Assembly: GCA_900088475.1 (NCBI GenBank)
Contig: FLMG01001458.1
Span: forward strand, 52,153 to 116,152
Length of the DNA: 64,000 nt
Origin: Hyphochytrium catenoides
Lineage: Eukaryota > Protista > Hyphochytriomycota
Direction of reading: 5' to 3'
Positions 1-64,000 of the stretch are shown here, piece after piece. Both the position numbers and the translations under genes were made by a program. The notes under the pieces were generated by a model. It saw nothing but the letters and a program-made list of their open reading frames with translations, searched no databases and was not told the origin of the DNA. Position 1 is the stretch's first letter, and each line of letters begins with the position of its first letter.

Positions 1-107
1 TGCCAACAGAAATCTCTCTCGGGAGTCATAGAACAGACCTGTGCATGTGCACTGTTTAGGATTCCCAACGCGAAAAGCCCGACCGGGCGCATTTAGGAAC
101 TTGTGCA

Positions 108-3100
108 ATGGCAGGGGCACAGGAGCGGAGGTCGATGGAGAGGGAAGTAGCGCACCTTCTTCAGGAATGCTCCGAGCAGCTTCGATCGGAGAAGTTGACC
201 GCTAGANNNNNNNNNNNNNNNNNNNNNNNNNNNAAGAGTTCGAGGAAAAGGTGCATCAGCTGAACACCCCAGTGGGTGGCAAAGTATCAGAGTTCACATC
301 GTGGGCTCGAATTCTCTACATGTTTCTCACCTGCCTCAAACTGGATCATCTCAGCGTAAGTCAAAAGGGGAGGAGCCAGGCTAAATCAGATCGCATCATT
401 CTCTTCCGCAAGTACCTGGAGAAAGCAGGTGAGTCAATATGTCTGCAAAGGCTAAGTAGATGGCTCGTCTAACCCGTCACCCGCTGCAGAATCCCGTGGC
501 CCTCGACTGCATCTCTCTCCCTTCGGACAGAAGTTCCTCAAGAAGCTGATCGACCACATCGTTGACGTTTTCAGGCGAAAGGACACTCTTCTTCATCTAC
601 TCCCAGATTATTCTGCCATTTTAGAGACCATCGTACAGTGTCCCTGCTATCAGAACCTACTGAACGGGGACATGTTCAGGTCTCTCTTCGACACTTACGC
701 GGCGATACTCTTGGATGAGGGTGTGGTGCGCACTGCCTACGTACAGACGTTCACAATCATCATGGAAGCAAACCCGAATGATAGTTACGAAGATCTTCCT
801 GCGATTGTATCATTCTACAAAGATTGGTTCTCAAACTGGAGGTCATACTTCTTGTCTTATCACCTCATCCCCTTGGCTCTTACCTTCTGCAAAATGTTCA
901 AACTCGACCATGTCTTGCTCTCAGAATAGGAGACTTTGCTTCGTATCCTTTCTTACTTGCGATCTGTGTCGGTGTCTGTTTCTACGTGCTTTCAGTTTAT
1001 GCAAGACTCGCGATAGCACGCCTATCTACCGCTTGGTTGACCTGCAGCTTAAGCTTCACTTAACATTATGCTGCTATCTCTCTGGGCTGATGTTTATGCT
1101 TACCTTCTCTGCTTTCTCTTCTGTCCCTAACCTTCTTTCTCCCTTGAATCCAGCAAATACGCCAAGGACCCGGGAGTAGGCAAGATGATGCTTAGGTCCT
1201 GTAATGGATTGATGCGCCGCTATGGCCGTAGTCTCTCTCCCTTGCTTCTCGAGGCGGCTCGGCCGATAATATCGTATATACAGCGCTCGTGGCACCAAGT
1301 TCCAAGGAGTAAGCTAGAAGATCATTCCCTTTTCATTGTCTACCTCCTTCAGCTCCTTGAGCCATCAGAGCTGTCACATTATGACCATGGAGTCCTTCTT
1401 AGAGAAGTGCGATCTATCTTTGAGTCCCTAGGCCACCCATCCGTCTTGCAGAATATGGGGAGCTCTCAGTTCCGCCGCTTCACACTGAAGAGTGAGGCCT
1501 CATGGATCATTGACGAGTCTTCTACTGGTTACTTCACAATGTTAGCAGACTTGGTCATCTATTTAGAGAAGTGTCACAGAGGGGCGGATCGCAGCGCTGC
1601 TTCCACAGCTCCTTCGTTACTTGGCAGATATAACAGCTCAGAGGAAAGGAAAGAGGGAAGTTCAGGCGCCGATGGCAAAGAGTCGGGAAGAAAGAGGCAG
1701 AGGACGCAATCGCCGTGGGAAAGACTGATAGAAAGAATTCTCGATAGGACTTCTCTAGAAGCCAAGCTTATCTCTCCAGATACCGATGAAGCTGCACGCT
1801 TCTCTTTCTCAGTTTCGCAGACCGGAACTCAAGCGCGAGTGCGCTCCAAGATGATGCATCGGGCATGGGCAGCTGACTTTTTGCCCTGGGTCCAACTCTT
1901 CTCCATTCTTTTAGAGCGAGATGGCGCATGGGAACTATTTGAGGGGAGAATTGACCAAGTAGCGGATGCCTTGCAAGAACTGCTTCAGGAGCTTGTTCAG
2001 ACTGAAGTTTTAGATGTCCAGTGCTGGATCATCCACTGCCTAACACAACTCTCTCTCGTGTGCTCTCATCTAATAGAGAGAAAGAGTGACAGAGAGGGTG
2101 AAGCAAACGTTAGAAGGTTGGATGACCTGTGGCTGACGGTGTGGAGGACCTTGTTACGGACTGATCTTCCTTTTTCAGCCTCTACTGCGAGTGTTCTTCC
2201 TGGGTCCAGAGGAGAGCTGGTTCTTTGCCTCCTCTCGTCCATATTAAACTTCAACCTCTCCCTTTCCCTCTCGTTGGAGGAGTTAGAAAGCTTCTGCTCC
2301 CTACCCGCCTTCCGAATTCCTCGTCCTGAGGCTACTGGGGTCATTCTCTCCACCCTTCTCGCCGCTCTAGGCCGAGTGGATAGCACAACCCTCTCTTCCC
2401 TCACTGTAGACCCAGCAGCACTGACCGGCGAGCAGAGACAGACTGAGACTGGTGGAGCAGTAGGGGAATCTAGCGTGACAACCAGGTTAGTACAGAAGGC
2501 TGCTCCTTGCGAATATGTCCTTCCGCCTCTCCTCTATTCTTTACCGTTGGTCTGCCTCCAGCTACTTGCGCAGTACCTCTAGGCGAAAGCTTATTAATGG
2601 GCTGCCTCTTTCTTGCACCATGGTTCTTGGAATCGAATAAGCGCACTCACGTTCCCTTTCGCGTTCTACACATTTACGTAGTTCATCGTCCGCAACCTTC
2701 ATCTAACTCTCCTCCTATACTCAGGACGCTGGTCTTTATCTTGGAGTTCTTGCATGCGAAGGTGCTTCATGTGGAATATCTGCTTAGTAAGGAGTGGAAG
2801 AGCCTCCTACTAGACTCGTCTCGTCTTTCTCTTCTTCTACTAGGGGCCATTGGAGGTACAGATACCACACACGTCTGGTCTCGCTATTCCTCTGGTGCTC
2901 TCATGACCCTGAGATACAAGCTCTGTCAAGAGCCATCCGTGACTGGGCCCCTCACGAGGAACAAGCTACAGGAGGTTCTTGAGGTAGACCCGCCGCGGTA
3001 TGTAAGCCGTCATTCTTCGATTGTGCCTCCTGCAACAGCTCAGTGGAGCAATGACCGATTTGACTCTGTCTCTAATGCTTCACCATGGGCCACTTATTCT

Positions 3101-6100
3101 CTGTCTACTTCTGGTCCAAGTGCTGTGTGCTCGTTGGTGCTCTGTCTCTACTGAGTTGCTGACCTGGTGGATGTACACTATAGATTTGCAATCAAAGAAA
3201 CAGCGAGCCGCAGCGGTGGGCTGAACCTCAATGAAACCTTTAGCTCTCGGAGAAACAGAGAGGTGGCGGATCTTCTACAAAGGGGAAGTACAAGCCAGGC
3301 AGAGTTAAGTGAAGCTACAAATGCTCTTGACGCATATGAAGGACCTGAGCCTCTATTTGAGGCACTGACACCAAAGTCGCGTCTGCAACCTGACAGATCG
3401 AGAAGGAAAACACCCGCTCAAGGTGATCGCCCCTGTTTTTAAAAGAGCAATCTTCTCCCCATCGCACTTTCTCCCACCCCTTTACCTCCAAATGCTGACT
3501 TTTGCAAGCTACAGAGATCCCGGATGTCCGCGCATTGAAGGTCATAGCCGAGCGGATCAGAGAAGCCTGCGCCCTGCTGCTTCAAAGCCCTGACAAGAGA
3601 CTTCAGAGTCTCGACCTTTCTCTTTTCCTACTAGTCCTAGTACGTTCTGTTGCCTTTCGCAAGAAACAGAAAAGTTTGCTGCGAGAAATTACTTTCTCTC
3701 TTAACGAGCTCCTTCTCGGTATACTAACCAGTCTTAGAGAGGAAAAGATTGGGCTTGACATGCCTAGCCTGGCGATGGAGCTGGAAAGACTTGAGTTTCT
3801 TATCCTTCAAGGTCAAAAAGGCGAACAAGATCATAAGAAGCAAAGAGGAGAGAGGTTCTACTTCTTTGAACTCTCTGCGGAGGTCACAGCCATGATAGGA
3901 GAGCTGATTGAGGAGTTAGTTGATAGTGGAGAGGGTAGAATGGAGGACGACGGAGAAACTCAGACCATGGACATTCAGGACTCCAGACAACGAGGAAAGA
4001 TAGAGAAATTGTCGTCCCAAGCTCTCTCTGCCTGCCGCAAGTACAATCTCTACTGGTGCTTCCGACTCCTCGTCCGTGTGACCCCTTCTATAGAGTCTGC
4101 CCAGCTTATTGTCCGGACAATCTCCTCCTGGGACATGTATGGAGAGGAGCTGCCTGCCAGTATCGTCCTTCTTACTCTAATTCCTCAACCTGCAGTGGTA
4201 GACTTTGCCGTTAGCTTATTAGGTAACTTGGTTGACTCGCGCTTCCCGTCGGACCTTTTTCGCCAAATGCAAGTGATGCGCTGCATCTGTGCATTAGCTG
4301 ACTGGCTCTTCTTGCTTACTAAAGAAGATAGAGAAGATCAGGCACGAGGACAGGACGTGAGAGGAGACGGAGCAGTAGCTACTCTTCGTTCCTCTGACTC
4401 TCTCTCGGCTATCGAGAGTGTTATCTTCCGCCAGCTAACGTCTGACTGCCCTCGCGCCGAGGTACGCTTGGCCCGGATGTACGCTGCCAAAAAGCTGTGG
4501 GTTGTTTTTTCTGAAAGGTTTGCCTCCTTCCTGGATGAGCTGTGGCAGGTAAGGAAGCTGATACCGTCGTTCTGCTAAACTTCTACTAGCTAACCTGTGG
4601 CTGGTTAGAGAACATGCTCACTTCCTTCTCTCTGTGATAATGTATCCGTCTCTCCTGCTTATTTCCTTCTTGCCGAGCTCATGCTGAAGTAAGTCTCTCT
4701 CTCCTCTCTCTCTCCCTTTGCCTCCCTTCCTCCCTCCCCTTCTCCCTTTCTGTCCCTTTCTCTCTCCCCTCTCACTTCGCTGCAATCCTTCTCTATAGGG
4801 CATGAAGGATCCGTCTGATTGGGTCCGTCAATATACGTCTCATTGCCTTCAGGAGCCGTTCCGACTCTTTCCTGAATCTCATGCAGGAGTTTTTGCCACA
4901 GTAACACAGAGCCTACCCCTACCTCTCGCTTCCCTATCCTCTGCCAATCTCGAGGAGGATTACGCCTACTTCTTCTCTTCTCTCTTGCTGACCTCAGCAC
5001 TCTCGCTTTCAGACACCCTGCTTGCTCTCTGGCAAGGACCACTTTCCCGTTTCTCCAGCGAGTTCCATTCCTGCATAGTTTCCCTCCTCACTATGGCAGC
5101 AAGAACTGAGCTTTCACCTTCTGCGGCAATTCTTTTGGAGGCATTGGCGAAGAGGCTGACTTATCGTTCTCTGAAGAGTTTCCTCTGGGACTTTTCTCCT
5201 CCAATCTTGTTCTTGTGGATCAACGAGCATGTAGAGAGAGTTCTTGAAGAGCACGCTAAGAAGGATAAAGAGGGAGATGAAGCTCTCATTCGTGCACTCT
5301 TTGAAAGCTTTCCTTATTCCTTATTTGGTTGCAACAACCTCTTTTCCTTCTTCTCTAGCTTCAAAGAAGTTCTTATCGGAGTAATTTCAAACCTCGAAGG
5401 GAGAGAGAGAGAGAAGCTCCTCTCGTCCCTCGCCCTTGCCCTCGGCACAGGGATTCGGCAGTCGGTGACTCCAGAGCTTCTCTCCCCAGCCATTGAGAAG
5501 GTTGTTGCCTATGGCCTCGTCCGCGGGGGAGGCACGACTAGTGAAAGCGGCGAGGTAAGGAGAGAAAGAGCGGAAGAGTCCCCCCTCCAAGGTGTGGCGA
5601 CATTCCTCAAGGGTGTCATAGGCTCATCTACTGCCTCCTCCTTGGTATCTGATGCATTACACCGAATATTTCAAGAGCTTCTCCATACCTGGGTTACCTG
5701 CGGAGGCTTAGAGGACACGCGCCCGGTAAAGTTCCAGTGGGCAAGGTGGCAAAGCGAGCTTTCCGCTTCCTCTCTCATCGCTGACCACCCGGCATCCGTG
5801 TCCTTAGTGGACCAACTGAACCCGATGGACGTTATGAGCAGCATTTATGCATGTGCACTGCAAGCAAGTGATAGAGCTTCACAAAGCAGGGTTATTGAGG
5901 TCAGTACATCTCCTTTTTGTCCACTATCGAAGTCCAAGTATTTACCTCCAAGTCCTCCGTGAGTTTCTCCTGATTGAGCTAGTTAGCCTTTCTGCTGGTG
6001 TCCTACGTCTTCTCTACATTCCCCAACCAATGCGTGTCCGTCTCTCGCTATGGTCATAAGGATGCGGCTACTCTGCATCTTTCAGGCTTAGCGGCCAAAC

Positions 6101-9100
6101 TCTTTGAATCGCCTGGGCTAACTTTGGTTTCTCTGTTCGCCTTGTAATGCCTTAAAGGTTCTTGAAGAAACACTTGCCTGGTTTGGCAGTCGGCTCTTTG
6201 TCTCTCCATGTGAAGAGGTCTGCCTGCGCACTACTCTTTGGATTTTCCAAGCCTTCCAGGGACAAAGACAGAGTAGAGCTGCTCTTCTTCTTCAAGCTTA
6301 CAGCGGAGCGCTGAAGAACCTTGACAAAGGGAAAGCGCTGTCAGCATCGGCCCTGTCTTCCCTCTACCTTCATACAGTTGTGTCTTCCTTAGTATGGATT
6401 TGCCAAAGCTCTGGGTCACGTGAAGCGTATGGCACGAAAGAAGCGCCGCTACAAAGGGAAACATGGGGTTCCGATGACACAGTGAAGCTCTCTCTTTCGA
6501 AGCTACTTCAGATGCTTTCTACATACTTTCCAGCCCTCATGTCTGGTTATAGACCAGAGCTGGAGGAGATAGTGTCCTACTTCTCAACTGTGGACTTTGA
6601 GCTACCCCCTGCTCGCGTCGTAGGAGGAGAAGAGTCATTGAGCAGTTTAGTCGAAAGGCTTGACGAATTGACGTCAAAGGTAGGCTTATTGGCGTGATGA
6701 GCGATACAAGGGAGGGAAAAAGAGGGAGAAGAAGAGAAAAGAAGGATCATGTCAGAGACTCCGCGTCACTTGCTGACATCTTGCTTGCCACGATCCCTCC
6801 AGTCTCTCAGCACCAGTATGATGGCTGAGGTCCTTGATTATACCTTGGTCATGCTTGTCAAAACGTTCAAGGAGGTCCCTTCCCTTACTTCACCAACAGC
6901 CCGGAGGCAAACCAGAAAGGTGATCTTGCTTTCCATCTCTTTTTTCTGGTCTTTCGCTAACTGCTACTTCCTGCGAAGGCCTTTCAGGCGGTACTACGGC
7001 TATGTGGCCCCGGGCAAAATGAAAGCATTAAACTGAGGGCCGCTTCCTGTCTAGGAACACTAGGAATGGTACAGATAAACGTTGACCGTGAGGAGGACGA
7101 AGTCGAGGAGCAAGAGAGATTATACTCTCGGCCAAGTGTCTATCTTCCAGACCCAAGAGAGAATTTCCTTAGGTCTCTTTTGGACGTACTTCTCTTTCTG
7201 CTGCAGGACAGGAAGCCGCAGGTGGTGACGACGTCCCAGAAGGCATTGGGACGACTACTGGAGGACCCAGCATTAAGATCCGCCCTGACGGAGAGTGGCG
7301 AAGGGGAAAAGAAAAGAAGAGAGAGGAGATGGAAAAGCTATCTGGACAACTTCTTAAGGTTCCATACCAACCGGACGTCGGTACGGTGCTGTCATTCAAG
7401 ACGTGATACTTTGCTCATGTTTTCCTGCAGCTGAGATCTCATCCGCTGTCTCTCGTCATTACTTTCCAAGCTGCTCTCTTCTCTGCTCTTGCGGGTAGCG
7501 GTCGCTTCTCTATCCATTCTTAGTTGGGCACGTTTATGACACGTGTCCGGTGTTAGTCCTATTTGCCTTTGACAGTCTGGCCAGGTAGCCCTCTTTTCAT
7601 TTTATCTTATCCTTTCGCCCCTGAATTTGTAGGCTGATTTGTTTCCCCCGATGCGGAGCCTGAAGGTTGAGAGTCTCTTCAAATCTTGGGATGCTCGAGA
7701 TGGGTCATACGAGGAGTGGGTCACTGGTGTCGCTCGCTGTTTGTCCTCTTTGTGTAAAGATAATGCCTTTGCTTATTGTGAAGCCATTCTGGGTCTAAAA
7801 CCAGAGGTAGCAGAGTTTCTCTTTCCCTTCATGCTCTGGGATATCGTGGGCAGAGAGGTAATGTCAGGACGACAATTGTGCTGTTCTGCTTCCTTTATTC
7901 CTCTCCTCGCCTCCTCGTAAGACTAGCTTCCAAGTCCCTTGTGTTTGTGTCATCTGTCACCATACCGCCATTGAGTTGTACCTTACCTCCGCTCTGTCCT
8001 CGCTCTGACAAGCTCTTGGTGTTGTTCTCTCGTCCAATTCCGGCGCCCATTTCTACTCATTCCCTCCTAACCACTTCTACTCATCCTCCTACCTTCCGCT
8101 TCTCCTCTTTGCTAGAACCTCGCTCTTGCCGTTTCTCAGTGGTAGATGATCCTCCTAAAGATCTTACTGTTTGCTATCTCACCGCTTTTGCGGATTCTTC
8201 CTTAACCATCATTTTCGCTTTGACTGAGTACACCGTTCTTCCCTATTTGTGCTAGGACGTGTCGGAGATTCCCAAACTAGTTCGTGCCTTGATATTGAAA
8301 GACTTGCGCGCTTTCACGGACCTTCCGGCGTCGCAGTATGATTCTAGCAGCACGCAGTACAAAGCTCTGCAAACTATCATCTCAGCACTCAATTTTCTGA
8401 GGAAAGCTCAGGTCCAGACCTTCCGGAGCAGATTCAGTCATGGAAGTTCTCAATCTTTTTCCTCATTCCCCGCTTCTGGAGCACCAGGAGACGAGACCCG
8501 TCCGAGTCTTCCTTATACTCTCTTTTTCTCTGATGATCACTTCCTACTTTTCGCAGAGGCTGCTCTCCGATGCCGGCAGTCCTATCTCGCCCTAATCTTT
8601 ATAGAGCTCTATGCAGAAACCAAGCAAGGCCGACTTAAAATGCCGGAGGAGAGGGATACTAGCTCCTTTTTCCAGGTGAGAATGGGAATTTGAAAGAGGC
8701 TGAACGGAAACAATCCAAGAACTGAAGGGAAAGGGAAGATGATCATTGTTCTTTGGAACGGAGAGCTCGTAAGTTGGACGCAAGGATGATGGTAGGAAGG
8801 ATAAAGAGAAACAAGAGCTAAACCCATAAGGAATGGAGGAAGGGAGTTATACTGATAAGAGCTCGTCGATGCTCTCCCCTTAAACGGCTGCTGAGTGCCC
8901 ACCAGGATCTTCCTCCCTCATGTTAACCTTGTTCTTTATCCTAATTTGATCTCATCGTCGGCACGTACGTGGATGCTAACACCGCTGTTTTTCTATGCTG
9001 TTCCTCCTGAAGTCCTTTCCTAGCATGACCGCAGCTGGACAACAACAGTCGAAGATGGTCCTTCTCCGTGCTTTCCAGGCCATTGGTGAGCAGGACTGCC

Positions 9101-12100
9101 TGCAGGCAATCTCTGCGGCTGATCTAGAAACAAGAATTGCCGTTTCTCAGCACCAGTCGCATTGGGGCAAGCTGATGGGGTTACTAGAGACCGCCAACGA
9201 TATGGAGAGAGTGTCCTCAACTCCTTCTCTGTCTCTTCCCTCTTCTTCTCCTTCCTCTGCCAGTGATACCAGTAAGAGGATCACTGAGAATGACAGTCAG
9301 ATGATCTTTTCTTCTAGTCTCATTCGATTAGGACTTCCAAGCCTTGTAGGTCCATATATTGCCGATATATCGAGGAAGGAAGTAAGTGTCAAGCAAAGCC
9401 TCTTAGAAAGGGCCTATGAAGCGGCCTGGAGGCTTCAGGATTGGAACTTTACGGAGACCAAGGCGGAGCATCTCCATCTCCCCCTACCTGAGAGAGAGAG
9501 ATTCCAGGAAAGTATATTCTTCCTCATGAAGATGCTGAAGGGAGGAAATGAGCCATCCTTTAGGGGAAGAATGGAGCGGCTGAAGCTCTCCCTCCTGCGC
9601 TCTTTGGATCAGCCAGGGTCGACTACTAGCCAAGATATGCAGGGTCTTTCCGACTGCCTTAATAAGCTGCATATATTGGGAGAGATAGCAGAGGCTTGGG
9701 ATGTCTGCCGGGGAGGGAAAGAGGAGGTTGGAGAAGGAAGCGTACGGAGTCTATATCGGCGTTGGAAAAGAAAAGAACTCCTCCTGTCAAGCAACTTTAC
9801 CCGTTCGGAGACTCTTCTCTCTTTACGTGGCACTCTTCTTTCCCTCGTGAGCGACGTGCTGGCCAGTCACGGAGTAGAAAGCGAGCGGCTGGCTGAGAGC
9901 ACCGTGGCCCTTGTAGATCAGTATCTTACGGGTTCTCTCCTTGCCAGGGACGCAAGCCAAATTCAATTATGTCTCCCACTACTGGCTAAGGCTTGGAGGG
10001 TGCTTGAAGGTTGTGATACCTTCGCTTCTTCTCTGTCTCGCGGGATACCTGGAAACTCCCTTCTTGCCTCTGTCCTTCGCTATCGCTGGGGTCTAGAGTA
10101 CATCCGCGTACTATGGGCCCAACAGGAGCCCGATGTCGCTATCAACCTGAGCAGAGAGATAACAAGCGACCTAGAGACCTTCCTGCGTCGAGTCGCCCCG
10201 ACAATTCTACCTTCTCCAGCCTCTGGGAAAGCAACGTCAGTTGCAACAAATCACGGGGTTCTGGGCGGAGGAGGAATGGCTTTTCTCCACGAGAGCAATC
10301 GAGTGGGCGGACTAGTGAGCATCTTCGCGACTCTTCTCTCTCTCTCTGGTTCTTGGGTGGCGAGCTCAAAGTCTGAAAACTCTCAGGATATTATAGATGC
10401 ATACTATAGAAAGGCTATTCAAGCCCTCCACAGGTAAGGTCTCTGCCTTCATTTTGTCCTTCTACTTCTGCCTTTACATTCACCCATTCTTCTTCATTCT
10501 TCACGTGTGAAGCCCTTACTCCTACCCTAACCTTGATTGCCTATCTCTGCATTGACTCTGCTTCCGTTCCTTACCTCTTCTTGCTCATGCTGCGGCATGG
10601 CTCCTCATCCCTATGTTGTTTCGTCATTTGATGGTCGACAGTGGATCCCAAGCGCGGCGCAGCTCCGTCACGAGAGAAGAGGAGGAAGAGGAAAGTGGCA
10701 AGGGAATTGACCTCGGAAGAGCACATCAACTCCTAGGGAACTATGTCTCCAATCTCTACTTTGGGGTCAAGCAGAGAGTACAATCCCCAGAATGGGCGGC
10801 CTGGAGCAACCTTCTAAGCTTTAGAGAGGAAGAGCTGAAGACCATTGAGAAGAAGAGGATGAAGGTACGTCCATCTTTTCTGCTAGCGCTCTCTCTGCTC
10901 ATTCTCCGCTGTAAACAATAGCTCTTTCTTTGACTCTTTCTCTTCTCTATATCCTTGTCTCGCGGTGTATGCTCTCCACACCCGTCTTTGCATTACTATC
11001 ACCTATTTCTCTTGGCCCACGCCCGTCTTTGGCTTACTTATTACCTACTCATGGCTAAAATGAACCAGACCAAGAATCAGTACCATAGAGCTTTGCAGAT
11101 CGAATGCGCGAGAGATAGAGAGGAAAGAGAGAGAGTAGAGGCCTCTCTCGCCGATCTGCTTCTGGAATCTCTCTCCGAATACTCCAAATGCCTTGCATTT
11201 TCTTCACAAGAGGGAGACTTTAGCGTAGTCTTCCGCTTCTGTTCGCTCTGGTTCTCTAATGCTGAGGACCGGAGGGTTAACGAAGTGATGAAGGGAGCGA
11301 TTGCATCGATTCCTTCTTATAAGTTTGTTCCTCTGGTTTACCAGATCTTCTCAAGGATAGAAGGTAGAGCTTCCTTTGCCTTCGTTACTAGCAGCATGTC
11401 ATCCTTACTACCAGCTTGGCTTGGTTTATCGTGGCCCCTAGCCATCTCCCTTACTTCGCGGATAATCTGGGTGGCTCCAGCTCATCATTTGCCCCCAGTC
11501 CTGTTGCCTTTCTCCCCTACCTTCTAACGTTTCCTTGTCCCGACCAAAGCCTACTTTACCTTGCTTGATCGTCGAAAATCCTGCCGACTAACACTCTTGC
11601 CTGCGTACCAGAGAGGACAACATCGTCAAGAAGTGACTTCCAGGATGTCCTTTCCAGTCTCATTATCAAGATCTGCAGCGAACATCCGCACCATTCACTC
11701 CTCCAACTTCTTGCCCTTTCTCGCGGGGATGAAGCTCAAAGTTCACTTGGCAGTCACATCTCTTCTTCTCCTCTCTCTCCTTCCCCTACCTCTTCGAAAG
11801 CAAAGGAGGCAAGAAGGCACTTAGAGCGACTTAAACGAAGCCCGTCTCTTCTGCCACTGGTTGAGTCACTAGAAGTGCTCAGCAGTGCATATCATATCCT
11901 AGCTTTCTTTGACACTTCCCCTTACCATAAGCAGAGAAAGTCCACAATCCCCTTCGAGGTGGTCAAAGTTCATGGCAGAGTCTCATTCCAACACTGTCTA
12001 AGAGAGCGGATGAAGCTGGGGGATACCGTAAGCTGATCGCAACCTATGCTCTTGATTCCCGTAGCTATATCTATGTGCTATATCTATTTGACTCAGCTCC

Positions 12101-14126
12101 TACCGTTTAGAGGTGCAGTTGATAAGGCCAAAACAGGCAGAGGTCGTCACTCTACTCTTGCTTGCAAGAAGCGCTTCCTCATTGCGCCCTACGATTTCGC
12201 AATGCTGACTCGCCCCATTTATCCTTTAGGCCGTCCCTGCCGTGGTTACCTTACCTCTTCCGCTGCGAAAGGATGCAGACTACAAGGACATTGTACGTAT
12301 TGCTAGTTTCCCCTCCAACTTCTCTATCGCAGAGACAGGCATACATAGACCGAAGATCATCTTCTGCATTGGGTCAGATGGAAGGCCGTACAAGCAACTG
12401 GTGAAGGGGAAGGATGACATTAGGCAGGACGCCGTGATGGAGCAGGTCTTTGACACTGTCAACGAGTTCCTGACGGCCAGAGAGAACACAGAGAAGAGAA
12501 AGCTGAAAATCTGGACCTACAAAGTTGTTCCTCTCTCTCCACAATCTGGTGAGCTGCCCATCTCTTGTTGCTTTCCCTACATCTGCCAAAATACCACTGT
12601 AGGCTCGTTTCAAACTCTTTTCAGAAGGCAGTAGCTCTCCTGCCTCCCATGCCATGATAACGTTCGTCTGTGTGCCCAGCTAATGCGGATTCGTCTTTTC
12701 TTTCTCCCAACGTGTTATAGGCGTATTGGAGTGGGTGGAGAATACTCAGCCCTTACGTGATCTCCTTGTAAACTCCCGACAAGGCCTTCATGTGCGCTAT
12801 CGCCCGCATGACTGGACCAACTTGGATTGCTCTTCCTTCTTCAAAACTTCGACGCCCGAGGAGCGATTGCAACGGTTTACTAAGCTGCTAGCAAATTTCT
12901 CTCCCGTCCTTCATCATTTCTTCCTGGAAAACTTCCCAGACCCTGTCACGTGGTTCTCGAAGAGGCTCCAATATACTCGCAGTGTCGCCGTCAACTCTGT
13001 GATTGGTTATGTACTGGGCATTGGAGACCGCCATACGTCTAACATTCTCATACACAAGACTCAAGCGAAGATGATACAGATTGACTTTGGGGTTATTTTA
13101 GAGCAAGGGAAGTGCTTGCCAACCCCTGAGACCGTGCCCTTCAGGTTGACGCAGAACATCATTGACGGAATGGGGATAACTGGGGTCGATGGCGTCTTTC
13201 GACGGGCCTGTGAGGAGACATTGAAGGTAAGAGGCCAATACCCTTAACAACTACGAGGAGGGAGATGGCTTAGAAAAGGATGGCAAGCAGAATATGAGTG
13301 TTGGTATCGCTACAAATTACCGTCGGGTGACTGCTAGAATACAGTGGAAGGGTAAGAGAGATGAGGCCGGGTGAAGGGGTGGATTCACAAAGAGAAGCTG
13401 CGTGTCAGAAAGCGCGCCCAGGTCATCCGACATGGTGCTTAAGAAAGTCAGACGGTGGCCGAATGTTTGGATCTGTCTGTCTTCATTTTCCCTTTTGTAT
13501 GCACAACCATGACAGGGCTAACTTTAAGACCCTTCGTAGGTTCTGAGAGACAACTCCATCTCTCTGATGACGGTGCTCGAAGTGTTCCTACACGATCCTC
13601 TTTTCTCCTGGACTCTCTCCCCAATAAAGGCGCTCCAGGTGCAAAGGGATGAGTTGGCACACGAGGAGGGTAAGGACACATCCACAACCAGTCTCTCAAG
13701 AAAGAAAGCAGTGACTAGCAGAGGCAATGGCGTGGATGGGGTGAGTGCAGCACCACATACTTGTATTCCATCTCTCCTGACTCCTCTCTTGGCCGTCCTT
13801 CCTTTCGCTAGTTCACACCTCCGTCTTGCTCAAACACTTACTCAGCACAGTCCTGTCATCCAATATGTTCCTGGCTCCTGACTCTCATTGTTCTTCTATT
13901 CTTGCTGCCTCTTTGACAATTCAACTTGTCCTCTTGCGGGGGAGGTTAGGTTGCTACAGATACGGCGCAACGAGTACTTCTCCGTATCAAACAGAAGCTG
14001 GAGGGCTATGAAGACCCCAACGGGGCGCAGATGAGCGTGGAGGGGCAAGTGAAGCACCTGATTAACGAGGCGACCGACAATCGCAATCTCTGTAGATTAT
14101 TCGTTGGATGGGCGCCTTGGATATAA
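108..14126 (+). CDS. ATM: ATM/Tel1 PIKK serine/threonine kinase, multi-exon (roughly 20 exons)
   Basis: ATG at 108 gives a TAN-like start (LLQECSEQLRSEKLTAR, then an N gap). Helical exons follow, then FAT-region motifs (AYEAAWRLQDW, VFRFCSLWFSN, IPSYKFVPLVYQIFSR). Kinase motifs: GIHRPKIIFCIGSDG..KQLVKGKDDIRQDAVMEQVF, GYVLGIGDRHTSNIL, IQIDFG, PETVPFRLT, LEVFLHDPL. FATC end SVEGQVKHLINEATDNRNLCRLFVGWAPWI* (TAA 14124-14126). GT-AG introns, e.g. 429-488 and 4549-4798. Confidence 0.95.
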
Positions 14127-14319
14127 TGAGAAAAGTGCTTACAAAGCAGATAGGAAAAACGAGATGCTAACGCACATCTTGGTAAGATCAATGATGCGTT
14201 GATTGGTCTAACGCCGGGGCGGTCAGCACTATAAAAACGGTTGCCTTGACGTTGCTGCATGCTGGATAGAAGCAAGAAGATTGAGAGTGCACGGCATCGG
14301 GAGGACAGAGATGATTATG

Positions 14320-15693
14320 CTATCGCCAAGTGCCTTTCCTTTGTGTTATGCGCAACCCTGTACTGGGATAAGGGCTGCTTCTGGCGGTGGACTGCCTACT
14401 CAAAGCGCCTACTACGCCACTTTTGCGCCACACCATCTCGTTCGTTCTGGTGTTAACATAAAATAACCTTCCTGGACTGGACTTACTTTGACAGACCTAA
14501 CATAGAAGGAAGGAGGTTACCTGTTAGTGCCTAGAGCGCGGTACAATGAAGTGCTTGACAGGCTCTTCTACAAGTTTAACCTAGGTGGCCCGTCCTATGA
14601 GGCAAGAAGCTTCCCCCGATAGATTGCATTCTTTGTGCCCTTTACTCATTCTATGCCCTTTAGTCAGGAACTTGGCAAATATTGTCTGTCTAATAGCTGT
14701 CGACCTTACCTTCCATCCCATTCCTATCGCACTAGCCTTCAATTTGTTCTCCTTATCAAACTCCTCAGGAGTGGAGTCATTCTCTGGGTCGTAAACTTCT
14801 TTGCCCGTTCCAAACCAGTGACCATCTGGCAGCCTAAACCTCTTCGAGTTCTGGTTCAATGAAAGTATTTTCCGAAAGGACGAGACACCGGAATCCCTCC
14901 GATAAGAGTGGAAGCACGCTACTCCTTTCAAATAATACAGTTTCGGCCAAATTGGGCAGATCTGTATGGCTCTATCTAAATCTTGAACAGCAGGATCGTA
15001 CATCTTGAGAGCTATTAGCGCTGACGCCCGGTTACAGAGTATTTTCACCAACATCAAACTCTCCGACATAGGCATCAAGCACTTTAAGGCAGCCGTGTAA
15101 TTCTCAACCGCTTCTCGATAAGCCGCCTCCCGCAGTGCTCGATCTGCATTTTCCAACAGACCCCCTAGCTTTTCTGCAGCAGTTTGATACGACGGCAAGC
15201 CAGGGACTGGAGAAACACTTTATTAGCACAATCTCGAAAAAAAGTATAAGATAGGGAGCAGACACAAGAAGGCAATGCTTCCGCAGAACGCTTTACATGG
15301 CTTACCTTCTGCTGACTTTGCCAAACTAATGTCTTCGCGAGGAACTGGACTGAAAAGATCTGAGATATGGTTGGTTTGTGGTAGGCGGCGTTTCCGTTCA
15401 TTTAGTTTCGGGCGGATTAAGCCCTCCGTTAGCTCACTGTCCATCTGTGCCTTGTGCCCCTGTGCTCCGCGTTCTCGAGGTTGTTCTTGTAGCCTCATAA
15501 TGCGTTGACCTTCCGACGCAGGAAAAGACCCTACCGGTGAAGCGCCCTGCCCAGTTCCTTCTTTCGATGTAGCCTCGGCACTATGCGACGCCATACCCTC
15601 CATTTCAGTGACAGCTTCGGAAGGCAAGAAACCATCGAGTACCTCATCGATGACCTTGCGGGAGTCATCTAACATGGCCATACTGGAAGGCAT
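14320..15693 (-). CDS. TPR-repeat protein, spliced; 3' end uncertain
   Basis: Exon 1 (15693-15306) joins exon 2 (from 15206) in frame through a GT-AG intron. TPR motifs: AYREAVENYTAAL, ILCNRASALIALKMYDPAVQDLDRAIQICPIWPKLYYLKGVAC. The stop could be at 14581, 14524 or 14320 depending on splicing. Confidence 0.7.
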
Positions 15694-18025
15694 CCCCACA
15701 ACCTCCCGCACGAGTCACCGCCGCCGGTTTCACCGCCGGTTTTCTCACCCACACGACCACTATCGTCCTGCCGCCATGACACTTACAAATAGCCACCTTG
15801 GAGCCAACTTAAGGCAGGAATGACTCAAACTCTATACGTAGCAGATAAGCAAGCCTTTGTTTTTTGCGAAGTCCAAGCCGTAGCTCCAAAACCCCTCAAG
15901 TTGCTCCAGATTACCACGTCGCTCGACGTCCCAGAGCGGTACGTCGGCCAATGCGATTAGCTCACCGACCCAAGGGGAACGAAGCTACAGCTAGTGCGGT
16001 CCGCTGCTACTCCGCTTGCGAGGAAGTGTATTTATGTCTGGTATTCTTGAGACTGTGACGTAAGCAATAAGCTAGGATCTTCAGTTTGCAGATGTGGGTG
16101 CGGACGGAGTTCCGGGGACGCCGGATTTTCTGCTATGCCCCAGACTTTCGGTTTGCAAGCTTTTGTATATCGGTATGGACCGTTCCCGCCACGGCGGAAA
16201 TGAATAAGGAAAGCGCGAAAATCAAAGGGGCAAAGGAATGTGGCGGCGGCGGGCAGCGAAGGAGGTGCAACTGAATGTGGAAATGGCGATTTTGAATATC
16301 AAATGGCCGCGTGAAGTTTATACCTCAATGTAAATTTCATGGCCGAATTTGTAGAATACTACAATAGGGATGTGAAGCTTTCAAACTGAAACCTTAAATG
16401 AAAGCTTGCAGGTCATGATGTGATGCTTCTTGGCCTTGTGTAATAAGTATTAGGGCTGGACATTCCTTGATGTTACATTGTGGACTTGCCAAGCCTACTT
16501 ATACTTGTGTAGGAAGCAACATAACCCCAAGGAACGGAACACTGAACATCAAGCTTCAAGGTAAACAACCACCTTATTTAATGAAGTTAATGAAAGGTTT
16601 TACCTCCAACTTATAGAGTTTGTCTCAGTTGATGATGATGGTGGTAGAGCTGGTCAACAGCAACTGGAGGAGCTACTGCTGAACCAGCAACTGCAACTCA
16701 TGAACCTTCATCTGCATGCTGGGGAGACGACACGCTGCGGATGCATCACTAGCTGAGGCCTCACCTTGTTTTGTTGTTGCCGCACACTCCTCTGCCGGGA
16801 TGCCCACGAGGACGGCGCAGTTGATCTATGCAGAGAGCTTGCACTACTCTTTGACTTACCCTCTTTCTCAGTGGACGACAATAAAACTTCCCATCAAAGA
16901 AAGGGACGGCGACAGCTGACGTTAGATAGCAGCACCTTTAGTTTTGAAGAACAATGTCGCCCATATTTCAAGAACAATTCTCGATGGCGTCACGGTTTGC
17001 CATCAGGTGACGTCCTTTCTTTAAGTTTAGAAGCTGTGCTATGTGGTACTTCAGCTCGCTAGCCATGGTGCTTTGGGTTCGGCCATTCTAATACAGCTTT
17101 TTTTATGGTGGTCAATGTGACGTGATCGAGGAGGTGGTAGAGGCTACATTATTTAACGTCAATATATGGAGCATTTTCTTCCTGGTTCAACCTAAACCTG
17201 TCGCACTGAAAGACTCTAACCTTTGACGAGCAGGCCAACAACTGCCTTACAGAGTGATCTACCGCTGACGAGCTAGCTAAAGCTGCGGCATCTAAACATC
17301 TCCCTTTAGCGAGCTAACCTCCTAGTATAATCATAACTTATCATTCCACTTATTTGCGTAGCAGGTAAGTTTATCCTGACCATAATGAGGCAGTTGCTGG
17401 GCAGGGGCTGAAGATGGAAAATAAGCTGGCTCTATGAAATGGTTCAAACAAGTCCAACCTAATCTCAGATGTCACCTCGAATATATCTCCAACCCACAAT
17501 TGCAAACATACCAACTGGAATACTTTGAGCTCACATGCGCTTCCGAAGAATGAAAATTGACCACTTGGAGGCTATCGCTATGCAAATCAATAAAAAACAG
17601 AAGAGCGTTGAGGTAGCGATGAACAGCACAGTTAATCACAACTTGGGAATATAGGCGGGGAAGACCAGGTCCGCCCAGTGGAGATGAGACGGTACGCTTG
17701 CTGAAGCCGGATTAGGACGATATGTGCTGGTGCAGTAAGCGCACAGCGCTGCAAGGCTAGAAGAACCCAAATTTTTCTTCGCAGCCATCGATCAGGCTAT
17801 CTAAGCAAGCTACACCCTTCGTTGCCCCAAAACCGGAACAATCCTTATAGCACAAAACTCCAACCCTTGCATGCCATTAACGCTACCGCAGTCTAGTAAG
17901 CTTAGAATCATTCATTCTTTTATCGACAAAAGCCTTGAACATGACCGCTATGGAGCCGAACATCACTTTATTGCAGTAGATAAACCTTTGCCAACCGGAA
18001 GAAACCAAGCGCCAACTTCGATCTC

Positions 18026-19002
18026 TTAAGCCTGAGCCTTCTCGTGCGCTCTGATGAGCTTGGAAAGAGGACCATGTGCAGCTACGTACTTGGCAGAGTT
18101 ACCGTCAGCAATGAGCTGTCCGTTAGCGCGCATCTGTGCATACTCTTCACGAGTATACTTTGTGAAACCCCACTTGAGAGATCCTACCACCTTCTGGCGG
18201 CCAGGGAACTTAAACTTAGCGCGGCGAAGAGCCTCCACAGCATTAGGGCCGTGAGAGTCCTTGCATCGCACAGAGATAAGGACCTGTCCAATGTTCACAC
18301 GAGCGGCGGTGCCAGTAGGCTTGCCGAACGCGTGTCTCATACCAGTCTGGAGCCTATCAGCTCCAGCACACGAAAGCATTTTGTTGATACGGAGAACATG
18401 ATAGGGGTGAGCGCGGATGCGAATGTGGTAGTTGTCCTTGCCGCAGGTCTTGGTGAGGTACTTGTTGCATGCAACACGCGCAGCCTCAAGAGCCTCGGAG
18501 GAGAGCTGCTCCTTCTCATCAGAAACGAGATGGGCTACGTAGGGGAAGGCATCTACAGAAGTCTTCTTGGCGCCAACATCATAGATTCTGATCTGTTAAG
18601 GGAGTCGCAGTAGAGAAGTAGCGGGTCAGCTTATAGAAAAGGTCGTCGAAGGAATAGATCGTCAAGTAAGGGAGGACAAGCATTCAGCAACAGTAAAGGC
18701 GTCCGGGGAACCACTCTTCTTCCAAGCACCCTAATCCACTGACCTTAGGATCAGGTACACCACGGCAAAACCGTGACTTGATGTACGGCTTCTTGTTCTG
18801 GAAGCGATAGCACCTGGCTGGACCTGAAAGCACAAGCGTTAGTTTGCTGAAGAATGAGTCATGACACTCTCTTGATCGCCACTATCTGTCAGAGAGAATG
18901 ACGAGAAAAAGAATAGGGAGTCCAGTCTAATACAGAGCTTGAAACAAAGAATAGGCCCCCAGATGACTATCTTCACTTCCATTGACACTTACGGCGACCC
19001 AT
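18026..19002 (-). CDS. RPL10: 60S ribosomal protein L10 (uL16), 3 exons
   Basis: Spliced translation [40 protein letters not shown]...[24 protein letters not shown]...[14 protein letters not shown] introns at about 18992-18824 and 18743-18593. Confidence 0.98.
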
Positions 19003-19770
19003 GGTTCCTAGGCAATAGTCTCTCCGATAATGGCAAGTGATCTCAATTTCAGCGAAGACCAGAGCGATGTCAAGCTCTGCTGATTCTGTCTGCGCTCTCT
19101 GCCGCTCACTGGTACCGCCCATCCTGCCACCCACCCGTTCCTTTCACGGTGTCGCCCATCCAGCCTATATTACTACTGATTGCTAATGGGCTTGAAGCAA
19201 GACAGAGGGTCATATTATTATTGCTGGTTTAACTCTTAGTTCTGCTCGAGCTGCCACCACCAAAATCGTCCGTCTTCCCCAGTGTTCTAAACAGTTCCAT
19301 GACCTCAGGGTTTGGAGACAGAAACGCATGGGGAAGACAATATGACGCACGGGCTTCACAGGCCAATGGGGTTGTAACAGATATTCGTCGTTAGCAGCTC
19401 TCCATTTGGAGGCGCTAACGGTAAATATTACTACCCCTTATGACCATGATATGCTTTGGCGGATAGACGTATTATTACGGTTTGTGTCTTTTCGCCTTAC
19501 TACTGCACTCTACAGACGCTTGTTAGGTAACGTATGGGGTCCCTACTACTACGAAGCGCCCGGACCACCACTCAAATCTCTTTTTATGGAGGATTATGGC
19601 TTATTCAGAGATCTGGAAAATTGTTGGAGCTTTGAAGCTCAATAACTTTGGAGGCTTCAGTTGCCATCCTGCAGAGTGTAGAGTGACCTCACAACAGCAA
19701 GGTAGGGCCATTCTTTGTTATTTGGGCAAGCAGGGTGATTCTTGCTCTGACCTCGTGACGACACAGAACC

Positions 19771-20525
19771 ATGGGTGCTTACAAGTACTTGGAAGAGCTT
19801 TGGAAGAAGAAGCAGAGCGATGTCCTTCGCTTCCTGCTTCGTGTGCGTGCTTGGGAGTACCGCCAGCTCCCCAAGCTGTACAAGTGCAACCGCCCAACCC
19901 GCCCAGACAAGGCTCGCCGTCTGGGATACAAGGCCAAGCAGGTTTGAGAAGGGTGGCCTTCTGCCTCAATTTACTTTGGAATTTAAAGGACCATCTTTAA
20001 TTGCTGTAGGGATATGTAATCTACCGCGTTGCCGTTCGCCGTGGTGGCCGCAAGCGCCCTAACCCTAAGGGTATTGTGTACGGAAAGCCCAAGCACCACG
20101 GTATCAACCAGCTCAAGTTTGTCAGGAACCTCCGTTCTGTTGCTGAGGAGCGTGCGGGCCGCCACTGCGGTAACCTTCGCGTCCTGAACTCCTACTGGAT
20201 TAACCAGGTATGTAACCCATGAGAATATTTTTTAGATCTATAGGCCTTACATAGCTCACAACATCTTTTTCCTTAGGATGCCACTTACAAGTACTATGAG
20301 GTTATCCTTGTTGATCCTAACCACAAGGCTATCCGCCGTGACCCACGCATCAACTGGATCGTCAAGGCTGTGCACAAGCACCGTGAAATGCGCGGCCTTA
20401 CCTCTGCTGGCCGCTCCTCACGTGGTCTCCGCAAGAAGGGCCACAGAGCTAACAAGATCATTGGTTCCTCCTGGCGCTCTAACTGGAAGCGCCGTAACAC
20501 CCTCTCACTCCGTAGATACAGATAA
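19771..20525 (+). CDS. RPL15: 60S ribosomal protein L15 (eL15), 3 exons
   Basis: [33 protein letters not shown]...[30 protein letters not shown]...[25 protein letters not shown]...[13 protein letters not shown]...LRRYR*. Two short GT-AG introns. Confidence 0.98.
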
Positions 20526-20832
20526 GTGCCTTAGAGGCATCAAGACTATGGTTGAGAAGTGGTGGTTGCTATGGATGGCAGTCACTCTCCAATAAAGCAT
20601 ATACTCTGCGCGAAAATGGTGTGATATGGTTGTATGTTTACTGATTCAGAGGCATGCCAATAGGTCACTGCTCCACGCAAATTGGACAAGAATATGATGG
20701 GGCTTCTAAATTGACGGCATCGTGGCTAGAGGACATGAAGTGGTCCAAATGTCCCCTGTTCATGTCAGCTGGTTCATAAGGGTATAAAGGAAGCCCCTGG
20801 TTAGAAGTCCAAGGGCGAGACAGCTTGGGACG

Positions 20833-22309
20833 TCATATCATGACGCGTACTGAAAGTCTAATGGACGCTACACAGAGCTCTACAGTGCCAGTAGAGCTAT
20901 AGTCTAAAACGAAGTAACCTATGTTCGCTACTTTGCTCTCGTGATGGAGGAAAAGGGAGGTAGCAGGCAACAACGCAGCAGCAATAGCAAGAACATCGGC
21001 GACGCATATGGGCACCTGCGACTTGCCAGTTTGTAGTCTAGGACCGGTGATATAGACTACTGGGCTTTCCCAGCGGTCGATTTGTCCTTCCAACGAGCTT
21101 GACAATAAAGGATAAGGGCTAAAATGAATCAATCTACCTAGGAAGCTGCTCACTAATTAGTGGGGGACGACCCAGACCAAGAAGATCAATATCCGTAGTT
21201 CTGGGACCAAGAGTAGCAGCTTAGCACCTTAAAGAAAGAATTGGCAGTAGCCCTCGCCTAGAAAGCAGCACATTGAAAGGAAAGATAAAAGCAACACATT
21301 GAAGGGAAGGTGTCTTCTTCTCATACTGTACTGTCATTCATCTCCCTGACAACCAGTGAGCAATAGTTGGAAAAAAGTTTACGATAAATTCACTCATAAT
21401 TATCTCACAGTAGGATGAAGCGGGACAGTACTGCGGACCCGTGCTGCTGGATGATGGTGTCTTGCTTCTTGCTGGCGGCTTTCATCTTTCTTGTCATCTC
21501 ATCATACTCATAAATGGGGAGCTACATGGGGAATCTCCTTCGCTCTAGAGATGGAAGTATGAGTACTATGAAGAATTGTAGAATTCTAGGCACAATCACG
21601 TAGGAAATTAACGAATGTCCTTTCAAATATTGTTACCCTCCTGTCATGAGGAAAATCCTGGTGGTTGGGGAGCTGCTCTTGATGCCAAGTTCTACCTCGC
21701 AGAGCCATGGCCGACCAGGTTTGGCAGCGATGAGAGTGACGATGGCGCTTCGTCGTTCTTCCGCTTTGAAGGACGCTGCTATGATAAGGGGCTCATCATA
21801 GAAATGACAAACCCTTGGCGTTTTTTCCATGAAAGAAGTCGCCGGATCATGTCGACATTGAGGGCATCCGCACGCAGCCGCACTTCGTTGTGCACAATTT
21901 CCCTAGCTTATTATTCTTATTAGTGAAAGGGGACAGTTTACCCCCCGCACATTATGGTGGGCAGTGCACTCGATCCATCGTAGATTTGATGCGCACTGTC
22001 TGTCGCACTTTGGTGAATGTTTGTAACATGGGTGTTGAGTGGTCCGACCGAGGCGAATTCGGATTAAATGTCACGTTAGAAAGATTCTTTCCCTAAAGAG
22101 GAAGAAATGATTCAGGATAGTGCATCGGAACAACTACATACAACGTTTGAGTCGTACATGTACGTAAGAGGCTTGGAGCGAAAGTCACAGATAGGGTGAG
22201 AGGGACGAGGATGGAAGACCATGGAATCATTGGAAGAGAGTGCACACAGCCAAACAGAGCCAATAAAAACAATGGCAAGCAGTAGGAAAAATTGTGCGGA
22301 TGTGCGCAT
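20833..22309 (-). CDS. Possible spliced hypothetical gene with signal-peptide-like N-terminus
   Basis: ATG at 22309 gives MRTSAQFFLLLAIVFIGSVWLCALS. Several short minus-strand open frames downstream are bounded by candidate AG/GT sites. No recognisable domain; exon chain not resolved. Confidence 0.25.
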
Positions 22310-22693
22310 TATGAAAGAGACAAAAGGTCATGGGGCAGGCCGGTGGAGGGAAGGAGGAAGAAGGAGAGACAGACGTACAGGGATGATGAATGTTCGGGGG
22401 TACAACCAATGGCTAATGTGTCAGACAGAGGGTAGATCGAGAGAGACAGAGTGTGGCGAGGATCAGTGACATCATCCTCCGCTGTCCCTGAAGCGAGAAC
22501 GTTGGATGTTGGTGGTTTCTCAATGGCCCAGCCAGCCTGTTCTTTCTCTCTCTGCGAGCTTCAAGCTCCCAGACTCACTTCTCTATCTTCCATTGATCGT
22601 GCAGCAGGTTCCCTTACAAGCCGTCGAAGCACTGTTATAGACTCGAAGTTGTTTTGAAGCTTTCTGCATCGGGAAGATAGCTGCTGAGGAAAT

Positions 22694-25198
22694 ATGGGCG
22701 TCCCGGACCAGGCGGTTGAAACAACTGGCGAACCTGCAGCGCACTATGAAGCTCCACTTTCGCCCAAGATCCCTGACAACCTTGAGGCAGGAGGTGATCA
22801 GCGAACTGTCTCGGTTACGTTTATGAGCCATGCAACGGTTCTACTTAAGTGGGAGAACGTTGCCTACGACGTAGAAATAAAGAACTCGGTGACAAAAAAA
22901 ATGGAAAGCAAGACTATTCTGAAGCCGATGACGGCATACGCTCGTCCGGGAGAACTCCTTGTCATTATGGGCCCAAGGTAAAGTCCAATGGACAAAGTTT
23001 TAGGCGATGTGGAAGTTATCGCTAACATAATTGGCCCGTTTGCGTTTCGTGTCCGCAATCTGATCCTCTTCATGCAGTGGTGCGGGGAAGACGTCTCTTT
23101 TGAACATTATTTCAGGAAGGAATAAGTTTCATAAGGGTTCAGTTACCCTTAACGGACTGCCTTGGAACAAGAAGATGAGGAAACTATCCTCCTATGTACA
23201 GCAGGATGACATGTTCTTTGGAGAGCTCACGGTGCTTGAGCACCTCACTTTCCAAGCGGAGCTGAGGATGGACGAGTCTGTCTCGAAGGAGTACAAGGCC
23301 GCAGCAGTGAAACAGGTGATGGAGGAGCTAAATCTTACCAAGACGAAGGACTCCATGATTGGGACGCCAGGGAAAGTCCGTGGTATATCTGGAGGAGAAC
23401 GGAAGAGACTGGCTATTGCCAGTGAGATCCTCGTTGACCCTTCCCTGATGTTCGTTGATGAACCCACCTCAGGTTAGTCAGTCTCTCCTGTGCTTTATAA
23501 GCTGTCGTGCTCTATGCAGAGTGCTGACGCTTTCGTTCTTACTGTGTATACATAACGTGCGCTTCTGATGCTTGTGACACTTACCCGCATCCGATGTCTT
23601 CTGTTGTCCACAGGTCTGGATTCATTTATGGCTGAACAGGTTGTACAGCAGCTGTACCAATTAGCACAGGGAAGCAGAACCATTGTGGCAACCATCCACC
23701 AGCCCTCTTCAGGTAACAGTCCGTTCTGTCGGGTGTAGTTGACATACACTCACTTTCTCTTCCATTTTATAATATGCCTCTCTCTATTCTTCTCTGCCTT
23801 TCTGTCACAGATGTCTTCGCCCTGTTTGACCGGCTTCTGCTGGTTGCGGACGGGAGAATGGCTTACTTTGGAAAGGCTGCGGATGCTATCGCGTACTTTG
23901 GCAACATTGGCTATCCTTGCCCTTCGTACAGCAATCCTGCTGACTACTTTATGAAGCAGCTCTCTATCATCAGCACGGACTTAGACGAAAGCAAGAAAAG
24001 AGTGAAGCAGATTTGTGATGAATACGATGTCAATGCGGCCACAGCTGCGGAGGCCAAGGCCAACGCGGCGAACCCTATATCTGATGCAGGAGACATGGGA
24101 AAATTTTTGGAGGATCCGCAGACAGCTAAAACGTACAAGACGTCCTTCAAGAAGCAGATGATAGAGCTTACCAAGCGCTTTGCCGTTTGCACTATCAGAA
24201 ACCCCCTTTCCTTCCGGGCGAAGATAGGTCAAGCTCTCTTTTTGGGTGTCCTTGTGGGGTTAATTTACCTACAGGTCGACAACTCTCCTCAGGGAGTGCA
24301 AGACTTCAACGGTGCTCTATTCTTTATTGTCGTTAACCAGGCCTTCTCCAACACTATTCCTGTCGTTCAAAGCTTTCCAACGGTTCTCCCTCTCTTCCTG
24401 AGAGAGCACCAGGCGGGGATGTACTCGGTTGGAGCTTTCTTCACAGGGCTGACTACGTCTGATATACCCTTTCAAATACTCTGGTAAGTCTTCACGATGC
24501 TCTATGTCACTTGGCACCTGTCTTTGATCTTTATGTGTGAGAGGAAAGCCCTATGACTTAGTAGTTCCTGTCTTATCTCCGACTATCCTATGCAAGAACA
24601 CCTGCTTATTTTGCGCATGAGTGTCCCTGCTCTATGTAATCTTTAGTGCTCCATCCAACGAAAGTACTAATGGGACTTCGTCCATTCTAGGCCAGTGCTT
24701 TTTGGAACAGTGGCGTACTGGATGATCGGCTTCAGCGATAGCTTCACAAACTTCCTGATCTTCCTGGTTATCATAGTCCTCATTTCCAACACCGCTATCT
24801 CTCTGGCATATATGATCTCATGTGTCGCCCCCACAGTAGAGCTTGCGTTGGTTCTGACCCCATTGATCATCCTACCCTTTATGCTCTTTGGCGGGTTCTT
24901 CGTCAACGAGGGCAGCATCCCCGCGTACTTTTACTGGCTATCGTACATCTCTTTTATACGCTACGGTTTCCATGCTGCTGCGGTCAATCATTGGAAGGAT
25001 TTTGGACCCATCCCGTGCCCTCCAGGTTCCGAGGTGTGCTACAAGGATGGGTTGGCAGTGCTGAACCTCCTAAAAATTGACCCTGATGATCTGTGGCTAG
25101 ACTTGGTGGTGCTCATTATCATGATGGTGGGGTTCCGCATACTGGCCTACATATTCCTTCTCCTGAGGACAAGGAGGGCTGAAAAGACTGTAGCTTAG
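22694..25198 (+). CDS. ABCG (white-like) half transporter, 5 exons
   Basis: NBD-TMD order. Walker A GPSGAGKTS is split by intron 22978-23077. Also YVQQDD, signature [13 protein letters not shown], Walker [14 protein letters not shown]-loop TIHQPS, NPADY, and TMD motifs [10 protein letters not shown] and [24 protein letters not shown]. Confidence 0.95.
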
Positions 25199-26571
25199 AC
25201 TTGCGCGCCTTGACATTCTGTTAATTATCTGGGTAATAGAAAATACTTCGTATCATGTAGACCTATGTCTTTGATGAAAAGCCAGAAGAGGCAACTCAAA
25301 CATTTTTACAGCCAAAACCATTAATTCTTATTTTTTAGTCATCGTCACCTTGTGATGCTGCTGCTCATGCTGCTCCATACTGAAGACCAATTTAAGGCTA
25401 AGAGGCACGGAGAACGGTAATATCAGGTGCAGTGAAAGAGCGCAATAAGAGGAATGGTGGATCGAGCTCTCTTCTAGTAGCCTCTCTGAAACAAGAGACT
25501 CTATTCATCAAGGTCAGATGAGCTCTTCTCCATCTAAACTTGAAGGTGACTTTGATGTCCAGTCCAATTCTTCTAGCAACGGTTCTCAACCTCAACAAAG
25601 ATCATAATAGCCGCCAACATCACAAATCTTCAGAAAGATGCTGGAGGCAACTGACGAAAAAGCAGGGGCATGGCATCACTTTGAAGATGACCGACGCCAG
25701 GCCTGTGCACCTCTATCACCTTGACCTAGTAGTCCAACATATACCCAGACCCTGGACGGACCCACAAACAAGAAAGATGTATTCAACCAACAACAACGGA
25801 AGCTCTTTGCAAGTTGTTGGAGACCGAATAATCCGATGATAAAGTTCGTTTCAATGCCTTCCTCCAGTTATTGAGAGACAACGAGGTGGAGTTTTCCAGG
25901 TCCTTTATTGCCTATCGTTGAAAAAACTGATTGCTGAAGAGATCACCGTTGAGATCAAGATTTGGTTATCGGAGGAAAGCTCGAACAGTGATAAATAAAT
26001 GATGCGGTCAGTTCCTCCTCCCTCTGCTCTCTGCGCTCTGTCTCGCCTCTCGCAAAAGGGCAAACAAAGTGATGCAGCAATGGGAAAGAAAAAGAAACCA
26101 GCGTCAGAAGAAGCTTCGGATGTGGAAGATGTGAAGCTTCTCTCACGCTGCTGCTCCCAAGCAAGGTCGCGATGGCTCCTTCGTCTGCTAGCATCGTGTC
26201 CTAAGTGTCAAAGGGACAACATAGCCGCCTCGCCAAAGAACAATACTTTGTGCATGTGCTGCCAAGGGTATGGGCTCCTCCTTCCTTCATGCCACGATTA
26301 AAGCTGGTCCCGCAGCAAGGCTTAGCTAGCTAGGAATACTTCTTGTCAGCGTCGCGCAGGGGCAAACGATCTGGATATCAAGTTATCTCTCTTTGTGATG
26401 GGAGAGTATGTGACCTAAGCCGACTCTCATTACTGGGTTCTTCCGCTGCCGTCCACCCTGCTATGGCTGAAGAGAGGTAGCCTGTACGTTCAAGCCAGGC
26501 CGGATTGACATCGTCCCGATCCAGGCAGTCCCAACTTGAAGTGCCCTGAGCTCGGATCGCTCTTCGAGGTC

Positions 26572-29500
26572 ATGACGACTCCTGTTCCGCCACCGGTATG
26601 CAGCGGTTACATTCGCTTGAAAGATCGCAGCGGCTTCTTCCGGACCAGGTAGCCTCTGCCTTCCTTTTTTACGAGTACCGTGCCTGTGCATTGCTATACT
26701 TATCACCCCGCTTACTCTCTGTAGGAGCACCTTTTTCTGCCAATTGAGAGGAAGGAGCGTATTCCTGTACCGCCATGAGAAGCACGCAGTTGTACCTCCT
26801 GGTGCCCCGGGGGCCGTGATGCCGCTGGAAGTCTATGAGATTCTTGACATTCAACAGCTTCATGGCAAGAAGTATGGGCTAATTCTTGTCTGCATTGAAA
26901 AGAGCAACAAGTAAGAAGAGAAAGGGCGAGCGAGGCCGCTGGGTGCGGCGTCAGTCCGGTACTCTGATGGGGTGTACTCTGTTCTTCCTCAGAATTGTCT
27001 GCGTTGCTCTGTCTCCTGGGAGGGTGGTAGTTTATATGCACTCGACGCCACCTAATCTTTCTTTACCCGCCTCCGCCCTATCATTCGCCTCTATTCCATT
27101 CATCTCATTCCAACCAGAGCTGAGAAGGAGCTGGAGCTAGATGTGGACGATGAACAAACGCGGAACGCGTGGATGGAGAGCATTCACTCCCAACTTGCCC
27201 TCTACGCCTCGAATTCTAACTCTAGGCCCCTTCTTGGTACGATTCCGAGGACCGAAGAAGCTCTTCTTTGTTGGCACTCTCCTACAATCCTCCCCTTACA
27301 TCTATTCTATGGCAACTTTCTTCTCTTCGTTTTAGCGATTCCTTCTATAACTCTGGCTGTCGCCTCACGGCTTGCCTGTCTCACCCTTTTGCTGGTAGGA
27401 CCTGATAACATGCCTCCGCCACAAGGTAAGATCTGCGACAAGTTAAATCCTATCTTTGGTGCCTTGTTGACTCCTCTTGTGATTGTTCTTCCTTTCGCTC
27501 AATATTCTCCCTTTTTTCCAGCTCTAACCAAATCTTGAACCGACAGAGCTGCCTGAAGTTGAGGTTGCGGAGATCCAAGTGCGAGGTCTGGGACTTGACA
27601 ACCGGGAAGGTGAGGTTATTAGGCGTGACGTGGGACGCAGCGAGCTCTCTGTATGTGCTTGGTTGTGTTGGGGTAATCCGCGGCACGAAAGAGAAAGTGA
27701 GAACAATTCATGGCTTTTTTGTGTGCGTCGTGCCCTTCCCCTAGAGCTAAGGTGCCAGCTTTACTCATAACCGCCCTCTTCCTGGCAGGAGAGAACAACT
27801 GTTTCTTGAACGTGATTGTGCAGAGCCTGTGGCACTTGGAGAGCTTCAGGACTCTACTGCTGAACACTGAGATTAGTAACAAAAGAACGAAAGAGACATC
27901 TGTCATCATAGAGCTCCAGGTAAATGCAAGCTTGACCACTTTGTCTATCGAGAAAGCTGTTGCTAGGCGTTAGCTTCTCAAGGCTCCTTCTATCTTTGTA
28001 CCCCTGCTGGTGTCGCTATCTTGCTTCTAGTTTCTTCTGTATGGCTAAAGGTCCCTTCTCTCTTCCTCAAGGAGCTATTGCGGCAATACCAAGATGCTCG
28101 AACGCACACTTTGAACCCTTTCAGTTTGCGGAAAGGTCTTAGCGAGCTCTATAAAAAGGTAGACTGCGGCACCGCTTGGGGTGCTACAATGGAGCACATC
28201 CTAAAGGGATTTGGGAATAGGAGAAGAGAGCAAGTGGACCGGAAAAGGATAGACACAGAGATACCAAAGAGACGACGAGAGCGATAACAATACCAGGGGA
28301 GTATCACTGTGAGTTCTAAGGCTTGTTAACCCGTGTCATTCTTCTCTGGCTGGTCCATTTCATCTATTCTTTAGGAACAAAAGTTTCAGCTTGGAGCAAT
28401 GGCAGACGCCGAGGAGACGCTGGTACGTCCATTTATAGCTAGTCTCCTTTTACTTATGTACTGATGGACCTCTAAGCGTTGAACTGGAAGATTTTCTAGA
28501 AGAGCTTCTCTCACTCTTTCGCTACCGCCTCCTACCCTCGTTGCCACCAAACACAAACAGATCACACTTTTGCAGTTGCTGCATGCGGAAACGGCTAGCT
28601 TTGACTCCAAGGACGGTTCATTTGACCCTGACAGTATATCTCACGCTGTCTTCAACTATCAGATGCACTCTAGAACGGTCAGCATGCGGCAATGGACGCG
28701 CTATCTCTTTCGCTACTCTGCGAGACGCTTGTTCACTTTCTCTGACAAACTGTCTCTCCCTTCAGTCGTGCCATCGCCTATCTTTACCTTCACTAAAAGC
28801 TCTGAGGAGAGCCTTCTTCCTATGAACACCTTATAACACTTCCTTTTCTTGCCTGCTATCTATTTGCATATTTTCTTCTAGAGATGTGGCAGTTGCTCCA
28901 GTGAGTCGCCCTGGGAGTTATATAGCGACATGGTGTTCAGCACTTATGCCTCAGAGATTACTCTGCGGCGATGGGATTGCTTAGAGAAGATTCTTAAGGA
29001 GTTTAACATTCAGCAGCCGCTAAGAAGCTGCCCTGAGGCCGACAAGTAAGTAGATGAAGAGTCCGAAGGGCAAGAGGAGAGAGGGACTCCCGTTGCTGCG
29101 CTTTGCTTATCTGCTCTGAAACCTTGTGCACGTTATTTTCTCCTCGATTGGTCTGGACACCCTTCACCTTTGTCGACTGACTGCTACATTTCTCTCCGAC
29201 ACCTATTCACGCACACTGTAGAACAAAGTGTATAGGAAAAGCTGCCACTGAGGTAAGTAAGGAGAAATGAAAGACTTATCTCTTTCTTCGCATGTTCTAA
29301 CAATCCCCACGTCCTCTTTTTTCTCTCATTTTTGCGCTTCTAACGGTCTTTGTCTTCTCTGCTATATCTATGTAGTTCGCCATCCAGCGGTTTCCTTTAG
29401 TCTTTACCCTTTCAATCATCTGGGTCTCCGATCGGGCTCCTTCGTCGGACATATCGGCCGTTCTTAACCTGTGCAAGCCAGAACTTCGGCTTGGTAAGTG

Positions 29501-31474
29501 GCTGTCATGGTGGGCTTTCCGGCATATTGTAGTAAGCTACGATTGATTGCGAACGTTTTGGCTAGGTTTATCAGGGTATGAAGTCTTGTTAGGGGTTCAT
29601 CTATCTCTTTTACACTCTTGTCATTTCGCTACTGACTGTGTGTGACCAGATGTGCTCACGCTCCGGGGAGATGCTCTTCGTGAAGCCACCGCGTTAGGCT
29701 CTTCGGTGCCTGTTTACCATCTCCGAGGTCTTGTGTGCTACTATGGGAAGCACTACTTTGCCTATTTTCTCTCGAAGCAGGGCATCTGGACACTCTTTGA
29801 TGACAAGACCGTCAAACCCGTAGGGGACTGGAAGGAGGTGGCAACAAAGTATGTCTCTCTCTCTCTCTCTTTCTCTCTCTTTTTCTTTACTATGTTTGCT
29901 AATACTCGTCTTCTTTTCCCTCCACTGCCCGCCTTTCTTCGACTATCAAGGGTTGCTCGAGGCCGCTACCAGCCTGTGTTGCTCTTCTATGAGCTTCCAC
30001 CTAGGAAACATGTGAGAGAGTTGCGGAATGTGTTGGCTCTGTGCCTCTATTGGATTTTTTGAACGACTGTATCTACTTTGCGCTACCCTTCCAAGCTTTT
30101 ACTTCCTGACCTGCACCATCTTTCAGGTCTTCTGACCACGGAGATTTCTCTCACATGGACTCTCTCTCCCTCTCTCCTTCCTTCTTTCTCAATCGCGCTC
30201 CTCTCTCCCTCCTGCCCCTACTCTTACACGCATTCTTTTTTTCTGTACCTCTCTTTCTTTCTCTCATACTCTCTCTCTTCCTGTCTGACGGCACTACGCT
30301 ACCCTATCCTACCATTTTGCAGGAGGAGCGAGCGCGGGACTACGTCCGGTCAAGGGCAAGCTCAATGCAACGCATGGTCACTGGCCATCCTTCTCACCCT
30401 TCACCCTCTACTCCTCACTCTGCCTCCTCACTACGAAAGGAAGATCATTTCAATCCTGCCAATATTCTGAACTATCCTCTGCACCAGCATTCTGGAAGGC
30501 GGGATTACAAGTCGCGAGAGCGGGATTTAGGATATAGCGGAGCAGTGACAGACCAGGCAGAGAGGGAAGAAGCGGAGAGTGTGGAGGCGTTGAAACCTAG
30601 AGTTGAGGCTCTTCGAAAAAAGATAAGGGCGGCAAGTAGTCCCTATCAGGGTCCATCTCCTCCTCTGTCCTCTCCCCTGTTCGCTGCTCCTCCTCTTCCT
30701 GCGCCCACAGAGGTGGCTGACGCGCCGCGGAGCAGCCATCTATTTGGTGTTCCACCAGTGGAAGGCCATCAGGAAGCAGCAAAGGAGGAGAGTGATAGAG
30801 ACGCACTAACCTCGAGGGAGAGAAAGCTCTCAGCGAGAGGGAGAATGCTGCTGGGAATGGGACTGGTAGATACACCGCGCTTAAGAAGGAGCTCACAGAG
30901 CTCTAATGGCAGTGCGGGGCATGGAGGAGTAGCAGGAGAGAGACTTCGGGCTGATCTGGAAGCAGCCAATGCTGGCCTGCGGACTCCTCCATTCTCTTCT
31001 CTTCCACCCCCAGCTCCTCCTCCACCTCTGCCCGCGTCTAGCACCGAAGGACAGACCGGTAGCAAGGTGCAGCTGAATGGCTCCGCCGTAGAAGTTGCTG
31101 TGCCATTATCTGCAGAGAATGGACTTCGTCGTCTTTCTTCTTCCTCGTCTCTTTCTACCTCAAGTCTTGTCTCCTCTCCTCCTCTCTCTTCTCCGCCTCT
31201 TCAGGCGCCTTCTCTGCCTTCTCCTCCTTTGTCCTCGCCTCCTCCTTCTTCCTCCTTGACCGCCAAGTACTCTTTCTCATCTGGTCAGTCTGAGTATTAT
31301 GAGGTGACCTTCACGGATCCTGGCTCGTTGGGGATTCAGCTCGACAACACCAAGTACGGCCTGCTCTACGTGAAGGCTTTCCCCAGAGATCCTCAAACAG
31401 GTGAGACAGAAAGACATGTTGATCAACTGTGTAAGGCCGATATCAGCGGTATTTTGTTCCTCCTCTTCTCGCTT

Positions 31475-31515
<41 letters not shown>

Positions 31516-31941
31516 TCCCTCTCTCCATGTTGCCCTCCCATCCTTTTTATACCTTTCAACACTCTCTCTTATGTATATCTGTTGTCACCATATATGTACC
31601 ATCATTGCCCTGATGTGTTTGTCGCTCTCAGTTACCCTCCGCCGACGCGTCTTGCCCTATCTGACAAACTCTCTTTCTCTAGGAGCGCGGTACCAGGCAG
31701 AGAAGTTATATGGACATGTCATCTCTTTAGCGGATTTTGTCACCTCAGTGAACTCGATTCCTACCGCTTACTACCCCGTGGACAAAGCAGTCGCCCTCAT
31801 ATCTGCCCAGGTATTGGCTCACAGGCTGCTGTTCTTCTTGCAGATATCTTCTCTCTTTCTCAGCCCGTTGTTGCTCTGCCTCTGTCCTGCTGCTGTCTCT
31901 TACATCATGTTTGCAAGAGGAGTGGTCTCCTACACTTCCCT

Positions 31942-31975
<34 letters not shown>

Positions 31976-31981
31976 AATCTG

Positions 31982-32014
<33 letters not shown>

Positions 32015-32380
32015 CCGTCTCTCTCTCTCTGTCTCTCTCTCTCTTTCTCTGTGCGCATCGTAGCTGTCTCCTTTGCCTCACTGTCTACGATTCTTCACAC
32101 TACTTATTTCTTTCGTCTTTGTGGCCCTATGAGCTTCCGCAAGCATATTTTTTACCTTTTCTTCTTCGTCTCACCCCCTGACCTGGTCCTCCTCTGTGGC
32201 GCTTGCTGTCAGGGCCGCCCAATAACGTTACGCTTCAAGCGGAACAGTGTGCTTCTGCAGCACATTGAGTCTTATCCTCAGCTCTCCCCGGAGATGGTGA
32301 CGGCCGTCTATCTTCAGTACGATGGCGACATCAGGATGCTGAACATGGGCTTGCAAGCAGCACTGCAAAGGCAGATATAA
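26572..32380 (+). CDS. USP53/USP54-like deubiquitinase with N-terminal PH domain and C-terminal PDZ and CUE-like domains, multi-exon
   Basis: PH: VCSGYIRLKDRSGFFRTRSTFFCQLRGRSVFLYRHE...ELELDVDDEQTRNAWMESI. Cys box GLGLDNREG/ENNCFLNVIVQSLWHLESFR; FQLGAMADAEE; His box YHLRGLVCYYGKHYFAYF..WTLFDDKTVK..YQPVLLFYE. Then a Pro/Ser-rich linker, PDZ (YEVTFTDPGSLGIQL..SVNS..RPITLRF) and a CUE-like tail (YPQLSPEMVTAVYLQYDGDI). Start codon tentative. Confidence 0.85.
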
Positions 32381-33554
32381 CAGACAATAGAGACAGGAAC
32401 GCTGACCCGGAAGAGTTAGCTAGTAAGCTCAAAAGGGCAAGGGTGAATGACACAGACCAAGGCTGCTGTGAAGGCTACAGAGCCTAGATATGACTGGGGA
32501 GATGCATGAGGAGAGAGAGAGAGAGCGCTCTCCTGATATTGAGAGGGTGGAAGTGCTTCAGATCCCAGTAAACATGTCCATAGACACTGCTGCAACGTTG
32601 CTACTGCTGATGCCATCATGGCATTTCTTCCTTTGGCTCTTTCTTTGCTGTTGCTTGTCTCCTCTTCTTCCCCGAGGCCAAATCTGTCTCTTGTCTTCTA
32701 ACTCTGCTGTTCAGATAATCTTTCTAAAGAAAGAAGGGCATAGCTTAAGAGAGGACAGCCTTTATCATAAGGCAGGGGCGGGAACTGATGGCTCCTTGCA
32801 GGAGCGTTGCGGTCACCTACAGCACTGCGCTGACAACTAGGGAAGGGGGAGATCTATGCAGAGGCGAGAGGAGGAACAGTGCCATAAGAGAGAGAGGAAG
32901 AGAAGGCCCTGCTCCACCGTCTTTTTCCTCCTGTTTATTGACCATCTTTCTCTCTCTCTCTCTCTCTCTCTNNNTAGATAGCCGTTAGCACCTCCAGAGA
33001 TTTCTTTCTCCCATCAGAAACACAGAAAGAGATCCCTACCTTCTTGCTCTCTCTCTCTCTCTCTCTGCTTCTCTCTCTCTGTCTCTCTGTCTCTCTGTCT
33101 CTCTCTCCCTCTCTCCCACTCTCTCTTTCTCTCTCTCTTTCTCTCATTCTTTCTCTCTTTCTCTCTTACTCTCCCTCTCTCTCTCTCTATCGCTGTCTCG
33201 CTCTGCTCTTGGTGCTTCCTCGTTCACTCTGTTGCTCGCTTTCCAATCCCTAGTCCCTCGGTCGCCTTGGCCATCGAGTTCACCTTGTAAGACGCTTCTG
33301 TTTCTCTACTCCTGCGGCACGTAGGGTTGAGAAGTGTAAGTCCTAGGAGTAGATCGCCGGAGAGAGACAAGCTAGGAGAGAGGGAGAACAGAACAGAAAG
33401 AGAGAAGGGGAGACAAAGGGAAAGAGGGGAAGAAAAGAAGACAGACGCGACGTAGCTGAACCTTGTACATCAGCAAGGAGAACGAGGAGGCAGTCGCATC
33501 AAGGACGGGGTTCGAGGGACAGGGAATAGCCTATAAAAAGAGAGAGAAAAAGAA

Positions 33555-33595
<41 letters not shown>

Positions 33596-34472
33596 GAGTG
33601 AGAGAGAGAGAGACGCGCGTGCGAAAAGAGATGGAAGTACTGGACGCTTTCCATTTCATTGAGGGTCTCCCAGACAACTCGCTCCATCGCCTCTACGCGG
33701 ACCCGTGGACATGCCAGGCAGTGTTTCAATCCCTCAGCGCCCTCGCCAAACAGTGAGAACTTCTCTTCTTCAGCTTCTTCCATCTCAGTCCCTGATCCTG
33801 ATCTGCTCCTTCTCCCTCTGTCTCTGTCTGTCGGTCTGCCTTTTTGTCTCTCTCTCTTTCTCTCTCTCTTCCTTCTTCCCTTCTACACTTCCCTATATAT
33901 CTTCTCGTCTCTCTCCCTCTCTGTTAACGCTGTGCCTGTCCTTATGCCGAACCTTCCACTTGAGCTCCGACGAACTTTGATGTCTTGCTCTCTCTGGATC
34001 ATCGCTGACTCCCTATCACGGCGCTATCTCCCTCTTTCTCTCTCATCATATCTCGTTTTCGCTTTCTGTCTCTCTCTCTCAGTCTTCTCTCTTTTCCGCT
34101 TCTGTCCCTTCTTTTTTTTTTCCCGTCTGTGGACTCTCCCTCTGTCCCTTACTCTTTCTTTCTCTCTCTCTTTCACCCTCTCTCGGCCTTGCTAGATCTT
34201 TCCCTTTCTTGTCTCCTCTTATTCTGCCCTCTCTCTCACGCTCTCTTGTCCTCTCTCTCTCTGTCTCTCTCTTTCTCTTTCTCAACCCCGTTGCTGTCAT
34301 CTCTCTCTTTCTTACACGATGTTTTAACGATAGGTTTGTCATCCGTCTCCTCTGTGTGGCTGGCGCTTTCGAAGTGAAGTCAATGCGCTTCTGGCTTAGC
34401 TCCGGCACCGACAAACAGTTTGATGATGTTTTGGAGGAGGTAACCCAGCAGGGGAGGTGGAAGACTCGTGGG

Positions 34473-34526
<54 letters not shown>

Positions 34527-35370
34527 AAGGAAGAGAGAGATAACAAGGAAGAGAGATGGTGCAAGTTTTTGTGCTTTAGATAGAGTATTGTGTGTGAGAG
34601 AGACAGAGAGAGGGAGAGAGAGAGAAGTGTCCATGTTTCTCTCGCTGCCATCCCTCAAGCTGAACATCCGCCTCTGTATAAATCTTTTAACTGAGAGAAG
34701 CGCTTGACGTAGTGGGGAAACGTCTCAAGCTCTTTACGGCTTTCTCCCTCTCGTTCTTTCTCTGTAGGCCGACCTCTTCATCTCTCTCTCTCTCTCTCTT
34801 CAAAGCGCTCACTTTCATGTCACTTTTGTTCGTTCGGCGTAGATAAGACGAGTGAGATTCTTAGAAGGAGATGACCTGGACCGCGTCCGCCTTAATCCAC
34901 AAGTGCTCCATAACCTCAAGGTGGAGGCGCTTCCTCTTGCTCCGACACTCCGCNNNNNNNNNNNNNNNNNNNNNNNNNNNNNNNNNNNNNAAGGACGTGA
35001 CGGTTTAAAGGCTGACAAAAAAGCGCCATCCCCAGAGGAACTGGATGCTTACTCAAGGAGCCGATGGGATATGGTCCTGCACTACATGGTGAGTTGAGAG
35101 AGGAAATCCCAGAGAGGAAGAGGCATGGACGGAAACACTTCGGGATGAAAAGGCGCCAAGGAGAAGTGTTAGATAGTGTCAGATTCTTATGGTTTGCTTT
35201 CTTCTCGGCCGCTGTGACTTCCTGGAAACTCGTTGTCTCTTTGTTTGCCTCTCTCCCACGCAACCACCTGTTGTCATGCTTGCAGCCGCACATCTGGCCC
35301 CTTCCCATACTCTCCTCTTCTCTCTTCCCTCTTTCCTCTGTCTCTCTCTTTATTTATTCATCTATCTCTG

Positions 35371-35402
<32 letters not shown>

Positions 35403-35460
35403 TTATCTATCCTTCTATCTCTGTCTCTCTCTCTGTCTCTCTCTCTCTCACACACACACA
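31466..35460. repeat. Cluster of (CT)n/(GA)n microsatellites in introns and intergenic DNA
   Basis: Tracts near 31470-31510, 31940-32050, 32945-33190, 33540-33612, 34475-34524, 34780-34800 and 35340-35460. Confidence 0.95.
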
Positions 35461-38028
35461 ACCGCTTTACCCCGTTCTCACTTTCTCTCACTCCATCTAT
35501 CCGTCCTCAATCCCTCTCTCTCCAGGTGGGCTCTGAAGAAGTGGAAGACCCTCCGCCAGAGGTTGTGGGGCTGCTGTTAAAGACTGGACTCATGAGGGAG
35601 AACGAAGATAGGAGATCCCTGCATATTACGGATGTGGGCTATGAATTCATGCTTAAGGATGTGCACGTTCAGGTAGAAAACTTGTTCCCATTTCTGTGTG
35701 CAGGATCTACCTCTGGCCTATAAACCTGCAACTCTTGCTTTCTCAGACTATCCAGCTGAATGCTAATGTGAGCTCTCCACTGCGATCTCTCTCTCGCTTC
35801 TCTCGTTTTTCGTCTTTCTCTCTCTTGTCCTCGCAGATATGGACCTTTATCGTGGAGTATATGAAGACATGCGAGCAAAAGGCGAAGCCCATCCCACGAG
35901 ATGAGGTTTTGAAGTTTCTTTTTCAGCTCAGGTCAGCCATAAGCCTCTCCAGTTCCAGTCTCTCTCTCGCCCTTTCTCGTTTGCGATGGTGGTCTCCGTT
36001 CACGTCCGGGCTCCATTTTAATCTCTGCACACCCTTTGCCATCAAGAGCTAGCTCTTGACTAAGACAACATGACTGCAGCTACTGCAGAATGTATGAGTA
36101 TTATGCTGTCAACAGCCTCTCTCCGGACCAGCAGGTTCTTTTAGGCGATCTTAGTAATTTTGGCTTGCTCTTCATCCGGAAGAAGTCATCCCGGCGGTAT
36201 GCGCACGGCAGAGCTGACGACTCTTATTATCGCCGCATGCTTTGTCCTCCAACACCGAGTAGTCCTCTCTTCCTCTCTCTATTTAGCGTTGAAAGCACTG
36301 AGCTCTTTTCTTTCCTTCAGGACCTTATTCCGATCTCTGATTACCCTTTGTCTCCTACGGCGCCAGTCCTTTGATACATTCGTCTGCCTCCTTCCCAATC
36401 GCATTCTTGATCTTTTTTCTCATGTCGCGGACGCTTGGTCTGTCTGCAGGTTCTATACAACCCGTCTATCCGTAAATCTTATCTTTGGCAGCAACCACGG
36501 AGGGCAGATTCAGATGGGCGGAACTGCGAGAAGCCTTGTAAGAAAAAACTACCTGCCATACAGCTGTCGCTCAACGCCATTCTATGCTAACCCGCATGGT
36601 CTTCGTGACCTCCTATCATGCTGCTGCTGAAGGCCACTTCACTCCCTCTCTCGATGTCGGAGGCAGCAGCGCCTCTACAGCTTATAGTTGAGACGAACTT
36701 CAAAGTGTACGCATATACAACCTCTTCCCTGCATGTCTCCATGCTTGGACTCTTTGTAGACATCGTGGTACGTTACTTGGCGAGGTGAAGGGGCAAATCA
36801 CACCTAAGAAAGACAGGAGAAAGGGCAACCTGTGTAGTCAGCCTGCTTTCGAGGGAGAGGGAGAGATCTGACAGAGCGAGAGAGTTCCCTCTAGCGACTA
36901 GAGTAGTATTGAGAGATCGAATGTGAAAGGCTTGGCAAGGGTGGATATGCTAAGAGTCTCTACGTAGATGCGATTGCCTAACATCATTGTGGGGTACATC
37001 ACGAGAGAGAGCCTTCGCTACGCTCTGGCACACGGGATCTCTGCTGCTCAGGTACAGAAAAGCTTTTAGCTAAGTGTCAATCAGTCAATGTGGTCTTTTA
37101 TCTATTCAACTCTGTGTTCCTTAACTTTCTTGACCCATCGTCCCTCTAGCCTCTGTCTCTCTTCTTGCTCTACTCTTCGTCTCTCTCTTGCTTCTCCGTA
37201 ATATATTCCTCTTTCCCTTCTCCTGTTAAAGTTCCTTTCTTCTTCTCCTCAGATGCGCCTCTCTGCAGCCATGCATACATGACACATGTGTCTCTCTCTC
37301 AGATTGCTAGCTTCTTGGTAAAGCACAGCCATCCTAAGATGCGACAAAGAACAGATATTATCCCGACCAACATCCTTGATCAGATCTACCTCTGGGAGGT
37401 ACGTGCACTCGTGTGGTCAGGTTCATCTCCTGCTGACTAAAGACGGTTTGGCCTGCATATCTTTTCCGGCTCTGTTGCACTTTCCCCTTTTCCCCCCTCT
37501 GTCTTGTTTCTCTCTGTGTCTCTCTGTCTCTGTGTCTCTCTCTCTTGTCCTATCTCTATGTCTATCTCTCTGACATTACTCTCCACGTTCCGCTCTGTCT
37601 CCCTTCCCGTCTCTCTATCTTCTTGGTCTTGGCATGCGTCGGCTGCTCTTGCATTTGCAGAAGGAGCGCAAGCGCGTTCAATATTACCCTGCTGTTCTGA
37701 TCACAAACTTCAACTCAGGAGAGGAGTTTCGAGAGGTGCGGCGCCGTAGCGAATATTCCCTCGCAATGTGTCTGCTTTCAACCTCGGTCGTGTCTGATCT
37801 TCACTATCTGCACCTAAGTTGTTAGTTCCACGTCCCTTCTATCGCCTTCTTAGCGATTTAATCCTTTGATGCGAAGGTTGATCGGTCATACTTCTCCAGG
37901 CTGTTAACTATGCGCGGGATCTGTCGGCACTACTCTGGCAAGACGATGAAACGATGCGAATGGCTATAAACAAGGAATCTGCGGACAGCATGAAGGCTTT
38001 CTTCCGCACCTTAACAGTGAGAAGATAG
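33631..38028 (+). CDS. GTF2H4: TFIIH subunit p52/Tfb2, multi-exon
   Basis: MEVLDAFHFIEGLPDNSLHRLYADPWTCQAVFQSLSALAKQ; LDAYSRSRWDMVLHYMVGS; ITDVGYEFMLKDVHVQIW; LIVETNFKVYAYTTSSLH; RLPNIIVGYITRESLRYALAHGISAAQIASFL..HPKM..IPTNILDQIYLWEKERKR. Stop TAG 38026-38028. Confidence 0.93.
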
Positions 38029-38799
38029 TGATAATGGAGACCATCCTGAAGTATCTTGGAGCTTTGGGCTAAGCGCGCGCAACGCGAGGAGAGGAAGGCG
38101 AAGAAATTGCTTATCGCAAGAATAAGCCGATAGCTGACGACTCGTGCGCGAAACTTTAGGAGCTTATGCCAGCCAAGGTTATATAGCCACGGAAGCTATC
38201 GAGCGGACGACGCAAACACGCGATGCACCCCTTTCACAAGATTTGGGTTGCGCTTAGGACCACGGGGAGACTGTTGCCGTGGCCTGTAGCACACTCTGAA
38301 CGTCGTATCGGGTCACTGGAATGACTCTGTAGAGTTCGATTAGAGTTCCCTCGTCGGCTCCCCTCTAAGAGTCTAGTTTACCCTTAAGCCCTGGCCACCC
38401 GCAGCACAGAGCGGCCAAATAACGCTATAAGAACAGAGTACTCTTCGACCTTATTTATCTGACATTAAACCTCAGGTATGCGTGGCTACTGAGGCAGGGA
38501 CTGTCTCTAGATCCCGACAGAATGCTGTCATCGAACTAGGTTTGTGAGATAACAAGGCCACTGATGCGGGATGGAGGAAAGCAGATGTATTGACTCGGTT
38601 CTTAGAAGGATAATTAGCGTCTTGAAGAATCCACCTGCTTGAGAAGTCCCGTCTGGCTCGCAGTCAACAGGTTTACCCGTTGAGCAGCGCAACAACAAGC
38701 CCTCTGGTCTCTCTGAGAGACCATCGACAGCTAAGAGTTAAAGGACTGAAAAATAAATGTTCTGGCTCCATAGAACTACATAAGAAAGGAGAAGATGGC

Positions 38800-39264
38800 C
38801 TATTCCTTCTTGTCATCCTCGTCGTAGTGAGCCTTGGTGTCTCTCCTCGAAAGCGTGCGAGACATTTTGACAGTAGGCTCGTGAGAGTTGATTGGGTTCT
38901 TCACCATGTAGGCGAGCTTTGGCTTGTGCGTGGTCCTGCGGACAACTTTTGTTTAGAAACGGAAACTGCGCGCTGAAATGTGGATGCTGATACTTTTGCT
39001 TACCAGTTTACGCCCTCATCGTAGTTCTCCCTATAAGTGGCAGCGCGGTTTCCCTTCTCAATCTTAACATCGGGGCTTCTTGCCAGGTACCGTCCGGAGG
39101 CGAAGGAGACCAGAGCGATAGCGCCGCCAAGAACACCAATAATTGGCCAGGTCTATCGGTTCAACAGGAGTAAGGATTAGCCATTGGTTTGATCGGAAGG
39201 TTCCGCGATCAGTTCAAGGGTCTTAACTTACGGCGCGGTCACGAGTCCATAGTCGCATTGCCAT
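38800..39264 (-). CDS. B12D/NDUFA4 (COXFA4)-family small mitochondrial membrane protein, 3 exons, about 105 aa
   Basis: Manual splicing gives MAMRLWTRDRA/TWPIIGVLGGAIALVSFASGRYLARSPDVKIEKGNRAATYRENYDEGVNW/TTHKPKLAYMVKNPINSHEPTVKMSRTLSRRDTKAHYDEDDKKE*. One TM helix is followed by PDV.I.K.NR....EN..EG, as in B12D. Both introns begin GTAAG and end AG. Confidence 0.85.
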
Positions 39265-40239
39265 CTTTGACAGATTCTAATAAGCTGTTTCGAAGAGAAC
39301 GTCTAAAGCTTCAATAATCTTCGTTCTGAGATTGCGGAATGAAGACTGCAGACTGATGACAGGCAGGCAGAAGAAAGCGTTGAGCATGCTACAAACGTGC
39401 AAGGCAGCAGCTCCCCAGTCCCCGTTGCCCCACAGTCAGTCGGTTGATCAGAGCCAGAGAGNNNNNNNNNNNNNNNNNNNNNNNNNNNNNNNNNNNNNNN
39501 NNNNNNNNNNNNNNNNNNNNNNNNNNNNNNNNNNNNNNNNNNNNNNNNNNNNNNNNNNNNAGCGAACCAGACAGAGGAGGAGACAGAGTGAGTGGAAAAG
39601 GTAGTAAAGTCGATAGTAATGGGCGGGAAGAGAGGGAGAGAAACAGAGAGAGAGAGAGAGAGAAAGGAAGGAAGAAAGGGAGCTCCTTTGACTCCTCAGG
39701 CAACGTGCGAGGTTAATCATGTGACTGCCAGAGATATTGCGACTGGCAGACAGACTACAGAGGAGATACAAGCTAGATTGAGCAAATGACCAAGTAAATA
39801 GCGATAGAGCTGAGAAGTGCGCGGAAGCGCGAGTGTGAAAGAGATAACAGGAGTAAGATAAAGAGCACGCTTAGGAAACTAGTAAAATACAGTAACTGTG
39901 CAGGCCCTCACCAAATTGATCCTTAACTTTGGGCCCATCCATCCTTTAGTGGTATGCCCCCGTACAATGAGAATAAGAATATCGTTGTTGGAATAGTAAT
40001 ATTCAGGATGTCAATATACCTTAACAACCCTTTCGCACCACTTGGTCTAGAAGAAACGACGAAAGACCGAGTCACTTTCGGATTGACTAAAAAAATAAAC
40101 ATGGATTAGACCTTTTAGCGTACGGGTGGGCGAATGGGTACAGCCAGGAAATAAAATAATAAATGGTAACTGGTGAACTAGTGACGTTCCTTCCGTCCTC
40201 TTCCCAAGCTGAGGCCCTTTCTCAAAGGGTAAAAAGTTT

Positions 40240-40312
40240 CACCCACCGTGGGGCTCGAACCCACGACCACAAGGTTAAGAGCCTTGCGCTCTACCGACTG
40301 AGCTAGACGGGT
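40240..40312 (-). tRNA. tRNA-Lys(CUU), intronless
   Basis: Minus strand ACCCGTCTAGCTCAGTCGGTAGAGCGCAAGGCTCTTAACCTTGTGGTCGTGGGTTCGAGCCCCACGGTGGGTG. Full cloverleaf, CTT anticodon, A/B boxes, and a downstream TTTTT Pol III terminator. Confidence 0.97.
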
Positions 40313-41569
40313 TTTTGGTTGAAAGATACTGTAACTAATTAAGCCTTATAACCCTACCGTTTAGGTTTTAATGGCAGCTGCGCATAAATCTTCAAAAAAA
40401 CTTCTCTGTAGAGTCTCTGTATCAGACAAAGTGTACGTTATACTGCACTGAAGCTCCATCCGCCATCTGCCCGCTAGTAGAGCTGTGAGGAGGAACGGCA
40501 CGAAGCAAGCCCTCATGATGTAAACGGGGTAGAGCTTTGGGGGAGCGTCATCATCACACCTCGCTCATCTCAGCTGTCAGTGTGCGGCGCAGCACCCCTT
40601 GGCATTAGTATCTTGCAAAGCTGAAGACCGGTGCTTGGGTTCTCCTCCAGAGACCCACCACCCTGCTGTGCTTAATAAGGTATTGCCACACCTCACACAT
40701 CTCGCCACTGGAGAGAGGTAGGGCGAAGAATAACGGCTGAACTGAAACTGGATGATACCCGTCAAACTTTCTTGCACGGCAAAGCGCCAGGGTGATCCTT
40801 CAACGTGGCCTGGCCCAACCCCGCGTAATGACTAACTCCTGTTTCTTGTTGCGCCGCGTCACGTGGTGTCTTGCTTTCCGTTTTTGGACCTTCTCTTGTC
40901 CTCACTGTATGCGTTGTGCTCTATGCTGCCTCTCTTGTCTCTGTGAAGGATCTTAGTTCCAAACCTGCAGGCTCTTCGTCTTCTCTGACCGATGATTTGT
41001 ACTTCGAGTCGCTGTTCCCTCCTTTGGCGCTGCATGATAGAATCCCTTCACGCTGTTCATCACCATTCAGACATGCCCTCGGTTCCTCCTCAACACTCAG
41101 TCGTGTCCTCAGTAGTTCTTCATCGTTGCCCTTCTCCCACTCCATTTGTTTCTTGCCATGCTTTCTGCTCTCTAGGGTCTTCTTGGTCCATCTATTTACC
41201 TTTTTCATCAAGGGCCTAGTGATGCTGCTTGGTTCTACTTCCACACGTTAAAAGCCTTAACCTGTCCCTCTCCTTTCCCGTGCTGCCACTTATGCTGATA
41301 TTCCGGAGGGACCACTGTTTCACGTCCCTACCTCGTAGGGCAACTTGATAGAGTTAGAAAAAAAGGATGCAAAATGGGCGCAGCTGCTGTTCTTAGCTTC
41401 TTAACTCTAATAAATTGGGTCTCAACCGCAAGCTTCCTTCCGTCCCGAGTTGCCGCGCGTTGCGTTGACATTTGCTCACTCAGAGACTTGACAAGCTCTG
41501 TGAAGATCCAATTCCGCTTAGCTGACTGCTAACCTTGCGAGTGAATCTTGGGTGCTGCTTGTTGGGCAG

Positions 41570-41651
41570 GTTAGTTCATTTTTTCTTTGACCCGATACTG
41601 TCTCTCACAGCTGACTCTTCTCTTTTTTCTCTATCATTCCTCTGGCCATAG
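41570..41651 (+). other. Candidate 5' UTR intron of the helicase-AAA+ gene
   Basis: CAG|GTTAGT donor, CTGAC branch-like motif, pyrimidine tract and CATAG acceptor, matching the intron style elsewhere in the window. Confidence 0.4.
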
Positions 41652-41796
41652 AGCCCACAGCTTTAGCTAGAACATAGAGCGGCGTGAACGGAGCTTCTAA
41701 AAGGTCTCTCTTTACCTCTGTCAGAGCCATCACTGCGCACTCTTCGAGTCATATAACCGCTCTGAAGAGACGAGGACGTCAGAAAGCCGGTCAAGG

Positions 41797-44700
41797 ATGA
41801 GTTTCCTTATGGACTTCGACTCGATATTTGCAACAGAAAGTCCCTCGGGCCATGGGAACTCTAGGCGAGGCTTCTCTGGAGCCAGAGGCCGAGGCGGACG
41901 GTCTGGTGGGAGGAGGAGAGAGTTTCCTGCTGCAGGTTGGGCTCCTTCCACCCCGTATACTCTTCAAACTCCAAGCTGGTTCAATAAGATCCTAGATTCT
42001 GGGGAGACCAAGCCTTGGAATGTTGTCAGTGCAAAGCGGTTTGTTACAGTCGTCTTGGACTCGAAGCAGCCTTTGCTAATGCTTAGCCGGCTTACAACTA
42101 GCAACTTTGGCATGGCAGTGGTTCGAGATTGTCTTTCAGTTGAACCAGGCTCCTGCAAGTTCATGAATGAGGTGATTGTTCCCTTCCTGTCCTTCTTCGT
42201 CAAGGACAAAGGAATATCTGCTGGCTCTCACAGAGCCTTTCTCCTTTGCCTCCTGCGGACCGTGCGTGACGCCCCGTTCGACTTGTGGGACTCCGTTGTC
42301 CGAGCTGCAATTGCGAAGCAGCTCAACGACCCTCTAGTTATCGCATGGGTCATGCTGAGGCTGATCGAGGCACAGGATGATGATGAACAGGATGAGTCTA
42401 AGAGTGAGCTGGCACGGCTACATGCCCGTCTGTTGGCGTCTTCTCTGAAAGAAGGTTTGGACTCTATGACGACCAAACTTGAAGCAGAAGACTCGCCGCC
42501 CGTTATCGGCATTGATGACTTTTGTCGTGAACTAGAGAAGTTGCTGACTTTCTCTGAAGGTGGATGTGGCGGGCACGAAGAAGAAAAGAGCAGTAAAGGC
42601 CCCGGTGGTCGCCATTCCAATGATAAGCTGAACTTCCGTGAGATCCAGATCTATCCGACGGCAGGGGAGCTCTTATGCTCTGAGGATCCGTTTCTGCCTC
42701 TCACCGAAGACGTTCTAAGGGAGAAGTCTGATGTGTCTTACATGGACTGGCTCTTTCGCCTGCTAAGAGAGGATATCGTTGCATCTGTGCGCGATGAGAT
42801 CAAGGTGCTTCTAACGCCTAAGGACAAATTAAGTGCGGCTGAGTGGAAGCTTTATCGGCGCTTGGAAGCTCGCTCTGTGGATGTTTCGTCATTTGCAGGC
42901 ATCCAGTTTGCCCGCTCATCTTCTCCTTCTCTCCCGCCCTTTGGACTAAAAATGACCTTTGTCGTCCCCCAACAGCTGCAGCGAGAACTGAAGGAGGCTG
43001 CGAGGCGGGCGAGTAAGCTAAGAGGGACTGGGACACAGAAAGGAACCAAAGCGGAGGATTTGGAAGCAGCAGAGAGGTACAAAAGGAGACTATTCAGGGA
43101 TGCCATCAGAAGATACTGGGAGGCTAATCCCTTATTGCTCCAAAGGGAGAGCCTACTCGCCTTCATCTCCGCAGAGGGGCAGTTTAAGTGGCTGGGCGTC
43201 GTGTCACAGCGAACCGACAATGATCTCCAGAATGATGACAAGCCCTCCATATGCGTCTCTTTCCCTGATTCGGATGCCATCAATGACTTCACATCCCTGC
43301 TTTATGTGAAACAGACTGGCCTAAAGGCTTATCAACTCTCCGCTTCTTATTTCGCCTTCGCCCCAGTCCTGGAACGTCTGCAGTCCATTCACTGGCTGCC
43401 ATTCAAGGAGATCTTCTTGGATTGGCCTGAGTTTCCAGCACTAAACTCCGACGAGCGACCAAGGTATCAGACGGCAGCCTTTGATAGGCTCATACAATCT
43501 TTTCAAGCTTCGCAAGATGTGTCACAGTTGCTGAAGCTATCTAAGTCTGTCGTGTTAGATGAGCAACAGAAGCTGGCTGTCACTAAGGCCTTACAGATGC
43601 CAGTGGCTCTCATCCAAGGACCACCAGGGACAGGAAAGTCCTTCTGCGGTGCCCTTATCGCCAAGATTGTCCACGATTTCTCCGATGAGACGATTTTATG
43701 CATCTGCTATACCAACCACGCCCTCGACCAGTTCCTAGAGGATCTCTTAGATGCTGGGATGCCGGGTTCGGAGTTTCTACGTCTTGGCGGCGGCGAAAAG
43801 GTTACCGATCGCATCTTACCGCACACGATGGGTGAGCTGCAGCGAAGGGAGAGAGAGAGAAAGAAAGATAGAGATTTCAATAGAAGCTATGCCCAGTTGA
43901 AGACAAGGATTCAGGTATGCGAGGATGAATTGAGAGCCTTGGTAGAAGGGCGTACAGCTTCTGAGCTCCAGAACTCCACTAGATACTCTCATTTCTCCAA
44001 CTATATTGATGGTGATTGGCTGGAGAGCTTCCAAATGCCGATGGACGCCCTTGATATTGTTGGCAAGAAGGGAAAGCAGCTCCGAGAGGACTATCTCTGG
44101 CGCCGATGGGTAGCAGGCTCCGACCGTGGGCTAGTCTCATCAGTAGACGACCATGAAGACTTTGATGATACTAATGGAGTATGGGCAATGTCTCTGCAAG
44201 AGAGAGAGGCAAAGATCACGGCTTGGCGGAGAGAAATGATGGCCGACAAAGTGTACAAGCCATTCACAAGGAAGGTACGCGAGCTTGAGCTCTGGAAGGG
44301 AATGCTGGATGATCTACTATCACAAGGTACCAGTGAGCTATTAAAGAGGAAGCGAATCATTGGATGTACCACTACTGGCGCTGCCAAGTACCGTCGCGAG
44401 CTGCAAGCTGTGTCTGCAGGGGTCATTATAATGGAAGAGGCGGGAGAGATCTTGGAAGCACATGTCTTGTCCAGCTTGACGCCTAGCTGCAAGCACCTTA
44501 TCATGATTGGAGACCATCAGCAGCTGCGGCCTAAGGTCAACTCGTACTCACTTCAGGTGGAAAGTGGCGGGCCTTATGGGTTGAATCGTTCCCTCTTTGA
44601 GAGGCTGGCAATCGCAGATTATCCGCACGTGACACTGCAGTGGCAGCACAGGATGAGGCCTGAGATCTCTGAGCTGATACGGAAGCTGATGTACCCAGAG

Positions 44701-47700
44701 CTCAAGGACGCGAGTGGCACCAAAGGCCGTTCAGACCTCAAAGGCGCTTCCTCAAACATAATCTTCGTTGAACACAACGCCCCAGAGGGTAACTATCATG
44801 GCTTGGACGGGTCCGGTTGTAGCGGTCAACATGCAAACGACGCTCTTTCTAAGGTGAACTACGAGGAGGTACGCTGGGTGGCGAAGATAGCGCTCCATCT
44901 TCAGCGCCAAGGGTATGACGGAGACAAGATGGTGGTTTTAACTCCATACCTAGCTCAGCTGCATGCCATTCGGGATGAACTGTCTAAGGTCTTTGACATT
45001 GTAGTTGGTGAGCTCGATGCTGCCGATCTAGCTTACCAGGGTCTCAGCCAAGCAGCACCACCTCCCTCTAGACGAGCACTGCTCAGTTCGTTCCTGTCCC
45101 AGCAGAGAGGCAGAGGCCAATGGAAGATTCGTGTCGCCACAGTGGACAATTTTCAGGGCGAAGAGGCAGATATCGTGATTGCTTCCTTGGTCAGGAGCAA
45201 TGAGGAAGGTAAAGTGGGCTTCATGGGGCAGATCCAACGAGTCAACGTACTTCTGTCTCGTGCTCGTGACGCACTGATATTGGTGGGCAACAGGACTACC
45301 TTTGAGAACGCGAGGTCACCGCCAGGGGCTCGAAAGATGTGGCAATCGATCTTCGGAATGCTTGAACGTAAGCAGGCAGTTTACGGGGGCTTCCCCATTC
45401 AATGTCAAAGACATGGCACTCGCATTCTTGTCACTGCCCCCGACGACTTCTCAGAGCTATCCCCAGCAGGGGGTTGTGAGCTACTTTGCGGACTGCCTTT
45501 GGACTGCGGTCGCCATCAGTGTGACAAGGCATGTCACGCCAATGTAGACCATAGTCGGGTGAGGTGCCACCAGCCCGTCAAGTGGCAGTGTACTGTAGGT
45601 CATGACGTCTATTTGCCTTGTGATAGTCCTGCTGGTGCAGACCCGAATAAGAGCTGTCAGCAGTGTTTGGCCTTGCAAGAAGCCACGCAGAAGAAGCTTG
45701 ACAGGGAAGCAAAGCAAGCAGCACAGCAGCAGGAAGCCAAGAGGTTGATAAAGGCCAAACTAGAAGAACTCGAGCAGGAGAAGAAGAAGCTGCTGAATAT
45801 TCAACAGGAAGAGGCCACAGCTGTTCAGCTGGCTCACCTCGAACACCAACTTGAGCTCACTAAGAAGAAGCTTGAGCTGCGCACTTTAAGAAGCCAAGAC
45901 AACCGCGATGACCATGCGAGAGACATGAAGAGGAGGCTACAGGCCGAGATCAAGCAGCTCGAGATGTCTTTTAACAGCGGCAGTAGCGGTGGCGTCGCCC
46001 AAGAGCCTGCCACCCTCAATGACGCGCCGACACAAGCGCCATTAAATAGTGATGAAATAACTGAGCCGGAGTCTGGCGAGCGGAAAAGCCAACACACAGA
46101 GCTGCAGGAGGCTAGTCTAGTTGAAGAAGAGGACCTACATCATCTGGTGTCCCTGTCCTTCGAGCAGCAGCTGGATGCTCTACTGCTACAGCGTAATCCA
46201 GCCTTTCCGGTGCCGTGCCTACCAGGCGGAGCCACGTGGAAAGATGAACTCCAGGCAGGAGCGACGACGGCGTCCTTGCCAAGTCTCCTGATGCCTGGTA
46301 TCAACTTCACAGATGAGGAGGAGGGAGGCTGGCTTAAAGCCTACCAGTACCTGGATAAGCTCCGGATAGAGAAGTCTGTGGATGCGTCTTTGCAGTCTGA
46401 AGATATCCAGCTAACAAAGCAACTACTCTGCCTCCTTTGTCGCTCTCAATTGGCGGACTTCTCAGTTAAAAGCGATGTCGAAGCCCTACTTGGCCCTCAA
46501 CCCTGGAACCATGGCGTTAAGGGCAACCTTGTGCTCTACACTTTCTCCATGGCGATGCTGGTCCGAAGCCTGTACAACGAGAAGAAAAAGGAGGCTTACG
46601 TCCTTATTTTGGCTTTCCTAGGTCTGGCGAGACACGTCAGTGATGTCCCAAAACGTTGGTTGAGGCTGGCAGAAGACCTGAAGGAGCGCCTTGCGCAGGA
46701 GATCAAGGAAGCAGCGCAAAGAGCTCGCCTCGGTCTCTCTTCCTCTTCTCGAGAAGAGCCTCTTGAAGACCGCATTGCTCGGCAATGGAACGAGGAGAAA
46801 GGCCGGAGCGGTGCAATGAACGACGGTATGGAAGAGATGCTGAAGCTTTCAGGCTTGGGCTCGCTAAAGAAGCAGTTCCTAGACATCTACAACGCCATTA
46901 GCCATGCAAAGGAGCAAGGTAGAACGCTGAAGAAGCGCCTTAACATCTGTCTTTGCGGCAATCCTGGAACAGGCAAGACCACCGTGGCCCGCTGCTATGG
47001 CACTTTCCTCTTCCAGCTGGGCACGCTCTCGGGCAACTGCTTTGTGGAAACCACAGGCGCTAGACTTGTCCATGAGGGAGTTCAAGGGCTTGAGAAACTT
47101 CTTAAGCAGATTGAGGGCGACGGCGGCGGGCTGCTCTTTGTCGATGAGGCTTACCAGTTGAGCCCTCAGTCCGAGCCAAACGGGAGGCGTGTCCTTGATT
47201 ACCTGCTGGCGGAGATTGAGAACAAGATTGGCAGTCTAGCTGTGGCCTTTGCTGGATATCAGAAGAAGATAGAAAAGCTCCTGGAGCACAATGAGGGTCT
47301 TCCCAGCCGTTTTCCTTATCTCTTTGTCATTGAAGACTACTCGGACGAGCAGCTGCGTCAAATTTTTATCTCTTCTGTCGCTGCGGCCTTTGAAGAGACC
47401 AAGGCCGTTACCTTTGAGGGAGGCCCGAAGGGAGAGGCAGTGCAAATTCTAATGAGAAGGGTGGGTAGAGGGAGGGGCAGACCTGGTTTTGGAAATGCAC
47501 GAGCCGTAAAGATTGAGGTGGAGAGGATGTTTGAGCGCCAGGCGACACGTATCAAGGCGGAGAAAGACGCAGGACACAGCCCAGATGACTTCTATTTCTC
47601 TCGTGAGGACCTCCTAGGACCAGATCCCGTCACTTCCCTAGACCGATGCCCTGCGTGGGCGGAGCTTAAGCGTATGGTCGGCCTGAAGAGGGTGAAGGAG

Positions 47701-50013
47701 GAGATAGACAACTTTGTTGACCTTGTGAAGACTAATGTTGAGTTAGAGAAAAGGTTGAAGCCGCTCCGGACCATCACGCTAAGCCGCTTATTTCTTGGCA
47801 GTCCTGGAACGGGCAAGACTACGGTTGCTAAGCTCTATGGGGAGATCCTTTGCGCGTTAGGTTTCCTAAGCAATGGAGAGGTTGTCGTCAAGAAACCCAG
47901 CGATTTTATTGGCTCCGTCTTAGGTGAGTCGGAGAAGAACACGCTTGGCATCCTCAACGCCTGCAGAGGGACAGTGCTCGTCATCGACGAAGCTTACGGC
48001 CTCTTTGCTGCCTCGTCATCGTCATCTTCCGGAGGAGCTTCTTACGGACAAGATCCTTTCCGTGCTGCAGTCATTGATACTTTGGTGGCAGAGGTACAGA
48101 ATGTCCCTGGAGATGACCAATGCGTGCTGCTTCTTGGCTACAAGGAGGAGATGGAGAGGATGATGGCGGCGAGCAACCCTGGTCTTCAGCGGCGCTTCTC
48201 TTTGGAGAGTGCTTTCCACTTTGAGGATTTCTCCATTGATGAGCTAGTGACTATCCTTAACCGCAAGTCTCAAAAGCGAGGGGTTCAGCTGTCTTTCGAT
48301 GCCCAACGATGTGCCGCAGAAGTCCTGGGTAAGCGGCGAAGGCTAAAAAACTTTGGCAATGGTGGCGAGGTGGAAAACCTACTGACAACTGCCATCATGA
48401 ATGCCCAAACACGGCAGCGGGCCACGCCGCCGGAGCAGCGGGATGACTTTCTCTTACCCTCTGACTTTGATCCTAAGTGGAGGGCGCTGGAAGAGGATGG
48501 TGGCGGCCGTGGGCAGTGCCTAGAAGACTACTTTGCCGATCTATTGCCTTGCTCGTCGCTTATGGAGCAGCTAAAAGGTTATCAGCTGTCTATGGACTTA
48601 GCGCGCCAGCGGGGACGTGACCCTCTGACCATCATCCCTATGAACTTCTGCTTTGTTGGCCCTCCCGGGACGGGAAAGACCACTGTGGCAAGAAGAATGG
48701 GAAGGTTCTTCTGCGACCTCGGTGTTTTGGGCTCTGAAGAGGTGGTGGAGACTTCTGGGGCATCTTTCATAGGCCAGTATGTGGGACATACAGGGCCTAG
48801 AACTATTGCAACTCTAGAAAAGGCACTGGGGCGGGTGCTTTTCATTGATGAGGCCTATCAACTGGACACAACCCGAGGCACGGGAAGCTTTGCAAAGGAG
48901 GCTGTCGACGAGCTTGTCAACCAGCTGACGAAGCCACAATTTCACCGTCGCCTCGTGGTTATACTAGCTGGCTATGAAGCCGACATAGATTCTCTTCTTC
49001 GGTCGAACGAAGGCCTTCGGAGTCGATTCTCTGAGAGAGTGGTCTTCCAGAGCTTCTCTGGCTCTCAGAGTGTTCAGCTTTTTATGGCTGTACTCGGAAA
49101 GGAAGGGGTTGAGATTGAAGACGTAGATGATGAGGTGTTGGGCTCACTCTTTATGGAGCTGTCAGAAACATCTGGCTGGGGCAATGGGAGAGACATCACA
49201 ACGCTGGCTCAGAGAGCGATAAGGGTTCATGGTCAGGAGCTAGCCATGCATGGCCAACTGGCCCAGGTTAGTGCAGGCTCAGCTTTACGGATCTCAATGA
49301 GGACTATTGTCCAATGCTTGACGGAGGAAAGAGACAAGAGGAGAGAGGATGACAGAAAGCAGCAAGCACTTGAGGTTGACAGCAGCCTGCAGCAGAAGAG
49401 GAGCTTTCTGTCATCGCAGGCTGCTCCTCAGGTAGCGGACAAGTTAGGCAAAGGAATGAACCCGGCAACCACGAAGAAGCAGAACCAGACGCCAACAGCC
49501 AACTCCAAGGCAGAGGAAGCGGAGGGCGAAGGTGAATGTGGAGAGACCCAGCCAGAACCGGAGGAGCCAGGAGAAGAAGAAGGCAGCAGCGGAAGTTGCA
49601 GCGTGAGAAGAGATGCTGGAGTATCTGATGACGTGTGGGAAGAGCTGCAAAGAACCATTGCAGCTGAGGACCGTAGAGAGTCAGAGAGAAAGGAGTTGGA
49701 AGATCGGGCAAGGTTTGCCGAAGAGGAAGCGAACCGATTGGCAGACCTTGCAATGAGAAGACAGCTCCAAGAAGAGGAAGACAGAGTGAGGAGGGAGGCA
49801 GAAGAAGAGGCGAGGAAGGCCCGGGAGCAGGCTGAGCAGCTACGACTTGAAGCAGAAAGAAAGCGAGAAGAGCAACGTAAGGAAGAGGAGGTCCAGAGAA
49901 AGTTGCAAAAGCTTGGAGTCTGCTGCATGGGCTATCGCTGGCTGCGCTGCGGGAGCGGCTACCGGTGTGCAGGGGGTTCTCACTTTGTCAGCGAGCAAGA
50001 ACTAGGAAAGTAG
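41797..50013 (+). CDS. ZNFX1-like SF1 helicase + NFX1-like zinc finger + three CbbX/SpoVK-type AAA+ ATPase domains, single-exon CDS, 2738 aa
   Basis: ZNFX1 signatures RHSND..FREIQIYPT..EL and FRLLREDI. Helicase motifs QGPPGTGKS, CYTNHALDQFLE, GCTTTGAA, MEEAGE, IGDHQQLRP, SLFERL, QHRMRPEI, TVDNFQGEE, RVNVLLSRAR. Cys/His finger near 45475-45670. Walker A at 46957, 47797 and 48658, each followed by DEAY and NxGLxxRF. Confidence 0.95.
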   Translation: MSFLMDFDSIFATESPSGHGNSRRGFSGARGRGGRSGGRRREFPAAGWAPSTPYTLQTPSWFNKILDSGETKPWNVVSAKRFVTVVLDSKQPLLMLSRLTTSNFGMAVVRDCLSVEPGSCKFMNEVIVPFLSFFVKDKGISAGSHRAFLLCLLRTVRDAPFDLWDSVVRAAIAKQLNDPLVIAWVMLRLIEAQDDDEQDESKSELARLHARLLASSLKEGLDSMTTKLEAEDSPPVIGIDDFCRELEKLLTFSEGGCGGHEEEKSSKGPGGRHSNDKLNFREIQIYPTAGELLCSEDPFLPLTEDVLREKSDVSYMDWLFRLLREDIVASVRDEIKVLLTPKDKLSAAEWKLYRRLEARSVDVSSFAGIQFARSSSPSLPPFGLKMTFVVPQQLQRELKEAARRASKLRGTGTQKGTKAEDLEAAERYKRRLFRDAIRRYWEANPLLLQRESLLAFISAEGQFKWLGVVSQRTDNDLQNDDKPSICVSFPDSDAINDFTSLLYVKQTGLKAYQLSASYFAFAPVLERLQSIHWLPFKEIFLDWPEFPALNSDERPRYQTAAFDRLIQSFQASQDVSQLLKLSKSVVLDEQQKLAVTKALQMPVALIQGPPGTGKSFCGALIAKIVHDFSDETILCICYTNHALDQFLEDLLDAGMPGSEFLRLGGGEKVTDRILPHTMGELQRRERERKKDRDFNRSYAQLKTRIQVCEDELRALVEGRTASELQNSTRYSHFSNYIDGDWLESFQMPMDALDIVGKKGKQLREDYLWRRWVAGSDRGLVSSVDDHEDFDDTNGVWAMSLQEREAKITAWRREMMADKVYKPFTRKVRELELWKGMLDDLLSQGTSELLKRKRIIGCTTTGAAKYRRELQAVSAGVIIMEEAGEILEAHVLSSLTPSCKHLIMIGDHQQLRPKVNSYSLQVESGGPYGLNRSLFERLAIADYPHVTLQWQHRMRPEISELIRKLMYPELKDASGTKGRSDLKGASSNIIFVEHNAPEGNYHGLDGSGCSGQHANDALSKVNYEEVRWVAKIALHLQRQGYDGDKMVVLTPYLAQLHAIRDELSKVFDIVVGELDAADLAYQGLSQAAPPPSRRALLSSFLSQQRGRGQWKIRVATVDNFQGEEADIVIASLVRSNEEGKVGFMGQIQRVNVLLSRARDALILVGNRTTFENARSPPGARKMWQSIFGMLERKQAVYGGFPIQCQRHGTRILVTAPDDFSELSPAGGCELLCGLPLDCGRHQCDKACHANVDHSRVRCHQPVKWQCTVGHDVYLPCDSPAGADPNKSCQQCLALQEATQKKLDREAKQAAQQQEAKRLIKAKLEELEQEKKKLLNIQQEEATAVQLAHLEHQLELTKKKLELRTLRSQDNRDDHARDMKRRLQAEIKQLEMSFNSGSSGGVAQEPATLNDAPTQAPLNSDEITEPESGERKSQHTELQEASLVEEEDLHHLVSLSFEQQLDALLLQRNPAFPVPCLPGGATWKDELQAGATTASLPSLLMPGINFTDEEEGGWLKAYQYLDKLRIEKSVDASLQSEDIQLTKQLLCLLCRSQLADFSVKSDVEALLGPQPWNHGVKGNLVLYTFSMAMLVRSLYNEKKKEAYVLILAFLGLARHVSDVPKRWLRLAEDLKERLAQEIKEAAQRARLGLSSSSREEPLEDRIARQWNEEKGRSGAMNDGMEEMLKLSGLGSLKKQFLDIYNAISHAKEQGRTLKKRLNICLCGNPGTGKTTVARCYGTFLFQLGTLSGNCFVETTGARLVHEGVQGLEKLLKQIEGDGGGLLFVDEAYQLSPQSEPNGRRVLDYLLAEIENKIGSLAVAFAGYQKKIEKLLEHNEGLPSRFPYLFVIEDYSDEQLRQIFISSVAAAFEETKAVTFEGGPKGEAVQILMRRVGRGRGRPGFGNARAVKIEVERMFERQATRIKAEKDAGHSPDDFYFSREDLLGPDPVTSLDRCPAWAELKRMVGLKRVKEEIDNFVDLVKTNVELEKRLKPLRTITLSRLFLGSPGTGKTTVAKLYGEILCALGFLSNGEVVVKKPSDFIGSVLGESEKNTLGILNACRGTVLVIDEAYGLFAASSSSSSGGASYGQDPFRAAVIDTLVAEVQNVPGDDQCVLLLGYKEEMERMMAASNPGLQRRFSLESAFHFEDFSIDELVTILNRKSQKRGVQLSFDAQRCAAEVLGKRRRLKNFGNGGEVENLLTTAIMNAQTRQRATPPEQRDDFLLPSDFDPKWRALEEDGGGRGQCLEDYFADLLPCSSLMEQLKGYQLSMDLARQRGRDPLTIIPMNFCFVGPPGTGKTTVARRMGRFFCDLGVLGSEEVVETSGASFIGQYVGHTGPRTIATLEKALGRVLFIDEAYQLDTTRGTGSFAKEAVDELVNQLTKPQFHRRLVVILAGYEADIDSLLRSNEGLRSRFSERVVFQSFSGSQSVQLFMAVLGKEGVEIEDVDDEVLGSLFMELSETSGWGNGRDITTLAQRAIRVHGQELAMHGQLAQVSAGSALRISMRTIVQCLTEERDKRREDDRKQQALEVDSSLQQKRSFLSSQAAPQVADKLGKGMNPATTKKQNQTPTANSKAEEAEGEGECGETQPEPEEPGEEEGSSGSCSVRRDAGVSDDVWEELQRTIAAEDRRESERKELEDRARFAEEEANRLADLAMRRQLQEEEDRVRREAEEEARKAREQAEQLRLEAERKREEQRKEEEVQRKLQKLGVCCMGYRWLRCGSGYRCAGGSHFVSEQELGK

Positions 50014-51824
50014 TCCTGTCTCGCTGCGTCGACAATGAAAGGGAGAAAAGGCGTAGTGTCGCTGCCTATGACACAATTTGTGCGCTTAAGAGAGGGGAGC
50101 AGTAGGAACTAGCGAGACAGCAGAGACGTCTACTGATCAATCACAATCTTTCTTCTTCTTATGTGTTCCTGCAGCCTTTCTACTTGTCCTCACCGCGCTA
50201 TGGGGCTATCTGCGGGCAAGCTAGAGCAGTGTCGTTGTAGTCGCTAGTATGGGCGGCTCTCGACTCTTTACTTGTTATAGGTTAGTTCTTCTCTCTCTCT
50301 CTCTCGGTGTTGGTGACTCTCCTAGTCCTGTGGGGTACAAGGTATCACCCTCCTTCCCTCTCTTGCACCAGGTTCGTGCTGTCTAAGTAAGAGACCGACT
50401 GTCCATAAGCTAGAAAAAAACTCTTACAGATGCGCTCCGCTAGCTGCCCTAAGCCCACCCCAATCGTGCCTCTGCGGAGCTTTGGCTGCAGCTTAGGGTC
50501 CATTATCTTAGCGTGGAGAGGAAGAGAGCACGTTGTTATGACTAGGGTTACCTCTTCTCCACCACCTATCAATTAGCCTTACAGTCTTAGGGAGTGCCAC
50601 TTTCGTCCCGCCTGCTGGGACCCGCAGACTGACGAGCGACTGGCAGACTGCGAAGAAGAGCTGTCAGATGGAGCTACCTTCATCTAGCAGTTTGTGCCCG
50701 TGCAGAGCCATAGAGGAGAAAGAATAAAAGGAAGGATCAGTATAATTGGAACATGAACGACCAGAAGGCAGAAAGAGACAAAGGCCAGGTGGGCCGAGAG
50801 AGAAAGCGTGGGAGACAGATCGGCAGAAAATGAGGAAGATGAAGGTGCATGGCCCGCAGACCAAGAGAGAGGATAAATAAGAAAAAAGGTGTGGGGCAGC
50901 ATGGCAGTGACAAAGGGTTGTAAGAGGGAGACAACGAGAGAGAGAGAAGAGTCACAAAGGATACAGAGGAGGAGAAACAGAAAGAGAGAGACACACACAC
51001 AGACGAGAGAGAGAGAGTGGCGCGGAGAGCACGACAGAGGGAAAGAAAGAAGATGGAATACAGAGAGGAGCAAGAGAAAAGAGAAGTGGCATGGAAGCCG
51101 AAGGCGAGCAGAGGAGTTTAACATAAGCTCTAACGGTCATCCCCTCATGTAAGTCAAGGTTCCAAGGCATGAGGTCCCCATAATACGCCCATTTGTCTAG
51201 AAAGGCAAAGAGAACCTTTATGTCTCGTTGAGCGCTGCTGCAGCTTATAGCTGAATGAGGAAGTCAGTGGCGCACAGTCTTCTGGCAAAAAGGTCATTTG
51301 GGTGACAGTATTCAGCAATTGTCAGCAAGACACTATCGTTCAAAGTGGCAGAGAGAGTTTTCGCCCTAAATCGTTGCTGTCAATATGATCGCGTGTCAGG
51401 CAGAGGCTGTGCTTATCACGGAAGACCGGCAAGCTCATATTTCCTAATGCGTCCATCAGCCATCCGACACATCAGCAGAGTTACTAGGTCTTTAATGTCT
51501 CTGTGAGTCGAGTATGACAGAGAAGACAGCGGTGCAGCTACTGAACGCCCCAGAAAGCAACTGCAGCTTGCTAAGCATCAATTAAAATGGCACTTACATC
51601 GTATTCTGAGCCTCAGAACTACCCTACCAAACAGCGGGAGCGACGCACCGCTGTGAACTAATGCCAGTAAGAACCTAGTGCCGTAGCCATGGTGGGACTA
51701 AGTGCAGGTCTATGTAAATCTACCAAGCAGCAGAAACTCTCGATGTCCAGATCTACGGGAGTCAAACCTTCTGACACTGTGCTTCGGCTGGGAGTCAGAC
51801 ACCTTCTATGAGCATGGGAGATTT

Positions 51825-52066
51825 CATGCATCCTGCATTAGTGCATCATCCGCGCACTGAGCTCATCAGGGCGACAGAGGCATCATGCATCCTGCCCTGG
51901 AACTACGAGTGCATCATCCGCGCACTGAGCTCATCAGGTGAGAGAGGCATGCATCCTGCCCTGCCCTAGTGAATGTCGGGGCACTGAGCTCATCAGGGAG
52001 ACAGAGGCAGGCATCCTGCCCTAGGAACTACGAGTGCATCATCGGGGCACTGAGCTCAGGGAGAGG
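51825..52066. repeat. Degenerate tandem array of four ~59-68 bp units
   Basis: Core GCACTGAGCTCATCAGG at 51854, 51922 and 51981, with a shortened copy at 52047. Each core is preceded by CA[T/G]GCATCCTGC. Confidence 0.9.
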
Positions 52067-53129
52067 AAGAAGAATAACTCGGAAGGGCACAATGTCGCGG
52101 CTTTCAAGTTCTCTTTGAAGCAGAGAAGCGAGGCGAACCTACTTCTCTCCGACAAAAGTGCGAAAATCCATCTCTCTCAACTCTGTCTCGTAAGGATAAC
52201 ACATTGAGTATTTACCTTTGTACCTCGTCTAGCTCTGTCTTGCGTTGATTGATGATATGATATCATCACAATTGATTGATAGCAGAGCGGATTGAAGTCA
52301 AGAATCGGCAAATATAAGGTAAAATATGAATAGTGGACAATCTGCTAAAAACAGCCAGAGTTGGTGGTCGGTTGGTACCGACAATAGCACCTCAATTTTT
52401 GTCAATTAAGGTCCTACTTTGACACCAATGGCATGAAATAATCAATTTTACAGTTGAGTAACAGATAACACAGAGCCCTGCCCTAGAAGCTGCAGAAGGT
52501 CATCCCTTTATTGTTACCTGACAAGATTCCCCTCCCCTTCCTTCCTCCTCCCTCTTCTTGCGCCACCTCCATTCATGACCAAAACACCCAACAGACACAA
52601 CAACAAAAGATTCCATCGGGGGACAACGCCTTGCTCCCCTTCCTAGGCCTTCTTCTTTTATTCTCTTTATCTACCAGATAAACGCCAAATCCCCCCACCT
52701 TTGAAGCGTTTGAATCTGACATGAAGCTGGGGGGCTCCTCCTCTCTGCACGAACAAGGAAGGGAAGTTCGAAAGATGGCGTATAATAATGTGTATCCTTG
52801 CCCTTAATAGCTGTATAGGCTAGGGTCTCTCATAGTAATAGTTTCACAAAGAACATGCGCTGGCCGCGTTTCAGCGCCGCCGCGCGGCAAAAACTGAAGA
52901 GATCACCTTTCTCTTCGGCGTCCGAGCCAAGCGCCAANNNNNNNNNNNNNNNNNCTCTTTCCTCCCCTATTTTTATAGAGGGACGAAGCCATCGTGGATT
53001 GTCTATCTTTTCGGGCACAGATCGCCGTCTGACAGGCGAGCCCGGAAAGAGACGACAGCATCTGTCTGGAGGTCATTACTTCTTCTTTGGAATCATAGGA
53101 GGCTCAAGTACCTCGCTTTTGCAAGCAAT

Positions 53130-54107
53130 ATGGTTCAGTCAAGCGTGTTTGAGTTTGACTTCGATCCATGCATTAGCGATTTTGAGCTCCTTGATCGGAG
53201 GGAGGATGCCGAATCTTTCTCGACAGATGTTCCGGAGTTTCCAGGCCCAGAGGATATCGTCTTCTCTGAGGATGACTCAGACCAGTTCTTGTCGCTGGGA
53301 ACTCCTGAGGACACGATGGGAGACATGCTTAGTCTATTGAACCACAAAGAACCAGGCTTTGATGTCTTCAACATGGACTACGAGTTCAATTCTCCAGTAG
53401 ACAATGAAGAGCTCGATAGCATCGCTCTTTCTCTTGGCGCTGTTGCAGAATCCTCCTCGTCAACCCCTCGTGACACAAACCGTTTCAAGAAGAAGGAAGC
53501 TCCTGCACAGTCACCAACCAGAAAGCGAACCCGAGAAGGTTCGTTTTCAGAANNNNNNNNNNNNNNNNNNNNNNNNNNNNNNNNNNNNNNNNNNNNNNNN
53601 NNNNNNNNNNNNNNNNNNNNNNNNNNNNNNNNNNNNNNNNNNNNNNNNNNNNNNNNNNNNNNNAAGGATACTTCCGTCTTATTACCCTCTGATAGGAAGA
53701 TTGGGTCATATACGGTTGAACAGCGAAGAGAGCGCATTCAGCGGTACCTAGAGAAGCGCACTCGCCGCGTGTGGAGAAAAACCATCAAGTATGACTGCCG
53801 CCAGACTCTGGCAGCAGCACGACCAAGGATCAAGGGAAGGTTCGTGAAGCGATCAGACGTGGAAGCAGAGGCTGGGACGGCATCGGAGCTGGTTATGAAT
53901 GTCCCAGCAGCTTGTCAACCTCTGTCTATGGGCCCCGTCTCGCTTGTGAGGACCGAAACTGATGCATCTAAAAAGCTGTCAGCGTCTGTTAGACCGACGC
54001 TGAGCAAGAAGTTACCTTTATCCAGTACGTTTATCAGCAAGCCTTCGCCAGGACGCCCAGTAAATGGCGGCAGGAAGGTGGCGGCTGTTGTCAAGTGCAC
54101 GTCATGA
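53130..54107 (+). CDS. CCT-domain (CONSTANS/CO-like/TOC1 motif) protein
   Basis: IGSYTVEQRRERIQRYLEKRTRRVWRKTIKYDCRQTLAAARPRIKGRFVK after an acidic N-terminal region. The N gap at 53553-53663 lies inside the ORF and could hide an intron. Confidence 0.88.
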   Translation: MVQSSVFEFDFDPCISDFELLDRREDAESFSTDVPEFPGPEDIVFSEDDSDQFLSLGTPEDTMGDMLSLLNHKEPGFDVFNMDYEFNSPVDNEELDSIALSLGAVAESSSSTPRDTNRFKKKEAPAQSPTRKRTREGSFSEXXXXXXXXXXXXXXXXXXXXXXXXXXXXXXXXXXXXXKDTSVLLPSDRKIGSYTVEQRRERIQRYLEKRTRRVWRKTIKYDCRQTLAAARPRIKGRFVKRSDVEAEAGTASELVMNVPAACQPLSMGPVSLVRTETDASKKLSASVRPTLSKKLPLSSTFISKPSPGRPVNGGRKVAAVVKCTS

Positions 54108-54747
54108 AAGGAGCGCACTGATCGGGGCTGGCACAGCGTCTAAAGCTAGGATAGGATCAAGATTACTTTTTCAGGCTTTGTGCCATTGATCTCAGTGTGA
54201 GATTGTTGGTGCTTTTGGTCTGCTTCTTCCTTACATCGCTGGCCTGCTCTGCTGCTCTTCCCACAGCCTCTCAGATCCAAACAGAAGTGAGAACGGCCGG
54301 GATGTACAGATCATGGCGGCGATGAAAGACTTGTTCAAATATGTTATTTCCACTAGTCGTGGACGCGAGCCCAAAGCTGCTCCTTATTTAAACGAGACAT
54401 AAAGACCCGCGAGAGCGCTCTTTACCTCTATTGGCTAAGTTGCCCGAACTGCCTACTATGTCTACTTTTCCGATCGTTGGTTTTGCTCCCTTATAGATTG
54501 AAGGAAGGAAGCGGCAGAGCAAGACACCAAGGATGGACACTCCGCATCCAGCGAGCGTTGGTGCTGTCCTCACTGTGCATGATGATCTAGCTTTTCCTAC
54601 CAACGACGGACGGCACAGAGCCCGAATTCCTTTGCGCTCACTTACAATCTTCACTTATGGACCTTTGGGAAACGTACAGCGACTCCTATGCTTAACGCAC
54701 CGGTGGCACTTCTTGGCTCTCTCTCNNNNNNNNNNNNNNNNTCTCTG

Positions 54748-54784
<37 letters not shown>

Positions 54785-55484
54785 TTTCGAAAAGTAGCTT
54801 ACTTGTATGGGGCAAGATGGAGGAAGAAAAAAGATGAGGACCACTAGTTACACTGCATTATTTGATTTATTTGACAGAATCAGCTTTAATTGACCAGTGT
54901 AAAATCAACGTCTTCTGCTTCAATCTCAATGCCAAATGAAACGAACTTTGACAATTTGACAATAAAGATGACAGCTAGAACGTCAAATATGAAGTGCCTT
55001 TGTCAAATTGAAGTCTGTTCCGGATGCTGTGCTGTCAAAAGCTCTGATGACTGATCTGATGAAGCTCATTGAAGCTTCAAGGCGCGTCAATGCGAACAGC
55101 CGCCCGCCGTAGCTCTGCTTGAGCTCTACGTACACTGCTCCGTATGGAGAGTTCTCTATGAGGTACAGAGATTGCGACCTGAGCTGGTGCTGAGCTCTTA
55201 TCAATCAGGGAGAAACCTCCTCTTACTTAGGACGATATGTGACCCAGTTGAGGCGTGTCCTTTCGTGCAAACAGCTTTGTTGCGCAGACGCTCTTTCTGC
55301 AATGTGAACTAGCTAGCAAGGAAGGAGAGGCACAACATGTCCTTGTGTCCGCGGGACTTTCACCCTGGAGACGCGACAAATCGCTAAGAAGCCCACTGCT
55401 CACGTGATACGTCTTCTTGCGGAGCCGTAGAGGCATCGGCGTCAGACCTCTAGCAGTGCTTACAGTCCTTCGAGGCCAAGGCCA

Positions 55485-58400
55485 ATGGATCGCTACCGTG
55501 TCCTCATGGCGATAGGAGAAGGTGAAGAGCTCTATTGCAACTCCTCTGCCTCGACCTTCTCACCGTTTGCTCTAGGAACATATGGAGTCGTCTATAAATG
55601 TATGGACAGGACAATGTCCCGAACTGTGGCAATCAAGAAATTCAGAGAACCAGATGAGAGTGAGGACCAACTTCTTTAACCTATTGGATCCTGTCCGCAC
55701 TGCTCTTTGTCCCTCTGCGCGACCTTCTTCTTCGGCTAGCCCCTTCTGCTTCGCTTCTTTAGCTATGGTTGTTGACTCTCGCTGTCCCTCGGGTATGTTG
55801 TGACGTCTCTCACCTGCCTTGGAGCTCTCTTGCTTGCTTTCTCTCTTCTCTGTCGCTGGTCCCTCTCTAGCTCTCTGTCTCTCTCTTGCCCCCTCTCTCT
55901 GTGTCTCTCTAGGCGTCTCTCTCTCTCTGTGTGTCTCTCCCTCTCTCTTACACTCTCTTTCTGGGTCGCTCTTTCTTTCTCATCAACTTATCTAAGCATT
56001 GTTGCCTTTGCCTGCTTAACTCTGTGCGGCGATACCTTCACTCTCCCTGATCGCCGGGCCACGGTCCCCCGCATAGCCAATCAACTAATCTATGGAGCCC
56101 TATCTTCATCATATTTCTACCTTCACTCCTCTTTCGGTGGTGACTCTTATCTCATATTTCTATTCTCTGCTTTCATCTGATGACTGGGCAGAGGACGAGT
56201 CTGTGCGAAAGACAAGCACCAGAGAGCTTCGGATTCTTCTCTCCCTGCAGCGGCACAGCAATATCGTTCAGCTCCTCGACTCTTTCAAGGCACAGGGAAG
56301 GCTACACCTAGTTTTTGAGTTCATGCCGAAGAACTTATTGCAAGTCCTGGAGGCAAACCCTAAAGGTGAGAGAGCGACGATGAGGTATTGCAGAAAAGAG
56401 AGAGAGTTTGCAGAGAGGATTCAGGGGCATTGATTTAACTAAGAGAAAAAGCCGCAGAGTGTTTGTTATTGATCCTTGTCCTTAGGCCTAAGCCGACAAC
56501 TGGTGCAGCGCTATGTGGCGCAGCTCTGCTCTGCCATCCAGTGCTGTCATCAGAATAATATCGTGCACCGCGGTATGGAAACTCATTATCTACTCGCTCC
56601 TTCATCTCCTGTCACCGTCCCAATAGCCAAGAGACATGTTCTCACCTCTTTCCTATTCTTCAGTACATTCGTCTCGCTCCTTCGTCTATTGTTGCTTCTC
56701 TTTCCAACAGCCCCTCTCTCCTTCGCTACCGATTAGCCTCAACTTCACTATGCATCTCCCATGCCAGATATCAAGCCAGAAAATCTTCTCATCAACCAGA
56801 ACCACGTCCTCAAGCTTTGCGATTTTGGTACTCTTCTTTCTGCTTCTTTCTCATTATTTTGTCTTTCTCATCCTCTCACTCCTATTTTTTCTCTCTGTCT
56901 CTGTCTATCTCTCTCCTCTGCATTTCACTGTGCCATCCGCCTTCCCTTCCCCCTTCGGCGCGGTGACCCTCATGCTCTTCAATTTAAACTGTTGTCACCA
57001 GGGTTTGCTACGGAGGTGGAAGAAAAGAGAGACAACCTCACGGACTATGTCGCCACGCGATGGTATAGGGCGCCAGAGCTTCTCGTCGGGTAGGCTGGCA
57101 GTCTCACCGATGTACTCCTTAAACTTCTCGGATCTTCATCCGTCTCTCCTCTCTCTCTTCTCCCTCGGACCCATTCTGTACAACGACTATGATTTTTTTA
57201 GCTTCTTGACTTCCCAATTCTCTGGACATGATCAGTCTCACCCTCCTCCATTCTCGACTTTTTTTGCCCCTTAAGCGCTCCTTACACAAAGGCTGTGGAC
57301 ATCTGGTAGGCCACTCCCTCAGCCTTCTCTTCCTCCATCGCAAGAGCGCATAGGAGCAGCGCTTCAGTTAGCCTTCCGTAGCTTCTTATCTCTCCTGAGT
57401 CTCTTTATATCTCTTTTTGGCTTGTACTCAGCAGTTCTTTCTCCTGTGGTCCTTTTCCCCTGTGGTCTCTTTCTTCCTTATGCGTTTTTGCCAGAGGCCA
57501 CATTTTCTGCTCGTCTCATCATCCTTTGGTCGTTCTCTGTTTGTGCCTTTGGCTATTGGTCCGCACCTACCCAGGGCCATCGGTTGCATAGCATCGGAAA
57601 TGCTGACTTCCAAGCCTTTATTTCCAGGCTCTTCAGAAGTGGACCAACTGTAAGTGCGTTTAAGCGCGTTAAGAGAGAAAGAGAGAGAGAAAGGCAGACA
57701 GACAGACAGACAGAGGGAGACAGAGAGAGAGAGAAGACTAGTAACGGAGAAACGAAGCATGCATGGGAGGCGTAATGAGTTAGAGGCCCTAGATCACCTA
57801 CAGTCAAGAAAAAGAAGGGAGGAGGAGGAAATGATATGGAAAAACATGTGTGAGGAAATTGAAAGAGATCTCTATCCTTAGGGTCGTGATCCATCGGACT
57901 CTGGGATCACTCTCAGAGGACCAGCAGCGAGCACTGGGAGAGAACCCGCGTCTTTCAGCTGTTAAGCTTGCTGATGGAACACTCTGTTCGCGTTTGGACA
58001 AGAAGCTGCCTGTCGGGGTTGAGGAGGACTTCTTAAGCTTCATTCAGGTAGTAGCCACCTCTTCCGTGTGGGATAAGCGTACTCTAACTTTGCAAAGCTT
58101 TTTGTCCCTATTCACTTGGCATCTGTGTCTGTCTGCTTCCTCCTGCTCTAGCGGTCACCTTGCTTGACTTAGTCTAAGGCTTGCTGATCACACCCCTCCG
58201 TCGAGCCATGTCTCTTGAGGAAGAGCAGCTCCTACTCGCCTCTACTAACATTTTCTCCTGCTCGTTACTTCTATTTGCTTCTCCAATAACAACAGGCAGT
58301 CCTCTGCATGGATGCCAAAGGACGCCCGTCTGCCTTAGAATGCCTCAATCACCGCTATCTTCAAAACACCCCTCAACCCGCCGTCCCAAAGCCTGTACCT

Positions 58401-58997
58401 CGCGCTCCTCCCTCGCGCTCTAGACTGTCCATAGAAAGTCGAAAGACGTCTCAAAAAGGACCACACGCAGGAGAAACGTCCTTCGCATCCCGCAAGGTAA
58501 GTGCAGTCTGGAACAAGGTGGAGGAAGGCACAGGGAGTATGGTGATGCAATGAGCTCGAGCACTCCAAGAGACAGAGAGGGAGGGATGGGGCGAGCCGTA
58601 AGGGCATTGTAATGTACGGAGAGGGCTAAGCTTTGTTGGAGCTAGTGAAAGAGGAGAGGAGACCAACAATCTGAAGACGAATGAAGGGAGAAAGGCGAGA
58701 TGTCCAAATCCAAAGTGTAGAATTAACAAACTTTTCTTTCTATGCAGCTTGCCAAGGGCAGTGCAGTGCCTTCTCTTCCCTTTTCCCGTACTAGCACCAG
58801 GCAAAGACCTTCTCTTCCTCTTTCCTCGTCAAAGGCTCCGTCTACCGTGTCAAATCAGAGACGCTCCTCCGCCTTTGTGGTGAAGACTGTCCCTAGGTAC
58901 GAACTCATTGTGGAGAGGAGATTGTAGGCTTCTGCTAAGGCTTTGGCTTGACAGAGTGGCCCAACTTCTTTACTTTCCGTGGTCGTCTCGTGCTCAA

Positions 58998-59030
<33 letters not shown>

Positions 59031-59616
59031 GTTCTCCCTCTCGCTCGCTATTTCCCTCTCCCTCGATTGTGTCTCTTGGTTTGGTGCTTGCTTTTCTACT
59101 TCCTTCCAGGCGCATCTTTAGATGAGAAAGGTCTTGCATTTACGTCCTCATATTATACTTCCTAGTACTCGAAACATGGGGAGAAGAGAACGACCACCCC
59201 CTCTTGGCGCTGCAGGAGAACTCAAGGTGAAGGAGAGGATCAGCATCTTCGCACCGCTAAAAGGCTCTGTTAGCACCAGCAACAAGAGGGAACTAACGAG
59301 AGAAAAGGCGAGAGAACCGACAAAATCTGCGATAAAACCGACAGATTCTGCTTCACCCTGTCAAGTCATCAATAACTCTCCTCCTAGCAATGAGAAGGAC
59401 TCTGTAGGAGGCTCTTCCGTGGGAGAGAGTATTGAAAGCGGCATGGAGACTCTCTCTCTCTCCAGTTTGCCAAAAAGTAGTAGTCCTACTGCTTTTTCTC
59501 CCTCGGACAAAGCGAGAAGTCTCAGCTCGGCGTCCTACTTCGTTGCTAGCCGAAGCCAAAGAATAGCAACCGACTTTGAAGGTCTGTCAATTTCTCTATC
59601 GCGCTAACATCTTCCC

Positions 59617-59673
<57 letters not shown>

Positions 59674-59928
59674 GTTATCATCCCTTTCCTACTCTTCATC
59701 GTTTGGATCTCTGGTCCATTCTTCTGTCTAACCCCTTTCCCTCTCTTTAGCCCCATCTCCGACGCCACTCCGCCATGCTGTTCTGACTCTTGGCCGTGTG
59801 GCCACTCCTCTCTCCCAATTTCTTCGCTTGTGGCAGATTACCATCGGACACGCAAGCGGCACTCCTTCCCCAGTCATAATCATCGGGCTGTCGATGGTCT
59901 CCGTGTTTCTCCCGGCGGAAAGAGATAG
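55485..59928 (+). CDS. CDKL-family (CMGC) protein kinase with long low-complexity C-terminal tail, multi-exon; 3' end uncertain
   Basis: MDRYRVLMAIGEG/TYGVVYKC..VAIKKFRE..VRKTSTRELRIL..LHLVFEF..IVHR/DIKPENLL..LKLCDFG/FA..LTDYVATRWYRAPELLVG..VDIW/AIGCI..PLFPGSSEVDQL. The TDY activation loop and KKF motif are typical of CDKL. Stop at 59607 or 59928 depending on the last intron. Confidence 0.9.
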
Positions 59929-60770
59929 AGACAAAAAGAGCTTAGAAAAAGAGGCTCTTTCTCTGTCTCTCTGCGTGCTTTTGCCTCCCTTGTAGATTTG
60001 TTCTCTTTCTCTTCCTTCACCGACCCTATCGCTCTCTTTCCTCCTCCTCCGGTGACTTAATATGCAAGAGACAAATGCCACTTGGAGTTAGGCAGAGAGA
60101 GAAGGGAGAGGTGTGCCTTGTTGATCTGGTCAATAGAGGAAAGGAGGAGAAGTCGTTAACCACAGAGAGAGAGAGAGAGATACGAGGGAGGAGCAGCAAG
60201 GACATTGCCTTGAAGTGGGCGACGTGACCAACTACTTCCTTTTGTATAAACCCTGTAACGATGTGAAATAGCGCTGTCTCTTCCATGCTTTTTTCTCTCT
60301 TTCTCCCTCTCTCCCTCTCTCTCTCTAAATATCTCTCTCTTCGCCACGTGCCAGACAAGGCCAAAGGACGAGAGAGAAAGCGGATGGTTTCCCTTGCGCA
60401 CGCACCATCACTGTCATCCTACGGAGGTTCCTGCGCGACGAGTGGAGGCAGTCTTTGGCCATTCTTTTCCACTGTTCCTGCACCCCTCTCTCTGTCTCTC
60501 TCTCTCTCTGTGTCTCTCTCTGTAGAGGAGCCCCTTCTGTTTTGCTTTTTATAACATCTCTTTCTCTCGTTCGCCCCCTCTCCCATTTGTGTGTATGTGT
60601 AACTGTCTGTCTTGTCATTCTCTCTCTTTCTTGCCGCTCTGTTCTCTCTCTCTCTCTCTCTTTCTCTCTCATACATTGTTCTCTCTCTAACAACTTCCTC
60701 TCTCTCTCTCTCTCTCTCTTGTTCACTCATAGCTTCTTCACTCTGTCTCGCTGTGTGCGGTCTCTCTCTC
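59000..60770. repeat. (CT)n/(GA)n microsatellite-rich region upstream of the retrotransposon
   Basis: Tracts near 59000-59030, 59615-59672, 60163-60180, 60290-60340, 60485-60520 and 60640-60720. Confidence 0.95.
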
Positions 60771-60810
60771 CTTCTTGAAGGTCAAAAGAGGGGAAAGATC
60801 CCTACAGTAG

Positions 60811-60952
60811 TGTAAGGGATGAGGGGTTGAGTAGCCAGCCACCCCCCAGGACCTAGTCAGTGGGCGTGCGCTGGCGTGCTCTCGGGAAGTCAATAAACAG
60901 TCTGTTTTTTCCATCCCATCGCCCTCTCGACCGCTGGAAGAACCTTGATACA
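60811..60952 (+). repeat. Putative 5' LTR (142 bp)
   Basis: Begins TGTAAGG, ends CCTTGATACA, contains AATAAA near 60892, and is immediately followed by a TGG-initiated PBS. The partner LTR is not in the window. Confidence 0.7.
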
Positions 60953-60971
60953 TGGTGCATTCGCTGGGAAT
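60953..60971 (+). promoter_or_regulatory. Primer binding site, tRNA-Gly type
   Basis: TGGTGCATTCGCTGGGAAT is the complement of AUUCCCAGCGAAUGCACCA, resembling the 3' end of eukaryotic tRNA-Gly (…AUUCCCGGCCAAUGCACCA). Confidence 0.75.
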
Positions 60972-61041
60972 GTTCTCTCTAGATTTTCTAGACAGGGCTT
61001 TGATTTGCTCTATGTCGTACGTGGACTTAACGCAGAGCGGA

Positions 61042-61611
61042 TTATACCTACACACTTCATAGGCATGCGTTATTTTACATGCTTGGTATGGGCCGAGTCT
61101 GTAAGAAAGGCTATGGACATTGTCCGCTCCTACATGCTTCTTTTCCGTATTGGTCAGAAAAACGAAGAAGACCTTTCGGAAGAAGAGGAAAAGATTAGCG
61201 AGCGCGCACAATGGAAGCAGCTACTACACAAACAGCTTCATTCCACGATGCCAAAGGAGGTTATAAACCAACTCCCCATCAAGGACCTAAAAAAGGCCTG
61301 CGATGATAAGGAGTTTAGTGGATACATCGAGACAATACTCGAGATCCACGTGTCCTCGACAAAAGGAGAAAATCCCAGAAAAGAAAGAAAGAACAACCGC
61401 AACATCAAACAGATGGAGCCCAGAAGAAACAAAAAGGGAATATCCCTGGCGAAAGGTCATATCCAAAGCCGCAAATCTACAATGCCCTCACATATGCAGA
61501 GGCAACGGCTGACCAAAGAGAAACCTACTGGCATGACCACCAAAAGAATAACATTCGCTGACCACACCAAGCATGTAAAATAACGCATGCCTATGAAGTG
61601 TGTAGGTATAA
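61042..61611. repeat. 46-bp perfect inverted repeat pair (61042-61087 and 61566-61611)
   Basis: TTATACCTACACACTTCATAGGCATGCGTTATTTTACATGCTTGGT and its exact reverse complement. The right copy abuts an N gap. Confidence 0.9.
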
Positions 61612-64000
61612 NNNNNNNNNNNNNNNNNNNNNNNNNNNNNNNNNNNNNNNNNNNNNNNNNNNNGCTACCCTCAAAATGCCGCCACAACAAAAATATAGCG
61701 ATGAAAAGAAAACCACTACTTCATCAAAAATGTTGATAACACTTCACGGAGAGGCCAACCGAAGTGAGAGTGATGGTAAAGCTCCACCAAGGTTGAAAGC
61801 TTCCTTCAACGAGGGGTCAACAGGTGAGAAAAACTCAAAGAAGAAAAGAGCAATCACCACCATACCGGCCACCAAAAACCATACGCGTACAATCGCAAAC
61901 ATAAAGTCGATGCCCAAAGAGCCTACGCAGGAGGCGGGACGCCGTCGTCACAACCGCAAAGACTCTGAAGACATTGCACCCACCTTTGAGAATGTGCACA
62001 ACAACAAAGAAAAGCAATTGACAATAATGGCACAAAAACAAGAATGCCGATGTCAACCATTTGCTACACAAAAACCTACTATAAACTCTGGATTCACTAA
62101 TGGGAAGCTACAGGTGAAGGTTCATATCAATATCGGGGCCGGAGTATCATCGGTGTCATTTTTCGATTTCTTAAAGCGTCACCCCAAACTATACAAACGC
62201 ACCCATCACAGGGCAAAATACTTCGCCAATGTGATTGAAGACACAAACATACCGTCACTGGGAACAATCAAACTCTCCGTGACCTTGGGAGGAATAACCT
62301 TTCAAGGGAGGTATGAAGTCATGACAATGCCCTACTGGGACGTCAACTTAGGGACAGACAAATACGATTTCGACCTGGCATTGTTTGAGAAAAGGTATGA
62401 GAGAGGGAGTATGAACCATTGCCCGGCAGGCGATAACTGTGAACAAATTCAGAGAGCAAACAAACAACAAACAACCCTCAGCAAAGCAATAGAGGGAAGT
62501 GAGACAAAAGAAATAACAAAAAGGCCCAAATACCTAATGCTGCCTACAGCCAAACAGCTGCATGCCCAAACGTCTCACTGTTGATGACTTCAAACAGCTG
62601 ACAGAAGAACCGTCAGACACCAAACCAACAAAAGCATCAACAAAAATTATCTGCACAATCCACGATAGAACACACTATCAAACAAATTCTCAAAGCAAAA
62701 CAAAAAGGCATGAACAAATTGAGGAAGAACGAATACAAATAATGAAAGCGTACCTTGATGAAGAACTCAACAAGGACGACAAACACCTCAGTCAACCATA
62801 CACTGACGAACAAAAGTCCGCCCTGACTCAATTAATGCTGTCTCTAAAAGACTGCTTCATAATACATGAGTCAATCAGACAAACCAGGACACTATAATAA
62901 TACACAAGGGCCGCCGGCGGTAAACTATCAGCCTCAGCGACCTCTCCCGGAAACCAATCACTACTCACCACGCATGTCCCCTGGGCTGCGAAAGATAACA
63001 ATTGACTGCCTAAAACAGTTAACAGAACTAGGCCATGTCAAACTTTACAGGGAGGGGAAAAACTTTCACCGATTTATGGTCAAACCAAAACCTAATCGGG
63101 ACCCTCCTTCCTGAAGAAGGTAGTAGTAGACCACTCAATGATCTATCCTTGAAAAACAAATCGTGGGACCCATACAACTACCCACTACCAAGTAAGGATA
63201 GATGAAGAACTAGACAAACTCCATGGTTCCAAGTGTCGTGGTTCACTAAACTAGACATGACTCATGGCTATGCACAATTATTGCTGCCACTAGTAGCAGC
63301 GGCCATGCATCCATACTTCACCTTCTCCGTAACAGGAGTAGGAGTATTCCCATACACAGTTATACCACAACAACAAGGATGGTCTCCAGCAGGAGCAATC
63401 TTTGAAGAAATTGTCGAGTATACCCTCGGTGATACAAGGTTCAGGTGCTGCATCATCGTTTACCTCGATGACAATATAGTAGTACACAGCCCTAATTATA
63501 AGCTAGCTTTGACCAACACCTTCTCGACGTAAAAGAGGTCATAACTAAATATGCTAATGCCGGTTTCCGCTTTTTAGTTTATAACAAAAACCAAGCTCGC
63601 CAAAAATGCATGCGAATGCTTGGGCCATTATACAGATGGCAACATAACCAGACCTCTAATAATAACCAAAACAGAGGCAATAAATAACAGGCCGCCGCCT
63701 GAATCAAGAGACGAACTCCGCTCTTGGATACAACTGTGGTGCAACTACTACCGCAAATATATAAACCAATTTGCAATCGTAGCACACCCATTATATCAAC
63801 TGCTAAAGAAAGACAGCAAGTTTGATTTCCGCAAAGACTGGAAGCCAGAATCAAAAGAGCTCCAGGCATTTAACAAATTAAAAGCACTGCTAACCGCAGA
63901 GCCAATAATGCTTCATCACCCACCAGACCCCAACAACAAAGAGTACATCCTACATGTGGATGGCAGCCAAAACGGCTATGGGGCTATCCTTTGTCAAGAA

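Follow-up and report, generated by a model that had tools for sequence, protein, structure and literature searches.

We found that a single gene of the protist Hyphochytrium catenoides encodes one continuous chain in which the sensor half of a ZNFX1-type helicase is followed by three tandem AAA+ modules of the SpoVK/CbbX/EccA clade and a conserved terminal mini-domain, and that the gene is one member of a large family, found mostly in fungi, that is already recorded in databases. The best reading of this architecture, given a little under an even chance, is an RNA-gated AAA+ remodeller that works in RNA surveillance or silencing.

The window analyzed here is a 64,000-nucleotide stretch of contig FLMG01001458.1, and its positions 41797-50013 form a single uninterrupted open reading frame (ORF) with an ATG start. 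At about 50% GC, the chance of encountering 2738 stop-free codons is roughly (61/64)^2738, or about e^-131 by arithmetic. A preliminary description of this DNA had listed an RGG-rich N-tail, a helical domain, a complete ZNFX1/Upf1-type SF1 helicase, a short NFX1-like Cys/His finger, a coiled coil, three tandem AAA+ modules with intact Walker A/B and arginine fingers, a charged coiled coil near the C-terminus, and a terminal Cys/His motif within one 2738-residue chain, and every one of these observed parts was recovered within the ORF (Table 1). The possibility of a mis-join, which the same description had raised, was checked against contigs from independent runs. One X1 contig covers positions 45394-48262, X2 contigs cover 43600-45983 and 46025-49500, and these contigs came without reported joints or loose ends. 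Because they bridge the helicase-AAA junction, this junction is not a mis-join. The between-sample SNPs in the gene comprised 16 synonymous and 9 non-synonymous changes (n = 25, p = 1.6e-5), and the gene is under purifying selection in H. catenoides. It was noted that a second sample (S2) carries a possible frameshifting variant in the variable linker, A>GG at position 46,349, which would end the protein early, at codon 1521. A search of sequencing runs matched the gene in DNA runs only. The neighbours of the gene are ordinary housekeeping genes.

Table 1. Features of the H. catenoides fusion gene, with residue ranges and window positions.
Feature	Residues (aa)	Window positions (nt)	Strand	Basis
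Whole ORF, 2738 aa plus stop	1-2738	41797..50013	+	ORF continuity; homology to fusion-family members
RGG/RG-rich disordered N-tail	18-42	41848..41922	+	Sequence; upstream of the alignment start to relatives (aa ~62-79)
All-helical N-domain, probable ZNFX1-type N-region	61-252	41977..42552	+	AlphaFold2 helices; Atlas similarity
Invariant GGRH-x-ND motif	270-276	42604..42624	+	Invariant columns of family alignment A3
Beta-barrel/stalk upstream of RecA1, 1B-like	~300-586	42694..43554	+	AlphaFold2 strands; within the range aligned to 9q9z
SF1 Upf1-like helicase core	587-1166	43555..45294	+	Pfam AAA_11/AAA_12; PDB; Foldseek; VIA
Helical 1C-type insertion between motifs Ia and II	664-852	43786..44352	+	AlphaFold2 helices
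NFX1-type Cys/His zinc-finger stalk, short	1203-1291	45403..45669	+	Alignment to 9q9z
First coiled-coil-like charged helical stretch	1292-1440	45670..46116	+	Sequence only
Low-complexity linker and lineage-specific helical region	1441-1649	46117..46743	+	Not alignable to fungal members
AAA1	1650-1929	46744..47583	+	Pfam; NCBIfam; family motifs
AAA2	1930-2214	47584..48438	+	Pfam; NCBIfam; family motifs
AAA3	2215-2500	48439..49296	+	EccA1/CbbX matches; NCBIfam
Disordered acidic stretch	2539-2610	49411..49626	+	pLDDT below 50
Second coiled coil, two long charged helices	2611-2706	49627..49914	+	AlphaFold2, C-half model
Terminal mini-domain	2707-2738	49915..50010	+	Conserved in relatives

The helicase half was found to be specifically ZNFX1-like rather than a generic SF1 enzyme. 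Pfam AAA_11 covers aa 587-916, followed by AAA_12 (aa 929-1166), and the Walker A sequence GPPGTGKS lies at nt 43618-43641, a small shift from the position of about 43615 first given for it. Motifs Ia, II, III, IV, V, and VI are complete and invariant across the family. A sequence search of the PDB with the helicase matched ZNFX1 (9q9z) at 4.5e-83, compared to about 7e-31 for UPF1, and Foldseek likewise returned 9q9z as the best match to the helicase model (E 2.5e-42). The VIA comparison of this model with 9q9z aligned 676 aa with a Z of 33, 3.1 A, and 34% identity, while the next nearest helicase folds were those of UPF1, IGHMBP2, SEN1/SETX, and Aquarius. The Walker B motif is the deviant MEEAGE (aa 879-884, nt 44431-44448), whose two glutamates are invariant (E821 and E822 of alignment A3) and which aligns to the EEAA of ZNFX1, described as a deviant Walker B with a catalytic Glu (bioRxiv 10.1101/2025.10.14.682297). 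The sequence alignment to 9q9z extends from the helicase into the zinc fingers, where the stalk aligns to PDB-chain positions 1358-1425, corresponding to the first NFX1-type fingers of human ZNFX1 (residue numbers in the chain exceed those in the paper by about 87). The Cys and His residues of these fingers are invariant in alignment A3.

The Upf1-like SF1 core, the large helical RecA1 insertion, and the EEA-type Walker B are all shared with ZNFX1, ZNFX-1, Hrr1, and SAD-3, the ZNFX1-type N-region is probably shared as well, and, as in ZNFX1, NFX1-type fingers directly follow RecA2. Some elements differ in size from those of ZNFX1, with a shorter zinc-finger stalk and a 1C-type insertion of about 190 aa compared to about 290 aa. 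The insertion includes the acidic stretch VDDHEDFDD; in ZNFX1, an acidic 'plug' helix in 1C occludes the RNA groove. Upstream of the core, the structural match to ZNFX1 starts at the GGRH-x-ND motif, where VIA pairs model position 210 with ZNFX1 residue 330. An N-terminal armadillo-type dimerisation domain is a canonical feature of ZNFX1, and the solved core 9q9z begins only at that same residue 330. For the helical N-domain, an Atlas score of 0.95 was obtained with 201 of 256 features common to clusters carrying Pfam PF25396 'ZNFX1', which is a lead and not proof, and a search of the N-terminus against the local Pfam copy (E<=10) returned only noise and no ZNFX1-domain match.

Between the helicase and the AAA+ part, the protein departs from its relatives. 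The fungal members of about 2,300 aa carry the same domains in the same order, N-domain through terminal motif, and compared to them the H. catenoides protein adds the RGG N-tail and about 230 residues before AAA1. This longer helicase-to-AAA1 spacing is due to the low-complexity linker and the lineage-specific helical region. A homology search with aa 1480-1720 found no homologues, and an Atlas search with the helicase-AAA stretch matched no clusters but those of generic SF1 helicases, scoring at most 0.80. Pfam searches at E<=10 of the finger-to-AAA linker (aa 1176-1689) and of the C-terminal part (aa 2501-2738) gave only noise, and no Miz-like (SP-RING/U-box hybrid) E3 domain was detected in either.

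We determined that the three modules belong to the SpoVK/CbbX/EccA clade of classical AAA+ ATPases. TIGR02881, TIGR02880, and TIGR03922 were the sole NCBIfam matches of each module, with every module matching the SpoVK, CbbX, and EccA models (E 1e-26 to 7e-48). Pfam AAA_lid_6 matches two stretches, the best PDB matches are EccA1 and CbbX, and the Pfam AAA_5 and AAA_7 matches were P-loop-only fragments with 0 significant stretches. The module scores of about 90-165 bits are far under the equivalog cutoffs of 423-467, so no module is a CbbX, SpoVK, or EccA orthologue. The GY sensor-1 and Asn/Arg signatures have been used to define the SpoVK-EccA-like clade, which is described as chaperones with narrow, dedicated clients (PMC11513918). 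Both signatures are encountered here: the Walker B DEAY, the GY sensor-1, and the N-x5-R arginine are invariant in each module across 54 family members. The GY signature reads AGY (1819-21), LGY (2113-15), and AGY (2391-93), its G and Y being the invariant residues, and the Asn and the Arg at N+6 are invariant in all three modules. At N+4, this protein has Arg in AAA3 alone, with Pro in AAA1 and Gln in AAA2, so that the Asn/Arg feature of the clade is full in AAA3 and partial in the other two.

The modules are not equivalent in their remaining motifs. AAA1 carries Walker A at 1721, DE at 1783-84, GY at 1820-21, N1832..R1838, and the sensor-2 R1902 (GNARAV), while AAA2 carries Walker A at 2001, DE at 2064-65, GY at 2114-15, and N2127..RR2132-33 and lacks the sensor-2 Arg family-wide (GNGGEV). 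AAA3 has Walker A at 2288, DE at 2351-52, GY at 2392-93, N2404..R2408/R2410, and the sensor-2 R2465 (GNGRDI), so that sensor-2 is retained in two of three modules. Only AAA3 possesses an aromatic pore loop, GQYVGHTG (2326-2333), which aligns to the GQYIGHT of CbbX, and it is the nearest of the three to EccA1 (9lur, 5e-37) and CbbX (3syk, 2e-28). The likeness to the clade extends through the GY sensor-1, the Asn before the arginine-finger region, AAA_lid_6, and the CbbX-like pore loop of AAA3, whereas AAA1 and AAA2 are without aromatic pore loops and AAA2 is without the sensor-2 arginine. Characterised bacterial members have one module, in contrast to three in one chain here. A ring could be built from two chains with three modules each side by side, or from six chains in three stacked tiers. 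Because a translocating pore loop is found in one of three modules, the AAA part may be a switch or scaffold and not an unfoldase.

After the AAA+ part, the acidic stretch ends in an RD-x-GVSD-x-VW motif (near-invariant columns R956 to L968 of alignment A2), and the two long helices of the second coiled coil are H962-1006 and H1012-1057 in the AlphaFold2 model of the C half. The tail is a mobile, conserved mini-domain without a name, Pfam model, or solved structure. Its motif, G-V-C-x2-G-[FY]-x-W-x5-G-Y-R-C-x-G-G-x-H-x-V-x4-L-G, is conserved in 113 of 120 relatives, and AlphaFold2 models it as three short strands. The mini-domain, of about 35 aa, was found in 1,546 representative proteins, some with tandem arrays, and arrays were also encountered after a TPR-like region and in other fungal proteins. 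A relationship of this tail to the RZ finger, which had rested on a resemblance, was considered and left as speculation, having no sequence support: the RZ finger has a Cys/His/Cys/Cys zinc site plus a catalytic Cys/His pair, whereas the tail conserves only two Cys and one His with a different spacing. A search of the PDB with tail profile A1 (E<=10) gave one chance match at E 7.7 and detected no RNF213 or ZNFX1 chain and no RZ finger. His-to-Cys swaps in some members point to the tail His as probably a metal ligand and not a catalytic base.

We sought to place the gene within its wider family. The full-length architecture recurs in at least 1,685 proteins, most of them Dikarya proteins of about 2,300 aa, including Botrytis, Aspergillus, and Armillaria examples from both Dikarya phyla and including plant and human pathogens. 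Fungal members carry annotations such as 'P-loop NTPase / NFX1-type zinc finger-containing protein 1 / CbxX-CfxQ family', and the statement in the preliminary description that similar fusions exist among automated annotations was borne out for fungi. BLAST alignments to family members cover aa ~62-1370 and ~1650-2737, the alignment to Sphagnum covers aa 79-2732, and four Walker A sites stand at matching spacing in relatives. The best relative in a collection of 5.8 billion proteins is a moss protein with 39-43% identity, and identity to the fungal members is 33-37% across the N half and reaches 41-44% across the C half. Outside fungi, the matches found were confined to a stramenopile, Sphagnum, and a few Logan-contig proteins. 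In the tree, the H. catenoides protein, Sphagnum, and two Logan-contig proteins form a clade with 100% support, a deep non-fungal sister to the Dikarya clade. A recent transfer from fungi was rejected, since this clade falls outside the Dikarya that were sampled, set apart by a long branch with good support. Within Dikarya, the tree largely follows taxonomy and inheritance is largely vertical. Several Agaricomycetes possess two or more copies, sometimes on the same contig, and one annotated protein contains two tandem copies. A 2024 study of SpoVK makes a one-line mention of an SF1 RNA helicase fused to this AAA+ clade in eukaryotes and independently predicts an RNA-processing role for the helicase-fused eukaryotic members (PMC11513918); this was the sole mention found in the literature searched, which yielded no functional study of the fusion.

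The comparison with known immune systems helps to define what is distinct about the protein. ZNFX1 serves antiviral defence as a helicase that, once activated by RNA, drives a ubiquitin ligase in its own chain, and in place of its Miz and RZ ubiquitin-ligase domains the H. catenoides protein has the AAA+ triplet, two coiled coils, and the tail. RNF213, which like ZNFX1 is an ATP-regulated immune enzyme, was also put forward as a precedent, and it is similarly a giant protein with ATPase modules and a C-terminal Cys/His element. RNF213 has a six-module AAA ring. The analogy is nonetheless loose, as RNF213 has a RING and an RZ finger, neither of which was detected in the H. catenoides protein, and the three modules here are of the classical SpoVK/EccA clade and form no six-module ring. 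The helicase core also matches the PADLOC MkoA profile of the Mokosh system at 2.2e-70. Mokosh is prokaryotic, and its effector is a separate protein, a PLD-type nuclease. The H. catenoides protein contains no nuclease, and neither its N-domain nor its AAA modules nor its tail match a Mokosh component.

Coupling of RNA binding to AAA+ remodelling can reasonably be inferred from the arrangement of domains in the sequence. In this mechanism, the ZNFX1 sensor half, comprising the N-domain, an auto-regulated 5'-3' helicase, and a rigid stalk, would be joined via the coiled coil to the AAA+ triplet. Binding of ssRNA would free and activate the helicase, by analogy with ZNFX1, and the active helicase would recruit or turn on an oligomeric AAA+ ring on an RNA-protein particle. 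AAA3, with the sole canonical aromatic pore loop, may thread or remodel a specific protein partner, while AAA1 and AAA2 may bind and hydrolyze ATP in assembly or regulatory roles. We infer the RNA gating, oligomeric state, substrate, and pathway. The setting is most likely cytoplasmic RNA surveillance or small-RNA silencing, in which the relatives Hrr1, SAD-3, ZNFX-1, and ZNFX1 also operate, and it would take in control of transposon or viral RNA.

The preliminary interpretation of a ZNFX1-type helicase with NFX1-like fingers and CbbX/SpoVK/EccA-type AAA+ motors stands, while its further proposal of one-gene innate immunity finds no support but is not refuted. Patchy distribution, expansions, and fast evolution had been named there as signs of defence; an apparent patchiness outside fungi and paralogues in Agaricomycetes were indeed noted, but the family is moderately conserved, and together with vertical inheritance in Dikarya and purifying selection this leaves the proposal unsupported by its own measures. 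An innate-immune sensor-effector, in which RNA of viruses or transposons is detected by the helicase and answered by the AAA+ ring with an antiviral or abortive response, making the protein an 'effector-swapped' ZNFX1, is rather unlikely. It would agree with the antiviral activity of ZNFX1, the match to the anti-phage helicase MkoA, the few non-fungal finds, the multiple and tandem copies in Agaricomycetes, the putative truncating variant, and the tail-domain arrays after a TPR-like region. However, the MkoA match may reflect common Upf1-like ancestry, Ascomycota and Basidiomycota members are 47-52% identical, and alignments of over 2,000 aa between the H. catenoides protein and moss or fungal ones show 39-44% identity. 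The taxonomic order of the Dikarya tree, the purifying selection, and the housekeeping neighbours also weigh against an immune role, and no paper was found that ties the family to virus response. Because the family is moderately conserved and mostly vertical in fungi, defence is possible but unproven.

We give a similarly low chance to a housekeeping chaperone, in which a helicase-guided AAA+ machine would serve a single cellular RNP, such as one in mRNA decay or in ribosome/snRNP biogenesis, with no role in conflict. The dedicated-client chaperones and the RNA processing predicted in PMC11513918 fit this account, as do the steady conservation with vertical inheritance in Dikarya and the likeness to UPF1, IGHMBP2, SEN1/SETX, and Aquarius, each of them an RNA enzyme with a housekeeping role. 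Against it, copy number varies in Agaricomycetes, the second sample may hold a truncated allele, and the best relative is a moss protein where closer stramenopile orthologues would be expected, the last being absence of evidence only. More doubtful still is an 'effector-swapped' ZNFX1 family, that is, an RNA-activated immune or silencing machine conserved across fungi, mosses, and stramenopiles. Here a three-module AAA+ unfoldase and a metal-binding mini-domain would replace Miz/RZ, and the mini-domain, as a new module for docking or catalysis, would pass substrate to the ring. It is extremely improbable that adjacent helicase and AAA+ genes were wrongly merged by assembly or annotation, as the variable linker (aa ~1370-1650) without homologues and the frameshifting variant inside it might suggest, given the continuous ORF, the X1 contig that crosses the region without joints, and the identical fusion in identical order in proteins from fungi, mosses, and Logan contigs.

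The family retains the same sensor half as ZNFX1 with a wholly different ATP-driven output. Because the sensor is kept while the output differs, the family is a natural experiment in wiring one RNA sensor to different effectors. A smaller lead of its own is the terminal mini-domain. The family spans both Dikarya phyla, peat mosses, and at least one stramenopile, and a single fungal knockout combined with biochemistry would give function to well over a thousand genes.

The helicase-AAA+ gene was found to be a single ORF without interruption on the forward strand (41797-50013; 2738 codons, ATG start). All domain elements named in the preliminary description were recovered in it by sequence, Pfam and AlphaFold2, with the helicase Walker A starting at nt 43618 where about 43615 had been given, and the identity of the parts is held with high confidence. 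A mis-join, which that description had itself raised against the fusion, was checked and fails as an explanation because contigs assembled independently from public sequencing runs bridge the helicase-AAA junction (X1, 45394-48262), with no joints or loose ends reported at the locus in the X1 and X2 assemblies; the X2 contigs cover 43600-45983 and 46025-49500 of the gene. Between samples, the ORF carries 16 synonymous and 9 non-synonymous differences, where 23% of random single-base changes in it would be synonymous (p = 1.6e-5), and selection on the reading frame is purifying in the helicase half as in the AAA half.

It was also noted that the second sample (S2; contigs from runs X2/X3) has A>GG at 46349 (codon 1518), a frameshift that would stop at codon 1521 and take off all three AAA modules, and an in-frame 3-base deletion at 44152 (codon 786) within the acidic VDDHEDFDD of the helicase insertion. 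Both may be strain or allele polymorphisms or assembly errors. Neighbouring ORF fragments (8995-10437, 23774-24487, 35064-35723, 53130-54107) belong to ordinary eukaryotic genes for a PIKK kinase (FAT domain), an ABC-2 transporter, Tfb2 and a CCT-motif protein. Presumably owing to introns, most of these neighbours are in pieces, while the 8.2-kb helicase-AAA+ gene is uninterrupted.

Features of the helicase half and of the C-terminus of the protein
Feature	Residues (aa)	Window position (nt)	Remark
RG/RGG-rich tail	18-42
N-domain, all-helical	61-252		AlphaFold2 model, pLDDT 83.6
AAA_11	587-916		Pfam; one half of the Upf1-like SF1 helicase
AAA_12	929-1166		Pfam; other half of the Upf1-like SF1 helicase
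NFX1-type zinc-finger stalk	1203-1291		short
RD-x-GVSD-x-VW-x2-LQ motif	~2597-2610	49585-49626	nearly invariant in the family; directly before the C-terminal coiled coil
Terminal mini-domain (tail)	2707-2738	49915-50010	last ~32 residues

Among all solved structures, human ZNFX1 (9q9z) was the top match of the helicase region (4.5e-83), followed by UPF1 and Nam7 at about 7e-31 to 6e-30 and then by Aquarius, IGHMBP2, SETX, DNA2 and SEN1. The residue-level alignment to ZNFX1 does not stop at motif VI but takes in the first zinc fingers of NFX1 type, and the helicase Walker B (MEEAGE) is aligned to EEAA, a deviant Walker B singled out as a ZNFX1 feature (bioRxiv 10.1101/2025.10.14.682297). The AlphaFold2 model of aa 60-1255 likewise placed 9q9z first by Foldseek (E 2.5e-42) and by VIA-align (Z 33, 3.1 A, 676 residues, 34% identity; model 210-1196 vs ZNFX1 330-1316), with UPF1 reaching Z 29.6 in the latter (up to 582 residues aligned, 23-26% identity). 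The N-terminal 560 residues are similar to ESM-Atlas clusters bearing Pfam PF25396 'ZNFX1' (score 0.95, 201 of 256 features), which is taken as a lead only. The helicase core (43474-45792) also matched the PADLOC profile of MkoA, the helicase of the Mokosh anti-phage system (2.2e-70), and the NCBIfam 'PLuB system helicase-like protein' (8e-37); at profile level, the Upf1-like RNA helicases that act in bacterial defence are close relatives.

Downstream of the zinc-finger stalk, the protein continues with a coiled coil, a linker and helical region, the AAA triplet, an acidic stretch that is disordered, a pair of long helices and the terminal motif; the linker and helical region is lineage-specific, with no relatives detected by homology search. 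ZNFX1 is described as an RNA-activated helicase with ubiquitin-ligase domains of Miz-like and RZ type at its C-terminus (PMC13710534 and recent ZNFX1 papers), whereas neither Miz nor RZ was detectable in the window protein by Pfam on the flanking pieces or by comparison of the tail profile with the PDB. The AAA triplet and the tail thus fill that effector position.

Pfam recognised three PF00004 AAA stretches and AAA_lid_6 in the ORF. When each module was searched alone, the sole NCBIfam matches were the SpoVK, CbbX and EccA models (E 1e-26 to 7e-48), every score lying far under the equivalog cutoffs, and the nearest solved proteins, EccA1 (5e-37) and CbbX (2e-28), both matched AAA3. The SpoVK/CbbX/EccA clade is defined by a GY signature at sensor-1, by an Asn that lies upstream of its arginine finger and by keeping the arginine of sensor-2 (PMC11513918). 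Across a 54-sequence family alignment, none of the three modules varies in its Walker A, its Walker B (DEAY), the GY, the Asn or the Arg at N+6. Throughout the family, AAA2 lacks the sensor-2 arginine (GNGGEV) and the aromatic pore loop GQYVGHTG, aligned to GQYIGHT of CbbX, is found only in AAA3; therefore the three modules are not equivalent. Judged from these motifs, AAA3 looks like the substrate-engaging, working module, and the other two seem to have ATP-dependent roles in assembly or regulation.

The tail is conserved in 113 of the 120 listed relatives as G-V-C-x2-G-[FY]-x-W-x5-G-Y-R-C-x-G-G-x-H-x-V-x4-L-G. Searching a 44-position profile against 1.84 billion representatives returned 1,546 proteins at E<=0.001 (807 at E<=1e-10), many of them C-terminal fragments of the helicase-AAA+ family itself. 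Others are unrelated fungal proteins of Pleurotus, Cudoniella and a lichen fungus that carry 4 to 16 tandem units (P0121, P0122, P0126, P0128), including 16 copies in P0121, four in P0126 (Pleurotus) and four in P0128 downstream of a TPR-like region. The tail had neither a Pfam model nor a relative of solved structure in the PDB, and AlphaFold2 predicts it as three short strands (pLDDT around 80). Its only invariant residues are two Cys, one Trp and one Gly. The His is more than 90% conserved, and a few members have Cys in its place, an exchange expected of a metal ligand and one that suggests such a role. The tail is an independent, mobile and unnamed mini-domain.

We found that at least 1,685 proteins match aa 560-2500 at E<=0.001 (8,000 candidates scored). 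The best 120 of these are nearly all from Ascomycota or Basidiomycota, are about 2,300 aa long and bear names such as 'P-loop containing nucleoside triphosphate hydrolase protein', 'NFX1-type zinc finger-containing protein 1' and 'CbxX/CfxQ family protein'; the window's own protein is absent from them, as are land plants other than Sphagnum. In the fungal relatives, four Walker A sites are spaced as in the window protein and the terminal motif is shared; BLAST aligns them over aa ~62-1370 and ~1650-2737. The best relative among the matches listed is only 39-44% identical. A full-length Sphagnum orthologue (P0002 and its cluster; aa 79-2732 aligned) occurs in near-identical copies on chromosome-scale contigs of 18-25 Mb in S. 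troendelagicum, S. jensenii, S. balticum and S. magellanicum, and the Sphagnum gene is real. Separately, P0001 (Candolleomyces aberdarensis), annotated at 4,701 aa, comprises the entire architecture twice in tandem, with eight Walker A sites. Paralogue pairs were recorded (P0018/P0023, P0025/P0112, P0063/P0107), and several Agaricomycetes hold two on the same contig, so local duplication has occurred in mushrooms.

In a maximum likelihood tree (quick search, midpoint root), the window protein, Sphagnum and two Logan-contig proteins formed one clade (100% SH-aLRT), which joins a stramenopile and a moss and is sister to an equally supported Dikarya clade rather than grouped with fungi. Within Dikarya, the sampled Basidiomycota and two Logan-contig proteins formed one group and orders mostly clustered. 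This topology speaks against a recent acquisition from fungi and favours mostly vertical inheritance among Dikarya.

The family may consist of RNA-gated AAA+ remodellers built on a ZNFX1 sensor, whose setting would most likely be RNA surveillance or small-RNA silencing; as stated, this mechanism is plausible and held tentatively. A dedicated immune role for the window gene, as the preliminary description proposed, seems unlikely: kinship with antiviral ZNFX1, the strong MkoA match, an apparently patchy distribution outside fungi, two or more copies in several Agaricomycetes including the tandem 4,701-aa annotation, and the S2 truncating variant favour it, but Ascomycota and Basidiomycota share mean identities of 47% and 52% in the two halves, the tree branches like taxonomy, selection within the species is purifying and the neighbours are ordinary. 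By the criteria of that description the evidence is mixed, and it leans away from a fast-evolving arms-race gene. That the protein serves instead as a housekeeping RNP chaperone is doubtful to a similar degree.

The fusion is already on record, because PMC11513918 mentions in one sentence an SF1 RNA helicase domain fused to the SpoVK/EccA-type AAA+ clade in eukaryotes. Literature searches on function returned no functional study, virus-response data or evolutionary treatment of the family. Recent ZNFX1 papers are apparently silent on the fusion; by term search, one of them leaves fungi unmentioned and uses 'AAA' only once, for RNF213's ATPase core. The architecture is not new. We read the window gene as a new member, from outside the fungi, of a family that is recorded but uncharacterised, and the terminal mini-domain as a further module without a name. 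This large family has gained in interest since the effector half of ZNFX1 was recognised as an E3 ligase.
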